Below, one piece after another: positions 1 to 64,000 of a stretch of DNA of 64,000 nucleotides; the first letter of the stretch is position 1, and the number at the start of each line of letters is the position of its first letter. Source of the stretch: an uncultured bacterium (lineage in GTDB: Bacteria; Omnitrophota; Omnitrophia; Omnitrophales; Abzuiibacteriaceae). Made by a program: the position numbers and the translations under genes. The stretch spans positions 160,001-224,000 of the forward strand of contig CAYLXA010000001.1 of the NCBI GenBank assembly GCA_964387845.1. Reading direction: 5' to 3'. The notes below the pieces were generated by a model. The model made no database searches, was not told the DNA's origin, and saw only the letters and a program-made list of their open reading frames with translations.

Positions 1-442
1 AATCAATAACGCCGTATCGTTCGGGGTCTTTGACGTTATAAGCAAAAATCGTGGCGCCTTCTTTCTGCTGCGCGGCTTTCTGCAGCAATTTGCTCAAACC
101 CGGACCGAAGAAAATATTGTCGCCGAGCACAAGGCATACGCTGTCTTTTCCGATGAATTTCTCACCAACCAGAAAAGCATCCGCCAAGCCGCGCGGTTTT
201 TCTTGTTCCGCATACGTTAATTGAATGCCAAGATCTCTGCCGTTGCCTAAGAGTGTTTTAAAATGCGGAAGCGCTTCGGATGTGGAAATAATCAAAATAT
301 CCTTAATACCTGAAAGCATCAGGACCGATAGAGGGTAATACACCATCGGCTTGTTGTAAACCGGGAGAAGCTGTTTGCAGATTCCTTTGGTGATGGGATA
401 AAGCCGCGTTGCTCTACCTCCTGCAAGAATAATACCCTTCAT
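1..442 (-). CDS. rfbA: Glucose-1-phosphate thymidylyltransferase, 3'-truncated by window edge (N-terminal 147 aa present)
   Basis: Reverse-strand translation [46 protein letters not shown]...GDNIFFG closely matches RmlA/RfbA. ATG at 442 (minus). Confidence 0.93.
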
Positions 443-447
443 AAAAT

Positions 448-1380
448 CTATTCACTCTTACCAAACGGAAGTTTAAGCTTGTCTTTGAGTTCGCCCGCAG
501 CACCGGCCAAATCTTTGACAGCATCTTTCGCAGTGCTCGTCACGGCGCCCGCGGTTTCTTTTGCCGTTCCGCCGACAGCGCCTGCTGTTTTCTTAAGGCT
601 TTCAGGCGCCGAGCCAACCAATTCTTTCGCAGCTTTTGCTTGTTCACCGATCAAGGCCTGCCCCTTCAAAATCGCATCCGCCGCCACTTTTTGCGATGTG
701 GCCAGCGTATCGGCAACGGATGACTGTAGTGCGCCCAAATCAATGTCCGTGAGCGACGCAATGGTTGTATTCATGAGCGCTTTTGCGACAATCAAACTCA
801 CAACCGCAGCCGGGTTTTCTATGTTGGTATAAGATTCATTTAAATTTAATTTAAATTCCTTAACGGAAGGCGCATTAATCCGGGCAGTGTAGTCTTTATA
901 AACCACCTTCTCGACCCGAAGTAAAAGCTTGTCAATTTGGATCGCGGGCGCCTTTCCGGCTTCCTTTGGTTTTTCTGCAGCGGGCCCACCTTTTTTCTTA
1001 GCCTGAGGCGGGATTAATTTGTTGATATTCACTTCGCCGCTTTTATTTTTAATCACTACCAATTCTTTTAAATGGACCCGGATCTCCGGCAAATGCACCT
1101 TGCCTTGAAACAAAGGTTCAATTTGATAAGCAACAAAAAATTCGGGCAAATCAACCATTACCGGATCTTGAAATCCGTCCGGATTATGGAGCCGCAGATT
1201 TTTGATGCCAACCGAGGGGCTCGCGCCGACGCCGATATTTAAATCGGCAATGCTTAGTTTGACGCCCGTCACCAAATGAACGCCTGTTTCGATTGCGGCT
1301 TTGGCAATCAAATTACGGCCGATAAAAAGGCCGATCAAAATAATAAAAACAAAAAGGATAAATTTTAAAAAACTTTTCAT
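448..1380 (-). CDS. Membrane-anchored hypothetical protein with C-terminal Lys/Ala-rich 11-mer-like repeat tail
   Basis: ORF 448..1533, but the likely start is the internal [19 protein letters not shown] (signal-anchor) at 1380, with AGGAG 8 nt upstream. The longer start would overlap mscS by 140 nt. Tail reads ...[37 protein letters not shown]. Confidence 0.6.
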
Positions 1381-1394
1381 GACTGTCTCCTCAA

Positions 1395-2228
1395 TTATGC
1401 CACTGCGGTTTGCGAAACAATATGAACGTCTCTTTGCGGAAACGGTATTTCGACACCATCTCTTTTGAAAGTCCGGTAAACTGCCAAATTGACGGCAGCA
1501 ACGGTAGACGGGTACTGATCGGCACGCGCCCAATAACGGTAGCCAATATTAACGGAAGAATCGCCAAATTCTTTGATCCCTACCTGGGGAGCAGGTGCTT
1601 GGACCACGTTCGGATTTTGTTTCAGCACTTCCTGGATAATCGCAATTGCCTTTTCGGGATCGCTCGCGTAACTAATACCCACGATCGAATTGGAAATTTT
1701 GTTGGTGAATGAATTGTAAACAATTTCACCGACCATGTGTTTGTTGGGGATGGTAATTCGCGCGCCGTCTGCATTCACCAAAATCGTACATGGCAATTTA
1801 ATGTCCTGCACCGTGCCGGTGACATCTTTCACCGTAATCGTGTCGCCTATTGCAAACGGTCGTGCAAAAATGATGGCCAGTCCGGCCGCATAATTGGAAA
1901 GCGTGCCTTGAATTGCAAAACTCGCACCGAAGAGCGCGGCGCTCAAAGCCGCTACGAGCGGCGTAATTGTAATACCGATTTTACCGAGCGCAACGATAAC
2001 GGCAAATGCGATGACTATTAATTTGAAAATACCCGACAAAAATCGCGCAAGCGCCAAATCTACTTTCTTTTTCTCGAAAAGGCCAAGTGAGAACTTTGCG
2101 GTCCAGTTGGCAACGACAAACCCTGCGATCAATACTAAAATAGCGCCGACAAGTTCAAAGCTGTAATTCACTACGAACTCGATACTAGTATCGATTAACT
2201 TCTGAACGGCTGAAATTTCTTCCGACAT
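1395..2228 (-). CDS. Mechanosensitive ion channel, MscS family
   Basis: 277 aa with N-terminal TM helices followed by an MscS-like beta domain (AIGDTITVKDVTGTVQDIKLPCTILVNADGARITIPN). 14-nt gap to the downstream gene. Confidence 0.8.
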   Translation of the reverse strand: MSEEISAVQKLIDTSIEFVVNYSFELVGAILVLIAGFVVANWTAKFSLGLFEKKKVDLALARFLSGIFKLIVIAFAVIVALGKIGITITPLVAALSAALFGASFAIQGTLSNYAAGLAIIFARPFAIGDTITVKDVTGTVQDIKLPCTILVNADGARITIPNKHMVGEIVYNSFTNKISNSIVGISYASDPEKAIAIIQEVLKQNPNVVQAPAPQVGIKEFGDSSVNIGYRYWARADQYPSTVAAVNLAVYRTFKRDGVEIPFPQRDVHIVSQTAVA

Positions 2229-2364
2229 GGGCTTCTCCTTAAGTAGGGCTGTATTTTAACGGTTTACTCCTTATTCTTCTAGCCATTTTTATCTGTCTCC
2301 AAATATATTACAATTATTTATATTTATACTTACAATATACTTACAATTGTGGTATAGTTTATCT

Positions 2365-3444
2365 ATGGGTACAAAAGAGATTATTCTAAAAGAAGTTGAA
2401 TTGAAAGGGTCTGTCAAAACCGCGGATTTGGCCCGAAAAACCGGCATCTCCCGCCAGACCATTGCGCAGCACTTCCGGGACCTCATCAAAGACCGAAAAC
2501 TGATTAAACTGGGTTCTACGCACAACGCAAGTTACCTGCCCTACGTGCCTCAGGCGCCCGTTCCGCTCGCAACCGAAAAAAACGCCAAACAACACACCGC
2601 CACACTTCTCATCCACTGCCCCGACCAAAAAGGGATTGTGGCGGCGGTAACAAAGTTCCTGTTTCAATTCCGGGGAAATATTCTTTACCTGGACCAGCAT
2701 GTGGATTTCGAGAAGAAAGTTTTCTTTATGCGGGTTGAATGGGACCTGCGCGGCTTTCTGATTTCACGAAAAAATATCGGAAAACAATTCGACAGGACTG
2801 TCGGCCGGCATTTCCGCATGAAATGGCAGCTTTACTTTTCCGATGAAATCCCGCGGATGGCAATTTTCGTGTCGACACTGCCGCACTGCCTATACGATAT
2901 TCTCGCGCGCTGCCAATCGGGCGAATGGCGCGTAGAAGTTCCGGTCATCATCAGCAATCATGAATCGTTAAAACCTGTTGCACAGCAATTCGGCATCGAG
3001 TTTCACTATTTCCCCATTACGAAGGCCAATAAAAGCGAGCAGGAAAGGCGTGAAATTGAGCTGTTAAAAAAATTAAAAGTGGATTTTGTTGTGCTTGCCC
3101 GTTATATGCAGATCTTGAGCGATTCTTTCCTCCGTCAATTTCCGGAAAAGATCATCAATATCCATCACTCATTTCTGCCGGCCTTCCCAGGCTCCCGGCC
3201 ATATCATTCGGCTTACGGGCGCGGCGTTAAGATCATCGGCGCCACAAGCCATTATGTTACCGCCAAACTCGATGAAGGCCCGATCATTGAGCAAGACACG
3301 GTTCGCATCAGCCACAAAGACACAATCGATGATTTAATTAGAAAAGGAAGGGATTTGGAAAAACTTGTTTTGGCGCGTGCGGTTTGGCATCATATCCGCC
3401 GCACAATTTTAATCCACGAAAACCGGACGGTTAATTTCGCTTAA
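2365..3444 (+). CDS. purU: Formyltetrahydrofolate deformylase (PurU) with an extra N-terminal winged-helix/HTH domain
   Basis: ACT domain (LLIHCPDQKGIVAAVTKFLFQFRGNILYLDQH) plus formyltransferase core (NIHHSFLPAFPGSRPYHSAYGRGVKIIGATSHYVT). First ~65 aa reads DLARKTGISRQTIAQHFRDL, an HTH. ATG at 2365; an upstream TTG at 2347 is possible. Confidence 0.85.
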   Translation: MGTKEIILKEVELKGSVKTADLARKTGISRQTIAQHFRDLIKDRKLIKLGSTHNASYLPYVPQAPVPLATEKNAKQHTATLLIHCPDQKGIVAAVTKFLFQFRGNILYLDQHVDFEKKVFFMRVEWDLRGFLISRKNIGKQFDRTVGRHFRMKWQLYFSDEIPRMAIFVSTLPHCLYDILARCQSGEWRVEVPVIISNHESLKPVAQQFGIEFHYFPITKANKSEQERREIELLKKLKVDFVVLARYMQILSDSFLRQFPEKIINIHHSFLPAFPGSRPYHSAYGRGVKIIGATSHYVTAKLDEGPIIEQDTVRISHKDTIDDLIRKGRDLEKLVLARAVWHHIRRTILIHENRTVNFA

Positions 3445-3932
3445 GACGCGGGTCCTGTCTGCGCAACTTTGTCCTAAAGCTTTGAAGAAGCCCTCCGCTC
3501 AATGGATTCATTGTGAGAAATCTATTCGCTCCGGCATTGGAACACCTTCCGCTGTCCTGCCGCTCAAAACGTCGCAGTCATCGGCTTTCCAATGCCTCCG
3601 CACATGATTGCTCTCTCGCGAATCCAATTCGCTTCGGCGCTTCTTCAAAGCTTTTTGATATTGAGAGACGAAAGCCAAGCTGCTTCTCGGAGCGCCATCA
3701 TGAGGCCGTGATTCCAATCGAATCATGGCCGAATGGGCTGAGTACGACAATTTCTCCCTCAGCGCTTCCTTGAAGATAAATATTCAAGGATCAATTAAGC
3801 GCTGGGGCTGGACTCATTTCTATAAACCGACTGGATCCATTAATGAAAATGAGTCCTGCTTAGGCATGGCGCCTAGAAATTGGCGCACGGAGGAAAGCGG
3901 AGAGAAGCAGGTTGGGCTGAGTCGTGCGTAGA

Positions 3933-6900
3933 TTAGGCTTTGATGATGAGTTCGTGCGCATTTTGGAATTCTGCTCTTAACTCGCTTGAAAACTTGACGA
4001 TATTGAACAATCCTCTGATATCGTCGGCAGAACTTTCATCATCAATAACGCCGCGGTTTTTCATAGCAAGCGCAATCCCCCGGTCCTCTTTTAAGCCAAG
4101 CGCCTGGATAAAACCAACCTGTAGCTTCTTTTTTAAATAATGCGCCGCCTGATCGGGATATTGAAACACTTTCATTCGTTCATCGGCTTGAAAAGAAACG
4201 GCCGCGGCTCCGTCCGAAACCACCGCGACTTCATAACCTTGCGCTTTATAGTAACGCACAAGAAGCGGTGTCACGGTGCCCGCTTCGCGCGTTAAAATAT
4301 CCATCAAAATTACGCCGCGCTTTAAATGGAGATCTTGATTCGAGTCGCCGCTGATTTCAAACGTTCGGTTTAAATAATTTCTAAGTTCCGGCGTTAAAAA
4401 CAACCCCGGATCCGCATCGATTTGCCGCGCGGCTTCTCGCACGCTTGATTCCATAGTTTCTATATGCATCTCGAGCCCGTCAAACGGGTTTAGATGATCA
4501 AATCTTAACTCGGACTTGGCGCCATCACCTTTAACCAAGTAAGTGTAAATTTTCTGAAATTCATGTTCATAGCTTTCGGTAAATTTTTCTTCTTTCTCGG
4601 CCACGCGGCGATAATATTCCGAAGCTTGTCCGGTAACATACTGCCACAAGGTAAAATTTGTCTGATTTTGTTTATTAAAATCAGCCAACTGCTCTGCGTC
4701 TATTTCACCTTGCGCCTCTCCCTGGTGGCGTAGAAAAATCGGTATCTCCGGCCCTAGAAAAACTTCGGGAAAAAGCGCGGCAATTTGCCTGACGATGCTT
4801 AGGAAATCTTGGGACGGATCATTGTCTAAATTCTCTGAAATATCCTGAAGAATTTCTCGGTAGGCTTCCAAACCGAAGGCGTCCACTGGAAAATCATTTT
4901 GCTTAAAAAACTCAGCCCCGTGCGAGGCCGCTGTCTTATTCGGAACAAACAAAAGGCCATTGATCAGCGCGGAACCGTACTCCAATATTTTCTGCCTATT
5001 TTGAACAGGATCTTTTAGAAATTCTTTTAATGAAGGCAAAAACCCTTTGATTAAAATGGGCATCAATTGAATATCCAGTTCATCTGTCCCGATACGGTGA
5101 TCATGCCTTAAGTGCGGGCCCAGGATTCCGAATAAAAGAGCTGCTCCTTGCGCGGATTTTTGCGCAAGCGCCGCAGCGTTATCAAGAAAGACTTGGTCAT
5201 TGTCAGCAAATGACAAAAGTTTTTTAAGCAGCAGGCCGTCAGGTTCGGGAATTACATCATTCAAACGGCCGTCTTCATGCCCCCGCAGTTCGGAACGGTT
5301 TTCAATGGTAATCAAAACCTCTTCCTGTGCGGGGTTTTTGGTTGGAATCACCCTGACCTTAAATTCAAGTGATTCTGAAGCATCGTTCAATACAAATGTC
5401 CCGTAATCGGAACCGGCGCGCTGCCGTTCGATGGCAACATCTTTTGCTATTAACTTCACCAATGTAAAAAAGTGAAGCGCATTTCCGGCAGGTTTGGCAG
5501 TGAAATGCCTGGCAGAAATCTTGCTGTCTGAATCTTTAGACACGATTACGGTAACAACAGCACCGTTACGAATCAACCGCACAGATTTTGCCTGCTTCAA
5601 TTTGAAAACGGGTTTCAGCACATAAGATTGAACCAATTTTGAATAAGGAAGCGGTGTTTCATGGTTGGATGCGATTGACAATAAAAATCGGCCTTGATCC
5701 CGGTTCATGATCCAGAGTGCAAATTGCGCGCCCTTAAGCTCCAACCGTTCCCTTTCGGTCATCGTGCGGCTTTGGGTCAAGCGCTTCATATCCAACTTAT
5801 CAAAGCGCTCCAAGAGCCCATGGAACTTTCCGGGGTCGAGCAGCTCATCCGCGTCAACCTCGGAAAGCACAAGAAGAGTCAGTAAGTGGCCAAGCTGTCT
5901 AAATAACGGGCTTTTATCTCTAAAGTCCTCGAAAAGATTCTTCGCATCTTCAAGCAGGCTGCGGACTTCATCATAGGCAAGGCCAGATGCTGTCAAATAT
6001 CGCATTTTGCCCACCGCGCGCAAAAATTGCCCCTCTTGATCCATGGTTAATCCGACTTTATTTTCGGTTTCTGGATCATCCGGATTGATAATTTCGATGG
6101 GGTCAAGGCCTTCGCGGAAATCTTCCTCTAAAAATTTCTTCAATTCATCCGAACGTTTTCCCATTTCGATTAAAAGCTGGGATAACGCCCTTAATTCGGA
6201 ACGCTGCCCTCCGGCAGAGCCGTTTTGTGCATTATTGCGCTTCTTATAATTTGACACTTCAATAGACAAATCATTGATTTCATTGGCTAACGCTTCAACT
6301 TTAAAAATAAGCTTTCGATTTGGATTTTTTGGATCGGCGAGAATGAACGAGCCGATTTGATCAACATTTCCCCGGTTAATATCGATCTGCTGCGTAAAAA
6401 ATTGCAGTAAGGTTAAAAAATAAAACGCGTCTTGCTTTTCTAATTTGAACTTTTCAGATTTTATGACGTCGCGCTGTGCGTCTGAATCCAGATAGTAAAT
6501 TTCGACTGTATTTGTCTTTTGAACACGTTTGATTTTAATGAAGCCAATATCATCCTCTTTAAATGCCGGGTCTATGATCATTTGCTTTAATAACTGGCCA
6601 ACCTGAAACTGCCTGATCGCCAAATGAATAAAGCGGCCTTGATACTGTCTCATGCCGGCCAACAAGTATTTTGCCGCTGCCGCGATCAGCTTGTCCATCG
6701 GGTCCAGCGGCTGTCCGTTCCGTTCGGAATAATGAAATCTCATAGCTAAGCTGACCAGTTCGTGAAATATGTCGGTTTGAAAATATGTGTTGAGCTTTTC
6801 GGGCGTTCTTGCTAATTCGGTTTGAATTGTTTCGAGCTCACTTCGAAAACCATCGGCTACACTAATGTAGTGATAAGTACCCGCCGCAGAAATAGCTTGT

Positions 6901-9900
6901 GTCAAAAGCTGGTCGAAGCGCCGGTTGTGAACCAGATAAAATAGCGGCGGATAGGCACCATGCTCCAAATCAACTTGGCCAACCACATAGTCAAAGAAAT
7001 CTTTGACTGCTTTTTTTGCATCATTGTTGCCGAGCCGCATCATCACACTGTCTTTTTGCTTGACTAGTCTCTGCGTCAACAATTCTTCAATTTCAAATAA
7101 GCGCTGGCCCATCTCGGCCAAGTCGATTTCCAGTTTGCTCCATCCGCTATTTCCGATATCGCCCGATTTGGTTCGGAGTTCGGATCTTTCCGCAGGTTGT
7201 TTTTGATTATCAAACTCGGCGGTCAATTTAAACGATCTAGCATGTTCGGCGTCGAATGCTTCGAGCATCGGGTCGGCGTATTCGAAAAGCCAGCTAAAAT
7301 CTTTTTCTGCCTCGGGAGTTTTAAAACCAAAGTCTTCTGTAAAAATAGAGAAATCAACCTCAGGCCGGCCGCTCAATAAAAATGTAAGACTAAGCGGATT
7401 TTCTATCTCACGATTACCGTTGATTTCGTCCAGCCATGCTTGAAATAATGCGGCTAGGCGTATTTTCCTTTTATCCAAACTGCCGTCCGGACGCATGATA
7501 TGCCTTAAATTCTTCAGTTCGTTTGCAACCGCTTCGCGCCGCTCTTCGTCTGAAAATGATTGAATATAATCATCAAAGTTGCCGGGTGGCCCGATCTCCT
7601 TCAGAACTGCTTCTGCCAATACTACGAATTGCTCATAATGAGGCTGGGTGGCATACACAACATAACGCCGAAACCAATCCTTCATTTTGGGATCTTGATA
7701 ATAATCAAGAAGCCTTTTCATCGAAGGATCCTTTTGAGCCGACTCATAAAATGTCTCCCCTTTAAGGATCATCTTCCTGTTCAGGTCTTGGTCGAATCGA
7801 TAGCTGCCGTCCGGCTGTATCGCCAAACTAATATTGTTGCGGTGAATCTGCCGATATTTTTTAAATTGCACTGCCCGGGGATTATTCGTTTTTTCGGGAT
7901 AATGAATGAATTTTGCCACATTAATAAAGTACCGAATATTCATCAGCCGGAATTTTCTGGGAAGCCAAGCTGTATAATCATAATCGATGGCAGCCAAGGC
8001 ACTGTTGGGTTCGTCCTTAGATTGCGGCGCCTTCATCAGAACAATTTCAAAGGGTTTCAGCAAAGACCGCCCGTTCAGAGTCACTTCATTGCCGATTGCC
8101 AAACGGGACCCTTTGCTAATCAAACTGATAAATTCCCGGATCAAATTGCGATCCTCTTCGGTTTCGGCATATTTCAGATCTTGATCCAGGATAAAGCGAA
8201 GTTCTTCCGCCAGTCTGTCCATTTTCTCCGAATTCCCCGGCGGAACCCGGAGCGCAAACTGATCAAGCTTGCTGAAGCCAATAGACAAATCGACTGGATC
8301 ATACGGAACTTGCGGTGCCGGATCTTCAAATAGGCGATATTGCAAATCCCGCTTAAACCACCGGACAACGGGGAAATAATAAAATAATGCGGCAATCATC
8401 GATAGCACAGACCCAAAAACCGAGGCCCAAACTATCCGCTTCTTCAGAATTTGCCGTTTTGCATGCTTAAGCCGCTTCTGGCGCTCAAGCAGATTATTCA
8501 AAGCTTGTTTAGCAAGTGAAACGATGTGATGATCGCTATCCTCCGGGCCGAATTCAAACTGAATAACTTGCCCGCGCTTTGTTTCAAGTGCCGCGTATCC
8601 GGATTTTCCATTCTCAGGCAAAAGCACAAACGGTTTTTCCCATGGCCCATGGAAAACAAACGGCTCTTCGTTCGGTAATCTGAGAATCAATTTCTCAATC
8701 TCCCCGGGCCGTTCGGCTTGGCGCCTTTCTTCATCCAATCGTTGTTCGTTATTCCGCCAATCCCTTTTTATTTGCTGAACTTTTCCTAACGCGTCCGCCC
8801 TTTTGGCAGCCGTGGTCTCATCATCATGGAGCACATTTTGGTATTCTGTGTGGCCGAACAGTTTTGTCAGCAAATGATCACGGGATTGAGCGGTCGGAAG
8901 GCCATAAACAACCTCCGCCACGTGAAGCACTCCGCTTTCAATTGCGCTCCGGAGCGAATTTAACTTTGATGGCGTAGCATCAAGCTCTTTTCCTCTCGCC
9001 GGAATTAGATGAAACGGCAAATGACTTTTCCCGGAATCTAAGAATAAACTGATAGATCGTAGTTTTTTTCCGTTTAATTCAATTTCTTTTTTAAAGTTAA
9101 TTTGAATAGTTGATGGCTTGCCAGAATGATCCACGATGATTCGAGTGTGGCTGGAAAAATCGTTCGCCACACCGATAATTGTGTCGGCTATTTCTTTTTC
9201 AGGAACGAGCGGCCGAAAACCTAAATGAGTCCATATTTGAATAATACGTGGATCACGACTTTCGCCTTCTAATTTTAGAACGCTTCCGTTCTTAGACGAT
9301 AATTGATTCTGTGCTATGAATTCGATTTTGCCGTGAAGTTTATGATTCAACCTCGTTGGGTCTATGGTTTCAAGCCGCACCACTTCAGTGCTTGCGCGAA
9401 GCTCTGATCGCGGCGTAGTTTGATTAGTTGCAATTCTGGTAAAGACGAGATAATGCCAATAGCGCCCTGATTTGTAAAAAGCCGGGATGGCGCGCGATCC
9501 TGTAGAACTTTGCCATTCTTCAGGATGAATAAATTCGCGAAATGCTTTTAATATGGAATCGCCCGCTCCATCAAAATCGAACTCTAGCTCGTCAAAGGGG
9601 TACTCAAAAGTAATTTGGCCGCCCTCCGGAATCCTGGCAATTAACTGCCGAAACCACTCTTGCGAGAGCGAATCGACGTAGCGGTCGATATTTCCAAAAC
9701 GGACATGACGATAAGCCGGCTCTTGAAATAACAAGGCGGGATCCCGGATATCAACCCGGCGGATTTCTATTTGGTCACCGAGACGTAAGAATTTTTTGGC
9801 TCGTTTCGAAAAAGCCTCCACGAAAAACGAGCGGTCTGAGAAAATAAAATGATCATCACCGCTGATTTGTTTAAAAAAGTTCACGGCGTTGGTTCCTGAA

Positions 9901-12900
9901 GCCAGATCCAAAACCGGCAGTCTTCTTAATTTTGGATCATTTGAGTTCAAATAAACCGGCACTTCGTCGTCAAAATGTTTCGCCGAAAATGCCATCACGG
10001 CTGCAAACTCGCCTAACTTCTGCAAAAATAATCTTGCTTCGGGTAAATTTTCAAGATAAGCACGCTCCGAAAATTGAATGACTCTCTCTAATTCATCGTA
10101 AATATATTCAAAATCAGAAAACATTGGAAGCGATCGCACAACTTCCGGCCAAAACGTATCAAAATTCAAATAGTAATGATATTGAAATATCATTTGAGCC
10201 AAATATCCGTTGGCTTGCCGAAGGATTCGGCCACGCAAATCTTTGTAATCCTCGATTCCGAACTTTTCTAAAAGCTCGGTGGGCCACGGCTTTGAAACTC
10301 TACGGCTGCTGATTTGATGAAAAACGTGCAAGCTCAAAAACCCGACGGTAGAAGCAACTACAACCGGCCACATCAAGCTACGAAGCTCAGAACGAATCCA
10401 TTTATCCGATAAGTCATGCTGGATTTCGCGGAACTGTTCGCGCCATTGAATCAGCTCGGCGTTTCGTTTGCGTGCATCATCCGCAATTGCTTGAAGCGGT
10501 TTTGGCACCATGCTTTGAACATAATATTGAATATCCAATTGAGCAAACCAGTTCCCAAAACGATATCTTTCACCATCCGGAATTTGACTCAGGTTAAAGT
10601 TTTCATGTTTTAATTTGGAAATAGCGAGCTGCCCTGCCAAGCGAGTCGATAAAGCTCCTGAAAAATAAAGCTGGAGCAACTTTGTTAAATGAAAAAAGTA
10701 AACAAAGTTAAGCCCATTGTTGCCAAATAAAACAGGGTCAAATGCAAACGCATCCTCTCCGCCTTTTTCAGGCCTAAAGTAGAGATCGATTAAGTTCGAA
10801 TTAAAAGAAGCATCTTTGACGTGGGTTATTCCGATTTCCCGCCATATACGCACATCCAGATCACCAATTCCCAACGCGTGGCGTAAACTTCCAAATAAAT
10901 AAACTCGCGGATATAAATCCGATTCAGAATAGCTTTCTTTAGCGCGTACAAAATCGAGTGCCTTTTTCAACTCATCAACCAAAAGAATTGAATTTTGAAA
11001 ATGTTCTAAATTAGTATAAGGATGCGTCAGGTGAAAATACAGCCGATGAAGCATATTGTGGACAAAACTCACGCCATTGATTTCTTCAAAAAGCCGGAGA
11101 TCTGCGGGAAGCACTCTTAGGCGTGGAGACTTTTCTTTGTTCCAACTGCGGATCAGCTGTTCAATCTCAGAATTGATTTGGATGTAGTTTTCTGATGCGC
11201 CCGATTCGAGATCTGGTTTGGCTAGGTCTTTTGATAACTGGAATAACTGATCCTCCATCGACATAATTTTCATGAAAAAATCAAAATCATCATCTGTTAA
11301 AGATCTATGGATGCTTTTCTGAATTTGCTTCAGAAAATAAATCGTATTGTCGAGGAGAATTTTGTGCGCTGCATCCTGCGGTATGTCAAAATGATCGAAC
11401 ATTTTTTGCGCCATTTTTTCAGCGGTTGGATAGAAAAGCGGCTGACCCAATTCATTCATTCTGAGTTCAGAACGGCGAGCAGTCTTCAAGAAACCTGATG
11501 CACCTGCCAACACTTTGCCTGCTTCAGGTAAACTTAATCTTCGAAGGAGCAATGGTTTCACGTTCTTCGCGGCTTTTCGTCTAGCGACTAAATACAAGAC
11601 ACCTTCAAATTCGGTTGCCGCCTCTTTTAAAGTCAGTTCTCGAAGCGGTCCGTCAATACCGTACTTTTCCCAACTCGCGCTTCGGCTTAAGGGGAGGCCA
11701 AAAACCTGAACGTCGATGTTTCGCCGTCTGAAGAGATTGACTAATTCGGCATTTGTCTTGACGCCGCGCGGATTAAGGCTGGATTTGGTTGCGTAAAGCA
11801 GTACGGAATTTTGAACAACGACCGAAGCGCCCGGGCTCATATTTGCCAAAACTTCTCCCGCAACTTTTTGAGCATCAACGTAATTCAATAAATTTGAAAT
11901 GACAATGGTGTCAAATTGAGAATATAAATGCGGCGGACTTAGCTGAGAAGAAGGCTTGCCCTCACGAAGAACCAAATCGATTGCATGGCGATCCTCCGGG
12001 CTCATACTCTCGATCCGCTCAACATCCGCCCGCACAGTCAAAACGTTACCCTTCTGCTCAATATCCTTGGGTGGGCGGAGAGCAAGCGCCACGATTTTTT
12101 TCTTTGGATACATTACAGCTGACAAAGGATTGCCCCCATCCCCCAATTCTAAAATTCGATCCCCTAAACCGCCGGATCGTTCTAACGCTGAGAAAACAGT
12201 TGCTAAATCGCCTCGAAATGTGACATCTTCGTCCCTATAAAAATTCCGCCATAGAAATTCACGGCCGAGATTGGTCAATTCCAGCTCAGAGGTCTTGCCC
12301 ACCACACTGCCTTGAAACACGGACGACAAAGACACAGCCGCTCGATTGCCGTCCTGCATCTGTAAACTTAAATTTCCCTCAAAAGAAGAAGCGTGGATGG
12401 TTATTTTGATTGTTTTTTTATTCTCATCGTCAAATTCCAGAAAATAACTTTCGCTCAAACTTCCTCCGGTTGCGATTTTTTTCGAAAAAGGTTTTTCCTT
12501 GGTATAAAAAGAAATGTTTTTTTGAATCAGGCGGACAAATTTCTGTACTTCTTCCGGCACATCACCGATGGTTTTGAGATCACCTGTTTTAAAAGTTCCC
12601 TCGGCCGAGCCAACAAAAACGAAACCGGTTTCATACTGCGTAAAAAACTGAAATCGCGAGGCCTTCTCTGCCTGAGTTTCATTGGGAACTACTCGAATGT
12701 TGTACCAATCGCCGCTGACAGGATGATAAACCAATAATAAAAATCCATGGCCATTTAATTCGTCTGCAAAAAATAAGTCGCCAATTCTTGGGTTCTGTGG
12801 ATCGGGCTTTCTTCTGCTTTCAAAACTGCCCAAATAGCCGGCGGCCTGCAGGCGCGCTATCAGACGAATGGCGGCAGGGCTAAATGTTTCGCTTTGTTCG

Positions 12901-13286
12901 CGCAATCTTTCATCGGATAGGGCCCTAAAAATAAATTGACGCTTGTCGGTTCTTCGCCGGTAACGCGCAATAGAAAAGTCTTTTAAAAATTCATCAGCCG
13001 TGAGCGCTTTGCCGTTATATTTTTTAAGAAATCTGGAAAGTCTTTCAACGTCTTTCTTTAAAATGGAAATCCGCGAAGCCTGGTTTGCCAGCGCGCTTGT
13101 CCGCAATTCAGAACGGACAATAGCCGGATTTAAGTTCCGGAAGGAACGGCTCTTTAAATAACTTGCGGCTTTTTGAAAGAAGGCGGTGGCAGACGGAATA
13201 TCACTGTACGCAATGGTGCTTGTGAAGGTAAAACTCAGCAGGGTTGTGAGGGCAATGGTTTTGAATAAAGCGGACTTTAATTTCAC
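3933..13286 (-). CDS. Giant secreted multidomain protein (3117 aa) with recurrent RSELR pentapeptide motif, two methyltransferase-like motif-I segments, a nucleotidyltransferase-like GS...DLD motif and one internal TM helix
   Basis: Uninterrupted 9354-nt ORF with a GTG start and GGGAGCG upstream. N-terminal Sec-type signal peptide MKLKSALFKTIALTTLLSFTFTSTIAYS. Motifs ILELGDGGNPLS...DTIVISNLLNYVD, YLFGSLRHALGIGDLDVRI, VLDLASGTNAVNF. TM segment IVWASVFGSVLSMIAALFYYFPVV near aa ~1620. Confidence 0.8.
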   Translation of the reverse strand: MKLKSALFKTIALTTLLSFTFTSTIAYSDIPSATAFFQKAASYLKSRSFRNLNPAIVRSELRTSALANQASRISILKKDVERLSRFLKKYNGKALTADEFLKDFSIARYRRRTDKRQFIFRALSDERLREQSETFSPAAIRLIARLQAAGYLGSFESRRKPDPQNPRIGDLFFADELNGHGFLLLVYHPVSGDWYNIRVVPNETQAEKASRFQFFTQYETGFVFVGSAEGTFKTGDLKTIGDVPEEVQKFVRLIQKNISFYTKEKPFSKKIATGGSLSESYFLEFDDENKKTIKITIHASSFEGNLSLQMQDGNRAAVSLSSVFQGSVVGKTSELELTNLGREFLWRNFYRDEDVTFRGDLATVFSALERSGGLGDRILELGDGGNPLSAVMYPKKKIVALALRPPKDIEQKGNVLTVRADVERIESMSPEDRHAIDLVLREGKPSSQLSPPHLYSQFDTIVISNLLNYVDAQKVAGEVLANMSPGASVVVQNSVLLYATKSSLNPRGVKTNAELVNLFRRRNIDVQVFGLPLSRSASWEKYGIDGPLRELTLKEAATEFEGVLYLVARRKAAKNVKPLLLRRLSLPEAGKVLAGASGFLKTARRSELRMNELGQPLFYPTAEKMAQKMFDHFDIPQDAAHKILLDNTIYFLKQIQKSIHRSLTDDDFDFFMKIMSMEDQLFQLSKDLAKPDLESGASENYIQINSEIEQLIRSWNKEKSPRLRVLPADLRLFEEINGVSFVHNMLHRLYFHLTHPYTNLEHFQNSILLVDELKKALDFVRAKESYSESDLYPRVYLFGSLRHALGIGDLDVRIWREIGITHVKDASFNSNLIDLYFRPEKGGEDAFAFDPVLFGNNGLNFVYFFHLTKLLQLYFSGALSTRLAGQLAISKLKHENFNLSQIPDGERYRFGNWFAQLDIQYYVQSMVPKPLQAIADDARKRNAELIQWREQFREIQHDLSDKWIRSELRSLMWPVVVASTVGFLSLHVFHQISSRRVSKPWPTELLEKFGIEDYKDLRGRILRQANGYLAQMIFQYHYYLNFDTFWPEVVRSLPMFSDFEYIYDELERVIQFSERAYLENLPEARLFLQKLGEFAAVMAFSAKHFDDEVPVYLNSNDPKLRRLPVLDLASGTNAVNFFKQISGDDHFIFSDRSFFVEAFSKRAKKFLRLGDQIEIRRVDIRDPALLFQEPAYRHVRFGNIDRYVDSLSQEWFRQLIARIPEGGQITFEYPFDELEFDFDGAGDSILKAFREFIHPEEWQSSTGSRAIPAFYKSGRYWHYLVFTRIATNQTTPRSELRASTEVVRLETIDPTRLNHKLHGKIEFIAQNQLSSKNGSVLKLEGESRDPRIIQIWTHLGFRPLVPEKEIADTIIGVANDFSSHTRIIVDHSGKPSTIQINFKKEIELNGKKLRSISLFLDSGKSHLPFHLIPARGKELDATPSKLNSLRSAIESGVLHVAEVVYGLPTAQSRDHLLTKLFGHTEYQNVLHDDETTAAKRADALGKVQQIKRDWRNNEQRLDEERRQAERPGEIEKLILRLPNEEPFVFHGPWEKPFVLLPENGKSGYAALETKRGQVIQFEFGPEDSDHHIVSLAKQALNNLLERQKRLKHAKRQILKKRIVWASVFGSVLSMIAALFYYFPVVRWFKRDLQYRLFEDPAPQVPYDPVDLSIGFSKLDQFALRVPPGNSEKMDRLAEELRFILDQDLKYAETEEDRNLIREFISLISKGSRLAIGNEVTLNGRSLLKPFEIVLMKAPQSKDEPNSALAAIDYDYTAWLPRKFRLMNIRYFINVAKFIHYPEKTNNPRAVQFKKYRQIHRNNISLAIQPDGSYRFDQDLNRKMILKGETFYESAQKDPSMKRLLDYYQDPKMKDWFRRYVVYATQPHYEQFVVLAEAVLKEIGPPGNFDDYIQSFSDEERREAVANELKNLRHIMRPDGSLDKRKIRLAALFQAWLDEINGNREIENPLSLTFLLSGRPEVDFSIFTEDFGFKTPEAEKDFSWLFEYADPMLEAFDAEHARSFKLTAEFDNQKQPAERSELRTKSGDIGNSGWSKLEIDLAEMGQRLFEIEELLTQRLVKQKDSVMMRLGNNDAKKAVKDFFDYVVGQVDLEHGAYPPLFYLVHNRRFDQLLTQAISAAGTYHYISVADGFRSELETIQTELARTPEKLNTYFQTDIFHELVSLAMRFHYSERNGQPLDPMDKLIAAAAKYLLAGMRQYQGRFIHLAIRQFQVGQLLKQMIIDPAFKEDDIGFIKIKRVQKTNTVEIYYLDSDAQRDVIKSEKFKLEKQDAFYFLTLLQFFTQQIDINRGNVDQIGSFILADPKNPNRKLIFKVEALANEINDLSIEVSNYKKRNNAQNGSAGGQRSELRALSQLLIEMGKRSDELKKFLEEDFREGLDPIEIINPDDPETENKVGLTMDQEGQFLRAVGKMRYLTASGLAYDEVRSLLEDAKNLFEDFRDKSPLFRQLGHLLTLLVLSEVDADELLDPGKFHGLLERFDKLDMKRLTQSRTMTERERLELKGAQFALWIMNRDQGRFLLSIASNHETPLPYSKLVQSYVLKPVFKLKQAKSVRLIRNGAVVTVIVSKDSDSKISARHFTAKPAGNALHFFTLVKLIAKDVAIERQRAGSDYGTFVLNDASESLEFKVRVIPTKNPAQEEVLITIENRSELRGHEDGRLNDVIPEPDGLLLKKLLSFADNDQVFLDNAAALAQKSAQGAALLFGILGPHLRHDHRIGTDELDIQLMPILIKGFLPSLKEFLKDPVQNRQKILEYGSALINGLLFVPNKTAASHGAEFFKQNDFPVDAFGLEAYREILQDISENLDNDPSQDFLSIVRQIAALFPEVFLGPEIPIFLRHQGEAQGEIDAEQLADFNKQNQTNFTLWQYVTGQASEYYRRVAEKEEKFTESYEHEFQKIYTYLVKGDGAKSELRFDHLNPFDGLEMHIETMESSVREAARQIDADPGLFLTPELRNYLNRTFEISGDSNQDLHLKRGVILMDILTREAGTVTPLLVRYYKAQGYEVAVVSDGAAAVSFQADERMKVFQYPDQAAHYLKKKLQVGFIQALGLKEDRGIALAMKNRGVIDDESSADDIRGLFNIVKFSSELRAEFQNAHELIIKA

Positions 13287-13476
13287 GAAATGTAAAACGC
13301 TCCCTTACGCGAAGATTTATTGAGCTAAAGTGTAGCACTTTATCCTTATATTTTCAATATAATAGGTAATTTAATTTATATAAAATGTATTTAATAGTTC
13401 TATATAGTACTATAAAAATATAAGCTGAAATTTAAGTGTTGAATCAAAAAAACAAGGCGCGATATACTTTTTTGCT

Positions 13477-14547
13477 ATGGACCATACGCATCATCAAAAA
13501 ACAAACGGATCTGAATGCTGCCATCATTCGGAGCAGGCTCGCCGGAAAGCGCCGTGGTATCACAATAAGCTGACAATCATTTTGCTAGGCACTGCCCTGC
13601 TTTATGGCGTGTCTTTTATTTTTCAGCCTCTTCTTGCATTTCGCGAGTCATTTGACAGTTATTTGAAAATCATCGCCATTCCGATGCTCATTGGGCTTCT
13701 CTTGGGCGGCGTGATCGATTACTACATCCCGCAGGAATATGTCTCAAAATATTTAGCACGCACCACGAAACGCACTGTTTTTTACGCAACAGGCCTCGGA
13801 TTTCTGATGAGCGCCTGCAGCCACGGTATTTTGGCACTTTCCATGGAACTTCATAAAAAAGGCGCATCAGGCCCTGCGGTTGTGAGCTTTCTTTTAGCAA
13901 GCCCGTGGGCCAATTTGCCGGTCACTTTTCTTTTGATCGGATTTTTCGGGTGGAAAGGGTTTTTGATTATCTTGGCCGCATTTCTAGTTGCGATTACCAC
14001 AGGTCTCGCGCTTCAACTTTTAGACAGTCGGGGCCTGATTGAAAAGAACCGGCATACTTCTGCGGTGAACTCGGAATTTTCAATTTTGAAAGATATGAAA
14101 CGGAGATTTTCCGAATATGAGTGGACTTTCTCCAATTTATCCAAGGACCTGCGCGGCATCGGAAAAGGCTCTTGGGAGCTTTCGGAAATGATTTTATGGT
14201 GGATTTTAATCGGACTGATTCTCGCGAGCCTGACATCTGCGTTTGTGCCGCACGGAATTTTCCAGAAATATTTCGGGCCGACCTTGCTTGGCTTAGTGGC
14301 TACTTTGCTTTTGGCCACTATTTTTGAAGTTTGCTCGGAAGGCACATCGCCTTTGGCGTTTGAAATTTATAAACAAACGGGCGCATTCGGCAACGCGTTT
14401 GTTTTCTTAATGGGCGGCGTGGTAACGGATTACACCGAAATCGGGCTTTTGTGGATTAATCTTGGAAAACGAACTGCGCTTTGGACACTGGCGTTATCAA
14501 TTCCGCAGGTGTTTTTGATTGGCTGGGCGCTCAATATACTTTTCTAG
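13477..14547 (+). CDS. Predicted permease (DUF318/ArsP-like family) with N-terminal His/Cys-rich patch
   Basis: 356 aa, multi-TM. N-terminus MDHTHHQKTNGSECCHHSEQ. Transcribed divergently from the giant gene across a 190-bp AT-rich spacer. Confidence 0.55.
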   Translation: MDHTHHQKTNGSECCHHSEQARRKAPWYHNKLTIILLGTALLYGVSFIFQPLLAFRESFDSYLKIIAIPMLIGLLLGGVIDYYIPQEYVSKYLARTTKRTVFYATGLGFLMSACSHGILALSMELHKKGASGPAVVSFLLASPWANLPVTFLLIGFFGWKGFLIILAAFLVAITTGLALQLLDSRGLIEKNRHTSAVNSEFSILKDMKRRFSEYEWTFSNLSKDLRGIGKGSWELSEMILWWILIGLILASLTSAFVPHGIFQKYFGPTLLGLVATLLLATIFEVCSEGTSPLAFEIYKQTGAFGNAFVFLMGGVVTDYTEIGLLWINLGKRTALWTLALSIPQVFLIGWALNILF

Positions 14548-15416
14548 CCGATCCGGAGCCGGACGGTTTCCTGTTTACCGTCTTTCTCGATCACAATGCT
14601 GGTGGGCTTAATTTCAATGATCTTCGTATGGCCCACTTGATCGCCGGGGCGCCAGATTTTTCCATTAATCAAAACAACCGGGTCGGAAGCATCATACATA
14701 ATGCCTTCCAGCACTAAATCTTCATGAGGCGCAGATTCAGCCCATGTCTTGAAAGGATTACGGCCGAATTCCCGGAACCGTGTCTTGCCTGCTTTTCGCA
14801 ATTCAACCGACAATTGGCCTTGATCCATATAAATCAGCTTTTCGTCATTCTCCGGAACAAAAACGGATACCGTCAGTGGCCCCCGGAGAAAATCGCTTTC
14901 GGGATTAGGCGGTGAAAACCGGAATTCGTCAACCCGCATGACGGCTTGATCCAACTTTCCCAGTTGTGAAAGAAATAGCGCGACATCCTGATAACTACCG
15001 CGGATCGTCATATCGATCGGAATCCGCGATAAATTCGGAAGCAGTTTTTTCTCGCTTTCATTTAAATCGGTTTTTGCCCTGGGTGAAATAGAATCAAATT
15101 GCACATTAAAGCGTTTGCCGGTGCTTGTGATTTGTTCGATGTAGGTCGCAACATTATTTCCTGACGTAAACTTAGCGAGCTCTTCTTTTAATTCTGCATT
15201 CGCGGCGGGTTCATTCAGCCGGTCCAATTGCCAGACTTCCTCGCGGTAATGATCCAGCTGGCGGCGGGTCTCGTAATAACCACTTTTTGCCTTGTCCACG
15301 CGAAGCGCCATAACACCGACTAGTGCAAGCATCGCGCACCCGATGACGCCGATAGCGCTCATTGGAATATGCTTGTGCCCGATTTTGATATCAATTTTCA
15401 TGTCTGAAAACTTCAA
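14544..15416 (-). CDS. Pilus assembly protein, PilO-like N-terminal part with PilP/GspC-like C-terminal beta domain
   Basis: Single TM, a coiled coil, then IPIDMTIRGSYQDVALFLSQLGKL (PilO-like) and a C-terminal VVLINGKIWRPGDQVGHTKIIEIKPTSIVIEKDGKQETVRL. Overlaps the upstream gene by 4 nt. Confidence 0.5.
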   Translation of the reverse strand: MKFSDMKIDIKIGHKHIPMSAIGVIGCAMLALVGVMALRVDKAKSGYYETRRQLDHYREEVWQLDRLNEPAANAELKEELAKFTSGNNVATYIEQITSTGKRFNVQFDSISPRAKTDLNESEKKLLPNLSRIPIDMTIRGSYQDVALFLSQLGKLDQAVMRVDEFRFSPPNPESDFLRGPLTVSVFVPENDEKLIYMDQGQLSVELRKAGKTRFREFGRNPFKTWAESAPHEDLVLEGIMYDASDPVVLINGKIWRPGDQVGHTKIIEIKPTSIVIEKDGKQETVRLRIG

Positions 15417-17020
15417 ATCGCCTCTCCCAATATTGAAAAAGTGACTGATTTTTCATTCCGGTCAGACTCGGCCAAAGTAGGTTTTCGAAAAACCGGGCCT
15501 TCAATCTGCTCCAGTGATTTCGAGAGGAGCCCCTGCTGACTGTCGACCGGGAAACTGCCTTTAATGATAAACAAGCCTCTCTGATAAGAGAATTCGGATA
15601 AAGTCACTTCTCTCGGAAATGCTTGAGATAACTCCTGAAAAACATCCTCCCAGTAAGGTTCTGAGGAAAAAACTCCGGAGATCAGTGTTTTCACCTGCAT
15701 GCTTTTCTGACGGATTGCTTTCACTTTTTGCGCTTCTTCATATCCCGGCTGCAGGTTCGCAATTTGCAAATGTAAAGACTTTGTCTTATCTGAGATGGTA
15801 ATGGATTGCCAGGCCAGACTTGAAAACAGTAAAACAAAAGCGGTCAAAGCGGCAATGGCTGTTTGCCGGTACGAAAAGAATTTAACCGCGGAGTTCCCCA
15901 TCTTGAGCAAATCGGGAAGCCACGGCTTTTTTAAATTATGCCTATCTAAAATAATGCTGATAGGACGGTAAAAACCGTTCAAATCGTCTTCACGGAGTTT
16001 GTCGGAAATTTCAATGTCCTGGAAAAAATAAACGGGCTTAACGGGGACTTGGAGAGTTTGTTCCACAAATTGAATAAACCCCTTAAGTCGGCTTCCGCCG
16101 CCTGTGAGAAAGATACGTTCAATTCCTTCCCCGTGTTCCTGGGAGTAAAAATCAAAAGAACGCCGGAGTTCACCGGTTAATTTTTGTAAAACGGGCCGGA
16201 TGAGCGGATATAATTTTGAAGCTTCGATTTTGCCGGCAATCAAATTTTCATTTTCGGCACCCAAAAATACGCTCTCATGCCGTGCCCGATCGGCCTCTTC
16301 CATGGTTAGCGCAATGCGTCCTTTATCAGTCACGATAGGCTGCGTGAGCGCCTGGCTCAATAATTCGCCGCCGAAAGAAATTTTGCGCAGAAAATCAAGC
16401 CGGCCGCCCGCATAAAGCGCGATTTCCGCAATTTTATGGCCAATATCAACCACTGTTACCAAATGCCGCGTCGACTGTGCGAAGGCATACGGCAAATGAT
16501 CGACTTCGAAAGCTGCATTCGCCAATTCAAAAGAACTGCAGCCGGATTCGCGGAGAATGCCGGCCAATGTCTCATAAACCTTGACGGGAAGAGCTGTTAC
16601 TAAAACTGTCTGTCTAAGGTCCTTTTTTTGACCCGGCATAGGTACGATTTTGTAATCTAGTTTCGCTTCTTCGATGGCAAACGGGAGTTCATCTTTTACT
16701 TTCCATTTAATTGTGTCGACCAAGTCTTTTTGAGATATGTTCGGAACGACAAAAGACCCGAAATAAGTTTGGAGGCTGTTGGTTACTAAAAAAACGGTAT
16801 GGCGGCTCAAATCAAACCCGGACAAAGCTTTCGCGGCTGCTTGCTTCAGCGTTTCCCTGGCCTGAGCAACATCCTCGTAAGGCGGAACCGGAATGCTCCG
16901 TGCCTCCAGAAGATGGAACCGCTTTGCGGCCGTTTTTATCTGGACAATTTTGACAGAGGAAGAAGCGAACTCGATTGCCAAGAAGAAGCGTTCGCGGTTT
17001 TCGTTGGGCCAATTCAGCAT
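15413..17020 (-). CDS. pilM: Type IV pilus assembly PilM (actin-like ATPase) fused to a PilN-like membrane segment
   Basis: 535 aa. N-terminal ~350 aa is PilM-like (actin/FtsA fold). It is followed by the TM helix AIAALTAFVLLFSSLAWQSITI and a PilN-like periplasmic domain. Confidence 0.65.
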   Translation of the reverse strand: MLNWPNENRERFFLAIEFASSSVKIVQIKTAAKRFHLLEARSIPVPPYEDVAQARETLKQAAAKALSGFDLSRHTVFLVTNSLQTYFGSFVVPNISQKDLVDTIKWKVKDELPFAIEEAKLDYKIVPMPGQKKDLRQTVLVTALPVKVYETLAGILRESGCSSFELANAAFEVDHLPYAFAQSTRHLVTVVDIGHKIAEIALYAGGRLDFLRKISFGGELLSQALTQPIVTDKGRIALTMEEADRARHESVFLGAENENLIAGKIEASKLYPLIRPVLQKLTGELRRSFDFYSQEHGEGIERIFLTGGGSRLKGFIQFVEQTLQVPVKPVYFFQDIEISDKLREDDLNGFYRPISIILDRHNLKKPWLPDLLKMGNSAVKFFSYRQTAIAALTAFVLLFSSLAWQSITISDKTKSLHLQIANLQPGYEEAQKVKAIRQKSMQVKTLISGVFSSEPYWEDVFQELSQAFPREVTLSEFSYQRGLFIIKGSFPVDSQQGLLSKSLEQIEGPVFRKPTLAESDRNEKSVTFSILGEAI

Positions 17021-17027
17021 GATGATT

Positions 17028-17546
17028 TTAACTGGAAAAAGTGCCTGTTCCGTTGGTTATAAAAATATCATCGTCATTTTGGCCCGTTAACTTTCCATTA
17101 TTATCAATACCGGTAATATCCGCCGCGCCGTCTGGGCCATATGAAAATGCAACGTAATATTTACCGTTTCCGCTGACGGAATAACTATACTCCGCATTTG
17201 CGGTTCGGAATGGATCATACAGAACTTGCCTCAGAACACGCGGGCTGTCACTCGCTAAATCACTACTTTGCCAATCCGATCCCGTCGGATAGGTGCTGGA
17301 ATGATTTAAATAATAAGCGTTGACGGCCGTCTGGATTGCTCTTAAATCACCTTTGGCAGTTTCAATGTTTTTATGCTCGCTCATCCCGCGCATCCGGATC
17401 AGTGAAATTCCGAGAATAATCACGACAAGCGCCAAAACAAAAATCATTTCGAGGACCGAAAAACCTTTCTTTGTGAATCGATCCCCGACACACACTGCGC
17501 GATACACGAAATCAAACCTCCGCCCAGGAATTTGCTTTTTTGGCAT
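17028..17546 (-). CDS. Prepilin-type N-terminal cleavage/methylation domain protein (minor pseudopilin); start uncertain
   Basis: KKGFSVLEMIFVLALVVIILGISL matches the class III signal peptide (G-F-S-x-L-E). The ORF extends to 17660, but the real start is probably near or downstream of the ATG at 17546. Confidence 0.6.
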   Translation of the reverse strand: MPKKQIPGRRFDFVYRAVCVGDRFTKKGFSVLEMIFVLALVVIILGISLIRMRGMSEHKNIETAKGDLRAIQTAVNAYYLNHSSTYPTGSDWQSSDLASDSPRVLRQVLYDPFRTANAEYSYSVSGNGKYYVAFSYGPDGAADITGIDNNGKLTGQNDDDIFITNGTGTFSS

Positions 17547-18744
17547 AGGTGTAAGTGGTAGTCGTCGTAAAGCCCGCCGGCAAACTAACGGGCAAGTAAC
17601 TTGAATTGTAAGTAATGGCTGCTTGATTAATGATGTTATCGCTTTGAAGCTCATTGGCAACTACGCTTCCGTGAACCACGGCATCATCCTGCACATTGGC
17701 GTTATCCGTAAAAATAATTCCCTCAAATGTTGCTGAATTCAAAATTTTGACTTGTTGATTGGTTTCGGGCGCCATCAAAACCGAAACAACATCAGCGCTG
17801 TCCTTCACAACCACATTGTTTTGGCTGTAAACCAGGCCGCCGCCCTGAACGGTAGTTGTATCTTGAATGGTAATGGTTTTTGCCGAAATCAAATTGACCT
17901 GCGAGCCAATTCCTGCGCTATTTTTAACATCAACCGCTTTGGTTGCCACCAAGTTCCCGGGCCCGGTAACCGTGGCATTGTCTTTGATCGTAACGCTTTT
18001 GTAATAGACGGTTTGCCCGGATAAATTTAAATTAGACGTTCCCGAAAGCGTTAGGTTTGAAGCGGCGTTGGCTTCGGCTTGCACAATGGCGTTGTCGTAA
18101 GTTGTCTTTGTAAAGGAAGGCATGCTGGGCGCAGGACTCGGATAACTCGGCGCCTGGGTATAAGTTCCGCCGCCCGTGACCGAATCGGCATAAACAAGGC
18201 CATTAATGACTTGTGAATTATTTCTTACGATGACAGAATCGGTACCGGCGGTTGGGTTGTAATAGACATTGCCCGATACAACAACGGTATGCGCATTCGT
18301 ATTTCCGACTTTAAGCGTATGATTGCCGCTCGGATTAGTTCCGACAAAAACCGCGTAAGAAAATGCGCTTGGAAAATTAACGGTGGTTGTTACCGTTTCG
18401 GTTTGAGTTAACTGCCTTGATTGACTATTATAAGTACCGGTCGAGTTAATAATGACATCGTCAACCGGCCGGGACAAATCAACCGAATAGGAGCCGCCGG
18501 CAAAACTATTATTCGAGAAACTGGAAATCCCGCCTATACTTAATGTGATGTCACCGTTTTTAAGCCGGTTCACGGCATCCGCAATGCCTGCTTCGGCCAT
18601 CCAAAACGCTTTTGCATCATTGGCATGCACCGCGATGCCGCGCATATCCGTTGTCAGGCTCACAATCAGCCCGCCCACAACCGCGGACAAAACAATCATA
18701 ATGACAATAGACAAAAGAAGAACAAACCCGTTTTTTTTACGCAT
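17512..18744 (-). CDS. PilX-like minor pilin N-terminal domain protein with large Thr/Ser/Asn-rich beta-rich C-terminal domain (possible tip adhesin)
   Basis: MRKKNGFVLLLSIVIMIVLSAVVGGLIVSLTTDMRG...AFWMAEAGIADAVNRL (PilX N-terminal-like), then ~300 aa of repetitive T/S/N/V-rich sequence. Confidence 0.5.
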   Translation of the reverse strand: MRKKNGFVLLLSIVIMIVLSAVVGGLIVSLTTDMRGIAVHANDAKAFWMAEAGIADAVNRLKNGDITLSIGGISSFSNNSFAGGSYSVDLSRPVDDVIINSTGTYNSQSRQLTQTETVTTTVNFPSAFSYAVFVGTNPSGNHTLKVGNTNAHTVVVSGNVYYNPTAGTDSVIVRNNSQVINGLVYADSVTGGGTYTQAPSYPSPAPSMPSFTKTTYDNAIVQAEANAASNLTLSGTSNLNLSGQTVYYKSVTIKDNATVTGPGNLVATKAVDVKNSAGIGSQVNLISAKTITIQDTTTVQGGGLVYSQNNVVVKDSADVVSVLMAPETNQQVKILNSATFEGIIFTDNANVQDDAVVHGSVVANELQSDNIINQAAITYNSSYLPVSLPAGFTTTTTYTYAKKANSWAEV

Positions 18745-19246
18745 TGCGGGGCCTCACATAAGCGCTAACAGCCAGCGTATCGCTTCCGGCCGTTGCGCTA
18801 AGCCTTAACCGAGCCACATTGCCGGAACTGGTGATGGTTGTACTGAAAGGGGCATTCAAATTGGTTGTGATTAAATCGCCCGATCCGTAAGAAAAGCCTG
18901 TCACAGCCGCGCGCCTCAGATCATAACTCGTTTGATTAAACGCCGGCGGCCATACGTCGGCAGCGTTGTGTAAATAATAACGGTATTGAACATTTGAACC
19001 GCTTTCATGCAGGGTAAACGTTACCGCATGGTTGGAGACGGTAACAGCGTTGGCATTCCGAATGTCCCGCGTCATGCGCTCTAACGCAAAATACAGCTTC
19101 TCGTGCAAATCAGTCCGGTTTCCGATGTGATGCGAATTTCGCATGGCAACAATATAAACAAAAAGAATTGATGCGATTAAAAAAACGATGAGCGTAATCG
19201 TAAAAACCATTTCGAGTAACGTGAAACCGCGCTCTTGATTTTTCAT
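18737..19246 (-). CDS. Prepilin-type pseudopilin (GspJ/PilW-like)
   Basis: N-terminus MKNQERGFTLLEMVFTITLIVFLIASILFV (G-F-T-L-L-E motif). Confidence 0.7.
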   Translation of the reverse strand: MKNQERGFTLLEMVFTITLIVFLIASILFVYIVAMRNSHHIGNRTDLHEKLYFALERMTRDIRNANAVTVSNHAVTFTLHESGSNVQYRYYLHNAADVWPPAFNQTSYDLRRAAVTGFSYGSGDLITTNLNAPFSTTITSSGNVARLRLSATAGSDTLAVSAYVRPRNA

Positions 19247-19248
19247 GA

Positions 19249-19659
19249 TCAGCCATTCACCACATAAGTACTGAGTGTAACGCTCGTCTCGCCGTTAGGA
19301 ACAGTCCAATAAGTCGTTACATCGACTTTCTTTAAATAAGCAGGGACACTGGTCACTGTTACCTGCTGTTCAAATGTTGTGAGCAATGTTGTGCCTGTAA
19401 TATCAAAAACGAGGGAGCGGCCGCTGGAGGCAACACTGGCGAAAGAACTGTCTTTGATTTCTTCGAGTTTGCGCTGAGTCAAGGAAAGGGCAAGTGAATA
19501 ATTTTCGACATCACTTTGTCCAAAAACGCCGCGGTTCATGGCTTCCATTAAAGCGAAAATGCTGATCCCGACAATGAGTGTCGTGATCAGCACTTCCAAA
19601 ATCGTGAAGCCGCGTTTCGATTTTAACTGGTGTGAGCGATACTTAAGTTTGACAAACAT
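19249..19659 (-). CDS. Prepilin-type pseudopilin (GspI/PilV-like)
   Basis: KRGFTILEVLITTLIVGISIFALMEA near the N-terminus. Confidence 0.7.
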   Translation of the reverse strand: MFVKLKYRSHQLKSKRGFTILEVLITTLIVGISIFALMEAMNRGVFGQSDVENYSLALSLTQRKLEEIKDSSFASVASSGRSLVFDITGTTLLTTFEQQVTVTSVPAYLKKVDVTTYWTVPNGETSVTLSTYVVNG

Positions 19660-19678
19660 TCCATTGCGATGAATCTAA

Positions 19679-20152
19679 TTACGCAGAAAGTTGCCCGTTT
19701 GTCACATAAATATCATCGTCAACTTCGCCGACAACGATATTGCCGCTGGCATCCGGCACTGTGCTAATATCCGCGGTCCGGTCCGGTCCGACCGAATAGA
19801 TGACATAATATCTGCTGTTGGCGGAAATTTTATATTTATAGGGCGAACTTGCGGTGAACGGATCCACGAAATCGCTGACCTCTCCAACCATCCGAGGCGT
19901 AGCACCTTCCAGAGCGCTTTCTAAATCGGCAGTCGTGCCTGCGGTAGCGGCCGGAAGCGTCGGGCTTGTACGCAATAAATAAGACTCGAGCGCGGTTTGG
20001 AGCGTCCTTAATTCTGCAGCAGCCTTGGCTTTTCGGCCTTCATCCGAAACGCCCGTAAACCTGGGCAGCGCAATGCCGACGATAATCAAAATAAGCGTGA
20101 TAACCACCAAGATTTCGAGCAATGTAAAACCTTTTTCTGATTTCAACACCAT
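19679..20152 (-). CDS. gspG: Type II secretion system protein G / major pilin-like pseudopilin
   Basis: MVLKSEKGFTLLEILVVITLILIIVGIALPRF, and the C-terminal region resembles the GspG fold. Confidence 0.75.
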   Translation of the reverse strand: MVLKSEKGFTLLEILVVITLILIIVGIALPRFTGVSDEGRKAKAAAELRTLQTALESYLLRTSPTLPAATAGTTADLESALEGATPRMVGEVSDFVDPFTASSPYKYKISANSRYYVIYSVGPDRTADISTVPDASGNIVVGEVDDDIYVTNGQLSA

Positions 20153-20175
20153 GATGAAACTCCTCCTTCGTTTGT

Positions 20176-21384
20176 TTATTGAGGGCTGAAAATTTTAATC
20201 ATATCGAAAATAGGAAGCAGAATAGAGAGCATGATAAAGCCGACTATTACCCCCATGAAAAGAACAAAAAACGGCTCGAGGCTGTCTGTTAACTTCTTGA
20301 GGCTTCTTGCGATCAGTTCGTCATAAAAGCTGGCAATTTTATGCAGCATTTTATCGAGGCTGCCCGAATGTTCGCCGGTTGCCACCATCTGAACTACATC
20401 GTTCGGGACAGCCGAACTCTTCTGTAACGTATCGGCTAACTTGCCGCCACCCTGAACGGATTCATAGGTTTTTTTAAAGATATCCTGAAAGATACTATTC
20501 GATGTTAAATTTTGTGAAATTTCGAGCGTTTGCAGAATATTCACGCCGCTTGAAATCATGAGCGCCACGCTGCGGCTCCAGCGGCTGATTTCGATTCGCT
20601 TGATTAATAATCCAACCAGCGGAAATGACAGCCAAAAACTGTCCCATGCCCGCCGGAAAAATTCAATTCGCATAAAAACCGGAAATAAAGCGGCAAACAC
20701 CGCGAAAAACGCCAAGATCCAAAAACCAAACTGCCGCATCCACAAGCTGAGGTTATAGACCATTTGCGTGGGCAACGGAAGCGATACGCCTGATTTGCTG
20801 AAAATCGTAATAAAAGAAGGCACAACCCATACCATCATAAATGCTACCACCGCGACACTGGCCAGCATCAGAACGATCGGATAAGCAAGCGCAGAACTGA
20901 TTTTATGATTGAGTTCCGATTTGGCTTCTTCCAGCTGTGCCACATAACGCAGAACCTGCGATAAATTTCCGCCGGCCTCCCCCACTTTCATCATGGCACG
21001 ATACAGAGACGGAAATAGATGTTCGTGATGCGCTGATGCTTCTGACAAACTTTCACCGTTTTCGATCCGGGCAATCAGATTCTTAACGGTTTCTTTAAAA
21101 GATTGATTTTCAACCTGATGAACAATTGTTTGAAGTGCGGAAAGCATCGGAAGACCGGCTTCCAGCATGTTGCTGAGCTGCACGTAAAAAAGTATCACAT
21201 CGTCTGGCGAAACACGGTTTCCAAAACTCATCGCAACTGGCGAAGCTTTCGAGCGTTTGATGGATGCGACTAAGTAACCCTGCTTAACCAACTGATCAGC
21301 CAGCGCCTTTTCGGAAATCGCTTCCGTAATTCCTTGCACTTTCCTGCCGGATTGATCATGGACTTTATAAACGTAAGAAGGCAT
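20176..21384 (-). CDS. gspF: Type II secretion system F / type IV pilus platform protein PilC
   Basis: 402 aa with two GspF repeats and 3 TM helices. Confidence 0.88.
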   Translation of the reverse strand: MPSYVYKVHDQSGRKVQGITEAISEKALADQLVKQGYLVASIKRSKASPVAMSFGNRVSPDDVILFYVQLSNMLEAGLPMLSALQTIVHQVENQSFKETVKNLIARIENGESLSEASAHHEHLFPSLYRAMMKVGEAGGNLSQVLRYVAQLEEAKSELNHKISSALAYPIVLMLASVAVVAFMMVWVVPSFITIFSKSGVSLPLPTQMVYNLSLWMRQFGFWILAFFAVFAALFPVFMRIEFFRRAWDSFWLSFPLVGLLIKRIEISRWSRSVALMISSGVNILQTLEISQNLTSNSIFQDIFKKTYESVQGGGKLADTLQKSSAVPNDVVQMVATGEHSGSLDKMLHKIASFYDELIARSLKKLTDSLEPFFVLFMGVIVGFIMLSILLPIFDMIKIFSPQ

Positions 21385-21390
21385 TGCTTA

Positions 21391-23088
21391 TTATCCTTCC
21401 TGGGTTACGCGCATAATTTCTTCGATCGTCGTAACACCGGAAACAATTTTTAAAAATCCGTCTTCGCGCAGCGTTTTCATGCCGGCCTGAATTGCCTTTA
21501 GTTTGATGTCATCGCCCGACGACTTTTGTAGAACCATTTTTTGAATTGCGTTATCCGGTACTAATATTTCGAAAAGACCGCTTCTGCCCTTATAGCCTGA
21601 TTTCTTGCATTGTAGACATCCCTTCCCCCGGTAGAGCTGCTTAGGAAGCTTGCTCATATCTGCTGTCATCAATTTGAGACTGGCGATCTCGGCATCGACC
21701 GGGCTGTAAGCTGTTTTACAGTCTTGGCAAATGGTCCGAATAAGGCGCTGCGCAACCACGCCCGTAATAGTGGAAGCCACCAAAAAAGGTTCGACGCCCA
21801 TATCAATCAAGCGCGTAAAAGCAGACGCAGCGTCATTGGTATGCAAAGTCGAAAAAACAAAGTGGCCTGTCAGCGCTGCTTGAATCGCAATGTTCGCCGT
21901 GTCTTTATCCCGGATTTCACCGACCATGATTACGTCCGGATCCTGGCGCAAAATCGAACGGAGGCCGCTCGCAAACGTGAGATTGACCTTCGTATTGACT
22001 TGAATCTGGCGGATTAACGGAAGCTGGTATTCAACAGGGTCTTCAATCGTTACAATATTTTTTTCCGCGTTATTGATCTGATTAAGCGCACCGTAAAGCG
22101 TCGTGGTTTTTCCGCTTCCCGTGGGGCCTGTGATGAGCAAAATACCGTAAGGTTTTTTGATTAACTCATTAAAAACGGTCAGACTCTCTTTTCCCATACC
22201 CAATTTCTCTAACGGCAAAATCGCGCTTTGCAGATTGAGGAGCCGGACGACAATATTTTCTCCGTGGATCGTCGGCATCACGGAAATGCGCAAGTCAAGC
22301 GGCCGGCTATCAAGGTCCATGCGGACACGTCCGTCCTGCGGCACGCGGCTTTCCGCAATATCCAAATTGGAAATGACTTTCACGCGTGACACAACGCCGG
22401 AATGAAGTTCCGTCGGATACTGGTCTACTTCACGTAAAATTCCGTCAATGCGGAAACGTACGACGACTTTATCTTTCTCCGGCGAAATATGAACGTCGCT
22501 GGCGCCGTCGCGTTGAGCTTGTGAAATCATGGTATTAACCAACTTGATAATGGGCGCTTCTTCGGGCTTGATTTCCTGCGAGACGATCGCTTCCTTTTGA
22601 GCAGTGATGGTCAACTCATCCTGCATCGATTGAACCATATCGCTCACATCGCTTTTGACGCCATAATACTGCTCGATGGCGCCTCTGATTTCGGCCTCGG
22701 TTGCAAGCGCTTGCTCAATTTCATAACCTGTCCGGATACGTAATTGATCGATAAGGTTTAAATTAAACGGATCGCTCGTTGCGACCGTCAGGCGTTTTCC
22801 GATTTTTAAGACCGGAAAAACACGAAACCGCCGGACAATATCCTGGGGCAGGATCGCGAGCACTTCTTTTTTGACGATTTGGTGAGAAATTTCGATTTCG
22901 GGAATGCTGAGTTTCTGGCTCAAGAACGAGACAAACTTTCGCTCGTCGACAAAACCGAGTTTACGCAGCGCTTTTTGAAAAGGTTCATGCGTTCGGCGCA
23001 TCTCCGATTCGACCTGCTTCAGCTGCGAGGTTGTTAGCAAACCCTCGGCAACCAGATTTTCGCCAAGTGAAGGCGCCGTGTTTTTCAT
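21391..23088 (-). CDS. gspE: Type II secretion / type IV pilus assembly ATPase GspE/PilB
   Basis: 565 aa. Walker A LITGPTGSGKTTTLY, a zinc-binding CxxC...CxxC region, and an N-terminal GSPII_E_N-like domain. Confidence 0.9.
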   Translation of the reverse strand: MKNTAPSLGENLVAEGLLTTSQLKQVESEMRRTHEPFQKALRKLGFVDERKFVSFLSQKLSIPEIEISHQIVKKEVLAILPQDIVRRFRVFPVLKIGKRLTVATSDPFNLNLIDQLRIRTGYEIEQALATEAEIRGAIEQYYGVKSDVSDMVQSMQDELTITAQKEAIVSQEIKPEEAPIIKLVNTMISQAQRDGASDVHISPEKDKVVVRFRIDGILREVDQYPTELHSGVVSRVKVISNLDIAESRVPQDGRVRMDLDSRPLDLRISVMPTIHGENIVVRLLNLQSAILPLEKLGMGKESLTVFNELIKKPYGILLITGPTGSGKTTTLYGALNQINNAEKNIVTIEDPVEYQLPLIRQIQVNTKVNLTFASGLRSILRQDPDVIMVGEIRDKDTANIAIQAALTGHFVFSTLHTNDAASAFTRLIDMGVEPFLVASTITGVVAQRLIRTICQDCKTAYSPVDAEIASLKLMTADMSKLPKQLYRGKGCLQCKKSGYKGRSGLFEILVPDNAIQKMVLQKSSGDDIKLKAIQAGMKTLREDGFLKIVSGVTTIEEIMRVTQEG

Positions 23089-23462
23089 GAACCTCCGAGA
23101 AGTTCCGAAACTTTGGCCAAAAGCGCAGGCGGTTCAAACGGTTTTGTCATGTAGCCGTTTGCGCCGCAATCTTCAAGGCCCATCCGCTCGTCTTCGACGC
23201 CCGCTTTTGCGGTAAAAAGGAGCACCGGAATTTTCTTATAGCGGTCATCGTGCTTTAAAGTCGCGCAAACCTGGTAACCGTCCATTTTCGGAAGCATTAA
23301 ATCCAAAATAATCAAATCCGGCTTTTCAGAACGCGCTTTGGCCAATCCTTCTTCTCCGTCAAAAGCCGTGACGATTTCGTAATCATGCGCTTCCAGACGC
23401 GCCTGAACGGCCATCACCAATTCTTCTTCATCGTCCACAATTAAAATCTTTTTCTTTGCCAT
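23085..23462 (-). CDS. Response regulator, receiver domain only (CheY-like)
   Basis: ILIVDDEEE...DLIILDLMLPKMDG...TAKAG. Confidence 0.85.
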   Translation of the reverse strand: MAKKKILIVDDEEELVMAVQARLEAHDYEIVTAFDGEEGLAKARSEKPDLIILDLMLPKMDGYQVCATLKHDDRYKKIPVLLFTAKAGVEDERMGLEDCGANGYMTKPFEPPALLAKVSELLGGS

Positions 23463-23476
23463 TGAATCCCTTTGGT

Positions 23477-23860
23477 TTAGGAAGTTTTCTTGGATCTTGC
23501 TTCGATTTCGCGAATTTGCTTCACCAAATCACCGCCGTCGACCGGCTTCATCATGAATGCCTCGGCGCCTTCGAGGCGGAATGCCTGTTCAATCATTAAA
23601 GCTTTTCCGGTTACGATGATAACCGGAATTTTTTTATCGGACATTTGATTAATTTGCTTCAGGGTTGCCAAGCCATCCAAATTCGGCATCAAAGCGTCCA
23701 TCACGATCAGGTCCGGTGCTTTTTTTTGAATCGATTCCAGCGCTTCTTTGCCGTCATAAGCCACTTCGGCCTTGAATCCTTCGGAGCTCAGGCGCATTTG
23801 AAACATCGACGCTAAATCGCGGTCATCATCAACAATTAAAATATTTTTCATTTGCGTCAC
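23477..23860 (-). CDS. Response regulator, receiver domain only (CheY-like)
   Basis: ILIVDDDRD...DLIVMDALMPNLDG...VTGKA. Confidence 0.85.
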   Translation of the reverse strand: MTQMKNILIVDDDRDLASMFQMRLSSEGFKAEVAYDGKEALESIQKKAPDLIVMDALMPNLDGLATLKQINQMSDKKIPVIIVTGKALMIEQAFRLEGAEAFMMKPVDGGDLVKQIREIEARSKKTS

Positions 23861-23869
23861 ACGGATGTT

Positions 23870-26287
23870 TTAGATTTTTGATGAAGTTGTTTTACCCAAA
23901 ATCGCCGACAAAAACACTTCCGGCGTCATGGATTGATGATTAAAGGTGTTGACCTGAAAAACGGCTTTAACCTTTAATTTCTCGATTTCGGTATTCATTT
24001 TATCTTTAATTTGAGCCACTTCCTGCGCATCGGCTTCTACGATTGCGGCGAGCCCTTTGCCTTCGTCATAACGCAAAACCATCTCGGTCGTTTTGCGTAA
24101 AGCGCCTTTCATGATTTCGCTCATTTTGCTGACTTCCTGATCCGGCATGGCTTCACCGTTTTTCAATTCTGCATGATCGGGATGAACGCCGATCACGGAA
24201 AACGGCGTCAATTTTTTCTGGCTTTCCTTCAGGCGCTGCTTGACTTCCAATTCAAAGACAGAATCAATTGTATGATATGGAAGCGTAAAAGTAAATTTGG
24301 TTCCTTTGCTGAATTCACTTTCAATCCACATTTTTCCGCCATGCATTTCGACAAGCCCTTTCGAGATCGCGAGGCCCAGTCCGGTTCCTTTGGCACCGCC
24401 GCCCGCCGCGCGGCCGAATTGTTCAAATTTACCGAATACTTTGCTTAAATTTTCACGTGCGATCCCGGTCCCGGTATCCGCCACGCTGAATTCCATTTCC
24501 TGCCCTTTGTGAACGGTTGTGACAACGACCATGCCGCTTTCCGGCGTAAATTTAGCCGCATTGCCGATTAAATTGGTAATGATTTGGATCAATTTGTCGC
24601 GATCAACAAACACCTTGGGTAATTTTTTATCAAAACTGGAATGAAGCGATATTTTTTTGCTTTCAAAATGGCCGCGGTAGGTTTCTAAAACGTCTTCGAT
24701 CAAAGCTTTGACATCCACGAATGAACGATTGAGCACGATTTTTCCCGCTTCGATTTTCGAAATATCAAGCAGGTCGTTGATGATCCGCGCCAAACGGTCA
24801 ATATTGCTCTTCGCGGTCGTTAAGAATTTTCTTTGCTTTTCATTCACTTCACCGCTCACACCGTCCAAGACTAGCGAAACAAATTCCTTAATAATGGCCA
24901 GCGGTGTCCTGAGCTCGTGGCTGACGGTTGAAACGAATTCGTTTTTCATCTGATCAATTTCTTTTTCCTTTGTCATGTCGCGGAAAATTTCGATTGCACC
25001 GATGGTTTTTCCTTCGCTGACGACCGGCGAAATCGTGAGCGCCACCGGAAAACGGGGCTGATTTTGGGAAGCGTAATAAACAGAAGTCGATGTGCTGCGG
25101 CCCGTCGTTAAAACCGACTGCAGCGGATCTTTGCTTTTATCGATTTCTTTTCCTTTATCATCCTGAAGTTTCACGACTTCGTGCAGGAATTTTCCGGACA
25201 CACTTTTCAAAGATTCACCGAGCATCTCCTCGGCCTGCTTGTTCATCATCATGATTTTACCTTCACGGTCCGTTGCGATCATGCCTTCCCCGATGCTTTC
25301 GAGCAGCGCTTCGTCTTTGGCCTTGGCTTGCTCGATTTCCTCTACTTTGAGGACGAGTTCCCGCGTTTTCTCCCGGACTTTTTGTTCGAGGCCGCCGTAG
25401 GATTCTTTGAGCTTCACCGTCATTTGATTAAAAGCTTTTGCCAGTTCGCCGACTTCGTCGTTGGATTCAACCGGAATTTGATAGTTGAGGTTTCCTTTTC
25501 CGATCACTTCAGCGCCTTGCTGAAGCGCGCTAATCGGCCGCGAAATCGACTGCGAAATCAGAAAGCCAAGAATAATGGCAAGCAAAACCGCGAAAATACT
25601 GACCTGCGTGATAAAACGCGTAGAACCTTTCAATAATGTAAGCGTTTCCTGGACTACGCGATCCACATTGTTGGATGTAACAACGAGCGATTCGCCCAGC
25701 TTTTTGCCGCGCCGCTCGACATATTGTTCAAGCCCCGATTTATACTCCTGCTTAAGCCGCCAATAATCGGCGCTTTCAAGCATCCGGATTGCTTCTTCGC
25801 GCATCCCGCCATCCACCGCTGCGATGGCTTTGTATTCCAGATCGACAAATGACTGTTTTGCTTTTTGAACATCCAAGAAAGATTTTTTGTCCTCAACGTC
25901 GCCTTTATCGATACTTTCTTTGATCACATTGCCAAGCTGCGGCTCCATATCTTTGTAGCGGTATTTCCATTTGAGATCGCCCGTCATCGCGTAATTGCGC
26001 GCCGCCTCCGTCAGGACTTGGTCATAGTAACGAATTTGCTGAGCGAGGCTGTCGAGACGGGATGTGCGTTCGATTTCTTTGAGTCCCTTGGGAATATCTT
26101 CGGTGAGCGGGTCGTAGAGCTTTTTCATTTCTTTAAATGAAAAAAGGCTCACAATCCCCACCAGTGACGCGATCACAAGGAATCCGGCCATGAGCCGCGT
26201 CGCGATGTTTAAATTCCGAAACATTTGCATAAAAGCCCCTGTGCTAGGTTGGAAAGGCGCACAATTACAGTTAATCTTTATCGGCAA
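23870..26287 (-). CDS. Sensor histidine kinase (TM, HAMP, PAS, HisKA, HATPase_c)
   Basis: HAMP-like EVIGKGNLNYQIPVESNDEVGELAKAFNQM. H-box FVSTVSHELRTPL. G-boxes DTGTGIA and GTGLGLAI. The true start may be the internal MQMF. Confidence 0.85.
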   Translation of the reverse strand: MPIKINCNCAPFQPSTGAFMQMFRNLNIATRLMAGFLVIASLVGIVSLFSFKEMKKLYDPLTEDIPKGLKEIERTSRLDSLAQQIRYYDQVLTEAARNYAMTGDLKWKYRYKDMEPQLGNVIKESIDKGDVEDKKSFLDVQKAKQSFVDLEYKAIAAVDGGMREEAIRMLESADYWRLKQEYKSGLEQYVERRGKKLGESLVVTSNNVDRVVQETLTLLKGSTRFITQVSIFAVLLAIILGFLISQSISRPISALQQGAEVIGKGNLNYQIPVESNDEVGELAKAFNQMTVKLKESYGGLEQKVREKTRELVLKVEEIEQAKAKDEALLESIGEGMIATDREGKIMMMNKQAEEMLGESLKSVSGKFLHEVVKLQDDKGKEIDKSKDPLQSVLTTGRSTSTSVYYASQNQPRFPVALTISPVVSEGKTIGAIEIFRDMTKEKEIDQMKNEFVSTVSHELRTPLAIIKEFVSLVLDGVSGEVNEKQRKFLTTAKSNIDRLARIINDLLDISKIEAGKIVLNRSFVDVKALIEDVLETYRGHFESKKISLHSSFDKKLPKVFVDRDKLIQIITNLIGNAAKFTPESGMVVVTTVHKGQEMEFSVADTGTGIARENLSKVFGKFEQFGRAAGGGAKGTGLGLAISKGLVEMHGGKMWIESEFSKGTKFTFTLPYHTIDSVFELEVKQRLKESQKKLTPFSVIGVHPDHAELKNGEAMPDQEVSKMSEIMKGALRKTTEMVLRYDEGKGLAAIVEADAQEVAQIKDKMNTEIEKLKVKAVFQVNTFNHQSMTPEVFLSAILGKTTSSKI

Positions 26288-26350
26288 ATATGCGGCGAAG
26301 CTTTGAAGGCGTTTTAGGGGGATGCCGCCTCAAAGGCGAAATCCGGACCC

Positions 26351-26749
26351 TTAACTGCCTACTTTAAAGTTTACCTTAGAAAGCGCTTCTTGCAACTGGG
26401 CCTGGAATTTGGCCGGGTCAAGAGGTTTGGTAAGATAGGCAAAACCGCCTGCGTTTTTGGCGTGAAATTCGGTCTGGATGTCCGCAGCAGCGGTCAAAAA
26501 GATGACCGGAATGTGAGATGTCTTGGGGTCATTCTTCAGAATTTCGCAAATATCGATTCCGCTAAGGCCTGGAAGATTAACGTCGAGGATGGCCAAATCC
26601 AACTTTTCGGTTTCGATTTTCTCAAGAGCTTCTTTGGCGGTCGCAGCCTTCACAACCTCAAAATTCATAAGCTCAAGACGGATTTCAAGCGCTGTCAGCA
26701 AATCCGGCTCGTCATCAACAATAAGAATTCTTTTTTTAGCGTTGGGCAT
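26351..26749 (-). CDS. Response regulator, receiver domain only
   Basis: ILIVDDEPD...DLAILDVNLPGLSG...LTAAAD. Confidence 0.85.
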   Translation of the reverse strand: MPNAKKRILIVDDEPDLLTALEIRLELMNFEVVKAATAKEALEKIETEKLDLAILDVNLPGLSGIDICEILKNDPKTSHIPVIFLTAAADIQTEFHAKNAGGFAYLTKPLDPAKFQAQLQEALSKVNFKVGS

Positions 26750-26841
26750 ATTGATAACAACTCTATTTGATACAAATACTTAGAAGTCTGCGGGCCGCCG
26801 CCAAAGGTGGCGAGCCTCGCCAATTTTTGCAGAGCAAAAAT

Positions 26842-26918
26842 TGGCGGGAGCGACGGGACTTGAACCCGCAACCCTCAGATCGACAATCTGATGCTCTAAC
26901 CAATTGAGCTACGCCCCC
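26842..26918 (-). tRNA. tRNA-Asp (anticodon GTC)
   Basis: 77-nt cloverleaf GGGGGCGTAGCTCAATTGGTTAGAGCATCAGATTGTCGATCTGAGGGTTGCGGGTTCAAGTCCCGTCGCTCCCGCCA. 7-bp acceptor, U33, GUC at positions 34-36, TTCAAGT T-loop, CCA encoded. Confidence 0.85.
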
Positions 26919-26994
26919 AAAGCTGTAAAAAGAGGTAAGAAGACGAGTATCTTAATAATTTAAGATGGTTTTTGTCAATTAAAAACCCTAGCGC

Positions 26995-27852
26995 TTAGCC
27001 GGCCAGTTTTCGGAACACTTGTGGTAAATATTGAATGATGTCTGAAGCAATCAGTGATATTTGACCTTGTTTTTTTACGGCAAAATCGCCGGCAAGGCCG
27101 TGAACATACACACCTGCGCAAGCAGCATCAAAGGGTTTCAGTTTTTGGCCCAAAAGCGCTGCGATGACGCCGGTCAAAACATCGCCTGATCCGCCCGTTG
27201 CCATGCCGGCATTCCCGGTTGAATTTACAAATGCTCTGCCGCTTTGATCCGCCACGACTGTCTGATTGCCTTTTAGAACCAGCGTCAGCCGGTATTGTTG
27301 AGAGATTTTTTTTGCAATCAGAATTCTCCCTTTTAAATCACCGGGCACCGATACTTTGAAAAGCCGGTGGAATTCACCCGGGTGCGGCGTTGCAATCAAA
27401 GGCGCTTTTAACTTCCGGAACCGAGCAGCTTTCCCTACAAAAGCATTCAACCCATCAGCATCCAGCACAACCGGAATTTTGGATGCTAAAACCGCGCGGC
27501 GGATCAATTTCTGAGTTTCCGGATTTTGTGACAGTCCGGGGCCGACGGCAAAAACATTTTGGTTCTTGAGAAACGTTTTGATTTTTGAGAAAGCGCGAGC
27601 GCTGAGCGTTCCCGATTTTGTTTCAGGAAGCGGCAGGAACATCGCTTCGGTTAAACGCTTTGCCATCACAAGTGATAAACCTTCCGGGACTCCGACCGTC
27701 ACAAGGCCTGCGCCCGAACGAAGCGCAGCCGTGCCGGCCAACACCGCAGCGCCGCTCATGCCAACAGAGCCTGCGAGAATCAAAATGCGTCCAAAATCGC
27801 CTTTGTGGCTTTTTGGGTTCCGGGGTGGAAGTAAATGGCGGATATTTTTCAT
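26995..27852 (-). CDS. nnrD: ADP-dependent NAD(P)H-hydrate dehydratase (YjeF C-terminal domain)
   Basis: KGDFGRILILAGSVGMSGAAVLAGTAALRSGAGLVTV and GSGDVLTG motifs. Confidence 0.8.
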   Translation of the reverse strand: MKNIRHLLPPRNPKSHKGDFGRILILAGSVGMSGAAVLAGTAALRSGAGLVTVGVPEGLSLVMAKRLTEAMFLPLPETKSGTLSARAFSKIKTFLKNQNVFAVGPGLSQNPETQKLIRRAVLASKIPVVLDADGLNAFVGKAARFRKLKAPLIATPHPGEFHRLFKVSVPGDLKGRILIAKKISQQYRLTLVLKGNQTVVADQSGRAFVNSTGNAGMATGGSGDVLTGVIAALLGQKLKPFDAACAGVYVHGLAGDFAVKKQGQISLIASDIIQYLPQVFRKLAG

Positions 27853-28565
27853 ACTTTTCGGATCAATCGAACTATTTCAGAAGTTGCGCTTCTGATGCCG
27901 GTAAAAATCGAGCGGGCGATAATCGCATGACCGATGTTGAGCTCCTCCATAAACGGAAGCCGGGCAACCGGCATCACATTTTCATAATTGAGGCCGTGGC
28001 CTGCGTTAACGCCTAAACCAAGTGCGTGCGCAAAAATGGCAGCGCGCCGGAGCCGTTTGAGCTCTGCAGCCCTCTTTTTTCCGGAAACCCGGGCATAAGT
28101 TCCCGTATGAAGCTCGATGTAATCGGCATTCACTTTCCGCGCAGCCTGGATTTGCCGAAAATCCGGATCGATAAAAAGACTCACGCAAATTCCGGCACGT
28201 TTCAATTTTTTAACGGCTGAACTGACTTTCTTAACAGATCCAAGCACATCCAGCCCGCCTTCGGTCGTCAATTCCAAACGACGCTCCGGAACTAAGCAAG
28301 CTTTTTGAGGTTTGGTTTTGACGGCAAACCGGACAATTTCGGCAGATACGGACATTTCCAGATTGAGCGGGACTTTGATTGACTTGAGCAGCCGGGTAAC
28401 ATCGGCATCCTGAATATGGCGGCGGTCTTCGCGCAGGTGAACCGTAATGCCCGATGCACCGCCGCGAATTCCTTCCTGCGCTGCCTTTAAGATATCGGGA
28501 ACAATATCGCGCCGGGCTTGGCGGACCGTTGCGACATGGTCAATATTAAGACCTAGCTTAATCAA
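27849..28565 (-). CDS. pdxJ: Pyridoxine 5'-phosphate synthase
   Basis: LGLNIDHVATVRQAR...GITVHLREDRRHI...NLEM...VNAGHGL...LNIGHAII, consistent with PdxJ. Confidence 0.9.
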   Translation of the reverse strand: MIKLGLNIDHVATVRQARRDIVPDILKAAQEGIRGGASGITVHLREDRRHIQDADVTRLLKSIKVPLNLEMSVSAEIVRFAVKTKPQKACLVPERRLELTTEGGLDVLGSVKKVSSAVKKLKRAGICVSLFIDPDFRQIQAARKVNADYIELHTGTYARVSGKKRAAELKRLRRAAIFAHALGLGVNAGHGLNYENVMPVARLPFMEELNIGHAIIARSIFTGIRSATSEIVRLIRKV

Positions 28566-28578
28566 TGCATTGCCTCAG

Positions 28579-28646
28579 TGTTAAGGGATAAGTGGTAAGT
28601 GGTAAGTTATTTTGAATATCTTAACACTTATCACTTACAACTTACC
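28579..28646. repeat. Inverted pair of triple tandem heptamers: (ATAAGTG-GTAAGTG-GTAAGTT) ... (CACTTAT-CACTTAC-AACTTAC)
   Basis: Read directly from the sequence. It sits between the ybbR stop (28658) and the pdxJ start (28565). No U-run follows on the transcribed strand. Confidence 0.7.
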
Positions 28647-28657
28647 CCTTCACAAAA

Positions 28658-29620
28658 TTATGATTTTATGCGATCGACATGAAGTTTCACGATCGGCGGA
28701 TCGCCCTTTACCGAAATCGTTTCGGGAAGAATCAATGTGGCAGGAATATCGTAAGATCCGCGCTTAAGGCCGCTCACATCTGCATAAATCAAAACACCTT
28801 CTTTAATCAGCCGGTCCAATTCGCTTTTCGGGCCCTTTAATGTAAAAGAAATGACCGGTGTATCCAACACGACCACATTGCCGTTATCGGGCAAGCCGAG
28901 CGGCTTCACAATGATATCGTTAAATTGAAGTTCCGAAAATTCTTCGCGGATCGGAACAAAGACATCGATCACGGATTCGGATGTAACGCGAAACGTAGGT
29001 TCCAGCATGAGCCGCGCAATCATCCGGAATGACCGGGTGCGGCCGATTAAGCCAATCGGCTCGGTTTGAATAAATTCGATTTTTTCAAGCCGGCTCTTTG
29101 GCCCTTCCACCAAAACTGCATTCGGATCAACTTCAACTTTTTCAGTCAAAATTTTATAGCCGTAGGCTGGCTCTCCGACAAAATTCGCCTGGACAGGTAA
29201 TTTTTTCACAATATCTTCGTCGATTTCAACGCTCACAATTTCAGGCAGAATGCTGGTAACCGCAATCCCGGATGAAGGCAGTTTGATATCGGTCGGCAAC
29301 ACACGGAAGGAATATTCTCCCGCGCGGTCAAGATTTTCGATTTTGTGTGATGCCGTAACATCGCCCGCCGAAAGAAGAGACAGCGAGCCGCGCGGCGCAC
29401 GCAAGCGCACATAAAGCGACTCTGCGGAACGTTTAGAAATGCTCAATTTTTTGCCGGCACCCTGAATATCGACTCTCAAAGGAACCGCGCGCGTCACCTC
29501 CACCATTTCTTCGTTGATTGCGTAACCCCAAAAACCGATCGCCAAAATAAGCGAGACCAGCTTGAGGCCCCAATGCTCCGTAAACCAATCGCGAATAGTA
29601 ATGAGCCAATTCCGAATCAT
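28658..29620 (-). CDS. YbbR-like domain protein (CdaR, diadenylate cyclase regulator)
   Basis: N-terminal TM plus repeated beta domains. Lies immediately downstream of cdaA. Confidence 0.7.
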   Translation of the reverse strand: MIRNWLITIRDWFTEHWGLKLVSLILAIGFWGYAINEEMVEVTRAVPLRVDIQGAGKKLSISKRSAESLYVRLRAPRGSLSLLSAGDVTASHKIENLDRAGEYSFRVLPTDIKLPSSGIAVTSILPEIVSVEIDEDIVKKLPVQANFVGEPAYGYKILTEKVEVDPNAVLVEGPKSRLEKIEFIQTEPIGLIGRTRSFRMIARLMLEPTFRVTSESVIDVFVPIREEFSELQFNDIIVKPLGLPDNGNVVVLDTPVISFTLKGPKSELDRLIKEGVLIYADVSGLKRGSYDIPATLILPETISVKGDPPIVKLHVDRIKS

Positions 29621-29629
29621 ATCATCCCT

Positions 29630-30454
29630 TTATATTTCACCGCGAGAACGCTCGGCCTTGGGCACGAGACGGACTTTATTCTGCAGAAATTCCAAAAATT
29701 TATTCCGGTTTTCATCCGGCCGGAAAAGGCTCTTCAAAACGCGCCTTAGGCCGTCTTCATCCAAATCGCCGGTCAGCTTTCCGTAAACCGATACGGAAAC
29801 CGAACCCGTTTCTTCCGATACCACAATGCAAACTGTGTCCGTTTCTTCCGTAATGCCGATGGCGGCGCGATGACGCGTTCCGAGCGTCCGTGCCAGCGTT
29901 AAATTTTGTGACAGCGGAAATAAAGCGCCCGATCCTGCGATACGGTCGCCTTGAATAATCACGGCACCGTCGTGGATCGGCGCGTTCGGCGCGAAAATCG
30001 TGATCAAAAGTTCAGCGCTCACTTTGGCATCAAGCGGAATTCCGGATTCCAAATACTGTTGAAGGCTCATTTCCCTTTCAATGGCAATCAGCGCGCCTCG
30101 GCGGATCTTGGACATGCGCATGCAAGCTTCCACAATTTCATCCACCGTTCCGCCTTTTTTCAAGAACGGGCTGAAAAACGTATTTTGGCCGACACGCGCC
30201 AGCGCGCGCCGAAGTTCAGGCTGGAACAAAATGATAAGCGAGATAAAACCGACAGCGGCTAATTTGTTGAGAAACCAATTGATCGTATTGAGTTCAAGCC
30301 ACTTCGATAAATTAAATACGATCGCAAAAAACGCGAGGCCGATTAAAACCTGAAGCGCACGGGTGCCCTGAAAAATCCGGATTGCGAAATAAATAAAAAA
30401 CCAGATGAAACCGATTTCAAGAATGGGCCGCCAAAGATTCAAAATGTATTCCAT
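29630..30454 (-). CDS. cdaA: Diadenylate cyclase CdaA (c-di-AMP synthase)
   Basis: 3 N-terminal TM helices plus a DAC domain (HDGAVIIQGDRIAGSGALFPLS...RHRAAIGITEETD...SEETGSVS). Confidence 0.9.
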   Translation of the reverse strand: MEYILNLWRPILEIGFIWFFIYFAIRIFQGTRALQVLIGLAFFAIVFNLSKWLELNTINWFLNKLAAVGFISLIILFQPELRRALARVGQNTFFSPFLKKGGTVDEIVEACMRMSKIRRGALIAIEREMSLQQYLESGIPLDAKVSAELLITIFAPNAPIHDGAVIIQGDRIAGSGALFPLSQNLTLARTLGTRHRAAIGITEETDTVCIVVSEETGSVSVSVYGKLTGDLDEDGLRRVLKSLFRPDENRNKFLEFLQNKVRLVPKAERSRGEI

Positions 30455-30670
30455 TTATTTTTTCCCGAAAATTGAAAACAACAGCGTCAAAATCAAACTG
30501 ATCAAAATAGATGTCGTGATCGGAAAATAAAGCGTAAAATTTTCTTTTTTCACCAAAATATCGCCCGGCAAGCGCCCGATGCCCGGAATTTTTTGAAGCA
30601 CCGGCAATAAAAGCCCGATCGCAATCAAAACAGCCCCGAAAACAATGAGCAGCTTTGAAACCGAACTCAT
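30455..30670 (-). CDS. Small membrane protein, DUF2905-like
   Basis: MSSVSKLLIVFGAVLIAIGLLLPVLQKIPGIGRLPGDI. The start is placed at the internal Met to avoid overlap with ruvB. Confidence 0.5.
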   Translation of the reverse strand: MSSVSKLLIVFGAVLIAIGLLLPVLQKIPGIGRLPGDILVKKENFTLYFPITTSILISLILTLLFSIFGKK

Positions 30671-30671
30671 G

Positions 30672-31724
30672 CTACCAAAGCTCCTCTTGACGCTTGCTGG
30701 GCGGTTTACCGAGATGTTCATATGCCAGCTTCGTCAGCACGCGGCCGGATGACGTCCGCTTAATCAACCCTTTTTGGATCAGATAAGGCTCATAAATTTC
30801 TTCGAGCGTTTCGGCTTCTTCGCCGATCGCGATTGCCAAATTGTTGATTCCGACCGGGCCGCCGTCAAATTCGTTTAAAAGCAGCGTCAAGATCCGCTTA
30901 TCCATCTGGTCAAGCCCCGCTTCATCCACTTCGAGCATGCGGAGCGATTCATTGGCCACTTTTTGCGTGATAACGCCGTCGGCGCGCACCTGGGCAAAAT
31001 CGCGGACGCGTTTGAGGAGCCGGTTTCCGATCCGCGGCGTTGAACGCGAGCGGCGCGCAATTTCCGATGCGCCGGCTTCATCAATTTCAATATTGAGAAG
31101 CTTGGCGGAACGTTTCACGATGGTTGTCATTTCTTCGACAGAATAAAAATTGATGCGTTCGACGATTCCGAAACGCGAACGGAGCGGCGATGTCAGAAGC
31201 CCGCTTCTCGTCGTTGCGCCGATTAATGTGAAGCGCGGAATGTTAACGCGCACGGAGCGTGCGTTGGGGCCTTTGTCGATCATGATGTCGAGATAATACT
31301 CTTCCATCGCCGGATACAAATACTCCTCCACGACGTGTGATGTGCGGTGAATTTCATCAATAAAAAGAACATCGTTTTCCTGCAGATTGGTCAGAATGCC
31401 GGCCAAGTCGCCGGGCCGTTCCAAAACCGGACCCGATGTTGTCCGGATGTTAGCGCCCATTTCACGCGCGATAATGTTAGCAAGCGTTGTTTTTCCAAGC
31501 CCTGGGGGCCCGAAAAGCAGGATATGATCCAAAGGCTCTTTCCGCTGAACCGCCGCCTGAATGTAAACGGACAGGTTTTCCTTTAACTTCTCCTGCCCGA
31601 TAAATTCCGAGAGCAGTGTCGGCCTAAGCGCCGAATCGAATTCCGTATCTTCAACACGCAGCGCGGATGATATCAAACGCGCTTCTTCATTTTCCGATTC
31701 CGAATTGATTTCGCTCATGGTCAC
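30672..31724 (-). CDS. ruvB: Holliday junction branch migration ATPase RuvB
   Basis: [18 protein letters not shown] plus DEIHR. Confidence 0.95.
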
Positions 31725-32320
31725 ACGTATTTAAGAGACTGCCGGATTAATTCTTCGACTTTCATTTTCTCATGATTGGGATGCGCAGAAAGCACTTTTT
31801 GAACCGCGATTTTGGCATTTTGTTTTCCGTAACCAAGCGAGACAAGCGCTTTAACCGAATCTTCCATCAATGTACTGCGGTGCCCTGCATGTTTATGGGT
31901 ATCCGCGCGGCGTTCATCCAGAATCACTTTTTCACGCAGCTCCACGATAAGTCTTTCCGCGATCTTCCGGCCGATACCGGAAATCGACGTTAAAACCGGC
32001 ACCGCACCGTCCACAATCGCTTGTTTTAGTTCCGCAATACCGATACCGGAAAGAATGGTGATGGCCATTTTAGGCCCGATCCCCGAGACACTCATGAGAA
32101 GCCGGAAAAGTTCGCGCTCTTCTTCGGTTGAAAATCCGTACAAAATTTGCGCGTCTTCACGCACAACAAAATGGATCAACAATTTCACATGCTGGCCGGT
32201 GTTCGGCAACTTTTGATGTGTTGAAATCGGAACAATGAGCTCATAACCGACACCATGTGTTTCAATCACCACGTGCGCCGGTGATTTTTCAATTAATGTT
32301 CCGGAAATATAGCTATACAT
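31721..32320 (-). CDS. ruvA: Holliday junction DNA helicase RuvA
   Basis: [28 protein letters not shown]. 199 aa. Overlaps ruvB and ruvC by 4 and 8 nt. Confidence 0.9.
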
Positions 32321-32828
32321 AATTTGCTTTACCGAGCGCTATTTTTTTCTGAATGTTCCAACTGCTGGTATGAAGATGACAGTAAGCAATCGCAAGCGCA
32401 TCCGCCGCATCGGGCAGCGGCAATTCTTTCATTTTGAGGACCTGCTTGACCATAAATTGAATTTGCTCTTTCGACGCCCTGCCGTTGCCGCAAATTGATT
32501 CCTTGATCCGGTTCGGCATATATTCCGAAACGGGAATGTTGTGCTCCATCGCGGCCAGCATCGCGATCGCACGCGCTTCGCCGATTTTCACGGCAGCTTT
32601 GAAATCCTTGCTAAAAAAGACGCTTTCAATCGCAACGGTTTCGGGCCGGTAAATGGAGAAAACTTCCTTTAAACCGCCGTAAATCATCCGCAAACGCTCG
32701 GCCAACGGCTTTTTTTCGCCGGCTTCGATTGTTTCATGATGAATGGCCGTGATCATGCCGGATGCGGATTTTTCGACAATGCCAACGCCTGTTCGGATGG
32801 TTCCCGGGTCGACTCCTGCGACGCGCAT
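32313..32828 (-). CDS. ruvC: Crossover junction endodeoxyribonuclease RuvC
   Basis: MRVAGVDPGTIRTGVGIV... Confidence 0.9.
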   Translation of the reverse strand: MRVAGVDPGTIRTGVGIVEKSASGMITAIHHETIEAGEKKPLAERLRMIYGGLKEVFSIYRPETVAIESVFFSKDFKAAVKIGEARAIAMLAAMEHNIPVSEYMPNRIKESICGNGRASKEQIQFMVKQVLKMKELPLPDAADALAIAYCHLHTSSWNIQKKIALGKANYV

Positions 32829-33025
32829 GCAAACCTTCTTTCGTTGACTAATCGTTTAATTCCGGAAGCACTAATTTGGCAATTGTCTGCTTCAACTTTT
32901 CTACAATGAGAGCGACAAAAGATGTTCCGGAATTTTCCTGCCACAATTCCTGCTGAACCGAACGATTTTCGCTTTTTGCCATCTTTTGTTTTTTCTCTAA
33001 ATTACGGCTTTAAAAGAAGCTTTGA

Positions 33026-33772
33026 TTAGCCGAGTTCTTTCATGACTTCGGGCGGAATATCGCAATTGGTGTAAACGTTCTGCACATCATCATGATCTTC
33101 CAAAGCATCGACCAAATCCAGAACGGCACGCGCTTGGGCTGCATCAGCGGGCGCCATGTTCTTGGGAATCATCTGCAAAGCGGCAGATTCGTATTTAATC
33201 CCGGCATCGTCCAGCGCTTTTTTGACTTTTTCAAAATCTTGCGTCGACGTGGTAACTTCGAATTTATCATCCGACTTAACAAGATCATCCGCACCGGCGT
33301 TGACCGTTACATCCATCAACTGATCTTCGGACGCTGCACCAGCATCAAGAACAATCAAGCCTTTCTTTTCAAAAAGCCACGCCACGGATCCGGCACCGGC
33401 CATGTTGCCGTTTTTCTTGGTGAAAATACTACGGATTTCGGACGCCGTCCGGTTTTTATTGTCCGTCAGGCAATTCACCAAAATGGCGACTCCGGCTGCG
33501 CCGTAACCTTCGTAAGCCACTTCTTCGTAACTGACGCCTTCCAGTTCGCCGGTTCCCTTTTTAATGGCACGTTCGACATTGTCAGACGGCATGTTGGCCG
33601 CTTTGGCCGTTAAAATGGCCGTGCGCAGGCGCGGGTTCGTGTTGGGATCGCCGCCGCCCATTTTTGCCGCAACCGTGATTTCTCGGATAATCTTCGTAAA
33701 AATTTTACCGCGCTTGCTGTCGACCAGCGCTTTTTTATGTTTGATACTGGCCCACTTCGAATGACCGCTCAT
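33026..33772 (-). CDS. yebC: YebC/PmpR family DNA-binding transcriptional regulator
   Basis: MSGHSKWASIKHKKALVDSKRGKIFTKIIREI. Confidence 0.95.
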   Translation of the reverse strand: MSGHSKWASIKHKKALVDSKRGKIFTKIIREITVAAKMGGGDPNTNPRLRTAILTAKAANMPSDNVERAIKKGTGELEGVSYEEVAYEGYGAAGVAILVNCLTDNKNRTASEIRSIFTKKNGNMAGAGSVAWLFEKKGLIVLDAGAASEDQLMDVTVNAGADDLVKSDDKFEVTTSTQDFEKVKKALDDAGIKYESAALQMIPKNMAPADAAQARAVLDLVDALEDHDDVQNVYTNCDIPPEVMKELG

Positions 33773-34608
33773 AACTTACCGACCTCCGTTGCGACTAAAA
33801 TAGCGTCTTTGGTTGAGGCAACATCGTGAACGCGGACAATATCAGCGCCGCGCTCCACAAGAAGCGCCGCCATCGCAGATGACGAAATATCGCGCGCTTC
33901 CGGATCTTTGCCTGTTAATTGGCCCAAAAATGATTTTCGGGATGCGCCGACCAGAATCGGGCGCGATAAATTTTTAAATTGAGAAAGCTCGCGGATAATT
34001 TCAAGATTTTGTTCGGCAGTTTTTGCAAATCCGAGCCCCGGGTCAATGGCGATTTGCTCTTCCGAAATACCGGCCGCTGAAGCAATCCGGATGCTTTGCG
34101 AAAGTTCATTCAAAATATCCTGAATTAAATTTTGGTAGTTTGTCAGTGTCTGCATTGTTTGCGGATTGCCGCGGCGGTGCATCACCACAAGCCCTGCGCC
34201 GTAGCGATTTACGCTTTCGGCCAATTTTGGGTCCTGACGAAGGCCGCTCACATCATTAATGATGTGCGCGCCCATTTTGAGCGCTTCTTCGGCGATTTCT
34301 GATTTGGTTGTATCGATCGAAACGGAAATGGCGATTTGCTTCAAAATTTCGCGCAAAACGGGAAAAAGCCGGCGCGCTTCTTCGTCTGCGGAAATCATGG
34401 GTGCATTGGGGCGTGTCGACTCTGCGCCAACGTCAAGAATGTGGGCGCCTTCGGCTTCCATGCGTTTCGCTTGCTCGAGAGCTTTTTCGATATTGAAATA
34501 CCGGCCGCCGTCTGAGAATGAATCGGGAGTGAGGTTGAGAATCCCCATGATCAGGGGTTTCTCGAAAGTCAGCTTGCCTTGTCTAATTTTCCATGTCGGA
34601 CAAGTCAC
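33769..34608 (-). CDS. folP: Dihydropteroate synthase
   Basis: GILNLTPDSFSDGG and a pterin-binding barrel. Confidence 0.9.
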   Translation of the reverse strand: MTCPTWKIRQGKLTFEKPLIMGILNLTPDSFSDGGRYFNIEKALEQAKRMEAEGAHILDVGAESTRPNAPMISADEEARRLFPVLREILKQIAISVSIDTTKSEIAEEALKMGAHIINDVSGLRQDPKLAESVNRYGAGLVVMHRRGNPQTMQTLTNYQNLIQDILNELSQSIRIASAAGISEEQIAIDPGLGFAKTAEQNLEIIRELSQFKNLSRPILVGASRKSFLGQLTGKDPEARDISSSAMAALLVERGADIVRVHDVASTKDAILVATEVGKL

Positions 34609-34616
34609 GGCTCGAT

Positions 34617-36575
34617 TTATGGGGTTGGATTGGCTGTTCCGTTAAAACCAATGATTTCTTTAACTTCAACGCTGTCCAAAACTTCTTTTTCGAGCAAGCG
34701 CTCGGAAAGCTTTTTCAAATTATGGATATTGTCGCCCAAAAGTTTTTTGGTCCGGACGTAGGCATCGTCCACAATCCGGCGGACTTCTTCGTCGATTGCA
34801 ACCGCTGTGCTTTCGGAATAGTCTTTATCACGCAGCATGTCGCGGCCCAAGAAAACTTCACGGTCTTTTTTACCGAAAGTCAAATTGCCGAGCCGTTTGC
34901 TCATTCCAAATTCACAAACCATCCGCTGAGCATAGCTGGTCGCGACTTCAAGATCGTTGGAAGCGCCGGTCGTAATTTCTTTAAAAACCAATTCTTCCGC
35001 CACGCGGCCGCCGAGACAAACCGCGATTTTGTCCGTGATTTGTTTCTCGGTCATCAAATAACGGTCTTCATTCGGTAAATGGAGCGTGTAACCAAGCGCT
35101 GCTTGTCCGCGCGGAATGATGGAAACTTTGTGTAATTGATCGGTATCGCCCGTCACGTAAAGCGTCATGAGGGCATGCCCGGATTCGTGGACCGCGACGA
35201 TTTCCTTTTCTTTCTTTGAAATCACGCGCGACTTCCGCTCGGGGCCCGCCATCACGCGCTCGATCGATTCCTCAAGCTCGCGCTGCTCAACCGCTTCTTT
35301 GCTGCGCCGTGCGGCTAACAGTGCGGCTTCATTCACAAGATTGGCCAAATCTGCGCCGGAAAATCCGGGTGTCTGTTTGGCGATTTTCTCCAAGTCAACA
35401 CCGGACGCTAATTTCACGCTCTTCACATGAACCTGCATGATCGCTTCACGGCCTTTGATGTCAGGGCGGTCAATAATGATTTGACGGTCAAAACGGCCCG
35501 GACGCAAAAGCGCAGGATCTAAGACATCGGGCCGATTGGTGGCGCCGATCATGATGACGCCAGCCTGTGTATCAAATCCATCCATCTCAACCAGGAGTGC
35601 ATTCAAGGTCTGCTCACGTTCATCATGTCCGCCGCCGATTCCGGCAAAACGCTGACGGCCCACCGCATCAATTTCATCGACAAAAATAATGGCGCCGCGT
35701 CCGCTGGTTTTCGCCGCGCGTTTTCCTTGTTCAAACAAATCACGCACGCGTGCCGCACCAACGCCGACAAACATTTCGACGAAATCCGAACCGCTAATCG
35801 AATAAAACGGAACATTCGCCTCGCCAGCAACCGCCTTAGCCAGCAATGTTTTTCCGGTTCCCGGAGGACCCATCAAAAGAACACCTTTCGGGATCCGTCC
35901 GCCCAGCTTTTGAAATTTCTTAGGATCTTTCAGAAATTCGATAATTTCCTGGAGCTCTTCTTTGGCTTCATCCACACCCGCCACATTTTTAAACGTAATT
36001 TGGCCTTGCTGTTCTTGGCCCATTAATTTTGCGCGGGATTTTCCAAACGAAAAAATTTTTCCGCCGCCCTGCTGGACACCGCGGTAAACGAAAAACCAAA
36101 AGAAGCCGATCAGCAACACAACCGGCAAAACAGAATAAATTAAATTTTTCCAGAAAGTCTGCGGCTGTACGACGCGGAAATCCTGAATGTTTTGCCGCAT
36201 CAAGGGAATGATTTCAACGTCATTCAGAGGAATCGTGACTTGGAAATATTTGCCGTCTCGGAGTTTGCCGCGAATCACATTATCTGCCATTTCAGCCGAA
36301 ATAATTTCGCCGCTATCCGTATTTTTTTCTACCCGGGAATAGAATTCGCTATAAGAAATCTGCTGGATTTCCATGCGCGGAAGCAGGAGCTGCAGCAAAA
36401 TAAAGAAAATAAGCGGAACTAAAAAGAAAACAGCCATTCGTTTTCTTTCCGGATCGGGCGGTTTTCCGGGCACCCCCGGACGTTTCTTATTAGAAGCCAG
36501 TCCTTCGGGATTCCCGCCGGGTTGGTAAAAATTAGGTGATTCTTTTTGGTCTGCCATAGTTGGAAATCTTATCAC
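34617..36575 (-). CDS. ftsH: ATP-dependent zinc metalloprotease FtsH
   Basis: [17 protein letters not shown], the second region of homology, and HESGHAL. Confidence 0.95.
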
Positions 36576-36626
36576 GGATAAACTGTTCCCTCAAGTGAAA
36601 TCGGAAGTATTTGAAAAATAAAGGAC

Positions 36627-38048
36627 TTACGATGATTTTAAGCTTGGATTGACACTTAATTTTAGAAAAGAGGTGGTCTGGGGAGTCACCTTGACGGATT
36701 CCGACATCGCAATACCGGGGATCCAATCCATCCGGTTTTTGGAAAAAACGAGCGGCAGCCGGTCGCGTAAACCATGTGGAATTTTGCGGCGAATCAAAAA
36801 ATCCTTCAATTTACTCGGCTGTGACTGGCCCAAAGGCTGAAATAAATCGCCCGGGCGCCGGCTCCGGATTTGAAGCGGAAATTGAACGCTGCCCGCATCC
36901 ATAATCACAAAATCTTCCCGGCGCTTCTTCAAATGCTTTGGGCGCTTCGAAAGCTTTGTAGCTTCAATGGTCATGCCTGACTCGGCAATATTGATTCTGC
37001 CGCCAAGTTTTAATGAATACCGGAATCCGTCTTCCCCGCTTTTCTTTTTTAATGTTAACGGTCGATTTGAATATCGGAGCAAAATTCTATTTTCAGATAC
37101 TGAACAAAGAAGATTCCCGGGAAACGACGTGGCGAACATTGATTTTTCCGAAAACAGAGCTTTAAAAGCAAACCAGTGTTTGGATTCAAATTCCAATTCG
37201 CCCAAATGCCGCACTGCAAGCTGCAAAAGCCGGAATTGAATTGCTTCCGGCAGCTTTGCAAATTTTAATTTTGCAAACGAAACATCATTACGGCTTAATT
37301 TGCCCAACTTTTTAAATTGCCGTTCGGATTCGGAATTCAGAAAATCAATATCGGCCGCAAGTGTTTGCGGCAGGCGCGCCAGCACTTTCTTGATTCCGGG
37401 ACTGAATTTTTTTTCAAGGAAAGGAATGAGCTCCAGCCGGATCCGGTTCCTGACAAACTGAACCGATTCGTTGCTTTTGTCTTTGCGGAACGTAAACCGG
37501 TGTTTTTTTAAGAATTTCAGAATCGCGGCTTTTTCGATATCGATAAACGGACGCGCAAATTTGATTTTGTTCCGGAAAAATACAGGCCGAGAGCCGCCGA
37601 GCCCTTGGATGCCTGACCCCGAAAGAAAACGCATGAGGACCGTTTCGGCTTGATCGTCCATCGTATGCGCCAGCAACACAGCATCAAACTTTTTCTCTTT
37701 TGCGAGCTTCACCAAATACGCATAGCGCAAATCGCGCGCGGCTTCCTCGATCGATAACCTTTTTAATTTTGCTTCGCGGCGGACGTCGACTTTTGCGGCA
37801 TAAAAAGGAATTTGGAGAGATGTGGCCAGATTTTTAACAAACTTTTCATCGCGCCCGGAATCCCGGCCGCGCAATTGGTGATTCACATGCGCAACGCTTA
37901 ATTTGATTTTGTGTGATTGCGCATAATCGGCAAAAAAATGAAGCAGCACGGTCGAGTCCGGCCCGCCGGAACACGCAACGCAGACGGAACGGGCGTTTTT
38001 CAGCATTTGGCAACGCCGGATGGTTTTTAAAACATCGTTTTCAAACAT
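36627..38048 (-). CDS. tilS: tRNA(Ile)-lysidine synthetase
   Basis: PP-loop SGGPDSTVLLH. Confidence 0.85.
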   Translation of the reverse strand: MFENDVLKTIRRCQMLKNARSVCVACSGGPDSTVLLHFFADYAQSHKIKLSVAHVNHQLRGRDSGRDEKFVKNLATSLQIPFYAAKVDVRREAKLKRLSIEEAARDLRYAYLVKLAKEKKFDAVLLAHTMDDQAETVLMRFLSGSGIQGLGGSRPVFFRNKIKFARPFIDIEKAAILKFLKKHRFTFRKDKSNESVQFVRNRIRLELIPFLEKKFSPGIKKVLARLPQTLAADIDFLNSESERQFKKLGKLSRNDVSFAKLKFAKLPEAIQFRLLQLAVRHLGELEFESKHWFAFKALFSEKSMFATSFPGNLLCSVSENRILLRYSNRPLTLKKKSGEDGFRYSLKLGGRINIAESGMTIEATKLSKRPKHLKKRREDFVIMDAGSVQFPLQIRSRRPGDLFQPLGQSQPSKLKDFLIRRKIPHGLRDRLPLVFSKNRMDWIPGIAMSESVKVTPQTTSFLKLSVNPSLKSS

Positions 38049-38056
38049 GGCAAGGT

Positions 38057-38761
38057 TTACGCCGGAACAGGCGCCAAAGCTCTGGCAAGGTCTGCGGCCG
38101 GAAACTGGCCGGGCGCCGAACTTTTTCCGATAAATCCATAACTTAAGAGCGATCCCAAAAACGGAAACACGAGGCGTGAAGCGCTGCCGATTTTACCCAT
38201 GGAAATCACGATCAGATTTTTTCCGCGGTTTTCCGCAAGAAAATCCATCATCCGTGTAAAATCTTCACGCGTCTCGGCGGCGGCTGCGATTTTGATAATA
38301 TCCGCGCCCGCTGATTTTGATTTTTTCAAAACGGAACGCAAATTTTGGTTAGACGGTGTTTTTTTAAAATCATGAAAAGACACGACAACTGCTTTGCGGT
38401 TTCTTTTCGCAAGCCGGGCCACAGACCGGCAGATCGGGCTGCCAAGCTCCACGTCGACGGCGTCAACCGATTTGATAATTTTTTCGAAAAGTTCGAGGCG
38501 GTCTTTTTCGGAACCGGAAAAGTGGCCGCCTTCTTTCTTAATGCGGATCGTTCCGATCACCGAAAATCCGGATTTTTTTAAAGCTTTCAACGCCTTCAGG
38601 ATTGATTCCGCGCGCGACGGGTTGAAGCGATCAATTCTCAATTCAACCAGCTGAATTCCGGACTTTTTGAGTATTTTGAAAGCAGACGCATTCGGCGCTT
38701 GCTGCAAAACCGCGCAGATAGTGGGTTTAACGCCTAATGTGACTTTTCCGATTTGGGGCAT
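38057..38761 (-). CDS. aroD: 3-dehydroquinate dehydratase, type I
   Basis: VELRIDRF...; size and fold are consistent with a type I DHQase. Confidence 0.65.
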   Translation of the reverse strand: MPQIGKVTLGVKPTICAVLQQAPNASAFKILKKSGIQLVELRIDRFNPSRAESILKALKALKKSGFSVIGTIRIKKEGGHFSGSEKDRLELFEKIIKSVDAVDVELGSPICRSVARLAKRNRKAVVVSFHDFKKTPSNQNLRSVLKKSKSAGADIIKIAAAAETREDFTRMMDFLAENRGKNLIVISMGKIGSASRLVFPFLGSLLSYGFIGKSSAPGQFPAADLARALAPVPA

Positions 38762-38797
38762 GATGATTGTCCGATCTGAAAATTGAAAATCGAAACT

Positions 38798-38870
38798 TGG
38801 CGGGGGGCGGGATCGAACCGCCGACGCGAGGCTTATGAGTCCTCTGCTCTACCAACTGAGCTACCCCGCC
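38798..38870 (-). tRNA. tRNA with anticodon CAT (elongator Met, or lysidine-modified Ile2); CCA not encoded
   Basis: GGCGGGGTAGCTCAGTTGGTAGAGCAGAGGACTCATAAGCCTCGCGTCGGCGGTTCGATCCCGCCCCCCGCCA. G1-C72 pairing argues against an initiator. A31/G39 is a mismatch. Confidence 0.75.
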
Positions 38871-38987
38871 GGAAAAAGAGCATGCCATTATATGAAACAC
38901 TTTGACTTAATTCAATGATATTGAAAGTCTCCCGGAACCGAATGCCCGCTCTACAAATGGGGCTCAGAACATGTTAAAATTCAGCTT

Positions 38988-39761
38988 GTGATCATTCACT
39001 CACCCCTTAAAAATATCGGGATTTTAACCCTGACCGCCGCGCTTTCACTTCCGCCGGCCATACTTTACGCAGCACCGTCGTTGATCAAAACCATCCTGCG
39101 CGCCAATCAATCGACGGTTGCCATTTTGGCGGAATCCGGCGGAATGACGCCGATTGCCGCAAAGCCATTTGTGGTCCAGGAAACCGGTGAAATTTTGATC
39201 GCCATGGCGTACCGGGGCGTCAAATATAACCGGACGGGTTCCGGCATTATTTTGCACAGCTCGGGCTTTATTGCCGCAAACCATCACGTGGTCGATGAAG
39301 CCGGGCGCATCACGGTCACTTTGCCTAATGGCACTAATTATGAAGCTGAAATTGTACACAAGGCACCCGAAAGTGATATCGCGATTTTAAAAATCAAAGC
39401 GCCCGATGAACTAATTTCCGTAGAACTTGCCGATTCCGACACGATTCAGCTGGAAGACAAAGTTTACTTGATCGGTAATTCGGAATTGATTAAAAACACG
39501 CTCAGCGAAGGAAAAATCACGGGGATAGGCGAAAGCACAAATCCTTCCGAAAACGGCAGAAAACAAAACGCCATCATCGAAGTGAATTTTGAACTGCACA
39601 AAGGCGACAGCGGCTCGCCTATTCTCAATCAATACGGCGAATGTCTGGGTATCGTAACGGCCGGACGAGAAGGGCAAAGCGCGACCTACGTGATTCCTTC
39701 CAACTTAATCAAGGCGCATTTCAAGAATTATTCGAAGCAGAATCCGGTGGAAACAATGTAG
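38988..39761 (+). CDS. Secreted trypsin-like serine protease
   Basis: Signal peptide, then catalytic H (AANHHV), D, and GDSGSP. Confidence 0.75.
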   Translation: MIIHSPLKNIGILTLTAALSLPPAILYAAPSLIKTILRANQSTVAILAESGGMTPIAAKPFVVQETGEILIAMAYRGVKYNRTGSGIILHSSGFIAANHHVVDEAGRITVTLPNGTNYEAEIVHKAPESDIAILKIKAPDELISVELADSDTIQLEDKVYLIGNSELIKNTLSEGKITGIGESTNPSENGRKQNAIIEVNFELHKGDSGSPILNQYGECLGIVTAGREGQSATYVIPSNLIKAHFKNYSKQNPVETM

Positions 39762-40107
39762 GAGCGTATTCCGCTTTCGGGATTGGAATTTCCGAAACCG
39801 GTTTTGATTTTTTAAGTAATTCTAAACACACCGATAAATCTGAAATTAATCTTTCGACATTCAAACCCATCATCGCCGGCTGATACGGCTCTAAATATGT
39901 CATCGAAGATTCCAACAAGCCTTTGGCGCCGCTCAAAGTTCCTTTGCGCAATAAATGAAGCGCGGCGGCGGCTTGAATCACGCCTTTGTAGAAATCTTTG
40001 TGAATTCCCCTTGTTTCAAGCCACAGGCCTTCGATTACTTCATGGGACTCAAAAAATTCTTCACGATTAAACAACTCCAGCCCCTTCACAAATCGATCGT
40101 CAACCAT
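39721..40107 (-). CDS. DUF309 domain protein
   Basis: GLELFNREEFFESHEVIEGLW. Confidence 0.5.
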   Translation of the reverse strand: MVDDRFVKGLELFNREEFFESHEVIEGLWLETRGIHKDFYKGVIQAAAALHLLRKGTLSGAKGLLESSMTYLEPYQPAMMGLNVERLISDLSVCLELLKKSKPVSEIPIPKAEYAPTLFPPDSASNNS

Positions 40108-40110
40108 GAA

Positions 40111-40530
40111 TCACAAATGCTTGGCAAGATATTTTAAAATATCGATTTGTGTCACAATCCCAACCAAAGCTTTATCAGATTGGACAATCGGAATAGCGCC
40201 GTATTTAAATTCAGCCATCATTTTGACTGCTTTGGAAATAGGATCGTCCGCATGCAAGGCGGCAGGATCCGGCGTCATATAATGCTTCAAGATAAATTCG
40301 TCCAGTTCATCAGGATCATAATAAGGCCCGTCATCCGTTTCCCGCGGCCGGGCGGCCCGAAGCAAGTCGCGCTGCGTAATGATGCCGATCAATTTGTTGC
40401 CCGAATCAACCACCGGCAAATGGCGGATCTTGTTCAGGCGGAGTTTTTCTTCCACATGGCTGAAAGGCTCGTCTTCTTTAATTGAAATGACTTTGGTTAT
40501 CATGATTTCTTTCACCGGAATATCGAGCAT
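40111..40530 (-). CDS. CBS domain pair protein
   Basis: Two CBS motifs (IRHLPVVD..., GAIPIVQSD...). Confidence 0.7.
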   Translation of the reverse strand: MLDIPVKEIMITKVISIKEDEPFSHVEEKLRLNKIRHLPVVDSGNKLIGIITQRDLLRAARPRETDDGPYYDPDELDEFILKHYMTPDPAALHADDPISKAVKMMAEFKYGAIPIVQSDKALVGIVTQIDILKYLAKHL

Positions 40531-40543
40531 GTGATTTCCTTTC

Positions 40544-42370
40544 CTAATTTACTTCCTGCAGCGACATGACAGGCGCATACAGCCCTTTTTGCTCCCGCGT
40601 CCACCAAGCGCCCGTCGCTTTTCGTGTTTTAAAATCCGTAAAATGGTATTCATACAAAACAGCGCGCAAATATTGAGGCGCTTTCTCCGGAAACGGATTT
40701 TTCTTCATCAATCCGAGCACTTCCTTCGAATTTTCCAGGATCTTTTTCGAAAAGGCAATCAACCAGCGGTTGTTTTGAAAACGCCCGAGCGCGGCAAACC
40801 ACATCTGCCAATCCAGGCGCGGCTGGTGCGGAATATTAAATTTCGGACGGCGCGTCACATCGCCGGGCTTATATTGAAATTCATATTCAAGCCACGTTTC
40901 ACCGTCTTCCGATCCCTCAATCATAATTTCCGGGCGTTTCGTGGTCATGACGGCAAACAAACCGTAACCATTGACGACTTGAAAAGACGACACGATTTCG
41001 GACAGAAAACGGATCGGCCGGAGGACGTAAGGGCGGCCGAAAAGCCGGTCAAGCGATTGCCCAACCGAAACCACCAACAACACGACGAGCATCATCACCG
41101 TCATTTTTTTCCGCAATGAAAGCGCCGGTGCACCATTTTGCCGAACGGATTTCTCACTTTCTTTCCGCCAGCCAAGCGTGCCGAGCACTTGGTCATCGAG
41201 CAGCATCAAGCAAAGCGCCATCGTGAGCAGATTGAAAAAGCAATAATTACCGGTTGCGAGAATGACGATCTGAAATGTGATTAATAGACTGTAAGCCCAA
41301 AGTCTTATTTTTTTCGGCGAGAAAATAAAAAACGGCACAATGAGCTCAATCGCAAACATGTACACGGCCGACACTTTTTGAAACCAGAGCGGCAGCTGGT
41401 GTATATACCACGCAACCCAGGTCGGAAGCGGCTGAGTTTCGTAATGATACAGAAGCGCCGTCAAATCGCGCCAAGTGGCATCACCGCTTGCCAGCTTCAC
41501 AAATCCGGAGAAGAACATCAAACGAAACAATAAAAATTTTAAAAGCCAAACGGCGAGCTTCGGCGGCTCGGGGCTTTCGGCTAGATGGTCAAACCGTTTG
41601 AAAGGCGATAAAAAAATGGTGAGAAATCCCGCTTCAAGCAAAAGCGCATCCCATTGGAATGATAAGAACTCGCGCCCGACATTTGCGATGGATAAATAAA
41701 ACAGCCACAACAAAAAGGAAACAGGTCCCGGATAAACGCCGGCGATTAATAGAATGGAACCGATGGTTCCGGCCGCACAAATGAAGTGGAGGGCAAAATC
41801 GTTTGCGCCGAACCAAAACAAAGTCGGCAGCAAAAAGAATTTTTCGAGCCCGATTTTTTCGGAAACCGCATTTAAAAAACTCTGGGCCGGCAAAATACCG
41901 TCTGTTCCCAAAAGCGCCGAGATCTGGGTCCACATCGAAACAAATGCAAGCAAATAAATGAAACCGATGGATTTTACGAAAATCCAGCGGACAATCGACA
42001 TTGGCGGAGCGCAAAGAGTGCAGGATTCGCCGGATTTTGAAAAAAACAGGCGGTTTTGCGCGACCAACTTGTAAACGAATTCTGAGACAGGTTTAAACAG
42101 CGGAACATGCTGATAGGCCCGCAAAAGCCACCGGTAGCGCGGCGACACCGACAAAACCCGGAAAGCGGCTTCTGCGGCGCGGTAGACGGAACCATCCGGG
42201 TCAACCAACTGAATCGCCTGACGGAATTGCGATTCGGGAATCTGCGGAAACTGAGCAGTAACTTCTTGGTAAGGCGCGTAATCAATCGCGGCGCCCGTTA
42301 TTTTCTTGGAGCGGTTAACCCAGCGAGTGCAAAAGGCACAATCGCCGTCGTAAATGAGGAGCGGTTTCAT
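40544..42370 (-). CDS. DCC1-like thiol-disulfide oxidoreductase (DUF393) fused to HTTM / lipase-maturation-factor-like membrane domain
   Basis: N-terminus LIYDGDCAFCTRWV, then ~10 predicted TM helices and a C-terminal LMF-like region. Confidence 0.6.
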   Translation of the reverse strand: MKPLLIYDGDCAFCTRWVNRSKKITGAAIDYAPYQEVTAQFPQIPESQFRQAIQLVDPDGSVYRAAEAAFRVLSVSPRYRWLLRAYQHVPLFKPVSEFVYKLVAQNRLFFSKSGESCTLCAPPMSIVRWIFVKSIGFIYLLAFVSMWTQISALLGTDGILPAQSFLNAVSEKIGLEKFFLLPTLFWFGANDFALHFICAAGTIGSILLIAGVYPGPVSFLLWLFYLSIANVGREFLSFQWDALLLEAGFLTIFLSPFKRFDHLAESPEPPKLAVWLLKFLLFRLMFFSGFVKLASGDATWRDLTALLYHYETQPLPTWVAWYIHQLPLWFQKVSAVYMFAIELIVPFFIFSPKKIRLWAYSLLITFQIVILATGNYCFFNLLTMALCLMLLDDQVLGTLGWRKESEKSVRQNGAPALSLRKKMTVMMLVVLLVVSVGQSLDRLFGRPYVLRPIRFLSEIVSSFQVVNGYGLFAVMTTKRPEIMIEGSEDGETWLEYEFQYKPGDVTRRPKFNIPHQPRLDWQMWFAALGRFQNNRWLIAFSKKILENSKEVLGLMKKNPFPEKAPQYLRAVLYEYHFTDFKTRKATGAWWTREQKGLYAPVMSLQEVN

Positions 42371-43182
42371 TCTTTCATCTTTTTTAAAATCAACGCGGCG
42401 GTTTCTTCAATCGCGCGGTCGGAAATGTCAATCACCTGCCATTCAAATTTTCGATAAATTCCTCTCGCCCATTTGATTTCCTGATGAATGGCTTCTAAAT
42501 CAACGTAACTGCCCGGGACTTCGTCCCATTCCCTTTTACGCTTAATACGGACCTCCATCAGCTTCTCGGGCGTGATCGTAAATCCAATGACACGACGGTC
42601 GCCTTTTAGCCTTTCAAATTCGGCGGTCATATCCACTTGAGGCGCAATCGGGATATTGGCTACTTTGAAGCCTTTTGTTGCCAAATAAATGCTCGTCGGC
42701 GTTTTGGAAGTTCTTGAAGGCCCGACCAAAATGATGTCTGCTTGCTTTAAATTTCCGAATCCAGCGCCGTCATCATGATTGTTCGTAAACTCGATGGCGG
42801 CCACGCGGCGGAGATATTCATCGTCAATCGGGTGAATCGCTTTGGCATTCCAATCCGGCTTCGTTTTTAAATGCTGGATTAAAAAATCGGTCGGCGGGCC
42901 GGTAAGGTCGAAGACCGGGATTTTTTTCTTTTTTGCTTTCTTCTCAATGGAGTTTTTTAATTCTCGAGACACAACCGTATGAAATAAAACACTGTTGTGA
43001 TTGTGCATTTCGCCGAGAGCTTTGGCAACGCCGGCTTCATCTTCTACAAAATTAAACTTGGTCAGCGAAATCGGATCATTCGGAAACTGGGTGATGAGCG
43101 CATTGGTGAAACGTTCGCCCAATTCCCCCGTTGAATCGGAAATGAGATAAATATTTTTCGGCTTGGCTTCTGTTTTCGCCAT
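42367..43182 (-). CDS. ppsR: Pyruvate,phosphate dikinase / PEP synthase regulatory protein (DUF299 kinase/pyrophosphorylase)
   Basis: IYLISDSTGELGE...ILVGPSRTSKTPTSIYLA. Confidence 0.8.
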   Translation of the reverse strand: MAKTEAKPKNIYLISDSTGELGERFTNALITQFPNDPISLTKFNFVEDEAGVAKALGEMHNHNSVLFHTVVSRELKNSIEKKAKKKKIPVFDLTGPPTDFLIQHLKTKPDWNAKAIHPIDDEYLRRVAAIEFTNNHDDGAGFGNLKQADIILVGPSRTSKTPTSIYLATKGFKVANIPIAPQVDMTAEFERLKGDRRVIGFTITPEKLMEVRIKRKREWDEVPGSYVDLEAIHQEIKWARGIYRKFEWQVIDISDRAIEETAALILKKMKE

Positions 43183-43191
43183 AAAGTTGAC

Positions 43192-43671
43192 TTACCCGCC
43201 GTAGTGCCACGGCGTATCGGACATAACCAAAAAATCGGCATCTTGAGGCAATTGAGCTTCCACAACTTCGGCAATGACGAGCGCATGATCGCCGAAACCT
43301 TCCGCCACCTGCTTGACCTCGCATTCCAAATAACCGATCGCATCATCCAAAATCGGCGCGCCGGTTTTCTCGGTGCGAAACGCATATTGGCCAAGCCGGT
43401 TCCCCTCGCGCGTTGCCGATTTGAAAAAGTGCTCGATAATCGCTTTGCCGTTCTTCCCCACAAAATTCACCGTGAGGACTTTACCTTCCTTAATCATTTC
43501 AAGCGATTTGGTTGCGTTCCGGACGCCAATCGCAACCGCAGGCGGGTTCATCGACACTTGTGTGAGCCAGCTCCCCGTAAATCCGTGCAATTCATTTCCG
43601 GATTTAACGCCGATCACGTAAAGCCCGTACGGGATTTTTCTGAGTAATTTCTTTTTAATATCGGGATTCAT
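43192..43671 (-). CDS. Flavin reductase-like FMN-binding protein
   Basis: IPYGLYVIGVKSGNELHGFTGSWLTQVSMNPP. Confidence 0.7.
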   Translation of the reverse strand: MNPDIKKKLLRKIPYGLYVIGVKSGNELHGFTGSWLTQVSMNPPAVAIGVRNATKSLEMIKEGKVLTVNFVGKNGKAIIEHFFKSATREGNRLGQYAFRTEKTGAPILDDAIGYLECEVKQVAEGFGDHALVIAEVVEAQLPQDADFLVMSDTPWHYGG

Positions 43672-44009
43672 TAGATTTCCTTTTTTGCAAGCAATGCAAT
43701 TGCCTTATCCAAAATAGCCGGGAGATCTTTTTCTTCGACATACTTAAACCAAAGATTATCGGGCATCAGCAAAACATTGGCGCCTTCACTGCAAACGTCT
43801 AAGCATCCGGTGCGGCTGACGCGGATTTTGTGATTAAGGCCGCGCGCTTTTACCATTTCTTTTAAAGTTTCCCGGAGTTTGACGCCGTTTCGATGCGCGC
43901 AGCAAGCACCTTCTGTCTTTTCATTTTCACAAACTAGAATATATTTTCCGAAACGCGATTCCGAAATTTCCATGTCGATAATTGTAGCCGATGGAAAATC
44001 ATGGCTCAA
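43671..44009 (-). CDS. Thioredoxin-like [2Fe-2S] ferredoxin domain protein
   Basis: CxxC...CxxxC cysteines (CENEKTEGACCAH...TGCLDVCS). Confidence 0.6.
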   Translation of the reverse strand: MSHDFPSATIIDMEISESRFGKYILVCENEKTEGACCAHRNGVKLRETLKEMVKARGLNHKIRVSRTGCLDVCSEGANVLLMPDNLWFKYVEEKDLPAILDKAIALLAKKEI

Positions 44010-44057
44010 CCATTAAATCCTGTTCACGGATCGTCAACTTTTTGATAAATTAGCGTT

Positions 44058-45017
44058 ATGCATCGCGCACTGAGGCTTCTCTTTTTATCCGCTTTGATCG
44101 CCATCTTCGCCGCTTCAAACCCAACCCGTGCAGAAGAATCCGATCAAAATCCGGAGGCAATTCAGAAAAGTTTTCAGATCGCGCTCGCTAACTCTATCGC
44201 ACAACTGCGTAAAATCGAGGCCGGAAAAAAATACAAACTCCGGTCCATCAATGACTCCATCCGTTCAACTATCCGGGCTGCTGATGCACTCATGCAATAC
44301 GGCAGTTACCAGCAATCAGAACGGCTCCTTAAAGAAGCTCTCGACGCTTATCCTGAAAATATTATCGCTGCACTGATCCTGGCCGATGTTTTTGAATCTC
44401 AAGGAAAGCAGCAGGAAGCCAACCGGGCTTACGAGCAATTTTTGAAAGAAGGCGAAAAAGCCAGCCAGCTGACGAATGACGTAACCAGCTTCGAAGCACG
44501 GGCGGCTTTCGCGGCGTATGTGCGCGAAAAATTGGCCGCTCAGCAAATTTTCCCGCCCAAACCGCGCGGCTACAGTTTTCTGCCGCTTTCGCTCCGGCTT
44601 CAGACCGGTGAAAAATCATGGCTCCTGAGTTTTGTCGCGGGCGGCCTTCCGATGCTGATGGTTGTAACCTCCATTATTTTCATTCTCAGAAAAATATTTA
44701 ACCTTTATGAACCGAACGTGGCGTTAATCGACAAAATCGTTTTTGGATTGTTCATGACTTTTCTTTCCGCTTATATTTTGTGGTCCCTTCATCTTTTTTT
44801 GAATTTGCCGCCGCTTATCAAACCGGTTGAGTATGAAATTTTGGCACTGGTATGCATCGGTATTTCACTTTCCATTTTCAATGTGATTATGGAAAACCGC
44901 AGGAAAGAAGAGCGGTTCAAAAGCGACCCAACCCTTCAGAAATGCCCGCACTGCAAACGTTATATCGAGAAATTGATGGTGATCTGTCCGGTTTGCAACC
45001 GGGAAATTAAGGATTAG
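44058..45017 (+). CDS. TPR-like periplasmic domain, TM helices and C-terminal CxxC-CxxC zinc ribbon
   Basis: Signal peptide, a TPR-like region, three hydrophobic helices, and C-terminal CPHCKRYIEKLMVICPVCNREIKD. Confidence 0.6.
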   Translation: MHRALRLLFLSALIAIFAASNPTRAEESDQNPEAIQKSFQIALANSIAQLRKIEAGKKYKLRSINDSIRSTIRAADALMQYGSYQQSERLLKEALDAYPENIIAALILADVFESQGKQQEANRAYEQFLKEGEKASQLTNDVTSFEARAAFAAYVREKLAAQQIFPPKPRGYSFLPLSLRLQTGEKSWLLSFVAGGLPMLMVVTSIIFILRKIFNLYEPNVALIDKIVFGLFMTFLSAYILWSLHLFLNLPPLIKPVEYEILALVCIGISLSIFNVIMENRRKEERFKSDPTLQKCPHCKRYIEKLMVICPVCNREIKD

Positions 45018-46482
45018 CCTGCTGAGACACAGGCTCTTCGGAAGATTTTTTGGGTTTTAAAAGTTGAGCGAGGCCCTGCTCAAGCAGCTCCGCCCCAACC
45101 GTTTGAATCGTGCGAGCCGCCAAATTTCCGAAATCGGGCTGCGGGACTGCGCCCGGAACTCGGCCGCGATAAATAAACGGGATTGTTAGCTGGCCTTCGG
45201 GGCCTAGAATCAGCGACAGCTCTTTTACTTTTTTCAACATCGCTTCGCTAAGCACTTGGCCGATTACCAATGAACCTTTCAGATCAATAAAGCCATCCAG
45301 CCCGGCCGAACCTTTGAGGCCCATCGCATAGTCTTGATGCGTCAGTTCAATCGACTGAAGCGTCACGGCCTGATTCGAAATTTTATAGTTGGTTTTAAAT
45401 TGATCGAATTGCGTATCGTTACTTTTTAAAAGCACATCAAACCGCGGGCCCAGATCAAATTCAAAAAGAGCACCGATGCCCGGGATTTGCGTGATGCGCT
45501 CCAAATTTTCCCGAAGCAAATTTTTGTTCTTGAGCGCGCCCGAATCAATCGTCACGTAACCGGCGCTGCTCAACGTTCTTTGTAAATCCTCCGCCTGACT
45601 GCCGCGTGCGCTTGCCGTTAATTCCGCAGACAAAATTCCCGTAAAATACTCGCCGCGCTTCTGCTCTGCCGTTAAAAATGTGGAAAGATCCAAACGATCG
45701 ATTTTGATTTTGAAAGTTCCGGAAGGAATTTCGAATAAATGATCCAGCGACCCCGAAATCTGGATTGATTGATCGAGGCGCGCGTCAAATTCTAAACTGC
45801 TTTCCGGATAGGAGAACCGGCCTTCAGCTGAAAAATATTTCCGCTCACCGAGCAGCAATTCCCCGCTCGTTTTGAACGCAACCGGCGATTTAAACGAAAT
45901 GTTGCGCAGTTCCAAGTTCAGTTTTTCAACCGAAATCACAAGCGGCGGATGCGCTGTTATGTCCCGGTAAACCAAACTTCCGTTTGAAATGAGCACTTTA
46001 GAGATTTTGAAATCGGAAATCTCGGGAGGAAGCGCGGCCGAAGCGGTGCTGGGAGACGGTTGAGACGCTCCGGTTTGAAGCGAAAGCGCCGGCGCAGAAT
46101 TGCCCGTATTTTCGATAAAGATTTTTGGAGATTCGAGCAGGCATTCCGAAATTTCGATCTCTTTGCGAAAAAGCGGGGCAACTTCCAGATTCAGAAAAAA
46201 ACGATCCGCTTCAAATGAAATTTTCGGCGAGTCCGTTGCGCGGGGCTCTCCGAGCGTGAATTGGTCAACTTGAAGCGCAAGGCCGTTCCTGAATTTCAGC
46301 GACAGAGAACCGATTTCGGCAGGACGGCCGATTGTCTGCGAAATTTGTTTTTCGATGGTAGATTTGTAGCGATTCGCATCAAATGTTGCCACAAAAATCG
46401 CAAGTGTAATGGCAACCATTAAAATAATAATGAAAAACGCGATCAATATTTTTTTCATAAAGTTATCAATGCGCAGTGTCAC
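45007..46482 (-). CDS. AsmA family protein
   Basis: N-terminal signal-anchor and a long beta-rich periplasmic region, with AsmA-like architecture. Confidence 0.5.
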   Translation of the reverse strand: MTLRIDNFMKKILIAFFIIILMVAITLAIFVATFDANRYKSTIEKQISQTIGRPAEIGSLSLKFRNGLALQVDQFTLGEPRATDSPKISFEADRFFLNLEVAPLFRKEIEISECLLESPKIFIENTGNSAPALSLQTGASQPSPSTASAALPPEISDFKISKVLISNGSLVYRDITAHPPLVISVEKLNLELRNISFKSPVAFKTSGELLLGERKYFSAEGRFSYPESSLEFDARLDQSIQISGSLDHLFEIPSGTFKIKIDRLDLSTFLTAEQKRGEYFTGILSAELTASARGSQAEDLQRTLSSAGYVTIDSGALKNKNLLRENLERITQIPGIGALFEFDLGPRFDVLLKSNDTQFDQFKTNYKISNQAVTLQSIELTHQDYAMGLKGSAGLDGFIDLKGSLVIGQVLSEAMLKKVKELSLILGPEGQLTIPFIYRGRVPGAVPQPDFGNLAARTIQTVGAELLEQGLAQLLKPKKSSEEPVSQQANP

Positions 46483-46715
46483 TCATCATGAACAACATCA
46501 TCGTCGTCTTTATGCTTTAAATCATTCATGCGATCAGGGTCGCTTTTTATTTTCAAGAGCGCCCTTTCAATCCTCTGCAAGTCCTGCGGAGACGGCTGAA
46601 TCACCCGTTCTTCAATTTGATTCAAATAACTTTCGGGCATTCCGGTCAATGCCGCAAGTTCCAGCAGTTCGACTTTGAGCTCATTCCGTAAAATTTTTAA
46701 TTCGTGCAAATTCAT
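46479..46715 (-). CDS. XRE-family helix-turn-helix small protein
   Basis: LRNELKVELLELAALTGMPESYLNQIE is a classic HTH_XRE. Start is at the internal Met (MNLHEL). Confidence 0.6.
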   Translation of the reverse strand: MNLHELKILRNELKVELLELAALTGMPESYLNQIEERVIQPSPQDLQRIERALLKIKSDPDRMNDLKHKDDDDVVHDE

Positions 46716-47146
46716 GAATGCCTCGCCCTGTGTTCTTTTAGTATACATTTATTCATCACAACATGAAGCCCCGCCGCGCGGGCTTTTTCAGCGGATTCAT
46801 TATGCACAATGCCTTCTTGCATCCAAATCACGCGGGCTTTCAGCCGGATGGCCGCATCCACGATTTCCGGTATCGCTTCCGGCTTTCTGAAAATATCCAC
46901 AATATCAATTTTTTCTTTAATTTCGTCTAAACTATGATAGCTCTTCTCGTTGAATATCTCGTCGACGTTGGGATTAACGGGAATAATACGGTAGCCCTGA
47001 AATTTCAAATATTGCGCGACCCGGTAGCTGGGCCGGTCGGGCTTTTCGGATAAGCCAACGACTGCGATTGTTTTGGAAGTTTCTAAAATTCCGTCAATTT
47101 CGGCGGATTTTGCATTGGTTTTGGGGAATTCACATTCTCCAGCCAT
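46712..47146 (-). CDS. CoA-binding domain protein (YccU-like)
   Basis: IAVVGLSEKPDRPSYRVAQYLKFQGYRIIPVNP. Confidence 0.75.
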   Translation of the reverse strand: MAGECEFPKTNAKSAEIDGILETSKTIAVVGLSEKPDRPSYRVAQYLKFQGYRIIPVNPNVDEIFNEKSYHSLDEIKEKIDIVDIFRKPEAIPEIVDAAIRLKARVIWMQEGIVHNESAEKARAAGLHVVMNKCILKEHRARHS

Positions 47147-47280
47147 TAAAACTCCTTATCAAATTGCGGCTCTTTTAACCGATATATAGTATCAAAATGA
47201 TTGTTTAAATCAAAATTCATATTTATACTCTTATCGTTTCTCAGTTTATAAAATCGGCTAACTAGAAAAGAACAACCTTT

Positions 47281-48744
47281 ATGAATCCTGTTCTGTTTTC
47301 CATCATTGTGATCGCGGCTTGCTTCGGCATTTTCTATCTTTTCATGAAGAAGCAGGAAGACCTCCAGCGGCGAGAAAATATGCCGCAACCGAGCGGCGAT
47401 ACACCTCAAGGCGAAGTCACGGACACCATTTATCAGGAAATCAGCAAACTAAACGTTCCGACTTTTGCGAAGTCTCAAGTTTCACAAACCCTCGCCAAAA
47501 TTGTCGATCAGGAAATCCACAAAACCAAAGCCTACGTTTCCCAGCAAGTCGAGAAAAAATACACGAAAGTCCTGGAAGAAAAAACAAAAGAAGTTAAGGT
47601 CATTACGCAAAAGTATGAGGCAAGCGAGAAAAAATACGAAGGCGTGGTAAAAGAGAAAAAACAAACCGAGGCCGTGATGAAATCTATCGCGGAAGGGTTG
47701 GTTGTTGTGAATGAAAAAGGCGAAACGCTGCTCATGAATCCGGCCGCCGAGAAAATTCTCGGGGTCAGCAAGGAAAATTTGGTCGGTAAAAACGTTTCCA
47801 CCGCGCAAAAGGAAGGCAAGGTGATTTCACTTGCCCAGCAAACACCCGGTAAAGAAGAAAGCGAAATCACGGTCGTCAGCGAAGACGACAACACAAAGCG
47901 TGTCATCCGTTCCAGCACGGCCGTCATTCAAAATGAATCCGGGCAAACCGTCGGCATGGTGTCGGTTTTAACGGACGTTACCAAGCAAAAAGAGCTTGAT
48001 GAATTAAAAAATAAGTTTGTCTCGAACGTTTCGCACGAACTTCGCGCGCCGATGAATTGCATCAAAGAGTCGATTAATTTATTGCTTGAGCGCTTTGCAG
48101 GCGAAGTGAACCCCGAGCAACAGAAAATTCTGGAGCTTGCCAAACGCAATATCATCCGGCTTTCCGATTTGATTAATGACCTTCTGGATTTGGCCAAATT
48201 GGAATCCAAAGAATACAAATTGAAATATTCCACGTTCCGCCTGGAGGGGTTATTGCATCAAGTCGTTGCAACCTTTGATGCCTGGGCAAAAAGCAAGAAA
48301 GTTACTCTGGAATTCAAAAGCAATCCCGCTTCAATCGAAATTGAAGCCGATCATGACAAAATCATTCAGATTTTGACCAACCTGGTCAGCAACGCGCTTA
48401 AGTTTACGCCTGAGAACGGTAAAATTACGCTGGATGCCAAGTTGCTGCTTGGTGATACGCCGGGAGCACAAGGTTACGTGCAGGTCACCGTACAAGATTC
48501 GGGTGTCGGCATGACACAGGAAGACATTAAAAAACTGTTCCAAAAATTCGTGCAAGTGAGCTCCGCAACCAAAACAACCGCGACCGGCACAGGGCTTGGC
48601 CTTGCGATCGTCAAGGAAATCTGCGATATGCACGGCGGCCGCGTATGGGTTGAAAGCGAAGTCGAAAAAGGCAGCCGTTTTATGTTCGTGCTTCCCCAGC
48701 GCAATCCAAAACCTGAAGCTGCGCCGGCGGCTCAGGCCGCTTAA
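47281..48744 (+). CDS. Sensor histidine kinase with PAS domain
   Basis: TM, then PAS (EGLVVVNEKGETLLMNPAAEKILG), H-box FVSNVSHELRAPM, and HATPase GTGLGLAIVKE. Confidence 0.85.
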   Translation: MNPVLFSIIVIAACFGIFYLFMKKQEDLQRRENMPQPSGDTPQGEVTDTIYQEISKLNVPTFAKSQVSQTLAKIVDQEIHKTKAYVSQQVEKKYTKVLEEKTKEVKVITQKYEASEKKYEGVVKEKKQTEAVMKSIAEGLVVVNEKGETLLMNPAAEKILGVSKENLVGKNVSTAQKEGKVISLAQQTPGKEESEITVVSEDDNTKRVIRSSTAVIQNESGQTVGMVSVLTDVTKQKELDELKNKFVSNVSHELRAPMNCIKESINLLLERFAGEVNPEQQKILELAKRNIIRLSDLINDLLDLAKLESKEYKLKYSTFRLEGLLHQVVATFDAWAKSKKVTLEFKSNPASIEIEADHDKIIQILTNLVSNALKFTPENGKITLDAKLLLGDTPGAQGYVQVTVQDSGVGMTQEDIKKLFQKFVQVSSATKTTATGTGLGLAIVKEICDMHGGRVWVESEVEKGSRFMFVLPQRNPKPEAAPAAQAA

Positions 48745-48760
48745 TCCATAGGTTTATCGG

Positions 48761-50575
48761 ATGACAACCGCCGCAACGGACGATAATTTTTTGGCGAAAG
48801 GCGTCACATGGAATTTGGCCGACTTGTACGCTTCCCCGAATGATCCAAAGATTGAAAAAGATTTGAAGCTTGCCGAATCAAAATCGATTGATTTCGAAAA
48901 GAAATATAAACCGCTGTTCAAAAAAATTGCCGCTGATTTTCCGATTTCAGAACTTCTTTCCGATTACAAAGAAATTGTGACCCTGATGACTAAGCTCGGG
49001 GTTTACTCGCATCTGGCGTTTGCCGAACAAACCAACGCGCCCGGCATCGGCTCATTTCTGCAAAAAATCCGTGTCGCGCTCACCGACATCCAGTCTCACT
49101 TGCTTTTTTTTGACGTTTGTTGGAACCAGCTCGATCAAAAAACTGCGGAAATGCTCATGCAGAATCCGAAAGTAAAAGCCGACGTCCATTATCTTGAAAG
49201 AATGCGGGCTTTTGCACCTTACACACTAAGTGAAAACGAAGAAAAAATCATGGCCGTGAAATCCAATACCAGCGGCTCGGCTTTCTCGCGGTTGTTTGAT
49301 GAAATTATGAACAACATTCCGTTTTATATTGAAGAAAACGGAAAAAAGGTCAAAAAAAGCGAAGCCGAAGTGCTTTCGCTTTTTCATTCCAAGAACCGAG
49401 AAGAACGAAAACGCGCATCCGACAGTTTGGCGGAAGGCCTGAATGCCAACACGCACATCCTGACGTACATTTACAACATGATTTTGGCCGATCACCGCTC
49501 AAGCCTCAAAATCCGAAATTATAAACACCCGATGGATTCCATGAATTTGTCGAATGAAATCAGCTTTGAGATGGTTTCCAATTTAATCAAAACGGTCAAA
49601 AGCGCTTATCCGATTGCGCATCGTTATTACAATTTGAAAAGAAAATTGATCGGCCTGAGCGAACTTTACGATTATGACCGCTACGCGCCGATTGACACCG
49701 CCGAAGAAAAAATTGGCTTCGACAACTGCCAGAAAATCGTACTTTCGGGATATTATGAATTTTCTGAAGAAGTCGGAAAAATCGCAGAAGAATTCTTCAC
49801 AAAGCGCTGGATTGACGCCGAAATCCGGCAAGGCAAGCAAGGCGGCGGATTTTGCGCGCAAACAACACCCGACCTTCATCCCTATATTTTGGTCAATTAC
49901 ACCGGCAGCGCACGCGATGTGATGACCGTCGCGCACGAGCTCGGACACGGGCTTCATCAGTATTTGGCCGGAAAGCGTGTCGGAATCCTGCAGTCGGACG
50001 CGCCGCTTACGATGGCCGAAACGGCGTCTGTTTTTGGCGAAATGCTGATTTTTGAGAAAATCCTAAGTGCTGAAAAGGATCCTAAAAAGCGGCTTGCGCT
50101 CCTTTGCGGCAAAATCGACGATAACTTTGCGACGGTTTACCGACAGATTTGCATGACCGATTTTGAACTCATGAGCCACGAAACCGGTTTGAAACAAGGC
50201 GAGCTTTCAAGCGATCAGTTGAGTGACTTTTGGATCAAAGCTAACGCAGAATTTTACGGAAAAAGCGTCATTTTAACGGACAACTACCGCCACGGCTGGA
50301 AATACATTCCTCACTTCGTTCATTCGCCGTTTTACTGCTACGCTTATTCTTTCGCGCAGCTTTTCGTGCTGACTTTGTTCCAAAAATACAAACAAGATCA
50401 AAAGTCATTCATCCCGAAATATTTGGAAATGCTCTCACTCGGCGGGTCAAAAAAACCGGAAGAAATCGCGGACATTGCGGGATTAAATCTGAGCGATCCC
50501 AACTTTTTTAAAGCCGGCATTCAACTCTTGGACAAGCTGGTCAGCCAGGCCGAAGCGCTTGCCTCAGCGAATTGA
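48761..50575 (+). CDS. pepF: Oligoendopeptidase F (M3B)
   Basis: 604 aa with HELGHGLH zinc motif. Confidence 0.85.
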   Translation: MTTAATDDNFLAKGVTWNLADLYASPNDPKIEKDLKLAESKSIDFEKKYKPLFKKIAADFPISELLSDYKEIVTLMTKLGVYSHLAFAEQTNAPGIGSFLQKIRVALTDIQSHLLFFDVCWNQLDQKTAEMLMQNPKVKADVHYLERMRAFAPYTLSENEEKIMAVKSNTSGSAFSRLFDEIMNNIPFYIEENGKKVKKSEAEVLSLFHSKNREERKRASDSLAEGLNANTHILTYIYNMILADHRSSLKIRNYKHPMDSMNLSNEISFEMVSNLIKTVKSAYPIAHRYYNLKRKLIGLSELYDYDRYAPIDTAEEKIGFDNCQKIVLSGYYEFSEEVGKIAEEFFTKRWIDAEIRQGKQGGGFCAQTTPDLHPYILVNYTGSARDVMTVAHELGHGLHQYLAGKRVGILQSDAPLTMAETASVFGEMLIFEKILSAEKDPKKRLALLCGKIDDNFATVYRQICMTDFELMSHETGLKQGELSSDQLSDFWIKANAEFYGKSVILTDNYRHGWKYIPHFVHSPFYCYAYSFAQLFVLTLFQKYKQDQKSFIPKYLEMLSLGGSKKPEEIADIAGLNLSDPNFFKAGIQLLDKLVSQAEALASAN

Positions 50576-51025
50576 AGCAGAAACATTCTGTCCGATTATC
50601 ATCCGGTCGTCTTCGATATCCAAATCAAACTCTGCAAAATCGATAAACGCGTTTTCAATCGGAATCCCGACGGCCCTCTCATCATCTTCGGTCCATTCGC
50701 CGAGCGCTTTTAAAACCTCAACATCCGCTTCGATTTGAGATTCCAACGAAATGGTTTTCTGTAAAACTAACTTTTCGCTGGATGCCGGTGCTTGTGTCAA
50801 ATTCGGCCATTGCCAAATCAACAAGCCGGCTGCTAATACCAAAGCAACGCTGAACACAACAGCGCCGGTGCCGAATGCCGGCATTCCTCCTTTTGATTTC
50901 AGAATCTCCTTCTCAACGGAATCTGAAAAATGATGCAGCGTACTTTCGGGAACTTTCTGATCCCGAAACTGCTTCAGGTTTTTCATCCACGATTCGTCCA
51001 TCTGGTTAAATGAATCTTCTTTCAT
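50564..51025 (-). CDS. Putative anti-sigma factor (single-pass membrane protein)
   Basis: Immediately downstream of the ECF sigma with a 4-nt overlap. One central TM helix. Confidence 0.45.
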   Translation of the reverse strand: MKEDSFNQMDESWMKNLKQFRDQKVPESTLHHFSDSVEKEILKSKGGMPAFGTGAVVFSVALVLAAGLLIWQWPNLTQAPASSEKLVLQKTISLESQIEADVEVLKALGEWTEDDERAVGIPIENAFIDFAEFDLDIEDDRMIIGQNVSASIR

Positions 51026-51669
51026 AACCGCCCCCCTTCCATTTCCAATATTCCCGCCAACTTTTCACGCATTTTCTGTCCCGCCTGCCACAAATGCGCT
51101 TTCACGGCACCTTCACTCAATTCCATGCTTTCGGCAATTTCCAAAAGACTCAAACCTTCCAAATACCGGAGTGCAAATGCGCTGCGCTGTTGAAAAGGCA
51201 GGGTTTCAAGCGCCGCAAAGATCGCCGACTGAATTTCCTGATTCATGACTGTTCTTAATGCGCTTGGAGCCGAAGACGGCGCCTGATCAAGCGGGTTTGC
51301 CACTTCACCCTTCTCATTCGTGAAACTTGCCGCAATTGGCGGCTGTTTTTGTGCTCTCCGTTTCCGGAGAAAATCTTTGCAGCTATTCATCAAAATCCGG
51401 TACAGCCATGTCGAAAACTTGCTGCTGCCTTTAAACTGCGGAAGATTTTGGTACACTTTCACGAATGATTCTTGCGCCACATCGCGCGCATCTTCAAGAT
51501 TGCCCAGAAACGAAAATGCCGCGTGAACGGCGCGTTCTTGATGAGCCTTCACCAGCTCACCGAACGCTTTAACATCTCCGCCGCGTGCTTTTTCGATTAA
51601 TTCCTTTTCAATCGAAGCCTGCGTTTTAAGTTCTGGCATTCTTCTCTCTCCGGGCCTTCTTTTTTTCAA
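51022..51669 (-). CDS. RNA polymerase sigma factor, ECF subfamily
   Basis: Region 2 (ESFVKVYQNLPQF...WLYRILMN) and region 4 HTH (LSLLEIAESMELSEGAVKAHLWQA). The start may be the internal MPELK. Confidence 0.85.
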   Translation of the reverse strand: MKKRRPGERRMPELKTQASIEKELIEKARGGDVKAFGELVKAHQERAVHAAFSFLGNLEDARDVAQESFVKVYQNLPQFKGSSKFSTWLYRILMNSCKDFLRKRRAQKQPPIAASFTNEKGEVANPLDQAPSSAPSALRTVMNQEIQSAIFAALETLPFQQRSAFALRYLEGLSLLEIAESMELSEGAVKAHLWQAGQKMREKLAGILEMEGGRL

Positions 51670-52285
51670 AATGGTTATTCAAACGCGGATGATTTTCCTT
51701 AAATTGCCTGACCCGGTCAGGATTGTTTTGTTTCCATTCTGCGAACTGTTGCCGTTTTTCCCGTTTCATTTGTTCAAACTTTTCGGGATTTTCTTCCTTC
51801 ATCCTCTTCCACTCTTCGCGCTTTTGCTGCCATTTCTGCTGTTTCTCCGCAAATTTCGGATGTTCCTGTAAAAATTTCTGATAGCGTTCCGGATTTTCTG
51901 ATTTCCAGTGCTCGAACTTCGCGCGGCGCTCCTTCATCATTCCGCGGAATTTTTCCGGATTCTCCTCTTTTAATTGCTGGAGTTTTTCTTTCCGCTCGGA
52001 AATAAACTTTTCCTTCATTTGTTCGTATTTTTCAGGATCGCTCTGCTTCAAGTTTTCCATCCGCTGACGAATCCCGTCTTTACGCTCCAGCGCAAGCCGC
52101 TTGAATTCCTCCGGATTTTCTTCCCGGAGCTGTTTCCATTTTTGAATCCTGGCCTGGATTTCTTCCTGACTTAACTCAGATTGAGAACCAGTTTCGGCCG
52201 ACACGGGCGGCGCAAATAACCCGGCGGTAAAACCAATCAACATCACGAGCGGTATTGCAGCTTGTGTAAAATGTTTGCGATTCAT
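51626..52285 (-). CDS. Periplasmic repeat protein (Spy/CpxP-like or related) with ~6 periodic ENPE(K/R)(F/Y) repeats
   Basis: Signal peptide, then EENPEEFK / SDPEKYEQ / EENPEKFR / SENPERYQ / EENPEKFE / NNPDRVRQ at a spacing of roughly 20-25 aa. Confidence 0.5.
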   Translation of the reverse strand: MNRKHFTQAAIPLVMLIGFTAGLFAPPVSAETGSQSELSQEEIQARIQKWKQLREENPEEFKRLALERKDGIRQRMENLKQSDPEKYEQMKEKFISERKEKLQQLKEENPEKFRGMMKERRAKFEHWKSENPERYQKFLQEHPKFAEKQQKWQQKREEWKRMKEENPEKFEQMKREKRQQFAEWKQNNPDRVRQFKENHPRLNNHFEKKKARREKNART

Positions 52286-52426
52286 GGGTATCTCCTGTTT
52301 GCATTTTCTGATAAAAGTAAGCCTTTTTCAATCCTGCTAACTTAGACGCCAAACCGCTTAAAAGGTTTAACTGCAAATATTAGGTGTTTTGTGATAAGCT
52401 AGCCCCATATCAACAAGGAGAAAACA

Positions 52427-52939
52427 ATGGAACGTAAAGGTGAAATTACATTTAAAGGAAACCCACTAACCCTTTTAGGCAATACGCCCAAAGTCGGCGA
52501 TACGGCTCCGGATTTTACGGCCGTCAACGGTGCTTTGCAGCCTGCGAAATTGTCTGATTTTAAAGGCCAAACGGTCGTGATCAGTGCAGTCCCTTCGCTG
52601 GATACTCCAGTTTGTGAAATTCAAACCAAGAAATTCAATCAGGAAGCCGCGGGCCTCAACGCCAAAATCCTAACAGTCAGCATGGATTTGCCGTTTGCAC
52701 AAAAGCGGTTTTGCGATGCGCACAGCATTCAAAATGTTACGGTCGTTTCTGATTACAAAGACCACGATTTTGCGAATAAATACGGTCTCTTAATCAAGGA
52801 ACTCGGGCTCATTGCAAGAGCCGTTTTGGTTGTGAATTCCAAAGGCAAAATCACGCACGCGGAAATCGTTAAAGAAGTCACGCAGGAACCGAATTACGGA
52901 GCAGCGCTCGGCAAAGTTAAAGAAGCAGTCGCCGCTTAA
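52427..52939 (+). CDS. tpx: Thiol peroxidase (atypical 2-Cys peroxiredoxin)
   Basis: GNPLTLLGNTPKVGDTAPDF...SLDTPVCEIQT. Confidence 0.9.
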   Translation: MERKGEITFKGNPLTLLGNTPKVGDTAPDFTAVNGALQPAKLSDFKGQTVVISAVPSLDTPVCEIQTKKFNQEAAGLNAKILTVSMDLPFAQKRFCDAHSIQNVTVVSDYKDHDFANKYGLLIKELGLIARAVLVVNSKGKITHAEIVKEVTQEPNYGAALGKVKEAVAA

Positions 52940-52950
52940 GCTTTCAAAGC

Positions 52951-52987
52951 AAAAAACCCTTTCTCAAATCGAGAAAGGGTTTTTTGT
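52951..52987. terminator. Bidirectional rho-independent terminator between tpx (+) and orn (-)
   Basis: AAAAAACCCTTTCTC-aaatc-GAGAAAGGGTTTTTTG. An A-run sits on one side and a T-run on the other. Confidence 0.85.
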
Positions 52988-52989
52988 TT

Positions 52990-53538
52990 CTACTTAAAAT
53001 AAGTCTTTCGGTAAAATATCAACTCTTCAATCGATTCCCGGATATCGGTTAAAGAACGGTGAGATTCCTGCTTTTTGGGTAGGTCTTTATTCTTCGGATA
53101 CCAGCGTTTCACAAGTGTTTTGATGGTGCTCACATCAATATTTCTGTAATGAAAATAATCCGCAAGCTTCGGCATATACTTCATCAAAAATCGGCGATCA
53201 TGGTCGATTGAATTTCCGCACAGCGGCGATTTTTTCGGCAGACAGTATTTTTTGACAAATTTCAGAATAAGCGCTTCGGCTTTCTTGGTGCTGATTTTTG
53301 AAGCTTTCACGGCATCAATCAACCCCGATTGGCCGTGATGTTTTTGATTCCACGCGTCCATCTGCTTCAAAATCTTGGCCGGCTGATGAATCGCCAGATT
53401 TGGCCCCTCTTCGATGATATTTAAATCGGAATCCGTCACTATTGCGGCAATTTCGATAATCCTCTCTTTTTCAACATCAAGACCGGTCATCTCAAGGTCA
53501 ATCCACACAAAATGATCTGCGTTCTGTTTTTTCGTCAT
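52990..53538 (-). CDS. orn: Oligoribonuclease
   Basis: FVWIDLEMTGLDVEKERIIEIAAIVTD...CGNSIDHDRRFL...YFHYRNIDVSTIK. Confidence 0.95.
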   Translation of the reverse strand: MTKKQNADHFVWIDLEMTGLDVEKERIIEIAAIVTDSDLNIIEEGPNLAIHQPAKILKQMDAWNQKHHGQSGLIDAVKASKISTKKAEALILKFVKKYCLPKKSPLCGNSIDHDRRFLMKYMPKLADYFHYRNIDVSTIKTLVKRWYPKNKDLPKKQESHRSLTDIRESIEELIFYRKTYFK

Positions 53539-54122
53539 GACAATGCTTTCTGAATCAAAGCTTCCTCTCTGGGTTGATACGACAATGTTAATGCAATTTT
53601 CTGTGCTTCGGGCGTCATCTTTTTCCAGGTTTTGCGTAAAATGTCGACCATTTTAACGGGTTCTGTTTTTTCGGCAAGCTCCGAAAATTGAAATTCCAGG
53701 AACATAAGGCTCAGGGCATCTTCCAAAACCCGGCCTTCCGGATCTTTCGGAAAATTCTTTTTTAAAATTAAAGTTTTGACACGCTGGACAAAATCTTCCG
53801 GAAATCCGATTTCTTGAAGAACGGTTCCAACTTTCTCGGCATGAAACTTTTTCAAATCTTCACGCCATTTCAAATATCCGACGCGCGTCATTGGGTATGT
53901 ATTTCTCGGAATCGACCAACGTGCAATATGCTGGCCACGCGCCGCGATTAAAAGCGCTTCCGTCGCGTCAGGTTTTAATTTTTTGACCCAATCGGTCAAA
54001 CGCTCGGAATAAATAAGTTCCCGTGCTATTTTTTTCCCGTCTGCCAAATCCTGATTAGGATCTTTTGCGTTTTCCGCATCAATCAGCCGGATAGCTTTTT
54101 CAAATTTTGGATCACCTGTCAT
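53535..54122 (-). CDS. Hypothetical protein (possibly DUF4202-like)
   Basis: 195 aa, soluble. Overlaps orn and cyaY by 4 nt. Confidence 0.4.
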   Translation of the reverse strand: MTGDPKFEKAIRLIDAENAKDPNQDLADGKKIARELIYSERLTDWVKKLKPDATEALLIAARGQHIARWSIPRNTYPMTRVGYLKWREDLKKFHAEKVGTVLQEIGFPEDFVQRVKTLILKKNFPKDPEGRVLEDALSLMFLEFQFSELAEKTEPVKMVDILRKTWKKMTPEAQKIALTLSYQPREEALIQKALS

Positions 54123-54436
54123 GACAAACGAACGGGGTTGCCAATTTGACTGCTGATCAAACGCTCTAAATCCTGAAACAATTCGACGCCGCGCTTATCA
54201 CAAACCCATTTGCCGTCTTTCAGCACAAAATGCCATCCGCCGCCGGGCTCGGCAAGCCAAAGCTGATGAACCGGCGTTTGACGACTCACAATCAAAGGCG
54301 CGCCGTCCTCAATTTGAATCACGAGCTTTCCGTCTGAGAGCTCGGCCTCAACACGATCAAGCTCGAGTTTGTCCAAGATCGAAACAAGACAATGTAAAGT
54401 CTCGTCGACAATTTTTAAATATGCTTTGGTTTCCAT
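54119..54436 (-). CDS. cyaY: Iron donor protein CyaY (frataxin-like)
   Basis: 105 aa with VHQLWLAEPGGGWHF. Confidence 0.7.
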   Translation of the reverse strand: METKAYLKIVDETLHCLVSILDKLELDRVEAELSDGKLVIQIEDGAPLIVSRQTPVHQLWLAEPGGGWHFVLKDGKWVCDKRGVELFQDLERLISSQIGNPVRLS

Positions 54437-54443
54437 TCAACCG

Positions 54444-54791
54444 TTACAGCCGTTTTTCTATTTCTTTGATATTGTTAAGACAATTCTGCAACGCCGCATA
54501 CGAACCCTCCACATCCTTCGGGCTTGCATAAGACGGCCCGAGCGCGGAATAAATTTTGTAAGATTCTTCAAACATCTGCCCTGCCTTCATATAAAGCTGG
54601 ATTGCAAGTTCTAAACTGGCTCGATCTGGTGTCCCCGCCAGCGTTTTTTCGGCTTGCCGCACAAGCTCCTGCGCAGCCGTTGCGGTGCTGTTGGCATCAC
54701 TTAAGTACTGCGTCGGAGAATCTGCGAAAAGCAAAGTCGAAGACCACAAAACCGCACTGAACAACAATCCTATGCAAAATTTTTTTGTCAT
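54444..54791 (-). CDS. Small secreted hypothetical protein
   Basis: Signal peptide MTKKFCIGLLFSAVLWSSTLLFA. Confidence 0.45.
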   Translation of the reverse strand: MTKKFCIGLLFSAVLWSSTLLFADSPTQYLSDANSTATAAQELVRQAEKTLAGTPDRASLELAIQLYMKAGQMFEESYKIYSALGPSYASPKDVEGSYAALQNCLNNIKEIEKRL

Positions 54792-54946
54792 GAAAGTCTC
54801 CTATTTTATCTGCAAAAGTAAGCCGGTCATGGTATCGGGCCGATCAAAAATATTGGGCGAATATCGCATGAATTCGCAGGGCTTTCAACTGCTTTCCCGC
54901 GCCGCTAATTTTTTGAAAACTTCTCGTGCATGAATGCTCAAGATAG

Positions 54947-54955
54947 TGCTATAAT
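54947..54955 (+). promoter_or_regulatory. Extended -10 promoter element (TGcTATAAT) upstream of the SWIB-domain gene
   Basis: TGCTATAAT lies ~63 nt upstream of the ATG at 55018. AAGGAG RBS 8 nt before the start. No good -35. Confidence 0.5.
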
Positions 54956-55017
54956 GCCCCATATTAAAGTTTGCTGGTTTTAAACTAAGAATAATAACAA
55001 AACGAACTAAGGAGTAT

Positions 55018-55278
55018 GTGCCAATGGCAAAAGCAAATTCAGCGTTCATGAAACCTTTGACGGTTAGTTCTGAGCTCGCAACGGTTGTCGGAAAAGGTCC
55101 GATGGCCCGCAGTGAAGTAGTTAAGAAGCTCTGGGCATACATTAAGAAGAACAACCTTCAAGATGCAAAAAACAAACGGAATATTAATGCGGATGCCAAT
55201 TTGAAAGCAGTGTTCGGCGGCAAATCAGTCGTCAACATGTTTGAAATGACAAAGCTCGTTTCAAAGCATTTGTCATAA
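55018..55278 (+). CDS. SWIB/MDM2 domain protein
   Basis: ...ARSEVVKKLWAYIKKNNLQDAKNKRNINADANLKAVFGG... is typical of a SWIB domain. Confidence 0.8.
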   Translation: MPMAKANSAFMKPLTVSSELATVVGKGPMARSEVVKKLWAYIKKNNLQDAKNKRNINADANLKAVFGGKSVVNMFEMTKLVSKHLS

Positions 55279-55295
55279 ATTCGCCTTCTAAACGC

Positions 55296-55350
55296 AAAAC
55301 CGCACTCACCGGTACACATGCATTTCTACCAGTGAGTGCGGTTTTTTTCT
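55296..55350 (+). terminator. Rho-independent terminator after the SWIB gene
   Basis: AACCGCACTCACCGGT...ACCAGTGAGTGCGGTTTTTTTCT. Confidence 0.8.
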
Positions 55351-55448
55351 CTCACCCAGACTCATTTTCATTAAATAACCAATTTGATTGATAAAAAATG
55401 AGTCTGACCCCAATGCGTTGTTGGCAGCATTGGGGCTACCATTCAAAA

Positions 55449-55646
55449 TTAGCGAGCGCGCGGCGCTTTCCCTGCTAACTCAAATCCCTTGCGCTTCACA
55501 GCCTTTGCCATTCTTGCCAAGGCCTCGCCGGGCGAACGGCCTTCGGTTAGATTATTCATGCAAATTGCGGCAAACCCGCGCCGGTTCTTGATTTTAAAAA
55601 TGGATACACGGCCGGTTGAAAGCTTCTTTAAAATTTTCTTTGCCAT
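55449..55646 (-). CDS. Small basic hypothetical protein (65 aa)
   Basis: The ORF is followed on its own strand by the hairpin GGGGTCAGACTCATTTTTT. No family recognised. Confidence 0.3.
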   Translation of the reverse strand: MAKKILKKLSTGRVSIFKIKNRRGFAAICMNNLTEGRSPGEALARMAKAVKRKGFELAGKAPRAR

Positions 55647-55741
55647 AAAAACTCCTTTCTTTGAAAAGTAAGCCGGATTAACGTACTTAACTTAACGGAC
55701 TTTTGATTCAAAGTATTGAGAAAATTAAATCTGGAAAGGTG

Positions 55742-56212
55742 CTAGGAGAAAACTTTCGGAAAACCGACGCGTAAGTAGTAAATGAAATGGCATTCACAAA
55801 TCGAATCGGAATCGACGGTTTTGATAACCACGGATACCGGTAAATCAGCTTTTTTTGATTCCTTAAGCTGCGTCAAAGTTTTTTCAATGAGCAAAGGATC
55901 TGCCTTTGCTTCCGCGATTAATTCTTTCGAAGTTGCTTTCAAAAATGAGATATCGCCTTTTTTGGTGATCAGCAGATTTTCGGAAAGATTCAGGAAGGTT
56001 CCGCACAATGTTCCACCGGCAACTTCAGCCAGCGTAAAAAGCGAGCCGGCCTGATAAGTTTTAAAATGATTGAGAAGTCCTTGGGCCGGATTCATGGCGA
56101 GAGAAACAGAACCGTATTCAGCATGCTTTACACGGATTCCAAGCGGCCGGACAAACGGAATCCGGTCAATATAAGCTTGCAGTGATTCAAGTGTTAAGGA
56201 TGCGGGCTGCAT
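55742..56212 (-). CDS. Hotdog-fold thioesterase (PaaI/YiiD_C-like)
   Basis: ...SLFTLAEVAGGTLCG... plus 156-aa size. Confidence 0.55.
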   Translation of the reverse strand: MQPASLTLESLQAYIDRIPFVRPLGIRVKHAEYGSVSLAMNPAQGLLNHFKTYQAGSLFTLAEVAGGTLCGTFLNLSENLLITKKGDISFLKATSKELIAEAKADPLLIEKTLTQLKESKKADLPVSVVIKTVDSDSICECHFIYYLRVGFPKVFS

Positions 56213-56259
56213 GCGGCATTATTGCGCAAATTCGCTGTCTGTTGCAAGGGCAGAAATGA

Positions 56260-59200
56260 TCAATCGTACCAGTTCATGTTGAATTTCTGCTTGCAGTGTT
56301 CGCACATCCAAAACTGGCGCTTGCGCATTTTCAAGCTTGAACCATACAGCATCAGCGGAACGCCGATTAAGACGGGAAGCAAAATGCATCCTATGATGAT
56401 TAACATGCGAGCAGTCGTTGAACGTATGTTTTCGGTATGCAAAAGGTCGATTTGCCTGGTTGCCTTGTTACAGCTCGGACAGCGGATCATATCCGGAAGC
56501 CCCTCGCCTTTTGTATCTCCCAAAATTCCAAGCGATTCAACGGCGTTGGCGCGTACCGTCGCATCGGGATCTGCGAGCAATTGGATCAAACCGAATGCCG
56601 CACGCTTAACACCGATCCGGCCGAGTGCTTGTGAACATTTAGCACGTACACTGGGTGCGGTATGCGTCAAAAGTTCCATTAATGGATCAACCGCTCTTTG
56701 ATCACCAATTCTTCCAAGCGCCTCAGCCGCATTGGCTTGGATCGTAGAATCCGTTTCTGACAGAGCTTGAATGAGCGAATCGGCCGCGCGCTGGTCGCGG
56801 ATTCTGCCCAATGCTTCGGCTGATTTTGCGCGAACTTCGGAATCATAATCCTTAAGCGATTGGATCAACGGAAAGCAGGCTGCCGGATCGCCGATTTTTC
56901 CCAAAATTTCAGCTGCTTTTGCCCTTAACGTATAATCCGGCTCTTTCAAAGAAGGGATCAAATACGGCACAACCGCATCCCCGAGCAGCGCCAAGTAATG
57001 CGCAACTTTGTTTCGGACATTCGGATCCGGATCTCTCATGGCATCTACCAAGCAAATAATGGCTTTTTTGCCTCCGATTTTCCAGACTACTTCGAAAATT
57101 TTGATCCGCATATTGTTATCCGCATCTTTGGACGATTCAATAAGCCCGTCCAACGCCGAACCTCCGATAGCGCCCAAAGCCCATGCCGCTTTTGCCTGCA
57201 CCGTAAAATCCGGATCTTTTCGGAGAATTTTAATTAAAGGATCGACTGCATGCTTATCTTTAATTTCGCCCAGCACTTCCACAACTTTCCCGCGAACTGC
57301 TGCTTCCGAATCCTTCAATGCCTCAAGCAAGTACTGAACAGCAGAACTACCTAAGGCACCGACCGCTTCTCCGGCCTTCGCGCGGACCAAATGGTTTTCG
57401 TCTTTCATGGCAACCACGAGCGAGCGGATGGCTCTCTTGTCTTTTATTTTCCCCAGAACTTCGGCTGATTTAGCTCGGACACTGGCAGATTTATCGTCCA
57501 ATGTCTTAATTAGAGGCTCAACCGCACGCTTATCGGCAATCTTGCCAAGCGCATCCGCAACTCTTGTCCGGACCGTTTCCAATTCGCTTTCCAGCGTATC
57601 TACCAGCGGATGAACGGCACGTTTATCGCCAATTTCACCCAAGCCCTCAATCGCTCTCGACTGCACATTTTCATCGCCTGTTTTCAAAACATCAATCAGC
57701 GCGAATGTGGCGCGTTTATCGCCGATTTTGCCTAAGATTTGCGCTGCCTGAGCGCGCAGACGAAGATTTTCATGTGAAAGTGCTTTAATGAGCGGTTCGA
57801 CGGCACGCGGGCCAATGAGGGCCAACACCCAGCTTGCTTGATTACGGACGTGATGATTGGTATCTTTCAGTGCGTTAATGAGCGGCTCGATAGCCTTCGG
57901 ATCGCCAATTTGGCCCAAGTGCTCCGTTGCTTTGAGCCGTACTTTTGGATCACTGTCCTTGAGGGCCTGGATCAGAAGCGGGACCACATCTTTTTCGCCG
58001 ATTTTGCCAAGCGTTTCGGCTGCTTTCGCGCGCACTTCCTGATCCGGATCGCCCAAAATTTGGATCACGGGATAAATCGCTTCTTTATTGCCTATGCGCC
58101 CGAGCGCTTCGGCTGATTTTGCCCGGACAATCGCATCTTTATCTTGAAGTATTTTAATAAGCGGCAGCACGGCCTTCTGGGTATTAATTTTTCCGAGTGC
58201 TTCGGCCGATTTTCCGCGTACGTAACGGTTTTCATCCTTAAGCGATACGATCAAAATCTCTACCGTCGGCTCACCGATACTCACCAAAGCCGTAACGGCC
58301 GAATTCCGGACACGTTCATTTTTGTCTTTAAGCGCTTGTATGAGCGCGGGAATCGCAGGAACGCCGATTTCGGCAAGCGCCCAGGCTATTTCCTCCCGCA
58401 CGTTGTCGTTTTTATCGTTTAATGCCTGGATGAGCGGTTCGATTGCTTTCGCATCGCCAATGCGCCCCAAAAATTCAGCTGCTTTATAGCGCACGGTTGA
58501 GTGGCCGTCGTGCAATGCTTGCGCAAGCGGCATTTCGGCTTTTCGATCCGCGATTTTGCCGAGCGCTTCAACTGCTTTGGTGCGTACGTTTTCATTAGAA
58601 TCCCTGATCGCCCGAATCAAAAGTTCGACGGGACTGATTTCCTGCAGCTTTTTAAGCGCCTCCTCGGCTTTTGATTTCACCTCACCGCTTGAGCGCTTAA
58701 CTAATTGCGAAATGGGATCGATGGCCTGCTGATCGCAAATCTTACCGAGCGCTTCCACTGCCGCTGCTTGGACATTTGGATCCGAATCATTCAAAGACTG
58801 AATAAGTTGTGGAACTGATTTTTGATCGGCGATTTGGCCCAAAGCCTCGGCGGCTCTGGCACGCACAATCCCGTCGGCATCTTTTATTAACAGCTGCGTA
58901 AGCGGAAAGCTGACTTTGCGGTCGCCGATTTTTCCTAAAATTTCGGCGATTTTGGCACGGACAATCGGATCTTTGTCTTTGATGGATGCAACCAAAAGCC
59001 CCATCGCGCTTCTCCCGATATTCTGAAGAACGACCATCGACTCATGCCGCACCCAATCATTTTCATCATTTAAAACACGAATCAGCGAGCCGACTGCCGG
59101 CCCTTCAATCAGGCTGAGCGCCCAGGCAGCTTCTTTACGGACATTCTCATTAGTGTCCCGTAGAATTTCAATCAGGGGCGGTACGGCCAAAGCACCCATG

Positions 59201-59583
59201 TTGCCGAGCATCTTGGCAGTTTTAGAACGCACGGTTTCATCTTTCTCGCGGCGCAAAAGGTGAATGAGCGGAAGAACGCATTCGGGGTCTTCGATAACGC
59301 CAAGCGCTTCAGCGGCTGCATCTCTCACTTTCGAATCAGTATCTTTCAGGCATTTAATCAAAGGTTCGACAGCCTGCCGGTCTTTTAGATGGCCTAAGAG
59401 TTCGGCAGCTTTTGTCCGGACATGTGTATCTTCATCTTTGAGCGCAGCGATAAAAACGGACACTTCACGCCGGTCGCCGATCGAAGCAAGCTGTTCCAAC
59501 GACTCCCTGCGCAGAGGCCACTCTTTGGCATGCTGAATACTATCAATCAGCTCATCAGCTGCTGTCCGTTGTGCGTTGGCCAC
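56260..59583 (-). CDS. HEAT-repeat (PBS-lyase type) protein, ~30 repeats, with C-terminal TM helix flanked by CxxC pairs
   Basis: Repeated VR.KAAEALGKIGD..A..PLI.AL.D motifs throughout. C-terminus CPSCNKATRQ...ARMLIIIGCILLPVLIGVPLMLYG...CEHCKQKF. GTG start with GGAAGGAG RBS. Confidence 0.8.
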   Translation of the reverse strand: MANAQRTAADELIDSIQHAKEWPLRRESLEQLASIGDRREVSVFIAALKDEDTHVRTKAAELLGHLKDRQAVEPLIKCLKDTDSKVRDAAAEALGVIEDPECVLPLIHLLRREKDETVRSKTAKMLGNMGALAVPPLIEILRDTNENVRKEAAWALSLIEGPAVGSLIRVLNDENDWVRHESMVVLQNIGRSAMGLLVASIKDKDPIVRAKIAEILGKIGDRKVSFPLTQLLIKDADGIVRARAAEALGQIADQKSVPQLIQSLNDSDPNVQAAAVEALGKICDQQAIDPISQLVKRSSGEVKSKAEEALKKLQEISPVELLIRAIRDSNENVRTKAVEALGKIADRKAEMPLAQALHDGHSTVRYKAAEFLGRIGDAKAIEPLIQALNDKNDNVREEIAWALAEIGVPAIPALIQALKDKNERVRNSAVTALVSIGEPTVEILIVSLKDENRYVRGKSAEALGKINTQKAVLPLIKILQDKDAIVRAKSAEALGRIGNKEAIYPVIQILGDPDQEVRAKAAETLGKIGEKDVVPLLIQALKDSDPKVRLKATEHLGQIGDPKAIEPLINALKDTNHHVRNQASWVLALIGPRAVEPLIKALSHENLRLRAQAAQILGKIGDKRATFALIDVLKTGDENVQSRAIEGLGEIGDKRAVHPLVDTLESELETVRTRVADALGKIADKRAVEPLIKTLDDKSASVRAKSAEVLGKIKDKRAIRSLVVAMKDENHLVRAKAGEAVGALGSSAVQYLLEALKDSEAAVRGKVVEVLGEIKDKHAVDPLIKILRKDPDFTVQAKAAWALGAIGGSALDGLIESSKDADNNMRIKIFEVVWKIGGKKAIICLVDAMRDPDPNVRNKVAHYLALLGDAVVPYLIPSLKEPDYTLRAKAAEILGKIGDPAACFPLIQSLKDYDSEVRAKSAEALGRIRDQRAADSLIQALSETDSTIQANAAEALGRIGDQRAVDPLMELLTHTAPSVRAKCSQALGRIGVKRAAFGLIQLLADPDATVRANAVESLGILGDTKGEGLPDMIRCPSCNKATRQIDLLHTENIRSTTARMLIIIGCILLPVLIGVPLMLYGSSLKMRKRQFWMCEHCKQKFNMNWYD

Positions 59584-59841
59584 AATGAATAAACTCCTTC
59601 CTGACGCGGATACACTTTTCTTGTGCGTCGAGAGATTTAAAGCCGGTATGGCTTAAAAATTGCAGCTAAAACGATCTACATAAAGTGTCCCATATTTTTT
59701 AAAACTTACAAAATAGGCACGGTAAGCATGATGCACGGTTTTGAGAATTGCCGGAACGGACAGGTAAAATGACTTCCTAAATGGTCAAAGGAAGTCTCGG
59801 GGCTAGAATTTCAAACGCGGGATAAAGCATTCGAGAAGAGC

Positions 59842-60204
59842 TTATCGAGCGGCTTGGATTTTGCGGATTTGGCTGATCAACTTACTACTGTCGAACGGTT
59901 TTTTAAGAAACCCTTGCGCACCTTCCAAACGAAAAACGTCTTCCATGAGCGAAGCGGTTCCTGTCATGATAATGACCGGGATTTTCTTGGCTGTTACTGA
60001 ATTGATTTTCTTGAGCGCCGTGAGACCGTCCATCTCGGGCATGATCACATCCATCACAATCAAATCCGGCGGATTAGATTCGATGACTTTCAGGCCGCCC
60101 GAAATACCGGAGGCATCTTCCACCTGGAAGCCTTCCGATGCCAGGCGCATGCTAAGCGCCATTCGCAAATCATCGTCATCGTCGATTATTAAAATACGGT
60201 TCAC
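59842..60204 (-). CDS. Response regulator, receiver domain only
   Basis: ILIIDDDDD...DLIVMDVIMPEMDG...MTGTA. Confidence 0.85.
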   Translation of the reverse strand: MNRILIIDDDDDLRMALSMRLASEGFQVEDASGISGGLKVIESNPPDLIVMDVIMPEMDGLTALKKINSVTAKKIPVIIMTGTASLMEDVFRLEGAQGFLKKPFDSSKLISQIRKIQAAR

Positions 60205-60247
60205 AATGCCCTCGTTTGAAATGATTTACGACAAATCCGAGAAAAAA

Positions 60248-60847
60248 TTAACCCGTTGATTTTGCGCTCTCTGCTTGTGTCTTTACTTTTTCTAATTGCT
60301 TCCTGACTAATTCCAAGTTGTGTTTGGCGCGTTCGTAATCGGGATTTAGCTTAGTTGCCTTCAAAAAATGCTTTTCGGCTTCCTTAAACTTCTCCTGCTG
60401 AGCAAGGATGGTGCCGTAACTGTTCTGAATTTGTGCAGATTTCGGAAACCGCTTTACAGCTTCATCATAAATTTTCAACGCATCTTCATAAAGTTCGATA
60501 CTGCCTAACGCGATACCTAAATTGTTATAGGCCTCGATATAATCGGGATTCAGTTCGATTGCTTTGCGGTAATGTTTGATCGCGTCTTGAACTTTTCCGA
60601 TTGCCACAAAAGTATTCGCTAAATTGTTGTGTGCATTCACATGATTGGGATCTTTGCGGACCGTTTCTTGATAATATTTGATCGCATCATCCATTTTACC
60701 CTGCTTAATGGCTTCGTTACCCCGGTGGTAGGATTGTTCGGCACCCCTTGGTCCGCTTGAATTGACAAGGTAAATAGTCGTGGCAAGAGCAGCAATAACC
60801 ACAATCGCGACTATAAACTTTAGAGTTGGGCTAGGCAATAATTTCAT
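60248..60847 (-). CDS. TPR repeat protein with N-terminal TM anchor
   Basis: Four TPR-like units (AIKYYQETVRKDPNHVNAHNNLANTF...). Confidence 0.75.
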   Translation of the reverse strand: MKLLPSPTLKFIVAIVVIAALATTIYLVNSSGPRGAEQSYHRGNEAIKQGKMDDAIKYYQETVRKDPNHVNAHNNLANTFVAIGKVQDAIKHYRKAIELNPDYIEAYNNLGIALGSIELYEDALKIYDEAVKRFPKSAQIQNSYGTILAQQEKFKEAEKHFLKATKLNPDYERAKHNLELVRKQLEKVKTQAESAKSTG

Positions 60848-60917
60848 ACGATAGATTTAAAAATGTCTGCATACAATAAATCGGAATAATTGGAAATGCA
60901 AGCAGAAGATGAACGGT

Positions 60918-61463
60918 TCATTTGACGCGAGCCATCAAGCTTTCTACAATCCGAATCGACGGAAGCAGCCGCAAATTACTTTTTTGCTTAATAGCTTTGA
61001 GATACCGGCTCGTTTTTCGTACGGTTTTTGGCAATTGATTGGACGCAGCGGTAGAGACATCAAGTAAATTATCATGAATGTCGGCGAGCTTGATTAATTT
61101 GACTTCATCCGGCGCGTCCCGCAGCTGCTTGGCGTATGCCGCTTCGCACTCTTCTTCCGGCAAGCGCTTGTCCTTTGACATGAGCGCCGCCCACCGGGCA
61201 ACATCGCGCCCGAAACGCTCTTCAATATCGTCAAAATCTTTGTCGGTATCTTCGATCACGTCATGCAATACCGCGGCAGCCAAAATCTTTTCATCTTTAA
61301 CACCGAATACATGCCGTAAAGTCATGCAGACGCGGAACACATGCGCCGCATAAGGTGTTTTGTTGTCTTTGCGGTATTGCCCTTCATGAGCACGTGCCGC
61401 AAGCGAAATGGCCCGCGCTAAAAGTTCAAAATTACTTTTCGCTGATTTTGATTTACGCTTCAT
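60918..61463 (-). CDS. HD domain protein, small alarmone hydrolase-like (Rel/SpoT HD hydrolase domain)
   Basis: [21 protein letters not shown]...[11 protein letters not shown]. Confidence 0.6.
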
Positions 61464-64000
61464 ACGCTAAATTGGGCGAAAGCCATTTTTCAATTTCCTT
61501 TAAATTCATCTGCTTGCGTTTCGCATAGTCAGAGGTTTGATCTTTGTCAATCCGTCCGACGGCAAAATACTTGGCCTGCGGATGTGCGAAATAAAGCCCG
61601 CTCACGGATGCGGCCGGCCACATCGCGCAGCTTTCGGTCAATTTAATGCCCGCATTTTTTTCGGCTTGCAAAAATTGAAACAGAGTGCGCTTCTCCGTGT
61701 GATCAGGGCAAGCCGGATAACCCGGCGCCGGGCGGATGCCGCGGTATTTTTCTTTGATTAAATCTTCATTTGAGAATTTTTCGTCTTTGGCATAACCCCA
61801 ATATTCTTGCCGGACCCGTTCGTGCAGCCGCTCGGCAAAAGCTTCCGCCAGCCGGTCCGCAAGCGCTTTGGTCATGATTGAATGATAATCGTCATTTTCT
61901 GACTCAAACTTTTTTACCAATGAATCTATTTTAATACCGGCCGTGACCGCAAAAACGCCAAGATAATCTTTCGCGCCGGAATTTTTTGGCGCAATAAAAT
62001 CAGAAAGCGCAAAATAAGGATCATTTTCCGATTTAAGAACCTGCGATTGCTGCCTTAAAGTATGAAAAATGGCCGCCACTTTATTCCGCTTCTCATCCTC
62101 ATAAACTTCAATATCGTCGCCCACGCTGTTGGCCGGATAAAGCGCAAATACCGCATTCGCTGCAAGCGACTTTTGTGCGATCATTTTTTGCAGGAGCCGC
62201 CCAGCATCTTCAAAAAGCTTTTTGGCTTCTTTGCCGATTACTTTGTCTTCTAAGATCTGCGGATATTTCCCTTTCAGTTCCCACGTTTGGAAAAACGGCG
62301 TCCAGTCGATGTAATTTGCGAGTTCATCCAGCGGATAATTTTTGAGAATTTTCAAACCCGGAAACGCAGGCTTCACGATTTTTGTTTTTGCCCAATCGGT
62401 TTTGAATGCACGCTCCCTGGCTTGTGAAATCGGGAGATACTTCACATCTTCTTTTTTCCCAAGGTGCTCCTTCCGGATTTTTTCGTAATCCTCTTTCTTT
62501 TCTGCCGCAAATTTCTCTTTGATCTGCGGAGCCAAAATATTCGATGCCATATTGACGCTTCGTGAAGCATCCAGCACATGGACGGTCGGGCCGCTATATT
62601 GCGGCGCAATCTTAACGGCAGTATGCGTAATCGAGGTCGTTGCACCGCCGATAAAAAGCGGCACCTTAAAGCCCTGGCGTTCCATTTCCTTGGCCACGTG
62701 CACCATTTCATCCAAACTCGGCGTAATCAGGCCGCTCAAGCCAATCACGCTCACGTTTTTTTCTTTGGCGGTTTCCAATATTTTTTCGCAAGGCGTCATG
62801 ACACCGAGATCAATGATTTCATAGTTGTTGCACGCGAGCACAACACCCACAATATTTTTTCCGATATCATGCACATCGCCCTTCACGGTTGCGAGCAGAA
62901 TTCTCCCGGCTGTTTTCGCGCCGGTTTTTTCTTTTTCTTTCTCAATGTAAGGCGTGAGAATGGAAACGGCCTTTTTCATAACACGAGCTGATTTAACCAC
63001 TTGCGGCAAAAACATCTTCCCCGATCCAAAAAGATCCCCCACAATGTTCATGCCGCTCATGAGCGGGCCTTCAATTACATCGAGAGGCTTAGGATATTTC
63101 TGACGTGCTTCCTCAACGTCTTGATCAATGTAATCCGTGATGCCGTGCACAAGCGCATGCGCAAGACGTTCTTCAACCGGCGCCTTCCGCCATTTTTCAT
63201 CCTTAACGGTAACTTTCCCCTGCTTTTTCGCAGTTTCGGCAAACTTCAAAAGCCGCTCGGTTGCATCCGGCTTTCGGTTGAGGACAACATCTTCGACAAG
63301 CCCCAAAAGATCTTTTGGAATTTCATCGTAAACGGTAATCAAACCGGCGTTCACAATTCCCATGTCCATACCGGCTTTGATTGCGTGAAATAAAAATGCC
63401 GAGTGCATGGCTTCGCGAATGCTGTTGATGCCGCGAAATGAAAACGAGAGATTGCTGATGCCGCCTGAAATATGGACAAGCGGAAAACACCTTTTAATTT
63501 CGCGTGCGGCTTCGATAAATTCCACGGCATAATTGTTGTGCTCTTCCATTCCCGTGGCAACCGTCAAAATATTCGGGTCAAAAATAATATCCTGCGGCGG
63601 AAAATGAATTTTCTCAGTCAGTAATTTGTAAGCACGCGAGCAAATTTCGATTTTACGCTTGGCCGTATCGGCCTGCCCTTTTTCATCAAATGCCATCACA
63701 ATGGCTGCGGCGCCATATTGGCGGATCTTGCGCGCTTGCTCCAAAAATTTCTCCTCACCTTCTTTGAGCGAAATTGAATTCACAACGCCTTTGCCTTGAA
63801 TACATTTCAGGCCGGCTTCGATGACAGTCCATTTGGAAGAATCGATCATGATCGGCACGCGCGCGATATCGGGTTCAGACGCTATCAGATTCAAAAATTT
63901 CGTCATCGCCGCTTCGGAATCAAGCAAACCTTCGTCAAAATTGATATCAATGATCTGCGCACCGGCCTCCACTTGCTGCCTAGCAACTTTCAAGGCTGAG
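61453..64000 (-). CDS. metH: Methionine synthase (B12-dependent), 5'-truncated by window edge
   Basis: Pterin-binding domain ([19 protein letters not shown]), B12-binding [15 protein letters not shown], and a C-terminal AdoMet-activation domain. The reading frame is open through 64000. Confidence 0.9.

Follow-up and report, generated by a model that had tools for sequence, protein, structure and literature searches.

The main feature of the window, by which we mean the whole stretch of 64 kb that was analysed, is a giant open reading frame on the minus strand (3933..13286, with a GTG start); the parts of it described below are on the same strand. Its presence had been proposed in the original prediction and is confirmed in the sequence. 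It codes for a modular protein of 3117 aa, which would be exported by a putative Sec signal peptide, MKLKSALFKTIALTTLLSFTFTSTIAYS, in aa 1–28 (13203..13286), as judged from sequence. A plausible end of this signal peptide, by eye, is ..IAYS, at aa 28. There is no cysteine in the whole 3117-aa sequence. Two hydrophobic segments are probably transmembrane: aa 971–989 (10320..10376) has a Kyte-Doolittle 19-mer mean of 1.75 and aa 1618–1636 (8379..8435) has a mean of 1.95. The locus is chromosomal and the gene is surrounded by a T2SS-like operon and by biosynthetic genes. A secreted trypsin-fold protease is encoded at 38988..39761, 25 kb from the giant gene in the same window; we mention it as a candidate only. 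The proteins of the window are singletons when clustered at 90% identity.

The peculiarity of this protein is the pentapeptide RSELR, which is found seven times. Copy 1 (aa 58–62, 13101..13115) is 30 aa past the signal peptide. It is followed by copy 2 (aa 605–609, 11460..11474) and by copy 3 (aa 965–969, 10380..10394), which is placed directly ahead of the hydrophobic segment 971–989. Copy 4 (aa 1293–1297, 9396..9410) is predicted to be in a coil by a low-confidence model. Copies 5 (aa 2034–2038, 7173..7187) and 6 (aa 2362–2366, 6189..6203) open two paralogous modules, A and B. Copy 7 (aa 2664–2668, 5283..5297) lies at a disordered model end, 14 aa ahead of a domain which we call GPHLR. There are also three variants. 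KSELR (aa 2924–2928, 4503..4517) is found 5 aa past the end of the GPHLR domain. SSELR (aa 3100–3104, 3975..3989) is followed by a tail of 13 aa, AEFQNAHELIIKA, which has Ala as its last residue and no transmembrane helix. RSELE (aa 2148–2152, 6831..6845) is a doubtful boundary: it is inside a predicted helix in the same low-confidence model (pLDDT ~36) and may be non-functional as a copy. We have discarded a C-terminal sorting signal (LPXTG, PEP-CTERM), since the motif occurs 10 times and the tail lacks a transmembrane helix. All the copies given in the original prediction are present, and its positions differ from ours by no more than 2 residues, or a few bases at the DNA level; it was right in placing the first copy about 30 aa past the signal peptide and the last one about 13 aa before the stop. 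A small residue had also been noted after the motif: this is the case for the seven exact copies (T, M, S, A, T, A, G), but it fails for the variants and for the motifs of the relatives. The flanks of the copies are not conserved.

Seven exact copies have to be compared with 0.008 expected from composition (Poisson P ~5e-19). In 1000 shuffles of the giant no 5-mer has more than 3 occurrences. The excess over chance, for which such a comparison with shuffled sequence had been suggested at the outset, is thus fully borne out. Variants with one mismatch are also more frequent than expected, 3 versus 0.5 (P ~0.015). In a six-frame translation of the window RSELR, KSELR and RSELK are confined to the giant ORF. 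The codon choice is different at all ten 15-nt motif sites, in agreement with the variation of synonymous codons that had been pointed out among the copies. A DNA- or RNA-level signal is ruled out by these differing codons: as originally proposed, the motif is kept at the peptide level and not by recent DNA duplication.

The absence of extended similarity around the copies, also part of that proposal, holds with one exception. When modules are compared by Smith-Waterman alignment against shuffles, aa 2034–2361 and 2362–2663 give z = 10, while all the other module pairs have z < 2. Module A (aa 2039–2361, 6204..7172) and module B (aa 2367–2663, 5298..6188) are thus distant paralogues. They are old: they have diverged past BLASTP detection, yet an exact RSELR is kept at the start of each one.

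The GPHLR domain (aa 2678–2919, 4530..5255) is all-alpha, with about 240 aa, and it is the only part common to all domain-bearing relatives. An exhaustive HMMER search has given about 20 remote relatives of the giant, 19 of them with the GPHLR domain (E-values 1e-4 to 1e-21); the giant itself has 297 bits with the local profile. All 20 remote relatives align only at aa ~2678–2923, or at 2936–3117 in the case of P0002: the stretches which they match are those bounded by RSELR 2664, KSELR 2924 and the C-terminus. P0002 is a stand-alone protein of 188 aa, homologous to the C-terminal module and tail of the giant (aa 2936–3117, 3936..4481), with 36% identity and E = 2e-25. Since the last module is a separate gene elsewhere, modules can work alone.

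The signature of the domain is G-x-H-x-R, D-x-x-D, Y, G, and the giant carries all of it, with invariant residues G2723, H2725, R2727, D2735, D2738, Y2809 and G2886. The invariant H, R, D, D and Y are identical in RSELR-, AGLEE- and GFGA-type proteins. An AlphaFold model of aa 2664–2930 has pLDDT 83.4 and pTM 0.85. RSELR 2664 and KSELR 2924 are found at its ends, which are non-helical and unstructured (pLDDT < 50). Comparison of the domain model with PDB structures has given no significant fold match; the best ones, below significance, belong to peptide-binding helical solenoids, namely ARM, HEAT, importin, 14-3-3 and designed peptide binders. Neither the giant nor the relatives tested are matched by a model of Pfam or NCBIfam. 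Most relatives have an N-terminus like the signal-peptide segment of the giant, which fits the traits of the family as far as these can be read from sequence: a signal-peptide-like N-terminus, few or no cysteines and Ala at the C-terminus. We define on this basis a new GPHLR-domain family of modular exported proteins, undescribed in the libraries and literature searched.

Where it can be tested, the motif marks module boundaries: on both sides of the GPHLR domain and ahead of the last module. The boundary reading of the original prediction is sustained there, as RSELR 2664 and KSELR 2924 bound the domain and the last module is found alone in another protein. This check, through homologues or a good model, was made at 2664 and 2924; copies 58, 605 and 965 are putative boundaries. 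Copies 1293, 2034 and 2362 may also be at boundaries, according to an AlphaFold single-sequence model of aa 1251–2450, which is unreliable (pLDDT 35.6). A crude test of linker composition upstream of the RSELR copies gives p = 0.09, not significant; it is significant for the relatives.

The relatives have repeated motifs of their own: Planctomycetia-type relatives have AG[LMV]EE, and two giants from groundwater, of 3748 and 7822 aa, have GFG[ATV]. In motif-bearing proteins the own repeated motif (counted as AGLEE/AGMEE/AGAEE, GFGA or KSELR) is found 1–23 aa after the GPHLR end in 15 of the 17 domain instances. AGLEE or GFGA have in the relatives the same position as KSELR 2924 in the giant. 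The preceding copy is 86–114 aa ahead of the domain in the relatives and 14 aa ahead in the giant. The top 4-mers are above every shuffle in P0001, P0004, P0020, P0003 and P0018; those of P0007, P0011 and P0016 are not when taken alone. In most motif-bearing relatives only a short stretch separates the signal peptide from the first copy, and the last one is ~9 residues before the C-terminus in seven AG[LMV]EE-type members (13 in the giant). A C-terminal Ala, present in 15 of 22 proteins, is usual among those with AG[LMV]EE. The conservation of RSELR in orthologues had been proposed as a check of the motif: the relatives have no RSELR, but the boundary that corresponds to it carries another motif which is just as uniform, and this strengthens the reading as a boundary mark.

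In the genome that encodes the GFGA protein of 7822 aa there is a second giant gene (2103 aa), with SNF2/helicase/methyltransferase matches; its product has a comparable signal peptide and, some 80 aa from its start, SGFGA. The other ORFs of this 43-kb locus lack the GFGA motif. Such a distribution suggests a trans-acting, genome-specific reader. A further point is that RSELR shares no Ser, Thr, Tyr, Lys, Arg or Cys with AGLEE, AGMEE or GFGA. The lack of a common modifiable side chain favours recognition of the backbone, either by cleavage or by binding, and disfavours a common side-chain modification.

It is very probable that the motif is read by some factor. The most likely explanation, which we hold tentatively and would not yet call probable, is that the RSELR copies are sites of proteolytic processing in an exported polyprotein. 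RSELR would be a lineage-specific recognition peptide in the inter-module linkers of the precursor, and a putative dedicated, sequence-specific endopeptidase would cut at or beside each copy. Cutting would free an N-terminal piece of ~30 aa, about eight modules (aa 63–604, 610–964, 970–1292, 1298–2033, 2039–2361, 2367–2663, 2669–2923 and 2929–3099) and, at the C-terminus, the tail of 13 aa. A hydrophobic anchor of their own would stay with two of the modules. Each lineage would have its own boundary peptide: RSELR here, AG[LMV]EE in the Planctomycetia-type proteins and GFG[ATV] in the groundwater giants. With a different boundary peptide in each lineage, the reader and its sites must co-evolve, like a viral protease with its polyprotein sites. 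The export of the giant is putative, and so are the identity and location of such a protease.

A search for peptidase domains in the giant (Pfam, NCBIfam, PADLOC, PHROGs and sequence search of the PDB) and in the relatives tested (Pfam, NCBIfam) has found none, nor is any peptidase gene conserved beside the family members. In the GPHLR domain, which has no fold match, His, Asp and Ser are conserved; most of the giant is without a detectable homologue. It is possible, and we suggest it with more reserve than cleavage itself, that in some bacteria one or several giant exported proteins have a genome-specific peptide punctuation, with one short peptide per lineage at every junction and near both ends, read by a co-evolving machine which may be a new kind of protease, conceivably GPHLR itself. 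Several points go against cleavage. Basic, acidic and Gly/Phe motifs are unrelated and would represent a large specificity jump for a single protease lineage. If segments 971–989 and 1618–1636 are truly transmembrane, RSELR 1293 would be separated by the membrane from the other copies, which would be awkward for one periplasmic protease. Finally, it is not obvious why the simple release of modules would require sites 30 aa past the signal peptide and 13 aa ahead of the C-terminus.

The facts in favour of cleavage, with the exception of the stand-alone last module (P0002), fit a docking motif equally well. A lineage-specific reader, either an unlinked protein or the GPHLR domain, would then bind the linkers of an intact, multivalent giant, so that a network or a coat is formed, or a partner is recruited to every module. 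Docking of this kind is known from pyrenoid proteins, with their shared Rubisco-binding motif, and from carboxysome scaffold proteins, with their repeats. As in such shared motifs, a short peptide is found here at termini and between domains, in several proteins of one organism, and it would be read by one partner. Binding also fits the same boundary in the relatives and the second giant with the same motif; copies at both extreme ends are more natural for it than for module release. The fold matches of GPHLR, non-significant as they are, point to peptide-binding helical solenoids, and no protease has been found in our searches. Docking without cleavage is the main rival, which we judge somewhat less likely than cleavage. 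The invariant H, R, D, D and Y of GPHLR are the same across motif types, and a site made by them cannot distinguish the peptides. No reader or partner has been found in the searches; five residues are few for specific binding unless their context contributes, and here the flanks are not conserved. The exact pentapeptide is also more uniform than a usual docking motif, and the separate homologue of the last module suggests that modules work separately.

The remaining explanations are far less probable. The motif might be a structural element of the linkers, a favoured helix start or linker end (for example with Ser as N-cap) that arises by gene conversion or convergence. In a low-confidence model a coil does precede RSELR 2362, which is at the N-terminus of a predicted helix, and the sequence downstream of several copies is helix-prone. 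This is improbable, since loose capping preferences cannot give seven identical pentapeptides, gene conversion is excluded by codons which are all different, the relatives have chemically unrelated peptides at the same place, and an unrelated second giant in one genome carries the same peptide. A still poorer candidate is modification of the RSELR Ser, by phosphorylation or glycosylation for instance, as a mark of each module. A Ser flanked by Arg, as found here, resembles basophilic kinase sites, and those copies that were tested lie in accessible linkers. Against it we find that AGLEE, AGMEE and GFGA share no residue of that modifiable kind with RSELR, and it offers no reason for a placement exactly at boundaries. 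Chance, an assembly artefact or a recent internal duplication have a negligible probability. One adjacent module pair is indeed paralogous, but it is a distant pair and no similarity is detectable between the other modules; the statistics and the codons given above go against all three. Furthermore, an identical protein is present in an NCBI and in a Logan assembly, and a 9.35-kb open frame at 44% GC cannot be non-coding.

Other searches and comparisons complete this picture. A word-index search with the whole protein has found only the giant itself; with the N-terminal third and with the domain alignment nothing was found, the giant itself included, so this negative is weak. Scanning genome, viral and metagenome contigs with the giant or with close alignments has given no relative of it, and only AGLEE-type loci were recovered. 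Some likenesses seen by eye are visual leads only: aa ~380 and ~1125 recall motif I of SAM methyltransferases and aa ~800 the G-S...D-x-D of nucleotidyltransferases, both with no support from phmmer against the PDB, and a likeness of the C-terminal module to that of AGLEE-type proteins has none from hhalign. Two modules of the relatives, the conserved N-terminal one of the GFGA type and the kinase-like one of the AGLEE type, have no match with hhalign among the other modules of the giant. A polyvalent phage or conjugative protein was rejected as well: there is a signal peptide, no PHROG match and no relative in viral contigs, and the locus is chromosomal. In the literature on motifs, bacterial polyproteins and giant proteins we have found no description of boundary motifs.

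The giants of Omnitrophota (West-Roberts et al., 10.1101/2023.11.21.568195; also 10.64898/2026.06.07.730766) have over 30,000 aa, with many transmembrane segments, a SecA-like helicase and a C39/S8 peptidase. Their cleavage into several products is suspected, with cleavage points given as unknown (10.1101/2023.11.21.568195), and neither paper mentions boundary motifs. Like our giant they are very long and mostly unannotated, have a signal peptide and/or transmembrane segments and are found beside T2SS/pilus-like genes. In contrast with the Archaeovorin and Dockerin types, the protein described here has 3117 aa, two hydrophobic segments and, in Pfam, no such helicase or peptidase domains. Whether bacterial giants act as one chain or as cut pieces is an open question, and the lack of cleavage points has blocked further analysis of the largest ones (10.1101/2023.11.21.568195). 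A uniform, lineage-specific peptide at the junctions provides concrete candidate sites. The over-represented k-mer of a giant can also be used to divide it into modules for structure prediction, and the new family adds a domain with no Pfam/NCBIfam model and no match to a solved fold. If cleavage is true, it would be a case of co-evolution of protease and sites in a cellular genome, best known so far from viruses, and proteases that differ in their 5-residue specificity might be obtained from it. If a genome-specific punctuation is true, the modules of bacterial giants that cannot be annotated would become readable from sequence, and an enzyme with a switchable 5-residue specificity would represent a new biochemical system.

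Viral polyproteins have co-evolving proteases (picornavirus 3C, flavivirus NS3, potyvirus NIa) with short conserved sites. The giant resembles them as a long product split by a near-identical short peptide in inter-domain linkers, which varies with lineage while the junctions are kept. It differs by being encoded in a bacterial chromosome, by its signal peptide, by the absence of a recognisable protease domain and by the presence, in one related genome, of the same motif in a separate giant. In MARTX and large clostridial toxins the linkers are cleaved after Leu by a cysteine protease domain within the toxin: these toxins are also exported giants made of unrelated enzyme-like modules, with recognition sites in the linkers. 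The giant has no RTX repeats, no cysteine protease domain and no C80 match in Pfam, besides having zero cysteines; its signal is of Sec type, instead of a C-terminal type I signal, and the site is a full pentapeptide instead of a single Leu. In RiPP precursors of the cyanobactin type, repeated cores are flanked by protease sites, such as G(L/V)E(A/P)S for PatA. Here too the cargo is repeated, with each unit flanked by a short recognition sequence; however the units are folded modules of 170–740 aa and not peptides of 6–20 aa, and there are no RiPP enzymes nearby. The AG[LV]EE of the relatives resembles the PatA site, a likeness which may be a coincidence.

The giant protein is coded by an ORF of 9354 nt with a GTG start, in positions 3933..13286 of the minus strand, and has 3117 residues. 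It contains seven exact copies of RSELR, at aa 58, 605, 965, 1293, 2034, 2362 and 2664, and three variants with one mismatch: RSELE at aa 2148, KSELR at aa 2924 and SSELR at aa 3100. From its composition 0.008 exact and 0.5 one-mismatch copies are expected, and the highest count of any pentapeptide in 1000 shuffles is three. The repetition of RSELR claimed in the original prediction is confirmed, with motif coordinates correct to within a few bases. The set of codons differs at every copy, exact or variant. When the whole 64 kb is translated in six frames, the forms searched (RSELR, KSELR and RSELK) are confined to this ORF.

Pfam, NCBIfam, PADLOC, PHROGs and the PDB sequence library have no match for the giant protein. 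A word-index protein search with the full-length sequence finds only the giant itself; with a 964-aa fragment or the domain alignment it finds nothing, not even the giant, so its negatives are uninformative for the family described here. With aa 2034-3117 as the query, an exhaustive search by HMMER among 1.84 billion cluster representatives gave 20 further proteins. Nineteen of them align solely to aa ~2678-2923, between RSELR 2664 and KSELR 2924. The other one, P0002 (188 aa, 36% identity, E = 2e-25), aligns to aa 2936-3117, behind KSELR 2924. This homologue of the last module is a stand-alone gene, as indicated by an in-frame stop upstream; it is found in positions 55-621 (plus strand) of its locus L002, on a contig of 746 bp, and starts near an AGLEA sequence. 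The region shared by the other relatives, delimited by a local profile, is a domain of ~242 residues which we call the GPHLR domain. Its alignment has invariant G, H, R, D, D, Y and G residues, with a core FG..GPHLR, and there is no model for it in Pfam or NCBIfam. These alignments place the giant protein in an undescribed family with an undescribed domain.

RSELR is absent from the relatives: each of them has its own over-represented short peptide. About eleven proteins have G[LMVA]EE, mostly as AGLEE, AGMEE or AGAEE; one of them is coded in an uncultured Planctomycetia MAG, and additional examples are found on metagenome contigs. Two proteins of groundwater metagenomes carry GFG[ATV], one of 3748 aa with 9 copies and one of 7822 aa with 15. 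The top 4-mer lies above every shuffle in the giant and in P0004, P0020, P0003 and P0018; taken alone it does not in P0007, P0011 and P0016. Among motif-bearing proteins, 15 of the 17 instances of the GPHLR domain have the next copy of the respective protein's own motif 1-23 residues past the domain end, which reads ..VYAFLLERGTVAGLEE in the AGLEE type, ..VYDFLRSGFGAEE in the GFGA type and ..IYTYLVKGDGAKSELR in the giant protein. The preceding copy is 86-114 residues ahead of the domain in the relatives, as against 14 in the giant. In most motif-bearing relatives the first copy comes after the signal peptide, within about 10-50 residues. A C-terminal copy is found about 9 residues from the end in seven members of the AG[LMV]EE type and 13 from the end in the giant; it is missing from both GFG proteins and from several others. 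The idea that the motif marks module boundaries is borne out where it can be tested, since the motifs flank the GPHLR domain and the relatives have their own at the same junction. As judged from these comparisons, the RSELR observation extends to the whole protein family: the junctions are conserved, while the marking peptide is uniform within a protein and changes between lineages. At the testable junctions the sequences thus establish that the modules are marked by a short, strongly selected peptide, whose identity is lineage-specific and whose positions are conserved.

The sequence SGFGAEE is found at the post-GPHLR junction of the GFGA-type relative P0020 (aa 1866-1875) and also in the second giant of locus L004 (43439-43468; see below), so that GFGA overlaps a GAEE variant of AG[LMVA]EE. 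This overlap may be a trace of one motif replacing another.

Chance or duplication is an unlikely origin for the copies. BLASTP finds no similarity among the inter-motif segments, and in Smith-Waterman comparisons with shuffles every pair of segments but one is unrelated (z < 2). The exception is 2034-2361 and 2362-2663, which are distant paralogues (z = 10). The original claim that the copies have no extended flanking similarity holds for all the other pairs and fails for this one; duplication can account for at most one RSELR copy. Even there the motif has remained identical while the modules diverged past BLASTP detection, which indicates selection on it. As to structure, an AlphaFold model of the GPHLR domain from a 20-sequence alignment is confident and all-alpha (pLDDT 83.4, pTM 0.85). 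Its first seven residues (RSELRGH) and its last five (within KSELRFD) fall below pLDDT 50 and are without secondary structure, so that in this model RSELR 2664 and KSELR 2924 both lie in linkers flanking the domain. For aa 1251-2450 a single-sequence model has a pLDDT of 35.6 and is unreliable; it puts RSELR 1293 in coil, RSELR 2034 in a coil of 33 residues with helices on both sides, RSELR 2362 at a helix start behind a 10-residue coil and RSELE 2148 within a helix. Upstream of the copies, a crude test for linker-like composition reaches significance for the relatives and not for the giant (p = 0.09). That the motif is purely a structural linker element is unlikely. A lineage-specific identity at conserved positions calls for a factor by which the peptide is read and which evolves along with it; very probably there is such a reader.

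How this reader would act is suggested by the 43-kb locus L004, around the 7822-aa protein. Besides that protein, [ASG]GFG[ATV] is found there in one ORF only, the beginning of a second giant gene (43196-43469, plus strand; 2103 aa by gene call, the rest lying beyond the fetched locus). The second giant has SNF2, helicase and methyltransferase matches. Its signal peptide is similar to the one on the 7822-aa protein, which is coded 10 kb upstream, and it has SGFGA about 80 residues from its start. In the loci of the other relatives the motif is not found outside the family gene. The sharing of a motif by two giants of one genome points to a trans-acting, genome-specific reader.

We tentatively regard the motif as a cleavage site, which is the most likely reading. 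The pattern is that of a polyprotein with its protease, and modules exist elsewhere as separate genes. The three motif types have no modifiable side chain in common, which indicates recognition of backbone context. The authors who described Omnitrophota giant proteins also suspect processing, without cleavage sites (10.1101/2023.11.21.568195). However, no peptidase is recognisable in the giant protein and none is conserved nearby, the jumps in specificity between motif types are large, putative transmembrane segments would put copies on both sides of the membrane, and modules could simply be released without sites at the extreme ends. The terminal copies are well explained by the main rival, a docking motif through which the protein would become multivalent or bring in a partner. 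This is possible, if rather doubtful: no reader was found for it, and all three motif types have one and the same conserved site in the GPHLR domain, which therefore cannot determine the specificity. Modification of a side chain is unlikely, because the three types have no modifiable side chain in common.

By function the giant protein is closest to viral polyproteins, with their co-evolving proteases, and to MARTX-type multi-effector toxins. By genomic setting the closest are the Omnitrophota giant proteins, which also adjoin type II secretion-like genes. The giant protein lacks the defining features of MARTX toxins, of the published Omnitrophota giants and of phage polyvalent proteins, and its motif lacks those of C-terminal sorting signals. 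Boundary motifs are not mentioned in either paper on Omnitrophota giant proteins (10.1101/2023.11.21.568195; 10.64898/2026.06.07.730766), and other literature searches found no description of them. We rate the motif as polyprotein-like punctuation.

The giant gene is flanked on one side by PurU, MscS and AsmA-like genes. On the other side, beyond its 5' end, there is a type II secretion / type IV pilus-like operon (PilO, PilM, pseudopilins, GspF, GspE; 14544-23088, minus strand), separated from it just by one divergently transcribed gene for an ArsP-type permease. Housekeeping genes such as RuvAB, FtsH and TilS are found farther out. T2SS-C and secretin genes (L011, 947-3489) also lie 6-9 kb upstream of the 3748-aa GFGA relative, and such a proximity has been published for Omnitrophota giant genes (10.1101/2023.11.21.568195). 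The source organism has no close relatives in a collection of 15 billion proteins: at 90% identity the secretion ATPase GspE, GspF and NAD(P)H-hydrate dehydratase each form a singleton. Runs SRR15237813 and SRR15237816 both contain the same strain. In positions 38988-39761 (plus strand) there is a secreted trypsin-fold serine protease of 257 aa, with a signal peptide and an H/D/S triad and without a PDZ domain; lying 25 kb from the giant gene and unlinked to it, it is a possible candidate for cutting after Arg. A region of ~1.6 kb (54122-55742) has no ORF of at least 150 aa on either strand and no tRNA or Rfam match.

The giant protein starts with a signal-peptide-like segment (aa 1-28) and has two strongly hydrophobic 19-mers, at aa 971-989, directly behind RSELR 965, and at aa 1618-1636. 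Cysteine is absent from its 3117 residues; judging by the other ORFs of the window, ~19 would be expected (P about 6e-9). All the relatives are poor in cysteine too: the 7822-aa protein has 1 and the 3748-aa protein 2. The GC3 of the ORF is slightly below that of the other ORFs. After SSELR the protein ends in the tail AEFQNAHELIIKA (3936-3974, minus strand). Alanine is the last residue in 15 of 22 family proteins, with tails such as IIKA, LRAA, LKAA, TAA, QAA, VAA and GA; the binomial P of about 1e-10 is overstated, since the sequences are related. The terminal Ala may belong to a C-terminal tail that is recognised, for instance by a tail-specific or PDZ protease. The C-terminal module also contains a conserved G-L-[EK]-E-D/R element, which is similar to the AGLEE junction motif of the relatives; it is GLKED at aa 3064-3068 of the giant (4083-4097, minus strand) and has its counterpart at aa 135-139 of P0002. 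Its versions are ALGLKEDRG in the giant, GIGLEEDRG in P0002 and FVGLEER in the AGLEE-type proteins. Elsewhere in the window, a protein of 1107 aa (56260-59583, minus strand) consists almost wholly of HEAT/PBS-lyase-type repeats, in 15 matched stretches.

Follow-up and report, generated by a model that had tools for sequence, protein, structure and literature searches.

A cysteine-free giant bacterial protein with two methyltransferase-fold domains and nine SELR copies that may mark cutting points

The 64-kb window analysed here, the whole stretch of DNA examined, carries a giant ORF (3933..13286 (-); features within it are likewise on the (-) strand) that starts with GTG and encodes 3117 aa. 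A Shine-Dalgarno-like AAGGGAG lies 13 nt 5' of the GTG. The 9.35-kb frame is unbroken and was found independently in the NCBI record and in a Logan assembly, and among ~15 billion public proteins only one copy of the gene was present. The protein contains no cysteine (0/3117, compared with 0.67% in neighbouring ORFs), and relatives are equally cysteine-free (P0007, 0/7439; P0018, 0/3573). Searches against Pfam, NCBIfam and PADLOC returned no match for the ORF; the Pfam searches recognised no protease domain, and domains of the glycosyltransferase, hydrolase, NUDIX and peptidase types went undetected. Immediately upstream, on the same strand, is a type II secretion/type IV pilus-like locus (14544..23088 (-)) that includes a GspE-like ATPase with MshEN, GspF, pseudopilins, PilM and PilO. 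An initial annotation of this DNA had picked out enzyme-like motif strings in the ORF, and all of them are indeed found in its translation, within ~15 nt of where they had been placed. It missed the two most distinctive features of the protein, which are the total absence of cysteine and a set of RSELR delimiters.

The tetrapeptide SELR occurs nine times in the protein, where 0.12 copies are expected (Poisson P 1e-14), a count reached by 0 of 2000 shuffles. The nine copies, of the form [RKS]SELR, lie in linkers and set apart eight modules, with RSELR at the end of a polar linker directly N-terminal to each module. Delimiter 1 (VRSELR, aa 59-62; 13101..13112) precedes module M1 (aa 63-605; 11472..13100), delimiter 2 (aa 606-609; 11460..11471) precedes M2 (aa 610-965; 10392..11459) and delimiter 3 (aa 966-969; 10380..10391) stands directly before a TM-like segment that anchors M3. 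Delimiter 4 (aa 1294-1297; 9396..9407), which aligns with an RSELR in the relative P0002, is followed by M4 (aa 1298-2034; 7185..9395), a module with a strong TM helix and no detected relatives. Delimiters 5 (aa 2035-2038; 7173..7184) and 6 (aa 2363-2366; 6189..6200) introduce M5 (aa 2039-2362; 6201..7172) and M6 (aa 2367-2664; 5295..6188), which are paralogues of each other (E 5e-5). Delimiter 7 (aa 2665-2668; 5283..5294) and delimiter 8 (KSELR, aa 2925-2928; 4503..4514) precede M7 (aa 2669-2924; 4515..5282) and M8 (aa 2929-3100; 3987..4502), for neither of which the searches gave an assignment, and delimiter 9 (SSELR, aa 3101-3104; 3975..3986) lies 13 residues from the C-terminus. The first and last modules are thus bordered as well, leaving an N-terminal piece of ~30 aa and a C-terminal tail of 13 aa. 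All six frames of the window contain only two other SELR. Apart from M5 and M6, the sequences flanking the delimiters are unrelated, and the Ser, Leu and Arg codons vary between copies, drawing on both of their six-fold codon families. Because synonymous codons differ among the copies, selection acts on the SELR peptide.

Module M1 combines a conserved N-terminal domain, the function of which is not known, with methyltransferase-fold domain 1 (aa ~345-575; 11562..12254), and is conserved over its full length in P0004, P0005, P0009, P0011 and P0012. P0011 is a stand-alone M1 of 581 aa with its own signal peptide. The initial annotation had read DRILELGDGGNPLS (aa 376-389; nt 12120-12161) and the downstream DTIVISNLLNYVD (aa 459-471; nt 11874-11912) as motifs I and III of a class I SAM-methyltransferase. 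Domain 1 has ~50 small homologues (E 1e-8 to 1e-3), two of which, P0035 and P0037, exceed the Pfam thresholds of Methyltransf_23/_11. As judged from these homologues, domain 1 is a true class I SAM-methyltransferase-fold domain; DTIVISNLLNYVD, however, falls at the beta4 strand in the family alignment and corresponds to motif IV rather than motif III. The acidic residue that ends beta2, an Asp in 20/20 aligned homologues, is replaced by Ala in the giant protein (IVALALRPP).

Methyltransferase-fold domain 2 (aa 1000-1290; 9417..10289), in module M3, consists of a helical bundle and a seven-stranded Rossmann core in which the SAM-binding Asp residues are kept. It contains the second motif I-like string, PVLDLASGTNAVNF (aa 1124-1137; nt 9876-9917). 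No Pfam match was found for this domain even at E<=10, and a profile of its family against the PDB gave only weak methyltransferase matches (E 0.03-0.6). Its AlphaFold model was confident (pLDDT 83.9, pTM 0.83), with a seven-stranded beta sheet whose strands follow the expected order and alternate with helices, and with a beta6-beta7 hairpin at the C-terminus; Foldseek returned 979 PDB matches at E<=1e-3, of which the best 50 were all SAM methyltransferases. In a 20-sequence alignment of the family, G132 and D152 never vary, and at least 90% of the sequences have D128 (numbering of the first sequence in the alignment); the motif I acidic residue and glycine loop and the acidic residue that closes beta2 are all retained. 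On the strength of the predicted structure, domain 2 is a true class I SAM-methyltransferase-fold domain, as the initial annotation had suggested. Delimiter 4 sits in the pLDDT<50 tail of this model. M3 was found at only three genome loci, in MAGs that bear the labels Planctomycetales, Planctomycetia and Omnitrophota, and its stand-alone homologue P0008 has a strong TM helix at its start, in the corresponding position. Both P0008 (TM plus M3) and P0011 (signal peptide plus M1) start and stop approximately at delimiter positions.

Since both methyltransferase-like segments sit in domains with significant homologues (E as low as 1e-59), their occurrence exceeds chance. The two domain families align with a probability of 95.8% in hhalign and have in common a subfamily-specific N-x-x-x-Y-V motif; by these sequence comparisons they are distant paralogues within one divergent subfamily. 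They share the seven-stranded Rossmann-like fold of class I SAM-dependent methyltransferases (Pfam Methyltransf_11/_23/_25 clan), and domain 2 also shows the Asp/Gly of motif I, the Asp of beta2 and a strand that contains PGG. Unlike the Pfam class I families, neither domain of the giant protein reaches any Pfam threshold, and domain 1 departs further from them through its beta2 Ala.

A Pol-beta-type nucleotidyltransferase motif had also been proposed, at YLFGSLRHALGIGDLDVRI (aa 796-814; 10845..10901) in the mostly helical module M2. The quoted string is present, and in P0003, the only informative M2 homologue, it is near-identical, with both GS...DLD and a downstream Asp (IDLY/IDVY) conserved. 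The spacing from FGS to DLD is 8 residues, one below the range of the quoted signature, hG[GS]x9-13Dh[DE]h. M2 (aa 610-965) gave no nucleotidyltransferase match in Pfam, and none in the PDB by sequence or by profile; its AlphaFold model was poor (pLDDT 55, falling below 40 around the motif) and the best Foldseek match had E = 2. The picture of an exported, membrane-threaded giant protein with methyltransferase modules is upheld, whereas a nucleotidyltransferase module lacks support from Pfam, PDB profiles or fold comparison.

Membrane topology was derived from hydropathy and charge (the positive-inside rule) only. An N-terminal Sec-type signal peptide (aa 1-28; 13203..13286), read from the sequence as MKLKSALFK, a hydrophobic core and AYS, ranks second in hydrophobicity among the protein's 19-mers and has an N-flank charge of +3. 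The most hydrophobic 19-mer falls in the region of aa 1618-1641, a strong TM helix (IVWASVFGSVLSMIAALFYYFPVV; 8364..8435) with an N-flank charge of +8. This agrees with the mid-protein helix of the initial annotation, but its topology of a single TM helix with ~1600 aa on each side of the membrane is probably wrong, because a second, weaker TM-like segment, which it missed, lies at aa 971-989 (10320..10376; a marginal call). The chain probably runs out-in-out. Following the signal peptide, aa 29-970 would lie outside the cytoplasm; the segment at 971-989 would lead into a cytoplasmic loop (aa 990-1617) carrying methyltransferase 2, and the helix at 1618-1641 would return aa 1642-3117 to the outside. 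Methyltransferase 2, which retains its SAM-binding aspartates, is probably active in this predicted loop. In methyltransferase 1, predicted to be outside, the beta2 aspartate that makes contact with the SAM ribose is gone, and this domain may be a non-catalytic binding domain.

Distant giant relatives bear recurrent delimiters of their own. Motifs recurring above all shuffles were found in P0002 (SELR, 11 copies), P0049 (RTSP, 15), P0010 (GFGA, 9), P0007 (GFGA, 8) and P0026 (DxAML, 9). A second giant protein at the P0018 locus has ten SExR, and P0018 has SEAR motifs no more than 30 residues from either end of its M1-like module. Delimiters are not universal, since exact 4-mer recurrence above shuffles is absent from 17/23 long homologues, although two of these, P0018 and P0039, have the degenerate SExR.

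We interpret the protein, with a probability of about 0.5, as a modular 'beads-on-a-string' envelope protein of the Omnitrophota/PVC multi-enzyme kind, which may be a polyprotein with cuts at RSELR. The RSELR copies may mark the cutting points of such giant bacterial proteins. They would act as processing sites with Arg at P1 for a trypsin-like protease, the least certain step of the scheme, and the precursor would yield about eight separate envelope proteins. A gene for a predicted secreted trypsin-like protease is present in the window (38988-39761) and another adjoins the gene of P0002; in both genomes this gene is in conserved synteny with aroD-tilS-ftsH-folP, so its nearness in L005 need not be functional. 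A broader and more tentative proposal, which we would not put at even odds, is that lineage-specific pentapeptides (RSELR and, in relatives, SExR, GFGA, RTSP[MV] and DxAML) could be the sites, long sought, for the processing of giant PVC/Omnitrophota proteins, whose genes would then be operon-like polyproteins. Each such gene would deliver a fixed-stoichiometry set of cysteine-free envelope or effector proteins, and each lineage would have a co-evolved protease.

Alternatively, the protein could persist as an uncut single chain in which RSELR is a linker or docking element, such as a repeated site recognised by a chaperone, by the secretion/pilus machinery encoded nearby or by some other partner, or a structural cap that starts each module. 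We regard this as a credible, if somewhat less than even, possibility. In its favour, the searches found no protease domain in the protein, the Omnitrophota literature contains no demonstrated cleavage, and the adjacent secretion locus could require repeated recognition signals. In the predicted topology, moreover, the site at aa 1294 is cytoplasmic and the other eight are outside; a single protease could not gain access to the whole set. Set against an uncut chain are the bordering of the first and last modules, a pattern typical of precursors, the occurrence of modules elsewhere as independent proteins, and the wholly different delimiter chemistry of the lineages (RSELR, GFGA, RTSP, DxAML), which is easier to reconcile with co-evolving protease sites than with a structural role.

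The model of the initial annotation, a secreted protein with one TM helix near its middle that joins an active Pol-beta-type nucleotidyltransferase and two methyltransferases into a machine for envelope modification or an effector machine, is improbable as a whole. The methyltransferase folds, the strong helix at 1618-1641 and the residues kept in P0003 speak for it, but the failed profile searches, poor M2 model and short motif spacing weaken the nucleotidyltransferase, the second TM-like segment alters the topology, and methyltransferase 1 lacks its beta2 Asp. That the recurrence of the motif does not lie at the protein level at all, but comes from a repeat in the DNA, from composition or from a pseudogene that was mis-assembled or fused, might be suspected from the single occurrence of the gene in public data. 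This reading is effectively refuted by the codon variation and the significant domain homologues, and neither the shuffles nor the independently recovered, unbroken frame agree with it.

Long proteins of Omnitrophota and the PVC group with a signal peptide as well as TM helices, including the 'Archaeovorin' type, have been described as giant multi-enzyme proteins, and their genes likewise follow a type II secretion/pilus-like locus (West-Roberts et al. 2023, bioRxiv 10.1101/2023.11.21.568195; 2026 preprint 10.64898/2026.06.07.730766). The present protein resembles them in these respects and in its embedded methyltransferase domains and large Pfam-dark stretches, and the description of its architecture as unusual was accordingly overstated. 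It differs in having no detected glycosyltransferase, hydrolase, NUDIX or peptidase domain and, at only 3117 aa, in falling far short of the 'giant' class of West-Roberts et al. (at least 30,000 aa; 10.1101/2023.11.21.568195). Searches of the text of these two papers matched nothing on cleavage sites, recurring motifs or cysteine; one of the two states that cleavage points are not known.

Multifunctional autoprocessing (MARTX) toxins, which carry a built-in cysteine protease domain together with RTX repeats, are likewise large secreted proteins with independent effector modules on linkers. MARTX linkers are cut to free the modules; in the present protein cutting is only proposed, and it differs further in having zero cysteines, no RTX or protease domain and no Pfam match. 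In viral polyproteins and multi-cassette precursors, a short conserved recognition peptide flanks each unit, the first and last included; the nine SELR copies follow the same arrangement in a cellular host, as putative protease sites only.

The giant ORF is a single open reading frame (window 3933..13286, minus strand, 3,117 aa) with a GTG start and, 13 nt upstream of that start, an AAGGGAG sequence that is part of an AT-rich intergenic region. The peptide strings quoted in the initial annotation all lie within it, no more than ~15 nt from where they had been placed, but that annotation overlooked two features of the protein: a recurrent peptide and the complete absence of cysteine. The tetrapeptide SELR occurs nine times, beginning at aa 59, 606, 966, 1294, 2035, 2363, 2665, 2925 and 3101, seven of the nine copies reading RSELR and the [RKS]SELR series spanning window 3975-13112. 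The expected count is 0.12 (Poisson P 1e-14), nine copies were reached in 0 of 2,000 shuffles, and all six frames of the window hold only two others. The copies differ in their codons, with Ser, Leu and Arg each drawn from both of their codon families, which rules out a DNA-level repeat and points to selection on the peptide. Each copy follows a polar stretch rich in Gly, Ser, Asn, Gln or Pro and immediately precedes the next module, the first lying ~30 residues past the signal peptide and the last 13 residues ahead of the C terminus. The sequences between copies are unrelated except for modules M5 and M6 (aa 2039-2366 versus 2367-2668; window 5295-7172), paralogues with 25% identity (E 5e-5); as this is the sole internal duplication, we rejected the idea that the modules are tandem duplicates. 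The construction is modular, with peptide-level selection on the delimiters at the module borders, and modules M1 and M3 are autonomous, occurring elsewhere as stand-alone proteins. The count of cysteines across window 3933-13286 is zero; at the 0.67% of neighbouring ORFs it would be ~21. An antisense ORF within the giant gene (7560-8333, plus strand, 257 aa) has no support and is probably not a gene.

Pfam, NCBIfam and PADLOC gave no match for the whole protein or for any module, even at E≤10, and phmmer against the PDB gave no sequence match for M1, M2, M3 or aa 1298-3117. The protein is the only member of its 90%-identity cluster in a collection of 5.8 billion clusters, and is known from one NCBI record (a 409-kb contig) and one Logan assembly. 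A word-indexed homologue search returned the query itself, the fragment P0062 or nothing, and scans of genomes and metagenomes, whether queried with the whole protein or with an alignment of the homologues P0001 and P0002, gave no matches. A full HMMER scan of aa 320-1300 against 1.84 billion representatives yielded 84 matches, including relatives that the word-indexed search had missed. Other proteins of the window (21391-23088, 20176-21384, 40544-42370, 48761-50575 and 33026-33772) are likewise singletons at 90% identity among ~15 billion proteins; since this extends even to conserved housekeeping and secretion proteins, the host organism comes from a sparsely sampled lineage.

Recurrent peptides were also found in these relatives, although not in all of them. 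The closest, P0002 (5,947 aa, 44% identity in M3), carries SELR 11 times, one copy aligning with that at aa 1294 of the giant protein and others lying near both termini; its genome is related to that of the window (FtsH 74% identical). RSE[VIML]R occurs six times in P0039 (4,484 aa) and SE[AS]R seven times among the 10 SExR of P0018 (3,573 aa), where each end of an M1-like module has an SExR-type copy no more than 30 residues away; a 1,971-aa neighbour of P0018 has 10 SExR. Other homologues carry peptides of different sequence: GFGA in P0007 (7,439 aa, eight copies) and P0010 (7,556 aa, nine), RTSP followed by M, V, I, F or L in P0049 (6,474 aa, 15) and D[EQN]AML in P0026 (3,159 aa, nine). A DxAM-type peptide stands 8-20 residues past the last strand of the domain in several homologues of M3. 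Exact 4-mer recurrence exceeded every shuffle in 6 of 23 long homologues, at median spacings of ~290-860 residues, and did not in the remaining 17, which include P0018 and P0039 with their degenerate SExR. Delimiters are therefore not universal among long homologues. Consecutive ORFs of 1,358 and 1,948 aa in another locus (MAG CAZJAX010000080) share GARL[SAV], present five times, suggesting that delimiters are specific to a genome rather than to a protein. Cysteine is scarce in relatives too (0 of 7,439 residues in P0007, 0 of 3,573 in P0018 and 2 of 5,947 in P0002).

The giant protein contains two methyltransferase domains, as the initial annotation had proposed from motif-like segments. Relatives are most numerous for domain 2 (aa 1000-1290), and many of these belong to proteins of 2,000-7,500 aa. 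Across an alignment of 20 sequences, the LDLASG-loop Gly and the Asp that closes strand β2 (FxD) are invariant, and the loop Asp and a PGG strand nearly so. The AlphaFold2 model built from this alignment is confident (pLDDT 83.9, pTM 0.83); in it, a bundle of five helices leads into a Rossmann-like sheet of seven strands that ends in a hairpin. Foldseek against the PDB returned 979 matches at E≤1e-3 (best 3.8e-8, probability 1.0), and the best 50 of these are all SAM-dependent methyltransferases.

For domain 1, the HMMER scan matched aa 331-583 to four further giants and to ~50 small proteins of 200-260 aa. Two of six small homologues scanned exceed Pfam gathering thresholds, for Methyltransf_23 and Methyltransf_11, and a further three have sub-threshold methyltransferase matches; the best PDB matches of the family profile, although weak (E 0.03-1), are exclusively SAM methyltransferases. 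On the basis of these small homologues and profile matches we assign aa ~345-575 to a genuine class I methyltransferase fold. One label needs correction: DTIVISNLLNYVD, which had been read as motif III, is the β4 strand, that is, motif IV. In class I methyltransferases the Asp at the end of β2 binds the ribose of SAM. This residue is Asp in 20 of 20 aligned domain 1 homologues and Ala in the giant protein (IVALALRPP), which argues against activity of domain 1. The SAM-binding Asp residues are kept in domain 2 and the β2 Asp is lost from domain 1, and we infer that only methyltransferase 2 is active. Profile-profile comparison by hhalign (probability 95.8%, E 8e-9) identifies the two families as distant paralogues, with an N-x-x-x-Y-V element in β4 common to both. 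The N-terminal part of M1 (aa ~63-330; window 12300-13100) is a conserved domain without known function, which always precedes methyltransferase domain 1 in the homologues P0004, P0005, P0009, P0011 and P0012. P0011 is a stand-alone protein of 581 aa in which an M1-like module follows its own signal peptide, as would fit M1 if it is exported as a unit.

For module M2 (aa 610-965) the HMMER scan found only P0003 (1,002 aa) and the fragment P0062, which stops just short of the nucleotidyltransferase-like motif noted earlier at aa 796-814. That motif is almost exact in P0003 (HLYGSARHTLGIGDLDVRI versus YLFGSLRHALGIGDLDVRI) and a downstream Asp is also kept (IDVY versus IDLY), so the motif is under functional constraint. 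However, neither Pfam nor a PDB profile search gave a nucleotidyltransferase match for aa 610-965, and the spacing from G-S to D is 8, one below the signature that had been quoted. The model of M2 from a three-sequence alignment was poor (pLDDT 55, below 40 at the motif), and the best match that Foldseek returned with it had E=2. Nucleotidyltransferase identity remains a lead, neither backed nor refuted by these results.

A hydropathy scan ranked aa 1618-1636, 10-28 and 971-989 as the three most hydrophobic 19-mers, the next segment being far weaker. The single mid-protein helix of the initial annotation (aa 1618-1641) is clearly membrane-competent and aa 10-28 is the signal peptide core, but a second TM-like segment, marginal by itself, lies at aa 971-989 (window 10320-10376), directly after an RSELR and before methyltransferase 2. 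P0008, a stand-alone protein of 367 aa, has a strong N-terminal TM helix at the equivalent place with the same methyltransferase module behind it, which supports an anchoring role for aa 971-989. The charges of +2 after the helix at 971-989 and +8 before that at 1618-1641, compared with 0 and +1 on their outer flanks, agree with the stretch between the two helices being a cytoplasmic loop. The most likely topology, as predicted by these simple hydropathy and charge scales, starts with a cleaved signal peptide and then places aa 29-970 outside the cytoplasm, 990-1617 inside and 1642-3117 outside again. This would most likely leave M1, with the degenerate methyltransferase, and M2 on the outside, and place the intact methyltransferase 2 on the cytoplasmic side. 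The near lack of cysteine and the predicted out-in-out topology restrict the places in which these methyltransferases could act.

It is explicitly an open question whether a giant bacterial protein works as a single chain or is cut up. West-Roberts et al. (10.1101/2023.11.21.568195) suspected proteolytic processing, but missing information on cleavage points blocked their analysis. The delimiters described here, with their lineage-specific analogues in distant relatives, are concrete candidate cleavage points, and together with the absence of cysteine they make processing directly testable; they also offer a simple way to segment giant proteins for structure prediction. We put at about 35-40% the probability that a protease cuts at the delimiters, with Arg at P1, in which case the product would be a polyprotein. 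The main difficulty is topological, since the site at aa 1294 would be cytoplasmic and the others outside, and the chief rival explanation is that the peptides are docking or linker elements that stay uncut. Literature searches brought up nothing relevant on cleavage motifs of bacterial polyproteins, and the sole matches to RSELR were to the software name varSelRF. The window also encodes a small secreted trypsin-like serine protease (38988-39761, plus strand; Trypsin_2, E 2e-26), whose homologue is found two genes away from the giant gene of P0002. We rejected gene proximity as a sign of a functional link, since in both genomes the protease gene adjoins aroD-tilS-ftsH-folP and the proximity probably reflects conserved synteny.

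Upstream of the giant gene, on the same strand, is a type II secretion/type IV pilus-like locus (14544-23462, minus strand) encoding a response regulator and, within 14544-23088, a GspE-type ATPase with MshEN, GspF, five pseudopilin-like proteins, PilM and PilO; a gene for an ArsP-type permease lies between the two on the opposite strand. This arrangement is like that described in two studies of Omnitrophota giants (10.1101/2023.11.21.568195; 10.64898/2026.06.07.730766). Of 14 giants described there, 13 have type II secretion/pilus genes at their flanks; methyltransferase PF08241 ranks with the most frequent embedded domains, and 15% of catalogue proteins lack a Pfam match. Recurring motifs and cysteine did not come up in a term search of both papers. 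Loci encoding M3 numbered only three in 185,579 species representatives, in MAGs labelled Planctomycetales, Planctomycetia and Omnitrophota. The giant protein is a small, Pfam-dark example of the PVC/Omnitrophota giant envelope proteins associated with secretion loci. The earlier picture of a membrane-spanning protein with methylating and nucleotide-modifying modules is thus partly supported: both methyltransferases stand, whereas the nucleotidyltransferase is unproven and there are two TM segments rather than one.

Many of the giant homologues, together with one stand-alone module (P0002, P0007, P0010, P0018, P0049, P0059, P0008 and the protein encoded at 12911-18826 of locus L006), end in -AA (AIAA, AAAA, RMAA, SQAA, ESAA, ETAA, KRAA or LAAA), which resembles C-terminal signals of the ssrA-like kind or those for a tail-specific protease. 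The last residues of the window protein are IIKA. A second architectural group, without known function, comprises P0013, P0016, P0019, P0020, P0022, P0026, P0043 and others, and has in common an N-terminal DNPF-x-FDFI-x-D, DxAML delimiters and a conserved C-terminal GGIDLNP...GFxPVI...LxxFLG. Elsewhere in the window, 56260-59583 (minus strand) encodes a 1,107-aa protein consisting almost wholly of HEAT repeats (HEAT_2, 15 stretches), and 40544-42370 (minus strand) a DCC1-like thiol-disulfide oxidoreductase fused to a lipase maturation factor (LMF1) domain.

Follow-up and report, generated by a model that had tools for sequence, protein, structure and literature searches.

Experiments have shown that LITAF binds zinc and is monotopic, its two ends lying in the cytoplasm, with a hydrophobic insert of 22–26 residues between two Cys knuckles (PMC5095921, PMC5142333). 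In LetA, which sits in the bacterial inner membrane, a cytoplasmic Cys4 zinc ribbon stabilises the membrane segments (PMC13017536). With respect to alarmone hydrolases, a 2011 census of RSH proteins recorded none in 15 Chlamydiae, 3 Verrucomicrobia and 1 Planctomycete (PMC3153485). In the window, the 64,000-nt stretch of DNA analysed here, the minus strand reads metH, HD, TPR, REC, a 258-nt gap, HEAT and thioesterase. The features, with the evidence for each in brackets, are as follows:

61453..63993, minus strand: 3' part of metH (B12-dependent methionine synthase), cut by the window end; upstream neighbour (Pfam Met_synt_B12 440 bits, Pterin_bind, B12-binding)
60918..61463, minus strand: predicted small alarmone hydrolase, Mesh1-type HD, hydrolase only, 181 aa (HD_4, partial TIGR00691, PDB matches)
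60248..60847, minus strand: TPR protein, 199 aa, N-terminal hydrophobic anchor or signal at aa 1–32, ~4–5 TPR units (TPR_1, hydropathy)
59842..60204, minus strand: receiver-only response regulator, 120 aa, complete phospho-acceptor site (Response_reg, residues)
59584..59841, minus strand: REC–HEAT spacer, 258 nt (alignment with locus L001)
56260..59583, minus strand: HEAT-repeat protein with C-terminal anchor, 1107 aa (Pfam, self-derived repeat HMM, end-to-end orthologues)
56518..59493, minus strand: HEAT array, ~32 PBS-lyase-type repeats, aa 31–1022 (repeat HMM, HEAT_2/HEAT_PBS)
56263..56490, minus strand: C-terminal anchor domain, aa 1032–1107 (65-representative family, invariant residues, sub-threshold PF10601)
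55742..56212, minus strand: hotdog-fold thioesterase (DUF4442/YiiD_C), 156 aa (Pfam DUF4442, 49 bits)
55455..55467, minus strand: terminator-like hairpin and T-run downstream of the thioesterase, a possible transcription-unit end (consensus scan only)

On balance, we lean towards reading the locus as a co-directional gene run rather than one dedicated module, with the 1107-aa HEAT-anchor protein as the conserved unit; the HD, TPR and, less clearly, REC genes are mostly local neighbours of the HEAT-anchor gene. SWIB and other neighbouring genes point to a genome that is probably of PVC/Chlamydiota type.

The HEAT array and its C-terminal anchor

The initial annotation described the 1107-aa protein as built almost entirely of about 30 HEAT repeats, and this was borne out. 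The Pfam search returned HEAT_2 (671 bits) and HEAT_PBS (404 bits), and an HMM built from the protein's own repeats delineated 32 units of 30–31 aa each across residues 31–1022, at a spacing of 29–34 aa. The gene starts with GTG, preceded by an AAGGAG Shine-Dalgarno sequence. Orthologues of 1106–1112 aa match end to end in L001, L018, L011 (1112 aa, 52% identical) and L012 (1107 aa), and the nearest long relatives, at ~30–45% identity, are HEAT proteins of a generic kind spread over many phyla. The repeat type, with its 30–31-aa unit, is shared with the PBS-lyase-type HEAT proteins CpcE/F, NblB and E. coli YibA-like proteins, whereas the window protein is far longer (~32 repeats), is membrane-anchored and lacks a bilin context. 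The ~32 repeats would form an α-solenoid of ~1000 residues acting as a protein-binding scaffold, and the last 76 residues would hold the protein on the membrane. Its description as a membrane-tethered scaffold survives, with scaffolding as the presumed function.

The anchor comprises a first knuckle (C1035/C1038), a hydrophobic stretch (residues 1055–1085, with conserved G1065, G1074 and P1076), a basic stretch, a second knuckle (C1094/C1097) and a WY pair. These two CxxC motifs are the only ones in the protein, and they bracket its sole strongly hydrophobic segment (Kyte-Doolittle 2.85). The module is retained in HEAT orthologues at 50–82% identity, and an exhaustive profile search (E ≤ 1e-3) gathered a family of 65 cluster representatives; judged from these sequences, the module is more than a chance arrangement. 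In alignments of 32 and of 64–66 sequences drawn from the profile-search matches, all four Cys are invariant (C4, C7, C63 and C66 in alignment numbering), as are G34 and G43, while P45 is nearly so. The uncharged segment between the knuckles spans 25–31 residues around a central P-x-L-I-G-(I/V)-P motif. In this family the anchor is always C-terminal, mostly ending small proteins and sometimes HEAT proteins. Of the 20 family members taken at full length, several begin with CxxC pairs resembling a zinc ribbon or with some other soluble region, and P0226, P0298 and P0248–P0251 contain HEAT arrays.

The closest described relative of the anchor appears to be the LITAF-like zinc ribbon (PF10601), the Pfam family that most members match, with all matches below threshold. 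The window C-terminus scored 15.6 bits (E 0.018) against a gathering cutoff of 23.8, over profile positions 3–66 of 70; 23 of 32 members matched at E ≤ 1, the best at E 2.3e-4, with none above threshold. When the anchor was compared by hhalign with an approximate human LITAF domain sequence, the register was right, at E 0.01 and a probability of 4%. Taking an insert of ~22–30 residues as the mark of a LITAF-type layout, the window protein has C-terminal Cys knuckles around such an insert, and it shares with human LITAF and CDIP1 both the C-terminal placement and the order CxxC, ~25-residue hydrophobic insert, CxxC. Unlike LITAF, its second knuckle lacks the H-x-C-P-x-C context, its insert has a signature of its own (G..ILG..L.P.LIGIP...YG, with a basic stretch and then a terminal [KR]WYE after it), and the domain is bacterial and joined here to ~1000 residues of HEAT repeats instead of a Pro-rich region. 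In LetA, of the LetA/PqiA type, each ribbon has contiguous knuckles (CxxC-x11-18-CxxC) and lies ahead of a multi-helix domain, whereas the window anchor carries its hydrophobic segment between the knuckles; no sequence similarity between the two was found.

The anchor resembles the eukaryotic LITAF domain in build, and by this analogy its four Cys would most likely bind one Zn²⁺ on the cytoplasmic side, which would staple the ends of the hydrophobic segment to each other. The stapled segment would dip into the inner leaflet and serve as a monotopic anchor, and the whole HEAT solenoid would then stay cytoplasmic, against the membrane. The hydrophobic run has a net positive charge on either side (N flank +1.2 on average, positive in 43 of 66 sequences; C flank +2.4, positive in 60 of 66), which fits both ends being cytoplasmic. 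Of the split zinc ribbon bracketing a transmembrane helix proposed initially, the two CxxC pairs around a hydrophobic segment stand, but a LITAF-like anchor fits better than the remainder of that description. In the structure prediction suggested at the time, AlphaFold2, run with 64 sequences, returned one continuous, straight 33-residue helix (residues 24–56, pLDDT >90) with knuckles at pLDDT <50, and it did not close a zinc ribbon, the CxxC knuckles staying out of contact in models that carry no metal; a first model had small β-hairpins at the knuckles, a point of likeness to LITAF. AlphaFold2 represents neither membrane nor metal, and a hydrophobic stretch often comes out of it as a straight helix.

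That helix would fit an ordinary transmembrane tail anchor, N-in/C-out, with the membrane separating the CxxC pairs and no joint zinc site, the periplasmic pair being engaged in a disulfide or in metal binding between molecules. An uncharged run with a median of 31 residues is sufficient to cross a bilayer, and the short tail of ~23 residues after it is as in tail-anchored proteins. We regard this topology as the less likely one, for the more positive flank is the C-terminal one, which opposes translocation, and a stapled insert would account for the four invariant Cys at zinc-ribbon spacing and for the abundance of Pro and Gly midway along the segment. LITAF itself, with the same layout, was mispredicted as tail-anchored until experiments showed it to be monotopic (PMC5095921). 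Far less probable still is the reading of the HEAT protein as a phycobiliprotein lyase or degradation factor like CpcE, CpcF or NblB, which we consider hardly credible despite NCBIfam scores above cutoff for CpcE (353.6 bits, cutoff 330), NblB (310.9, cutoff 300) and CpcF (224, cutoff 220). These totals are sums of 10–15 repeated partial matches of 200–260-position models along the 1107-aa array, and no single match covers a whole model: the best single CpcE stretch takes in 64 of 260 positions and the best CpcF stretch 105 of 200, and the best NblB stretch (positions 31–211 of 214) is yet only one of 10 summed matches. Equivalog status was therefore rejected, the cutoffs being passed only through summed repeats. 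The generic HEAT proteins that are its closest long relatives also count against a lyase, as does the lack of phycobilisome or photosynthesis genes among the scanned window ORFs.

The HD, TPR and REC proteins

The ~180-aa HD protein with a Rel/SpoT hydrolase signature reported in the initial annotation proved to be a 181-aa protein matching HD_4 at 58.6 bits (residues 18–151, Pfam cutoff 27.2) and, in part, TIGR00691 spoT_relA (model positions 1–129 of 687). Its nearest solved structures are fly and human Mesh1 (3nqw and 3nr1, E 3e-20 and 6e-20). HMMER alignment to 3nqw, 3nr1 and 5vxa, which answers the earlier proposal to check the catalytic residues, showed every Rel/SpoT-type hydrolase residue to be kept: R31, H41, H67-D68, E71-D72, D128 and N132, among them the Mn²⁺ ligands (H41, H67-D68, D128) and catalytic E71-D72 of solved Mesh1. 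We take H41, H67-D68, D128, E71-D72, R31 and N132 to be equivalent to H35, H61-D62, D122, E65-D66, R24 and N126 of human Mesh1. Pfam and NCBIfam searches matched only HD_4 and HD, with no synthetase, TGS or ACT domain in the 181 aa. In its length, its single HD_4 domain and its full set of metal-binding and catalytic residues the protein is like Mesh1/Mesh1-L (3nqw, 3nr1, 5vxa), and it is a predicted Mesh1-type small alarmone hydrolase of the RSH superfamily. An 11-nt overlap joins the start of the gene to the stop of metH; the gene would encode an independent hydrolase with a complete active site, translationally coupled to metH. Its closest named homologues are in Chlamydiota and Gemmataceae MAGs, in contrast to the 2011 census, which listed no RSH protein in the 15 Chlamydiae and the one Planctomycete that it covered (PMC3153485).

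The TPR protein matched TPR_1 (110 bits) and TPR_2 (96 bits) in Pfam, with all NCBIfam matches below threshold. Its earlier description as TM-anchored holds as to the TPR domain and a hydrophobic N-terminus (residues 1–32, KD 2.43), but this segment may be an anchor or a signal. The gene would be a fast-evolving local neighbour.

The REC protein is a receiver-only response regulator, as first described, with Response_reg (88.5 bits, residues 4–113) as its sole Pfam domain and D8-D12, D52, T81, F99 and K102-P103 all present. CheY, DivK and CpdR are single-domain response regulators acting by protein–protein contact. The window REC is like them in being a 120-aa receiver only with a full acceptor site, and its CpdR/DivK-type NCBIfam matches fall below cutoff; it differs from them in having neither a cognate kinase nor a known partner next to it in the window.

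Gene order across related loci and readings of the string

All four ORFs lie at the coordinates given, and the domain assignments of the initial annotation held up. They place HD, TPR and REC directly upstream of HEAT on the same strand, as had been claimed, with gaps of 70 nt (HD–TPR) and 43 nt (TPR–REC). The order metH-HD-TPR-REC-HEAT-thioesterase is whole in L001–L004 and L018, and L013 has metH-HD-TPR-REC up to a contig end inside REC. In these string-bearing loci MetH is 84–90% identical where measured, a value that excludes L018, whose HD is 78% identical. The longer ones (L001–L003, L018) are collinear also through unrelated genes such as SWIB, frataxin, DUF4202 and RNase T, and since the whole region is collinear in these relatives, the shared HD-TPR-REC-HEAT order says little about function. 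The co-conservation anticipated for the string thus largely fails, being confined to closely related, collinear loci (MetH identity of 84% or more where measured).

The initial annotation saw in HD, TPR, REC and HEAT a single stringent-response or second-messenger system, in which the scaffold would organise (p)ppGpp turnover under two-component control. The common strand, the short HD-TPR-REC gaps, the retention of the string in the above relatives, the intact HD active site and, in one Chlamydiota MAG (L014), an HD homologue adjoining a histidine kinase speak for it. The comparison mostly does not support it, and we judge it improbable: L011 keeps metH (73% identical) and HEAT (52%) but none of HD, TPR and REC, with an enolase-superfamily gene, a membrane protein and a small zinc-ribbon gene between them; HD and TPR are also missing from L009 and L015, two distant HEAT-anchor loci; HD homologues of 53–61% identity sit in five unrelated neighbourhoods (L005, L006/7, L008, L014, L017); and the 11-nt overlap couples HD to metH, not to the genes downstream. 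Gene-order comparison across the loci found no link of the HEAT protein to (p)ppGpp. Less remote, though still tentative, is a narrower reading in which REC and the HEAT-anchor protein are a dedicated two-component output pair, phosphorylated REC docking on the membrane scaffold in the way that CpdR, DivK and similar single-domain regulators bind their partners, with HD and TPR as bystanders. Locus L009 has a HEAT-anchor gene 41 nt after a 123-aa REC-only gene, which itself follows a sensor kinase (dCache/GAF/PAS), although the HEAT protein is just 29% identical to that of the window and the GC content differs (55% versus 46–50%). This kinase and REC ahead of a distant HEAT-anchor gene suggest that the HEAT protein may be tied to a receiver. 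The window REC is also strongly conserved, at 93% identity to L001 (MetH 90% and HEAT 82% in the same locus), and its acceptor site is complete. Against such a pair, REC adjoins the HEAT-anchor gene in only two of four independent lineages, being absent from this position in L011 and L015/L016; the 34% identity of the L009 and window REC is ordinary for any two receivers; the 258-nt spacer separates REC from HEAT in the window; and no kinase is adjacent there, the nearest lying at 47.3–48.7 kb and 23.9–26.3 kb. Within the co-directional run that we favour, the upstream REC, when phosphorylated, may possibly switch partner binding to the scaffold, a step to which we give a minor share of likelihood.

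Downstream of HEAT by 47 nt, the thioesterase gene is retained in L001 and L018 and absent in L011, L012 and L015; terminator-like sites in the region do not exceed the number expected from shuffling. A consensus scan of the minus strand called no promoter or terminator in the 258-nt spacer. Alignment with L001 shows conserved islands in it, and the spacer and its islands suggest a separate promoter for the HEAT gene, which probably lies within this spacer.

Gene order around the HEAT-repeat protein

The genes between 55.7 and 64.0 kb are co-directional, all lying on the minus strand (ORF coordinates):

61453 to beyond 63993, minus strand: metH (ORF call)
60918-61463, minus strand: HD protein, 181 aa (Pfam HD_4, 58.6 bits)
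60248-60847, minus strand: TPR protein, 199 aa (Pfam TPR_1, 110 bits)
59842-60204, minus strand: receiver-only protein (REC), 120 aa (Pfam Response_reg, 88.5 bits)
56260-59583, minus strand: HEAT protein, 1107 aa (Pfam HEAT_2, 671 bits; HEAT_PBS, 404 bits)
55742-56212, minus strand: hotdog thioesterase (Pfam DUF4442/YiiD_C)

The metH stop and the HD start overlap by 11 nt, and the subsequent gaps, in the order HD-TPR-REC-HEAT-thioesterase, measure 70, 43, 258 and 47 nt. Pfam agrees with the domain that the initial annotation assigned to each of the four genes from HD to HEAT, and the finer features named there are also borne out: a hydrophobic N-terminal segment (aa 1-32) in the TPR protein, described as TM-anchored; 32 units of 30-31 aa spanning residues 31-1022 of the HEAT protein according to a self-derived repeat HMM, where about 30 repeats had been claimed; and exactly two CxxC motifs (1035-1038 and 1094-1097) around segment 1055-1085, the sole strongly hydrophobic stretch of this protein. 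REC retains an acidic pocket (D8-D12), the acceptor D52, T81, F99 and K102-P103. The HEAT protein passes the NCBIfam equivalog cutoffs for CpcE, NblB and CpcF only by summing 10-15 partial matches; because these scores reflect repeat summation, we rejected a bilin-lyase function along with the names, and automatic annotation could misname long HEAT arrays as bilin lyases in this way.

The 258-nt spacer 5' of the HEAT gene contains islands conserved with the homologous locus L001 and a good Shine-Dalgarno sequence ahead of the GTG, suggesting that this gene has its own promoter. A promoter and terminator consensus scan of the region returned background level only, and an Rfam search identified no RNA element in the locus.

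We compared homologous loci that are progressively more distant from the window.

Gene content of homologous loci, with identities to the window proteins
L001-L004: MetH 90%, HD 80%, REC 93%, HEAT 82%; full string metH-HD-TPR-REC-HEAT-thioesterase
L018: HD 78%; full string metH-HD-TPR-REC-HEAT-thioesterase
L013: MetH 84%, HD 73%; metH-HD-TPR-REC, then contig end
L011: MetH 73%, HEAT 52% over full length (1112 aa); metH and HEAT-anchor gene kept
L012: HEAT 50% (1107 aa); locus begins 195 nt 5' of the gene, other genes downstream

The initial annotation had read the HD-TPR-REC-HEAT string as a stringent-response or second-messenger-linked scaffold system. The observation is real but its interpretation is mostly wrong. 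The string occurs in close collinear relatives, and in the longer of these loci (L001-L003 and L018) collinearity runs on through SWIB, frataxin, DUF4202, RNase T and Tpx; the common order there tells little about function. L011 lacks HD, TPR and REC, carrying between metH and HEAT an enolase-superfamily gene, a gene for a 397-aa membrane protein and one for an acidic zinc-ribbon protein of 63 aa, with a YceI-like gene downstream in the place of the thioesterase. More distant HD homologues (53-61% identity) are found in five unrelated settings (L005, L006/L007, L008, L014 and L017). The L011 gene order and these unlinked homologues speak against the four genes working together as one operon, a reading that we reject; by the criterion set in the initial annotation they are not co-conserved as a module, and nothing that we found points to a scaffold system linked to the stringent response. 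As a lesson for annotation, gene order common to close relatives should not be taken for a module. The TPR gene is a neighbour that evolves fast (in L013 its identity is 49%, versus 84% for REC), and the conserved object of the region, to judge from these comparisons, is the HEAT solenoid with its LITAF-like C-terminal anchor.

Several further differences were observed among the collinear and related loci. The 63-aa protein of L011 (6545-6736), encoded immediately 5' of the HEAT-anchor gene, combines a CxxC-x-CxxC zinc ribbon with a strongly acidic tail. Just 5' of metH, L018 carries a second receiver-only gene (1317-1673, 118 aa) and a PEMT/ICMT-type methyltransferase, in place of which L001 has MgtC and PMSR. 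The genes psd (phosphatidylserine decarboxylase) and pssA (CDP-alcohol phosphatidyltransferase) directly follow the thioesterase in L001 (15831-17197) and L018 (11203-12572); the equivalent window interval is 55279-55742, and tblastn detected neither gene anywhere in the window. The thioesterase itself is 156 aa long in the window versus 166-179 aa in L001/L018.

The C-terminal anchor of the HEAT protein

The last 76 residues of the HEAT protein (aa 1032-1107, referred to as the anchor) comprise, in order, CPSC, 21 mostly polar residues, MLIIIGCILLPVLIGVPLMLYGSSL, KMRKRQFWM, CEHC and KQKFNMNWYD. Nearly all of the 120 proteins returned by a full-length search were generic HEAT proteins at ~30-45% identity, and P0226 (981 aa) was the only one with the same ending. 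An exhaustive profile search with the C-termini of the window protein and P0226 yielded 65 cluster representatives at E <= 1e-3, in every one of which (65/65) the anchor lies at the C-terminus. Most of these are proteins of 80-270 aa, and several fully read members have, towards the N-terminus, further CxxC pairs resembling zinc ribbons or else small soluble regions of another kind; HEAT repeats occur on P0226, on P0298 (756 aa) and on the fragments P0248-P0251. Across the family alignments, of 32 and 64-66 sequences, four Cys and two Gly are invariant and one Pro is near-invariant, giving the consensus C-x-x-C-G, ~18 residues, G-C-x3-I-L-G-x2-L-x-P-x-L-I-G-I-P-x3-Y-G, ~10 residues, W-x-C-x-x-C-G.

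No Pfam or NCBIfam model reached its own threshold on any anchor member scanned, NCBIfam holds no model for the anchor, and a PDB profile search gave no meaningful match to a solved relative, the top hit being the poliovirus receptor TM region. A word-index search with the anchor alignment retrieved seven small proteins only and missed the alignment's own members too; two anchor-alignment scans of species-representative genomes produced no confirmed relative, and a metagenome scan recovered three loci only, L010 (which shares its contig with L001), L011 and L012. The anchor belongs to a sizeable bacterial family for which the curated libraries searched here have no model.

The Pfam family matched by most anchor members is PF10601 (zf-LITAF-like; 23/32 at E <= 1), with a best E-value of 2.3e-4, below threshold. 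The window anchor scores 15.6 bits against a cutoff of 23.8, covering profile positions 3-66 of 70. LITAF is a eukaryotic domain mutated in Charcot-Marie-Tooth 1C; aligned by hhalign to a human LITAF domain, the anchor family falls into knuckle-to-knuckle register, with an E-value of 0.01 and a probability of 4%. The two are built alike, and homology of the anchor to the LITAF domain is suggested. LITAF and CDIP1 are zinc-binding monotopic membrane proteins with both ends cytoplasmic and a hydrophobic stretch of 22-26 residues between two cysteine knuckles, and mutation of their zinc ligands disrupts membrane association (PMC5095921; PMC5142333).

Three features of the anchor are compatible with a LITAF-like arrangement: the four invariant Cys, the Pro/Gly-rich centre of the hydrophobic run and its net-positive flanks. 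The C flank has a mean charge of +2.4 (positive in 60/66 sequences) and the N flank +1.2 (positive in 43/66); since both are net positive, the C flank more so, translocation of the tail is argued against. This counts against the hydrophobic segment being a plain tail anchor. The AlphaFold2 models, which show one continuous helix (residues 24-56), speak against the LITAF-like arrangement and would fit a plain tail anchor. Mean pLDDT was 65-66 over the two runs: with 32 sequences (mean 65) short hairpins formed at both knuckles, and with 64 sequences the helix exceeded 90 while the knuckles fell below 50; neither run yielded a knuckle-knuckle contact or a closed ribbon. Overall, we consider the anchor to be probably a monotopic zinc staple, by analogy with LITAF and CDIP1, and a plain tail anchor to be rather unlikely. 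With either arrangement the ~1000-residue HEAT solenoid would sit against the membrane on its cytoplasmic side and, given the general role of HEAT arrays, we infer that the protein is a membrane-tethered scaffold. Should the anchor prove to be a genuine monotopic zinc staple of the LITAF type, bacteria would have in it a compact portable device for pinning large cytoplasmic proteins to one leaflet, and the LITAF domain would gain a large sister family in prokaryotes that bacterial genetics and biochemistry can address.

Possible association of receiver and HEAT-anchor genes

A receiver gene lies directly 5' of the HEAT-anchor gene in two of four independent lineages. Outside the window lineage it is found in L009, where the HEAT-anchor protein is 29% identical and the locus has a GC content of 55%, versus 46-50% around the window locus. 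There, a 123-aa receiver-only gene is located 41 nt 5' of the HEAT-anchor gene and is itself preceded by a 1193-aa sensor kinase (dCache, GAF, PAS). The two receivers share 34% identity, ordinary for receivers, and REC is conserved at 93% in L001 versus 90% for MetH. In L015/L016, the gene directly 5' of a 756-aa HEAT-anchor gene is a giant ORF of 4049 aa, itself devoid of Pfam matches, and no receiver gene is present nearby. Because receiver-only genes make up a small fraction of any genome, even this single independent recurrence is suggestive of a REC-HEAT link, though far from proof. Receiver control of a HEAT scaffold would give two-component signalling a non-transcriptional type of output. 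Also in L015/L016, an apparent Qat anti-phage system (13527-18271; KAP NTPase, QatB, a 434-aa gene and TatD nuclease) lies 3' of the HEAT-anchor gene.

Taken jointly, these observations allow a tentative, somewhat doubtful reading in which the anchor would be a broad bacterial LITAF counterpart, a zinc-stapled monotopic device on many heads (HEAT solenoids, zinc ribbons and small soluble domains, all cytoplasmic) that, in the window lineage and at least one distant lineage, tethers a giant HEAT scaffold serving as the output partner of a single-domain response regulator.

The HD protein and other genes of the window

The best solved relatives of the HD protein are Drosophila and human Mesh1 (3nqw, 3nr1 and 5vxa; E 3e-20 to 5e-19), followed by Listeria Lmo0812, long Rel enzymes and other small alarmone hydrolases. 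On alignment to Mesh1, the metal ligands and catalytic residues of that enzyme are all matched: H41, H67-D68, D128, E71-D72, R31 and N132, which we take to be human Mesh1 H35, H61-D62, D122, E65-D66, R24 and N126. Pfam and NCBIfam scans detected no synthetase, TGS or ACT region. The protein belongs to the known class of small alarmone hydrolases, and its gene, coupled to metH, is predicted to encode a stand-alone hydrolase of the Mesh1 type. Its named homologues come from one Chlamydiota MAG and one Gemmataceae MAG. A 2011 census of the RSH superfamily counted zero RSH proteins in 15 Chlamydiae, 3 Verrucomicrobia and 1 Planctomycete (PMC3153485); because none was recorded in this superphylum, a hydrolase of the Mesh1 type encoded in a PVC-type genome may, like animal MESH1, have a substrate other than self-made (p)ppGpp. 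In the Chlamydiota MAG (GCA_030699095.1; L014, 9615-11309), the gene after a 53%-identical HD homologue, in the same orientation, encodes a 344-aa HisKA/HATPase histidine kinase; among the HD loci compared, this is the sole neighbourhood outside the window clade with any signalling gene.

Elsewhere, the window encodes a 3117-aa ORF (3933-13286, minus strand) with a signal-like N-terminus, no Pfam match at E <= 1e-4 and no similarity to the giant ORF of L016. A 219-aa protein (51626-52285, minus strand) without a Pfam match has a signal-like N-terminus, followed by a highly charged main part with reiterated 'ENPE(K/E)F...K/R/E/Q' motifs. A type II secretion/type IV pilus-like cluster (14544-23088, minus strand) comprises PilO-like (weak CdsD_C match), PilM, T2SSF and T2SSE ATPase genes, and two PAS histidine kinases lie at 23870-26287 and 47281-48744. 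In addition to frataxin and DUF4202, the window encodes an 86-aa stand-alone SWIB/MDM2-domain protein (55018-55278, plus strand; 107 bits) that is kept in L001 and L018; SWIB is a eukaryote-type domain, typical among bacteria of Chlamydiae, and we take these three genes as hints that the genome may be Chlamydiota-like. A 608-aa protein (40544-42370, minus strand) carries a DCC1-like thiol-disulfide oxidoreductase domain together with the two domains of lipase maturation factor (LMF1), whose best-known family members are from animals.
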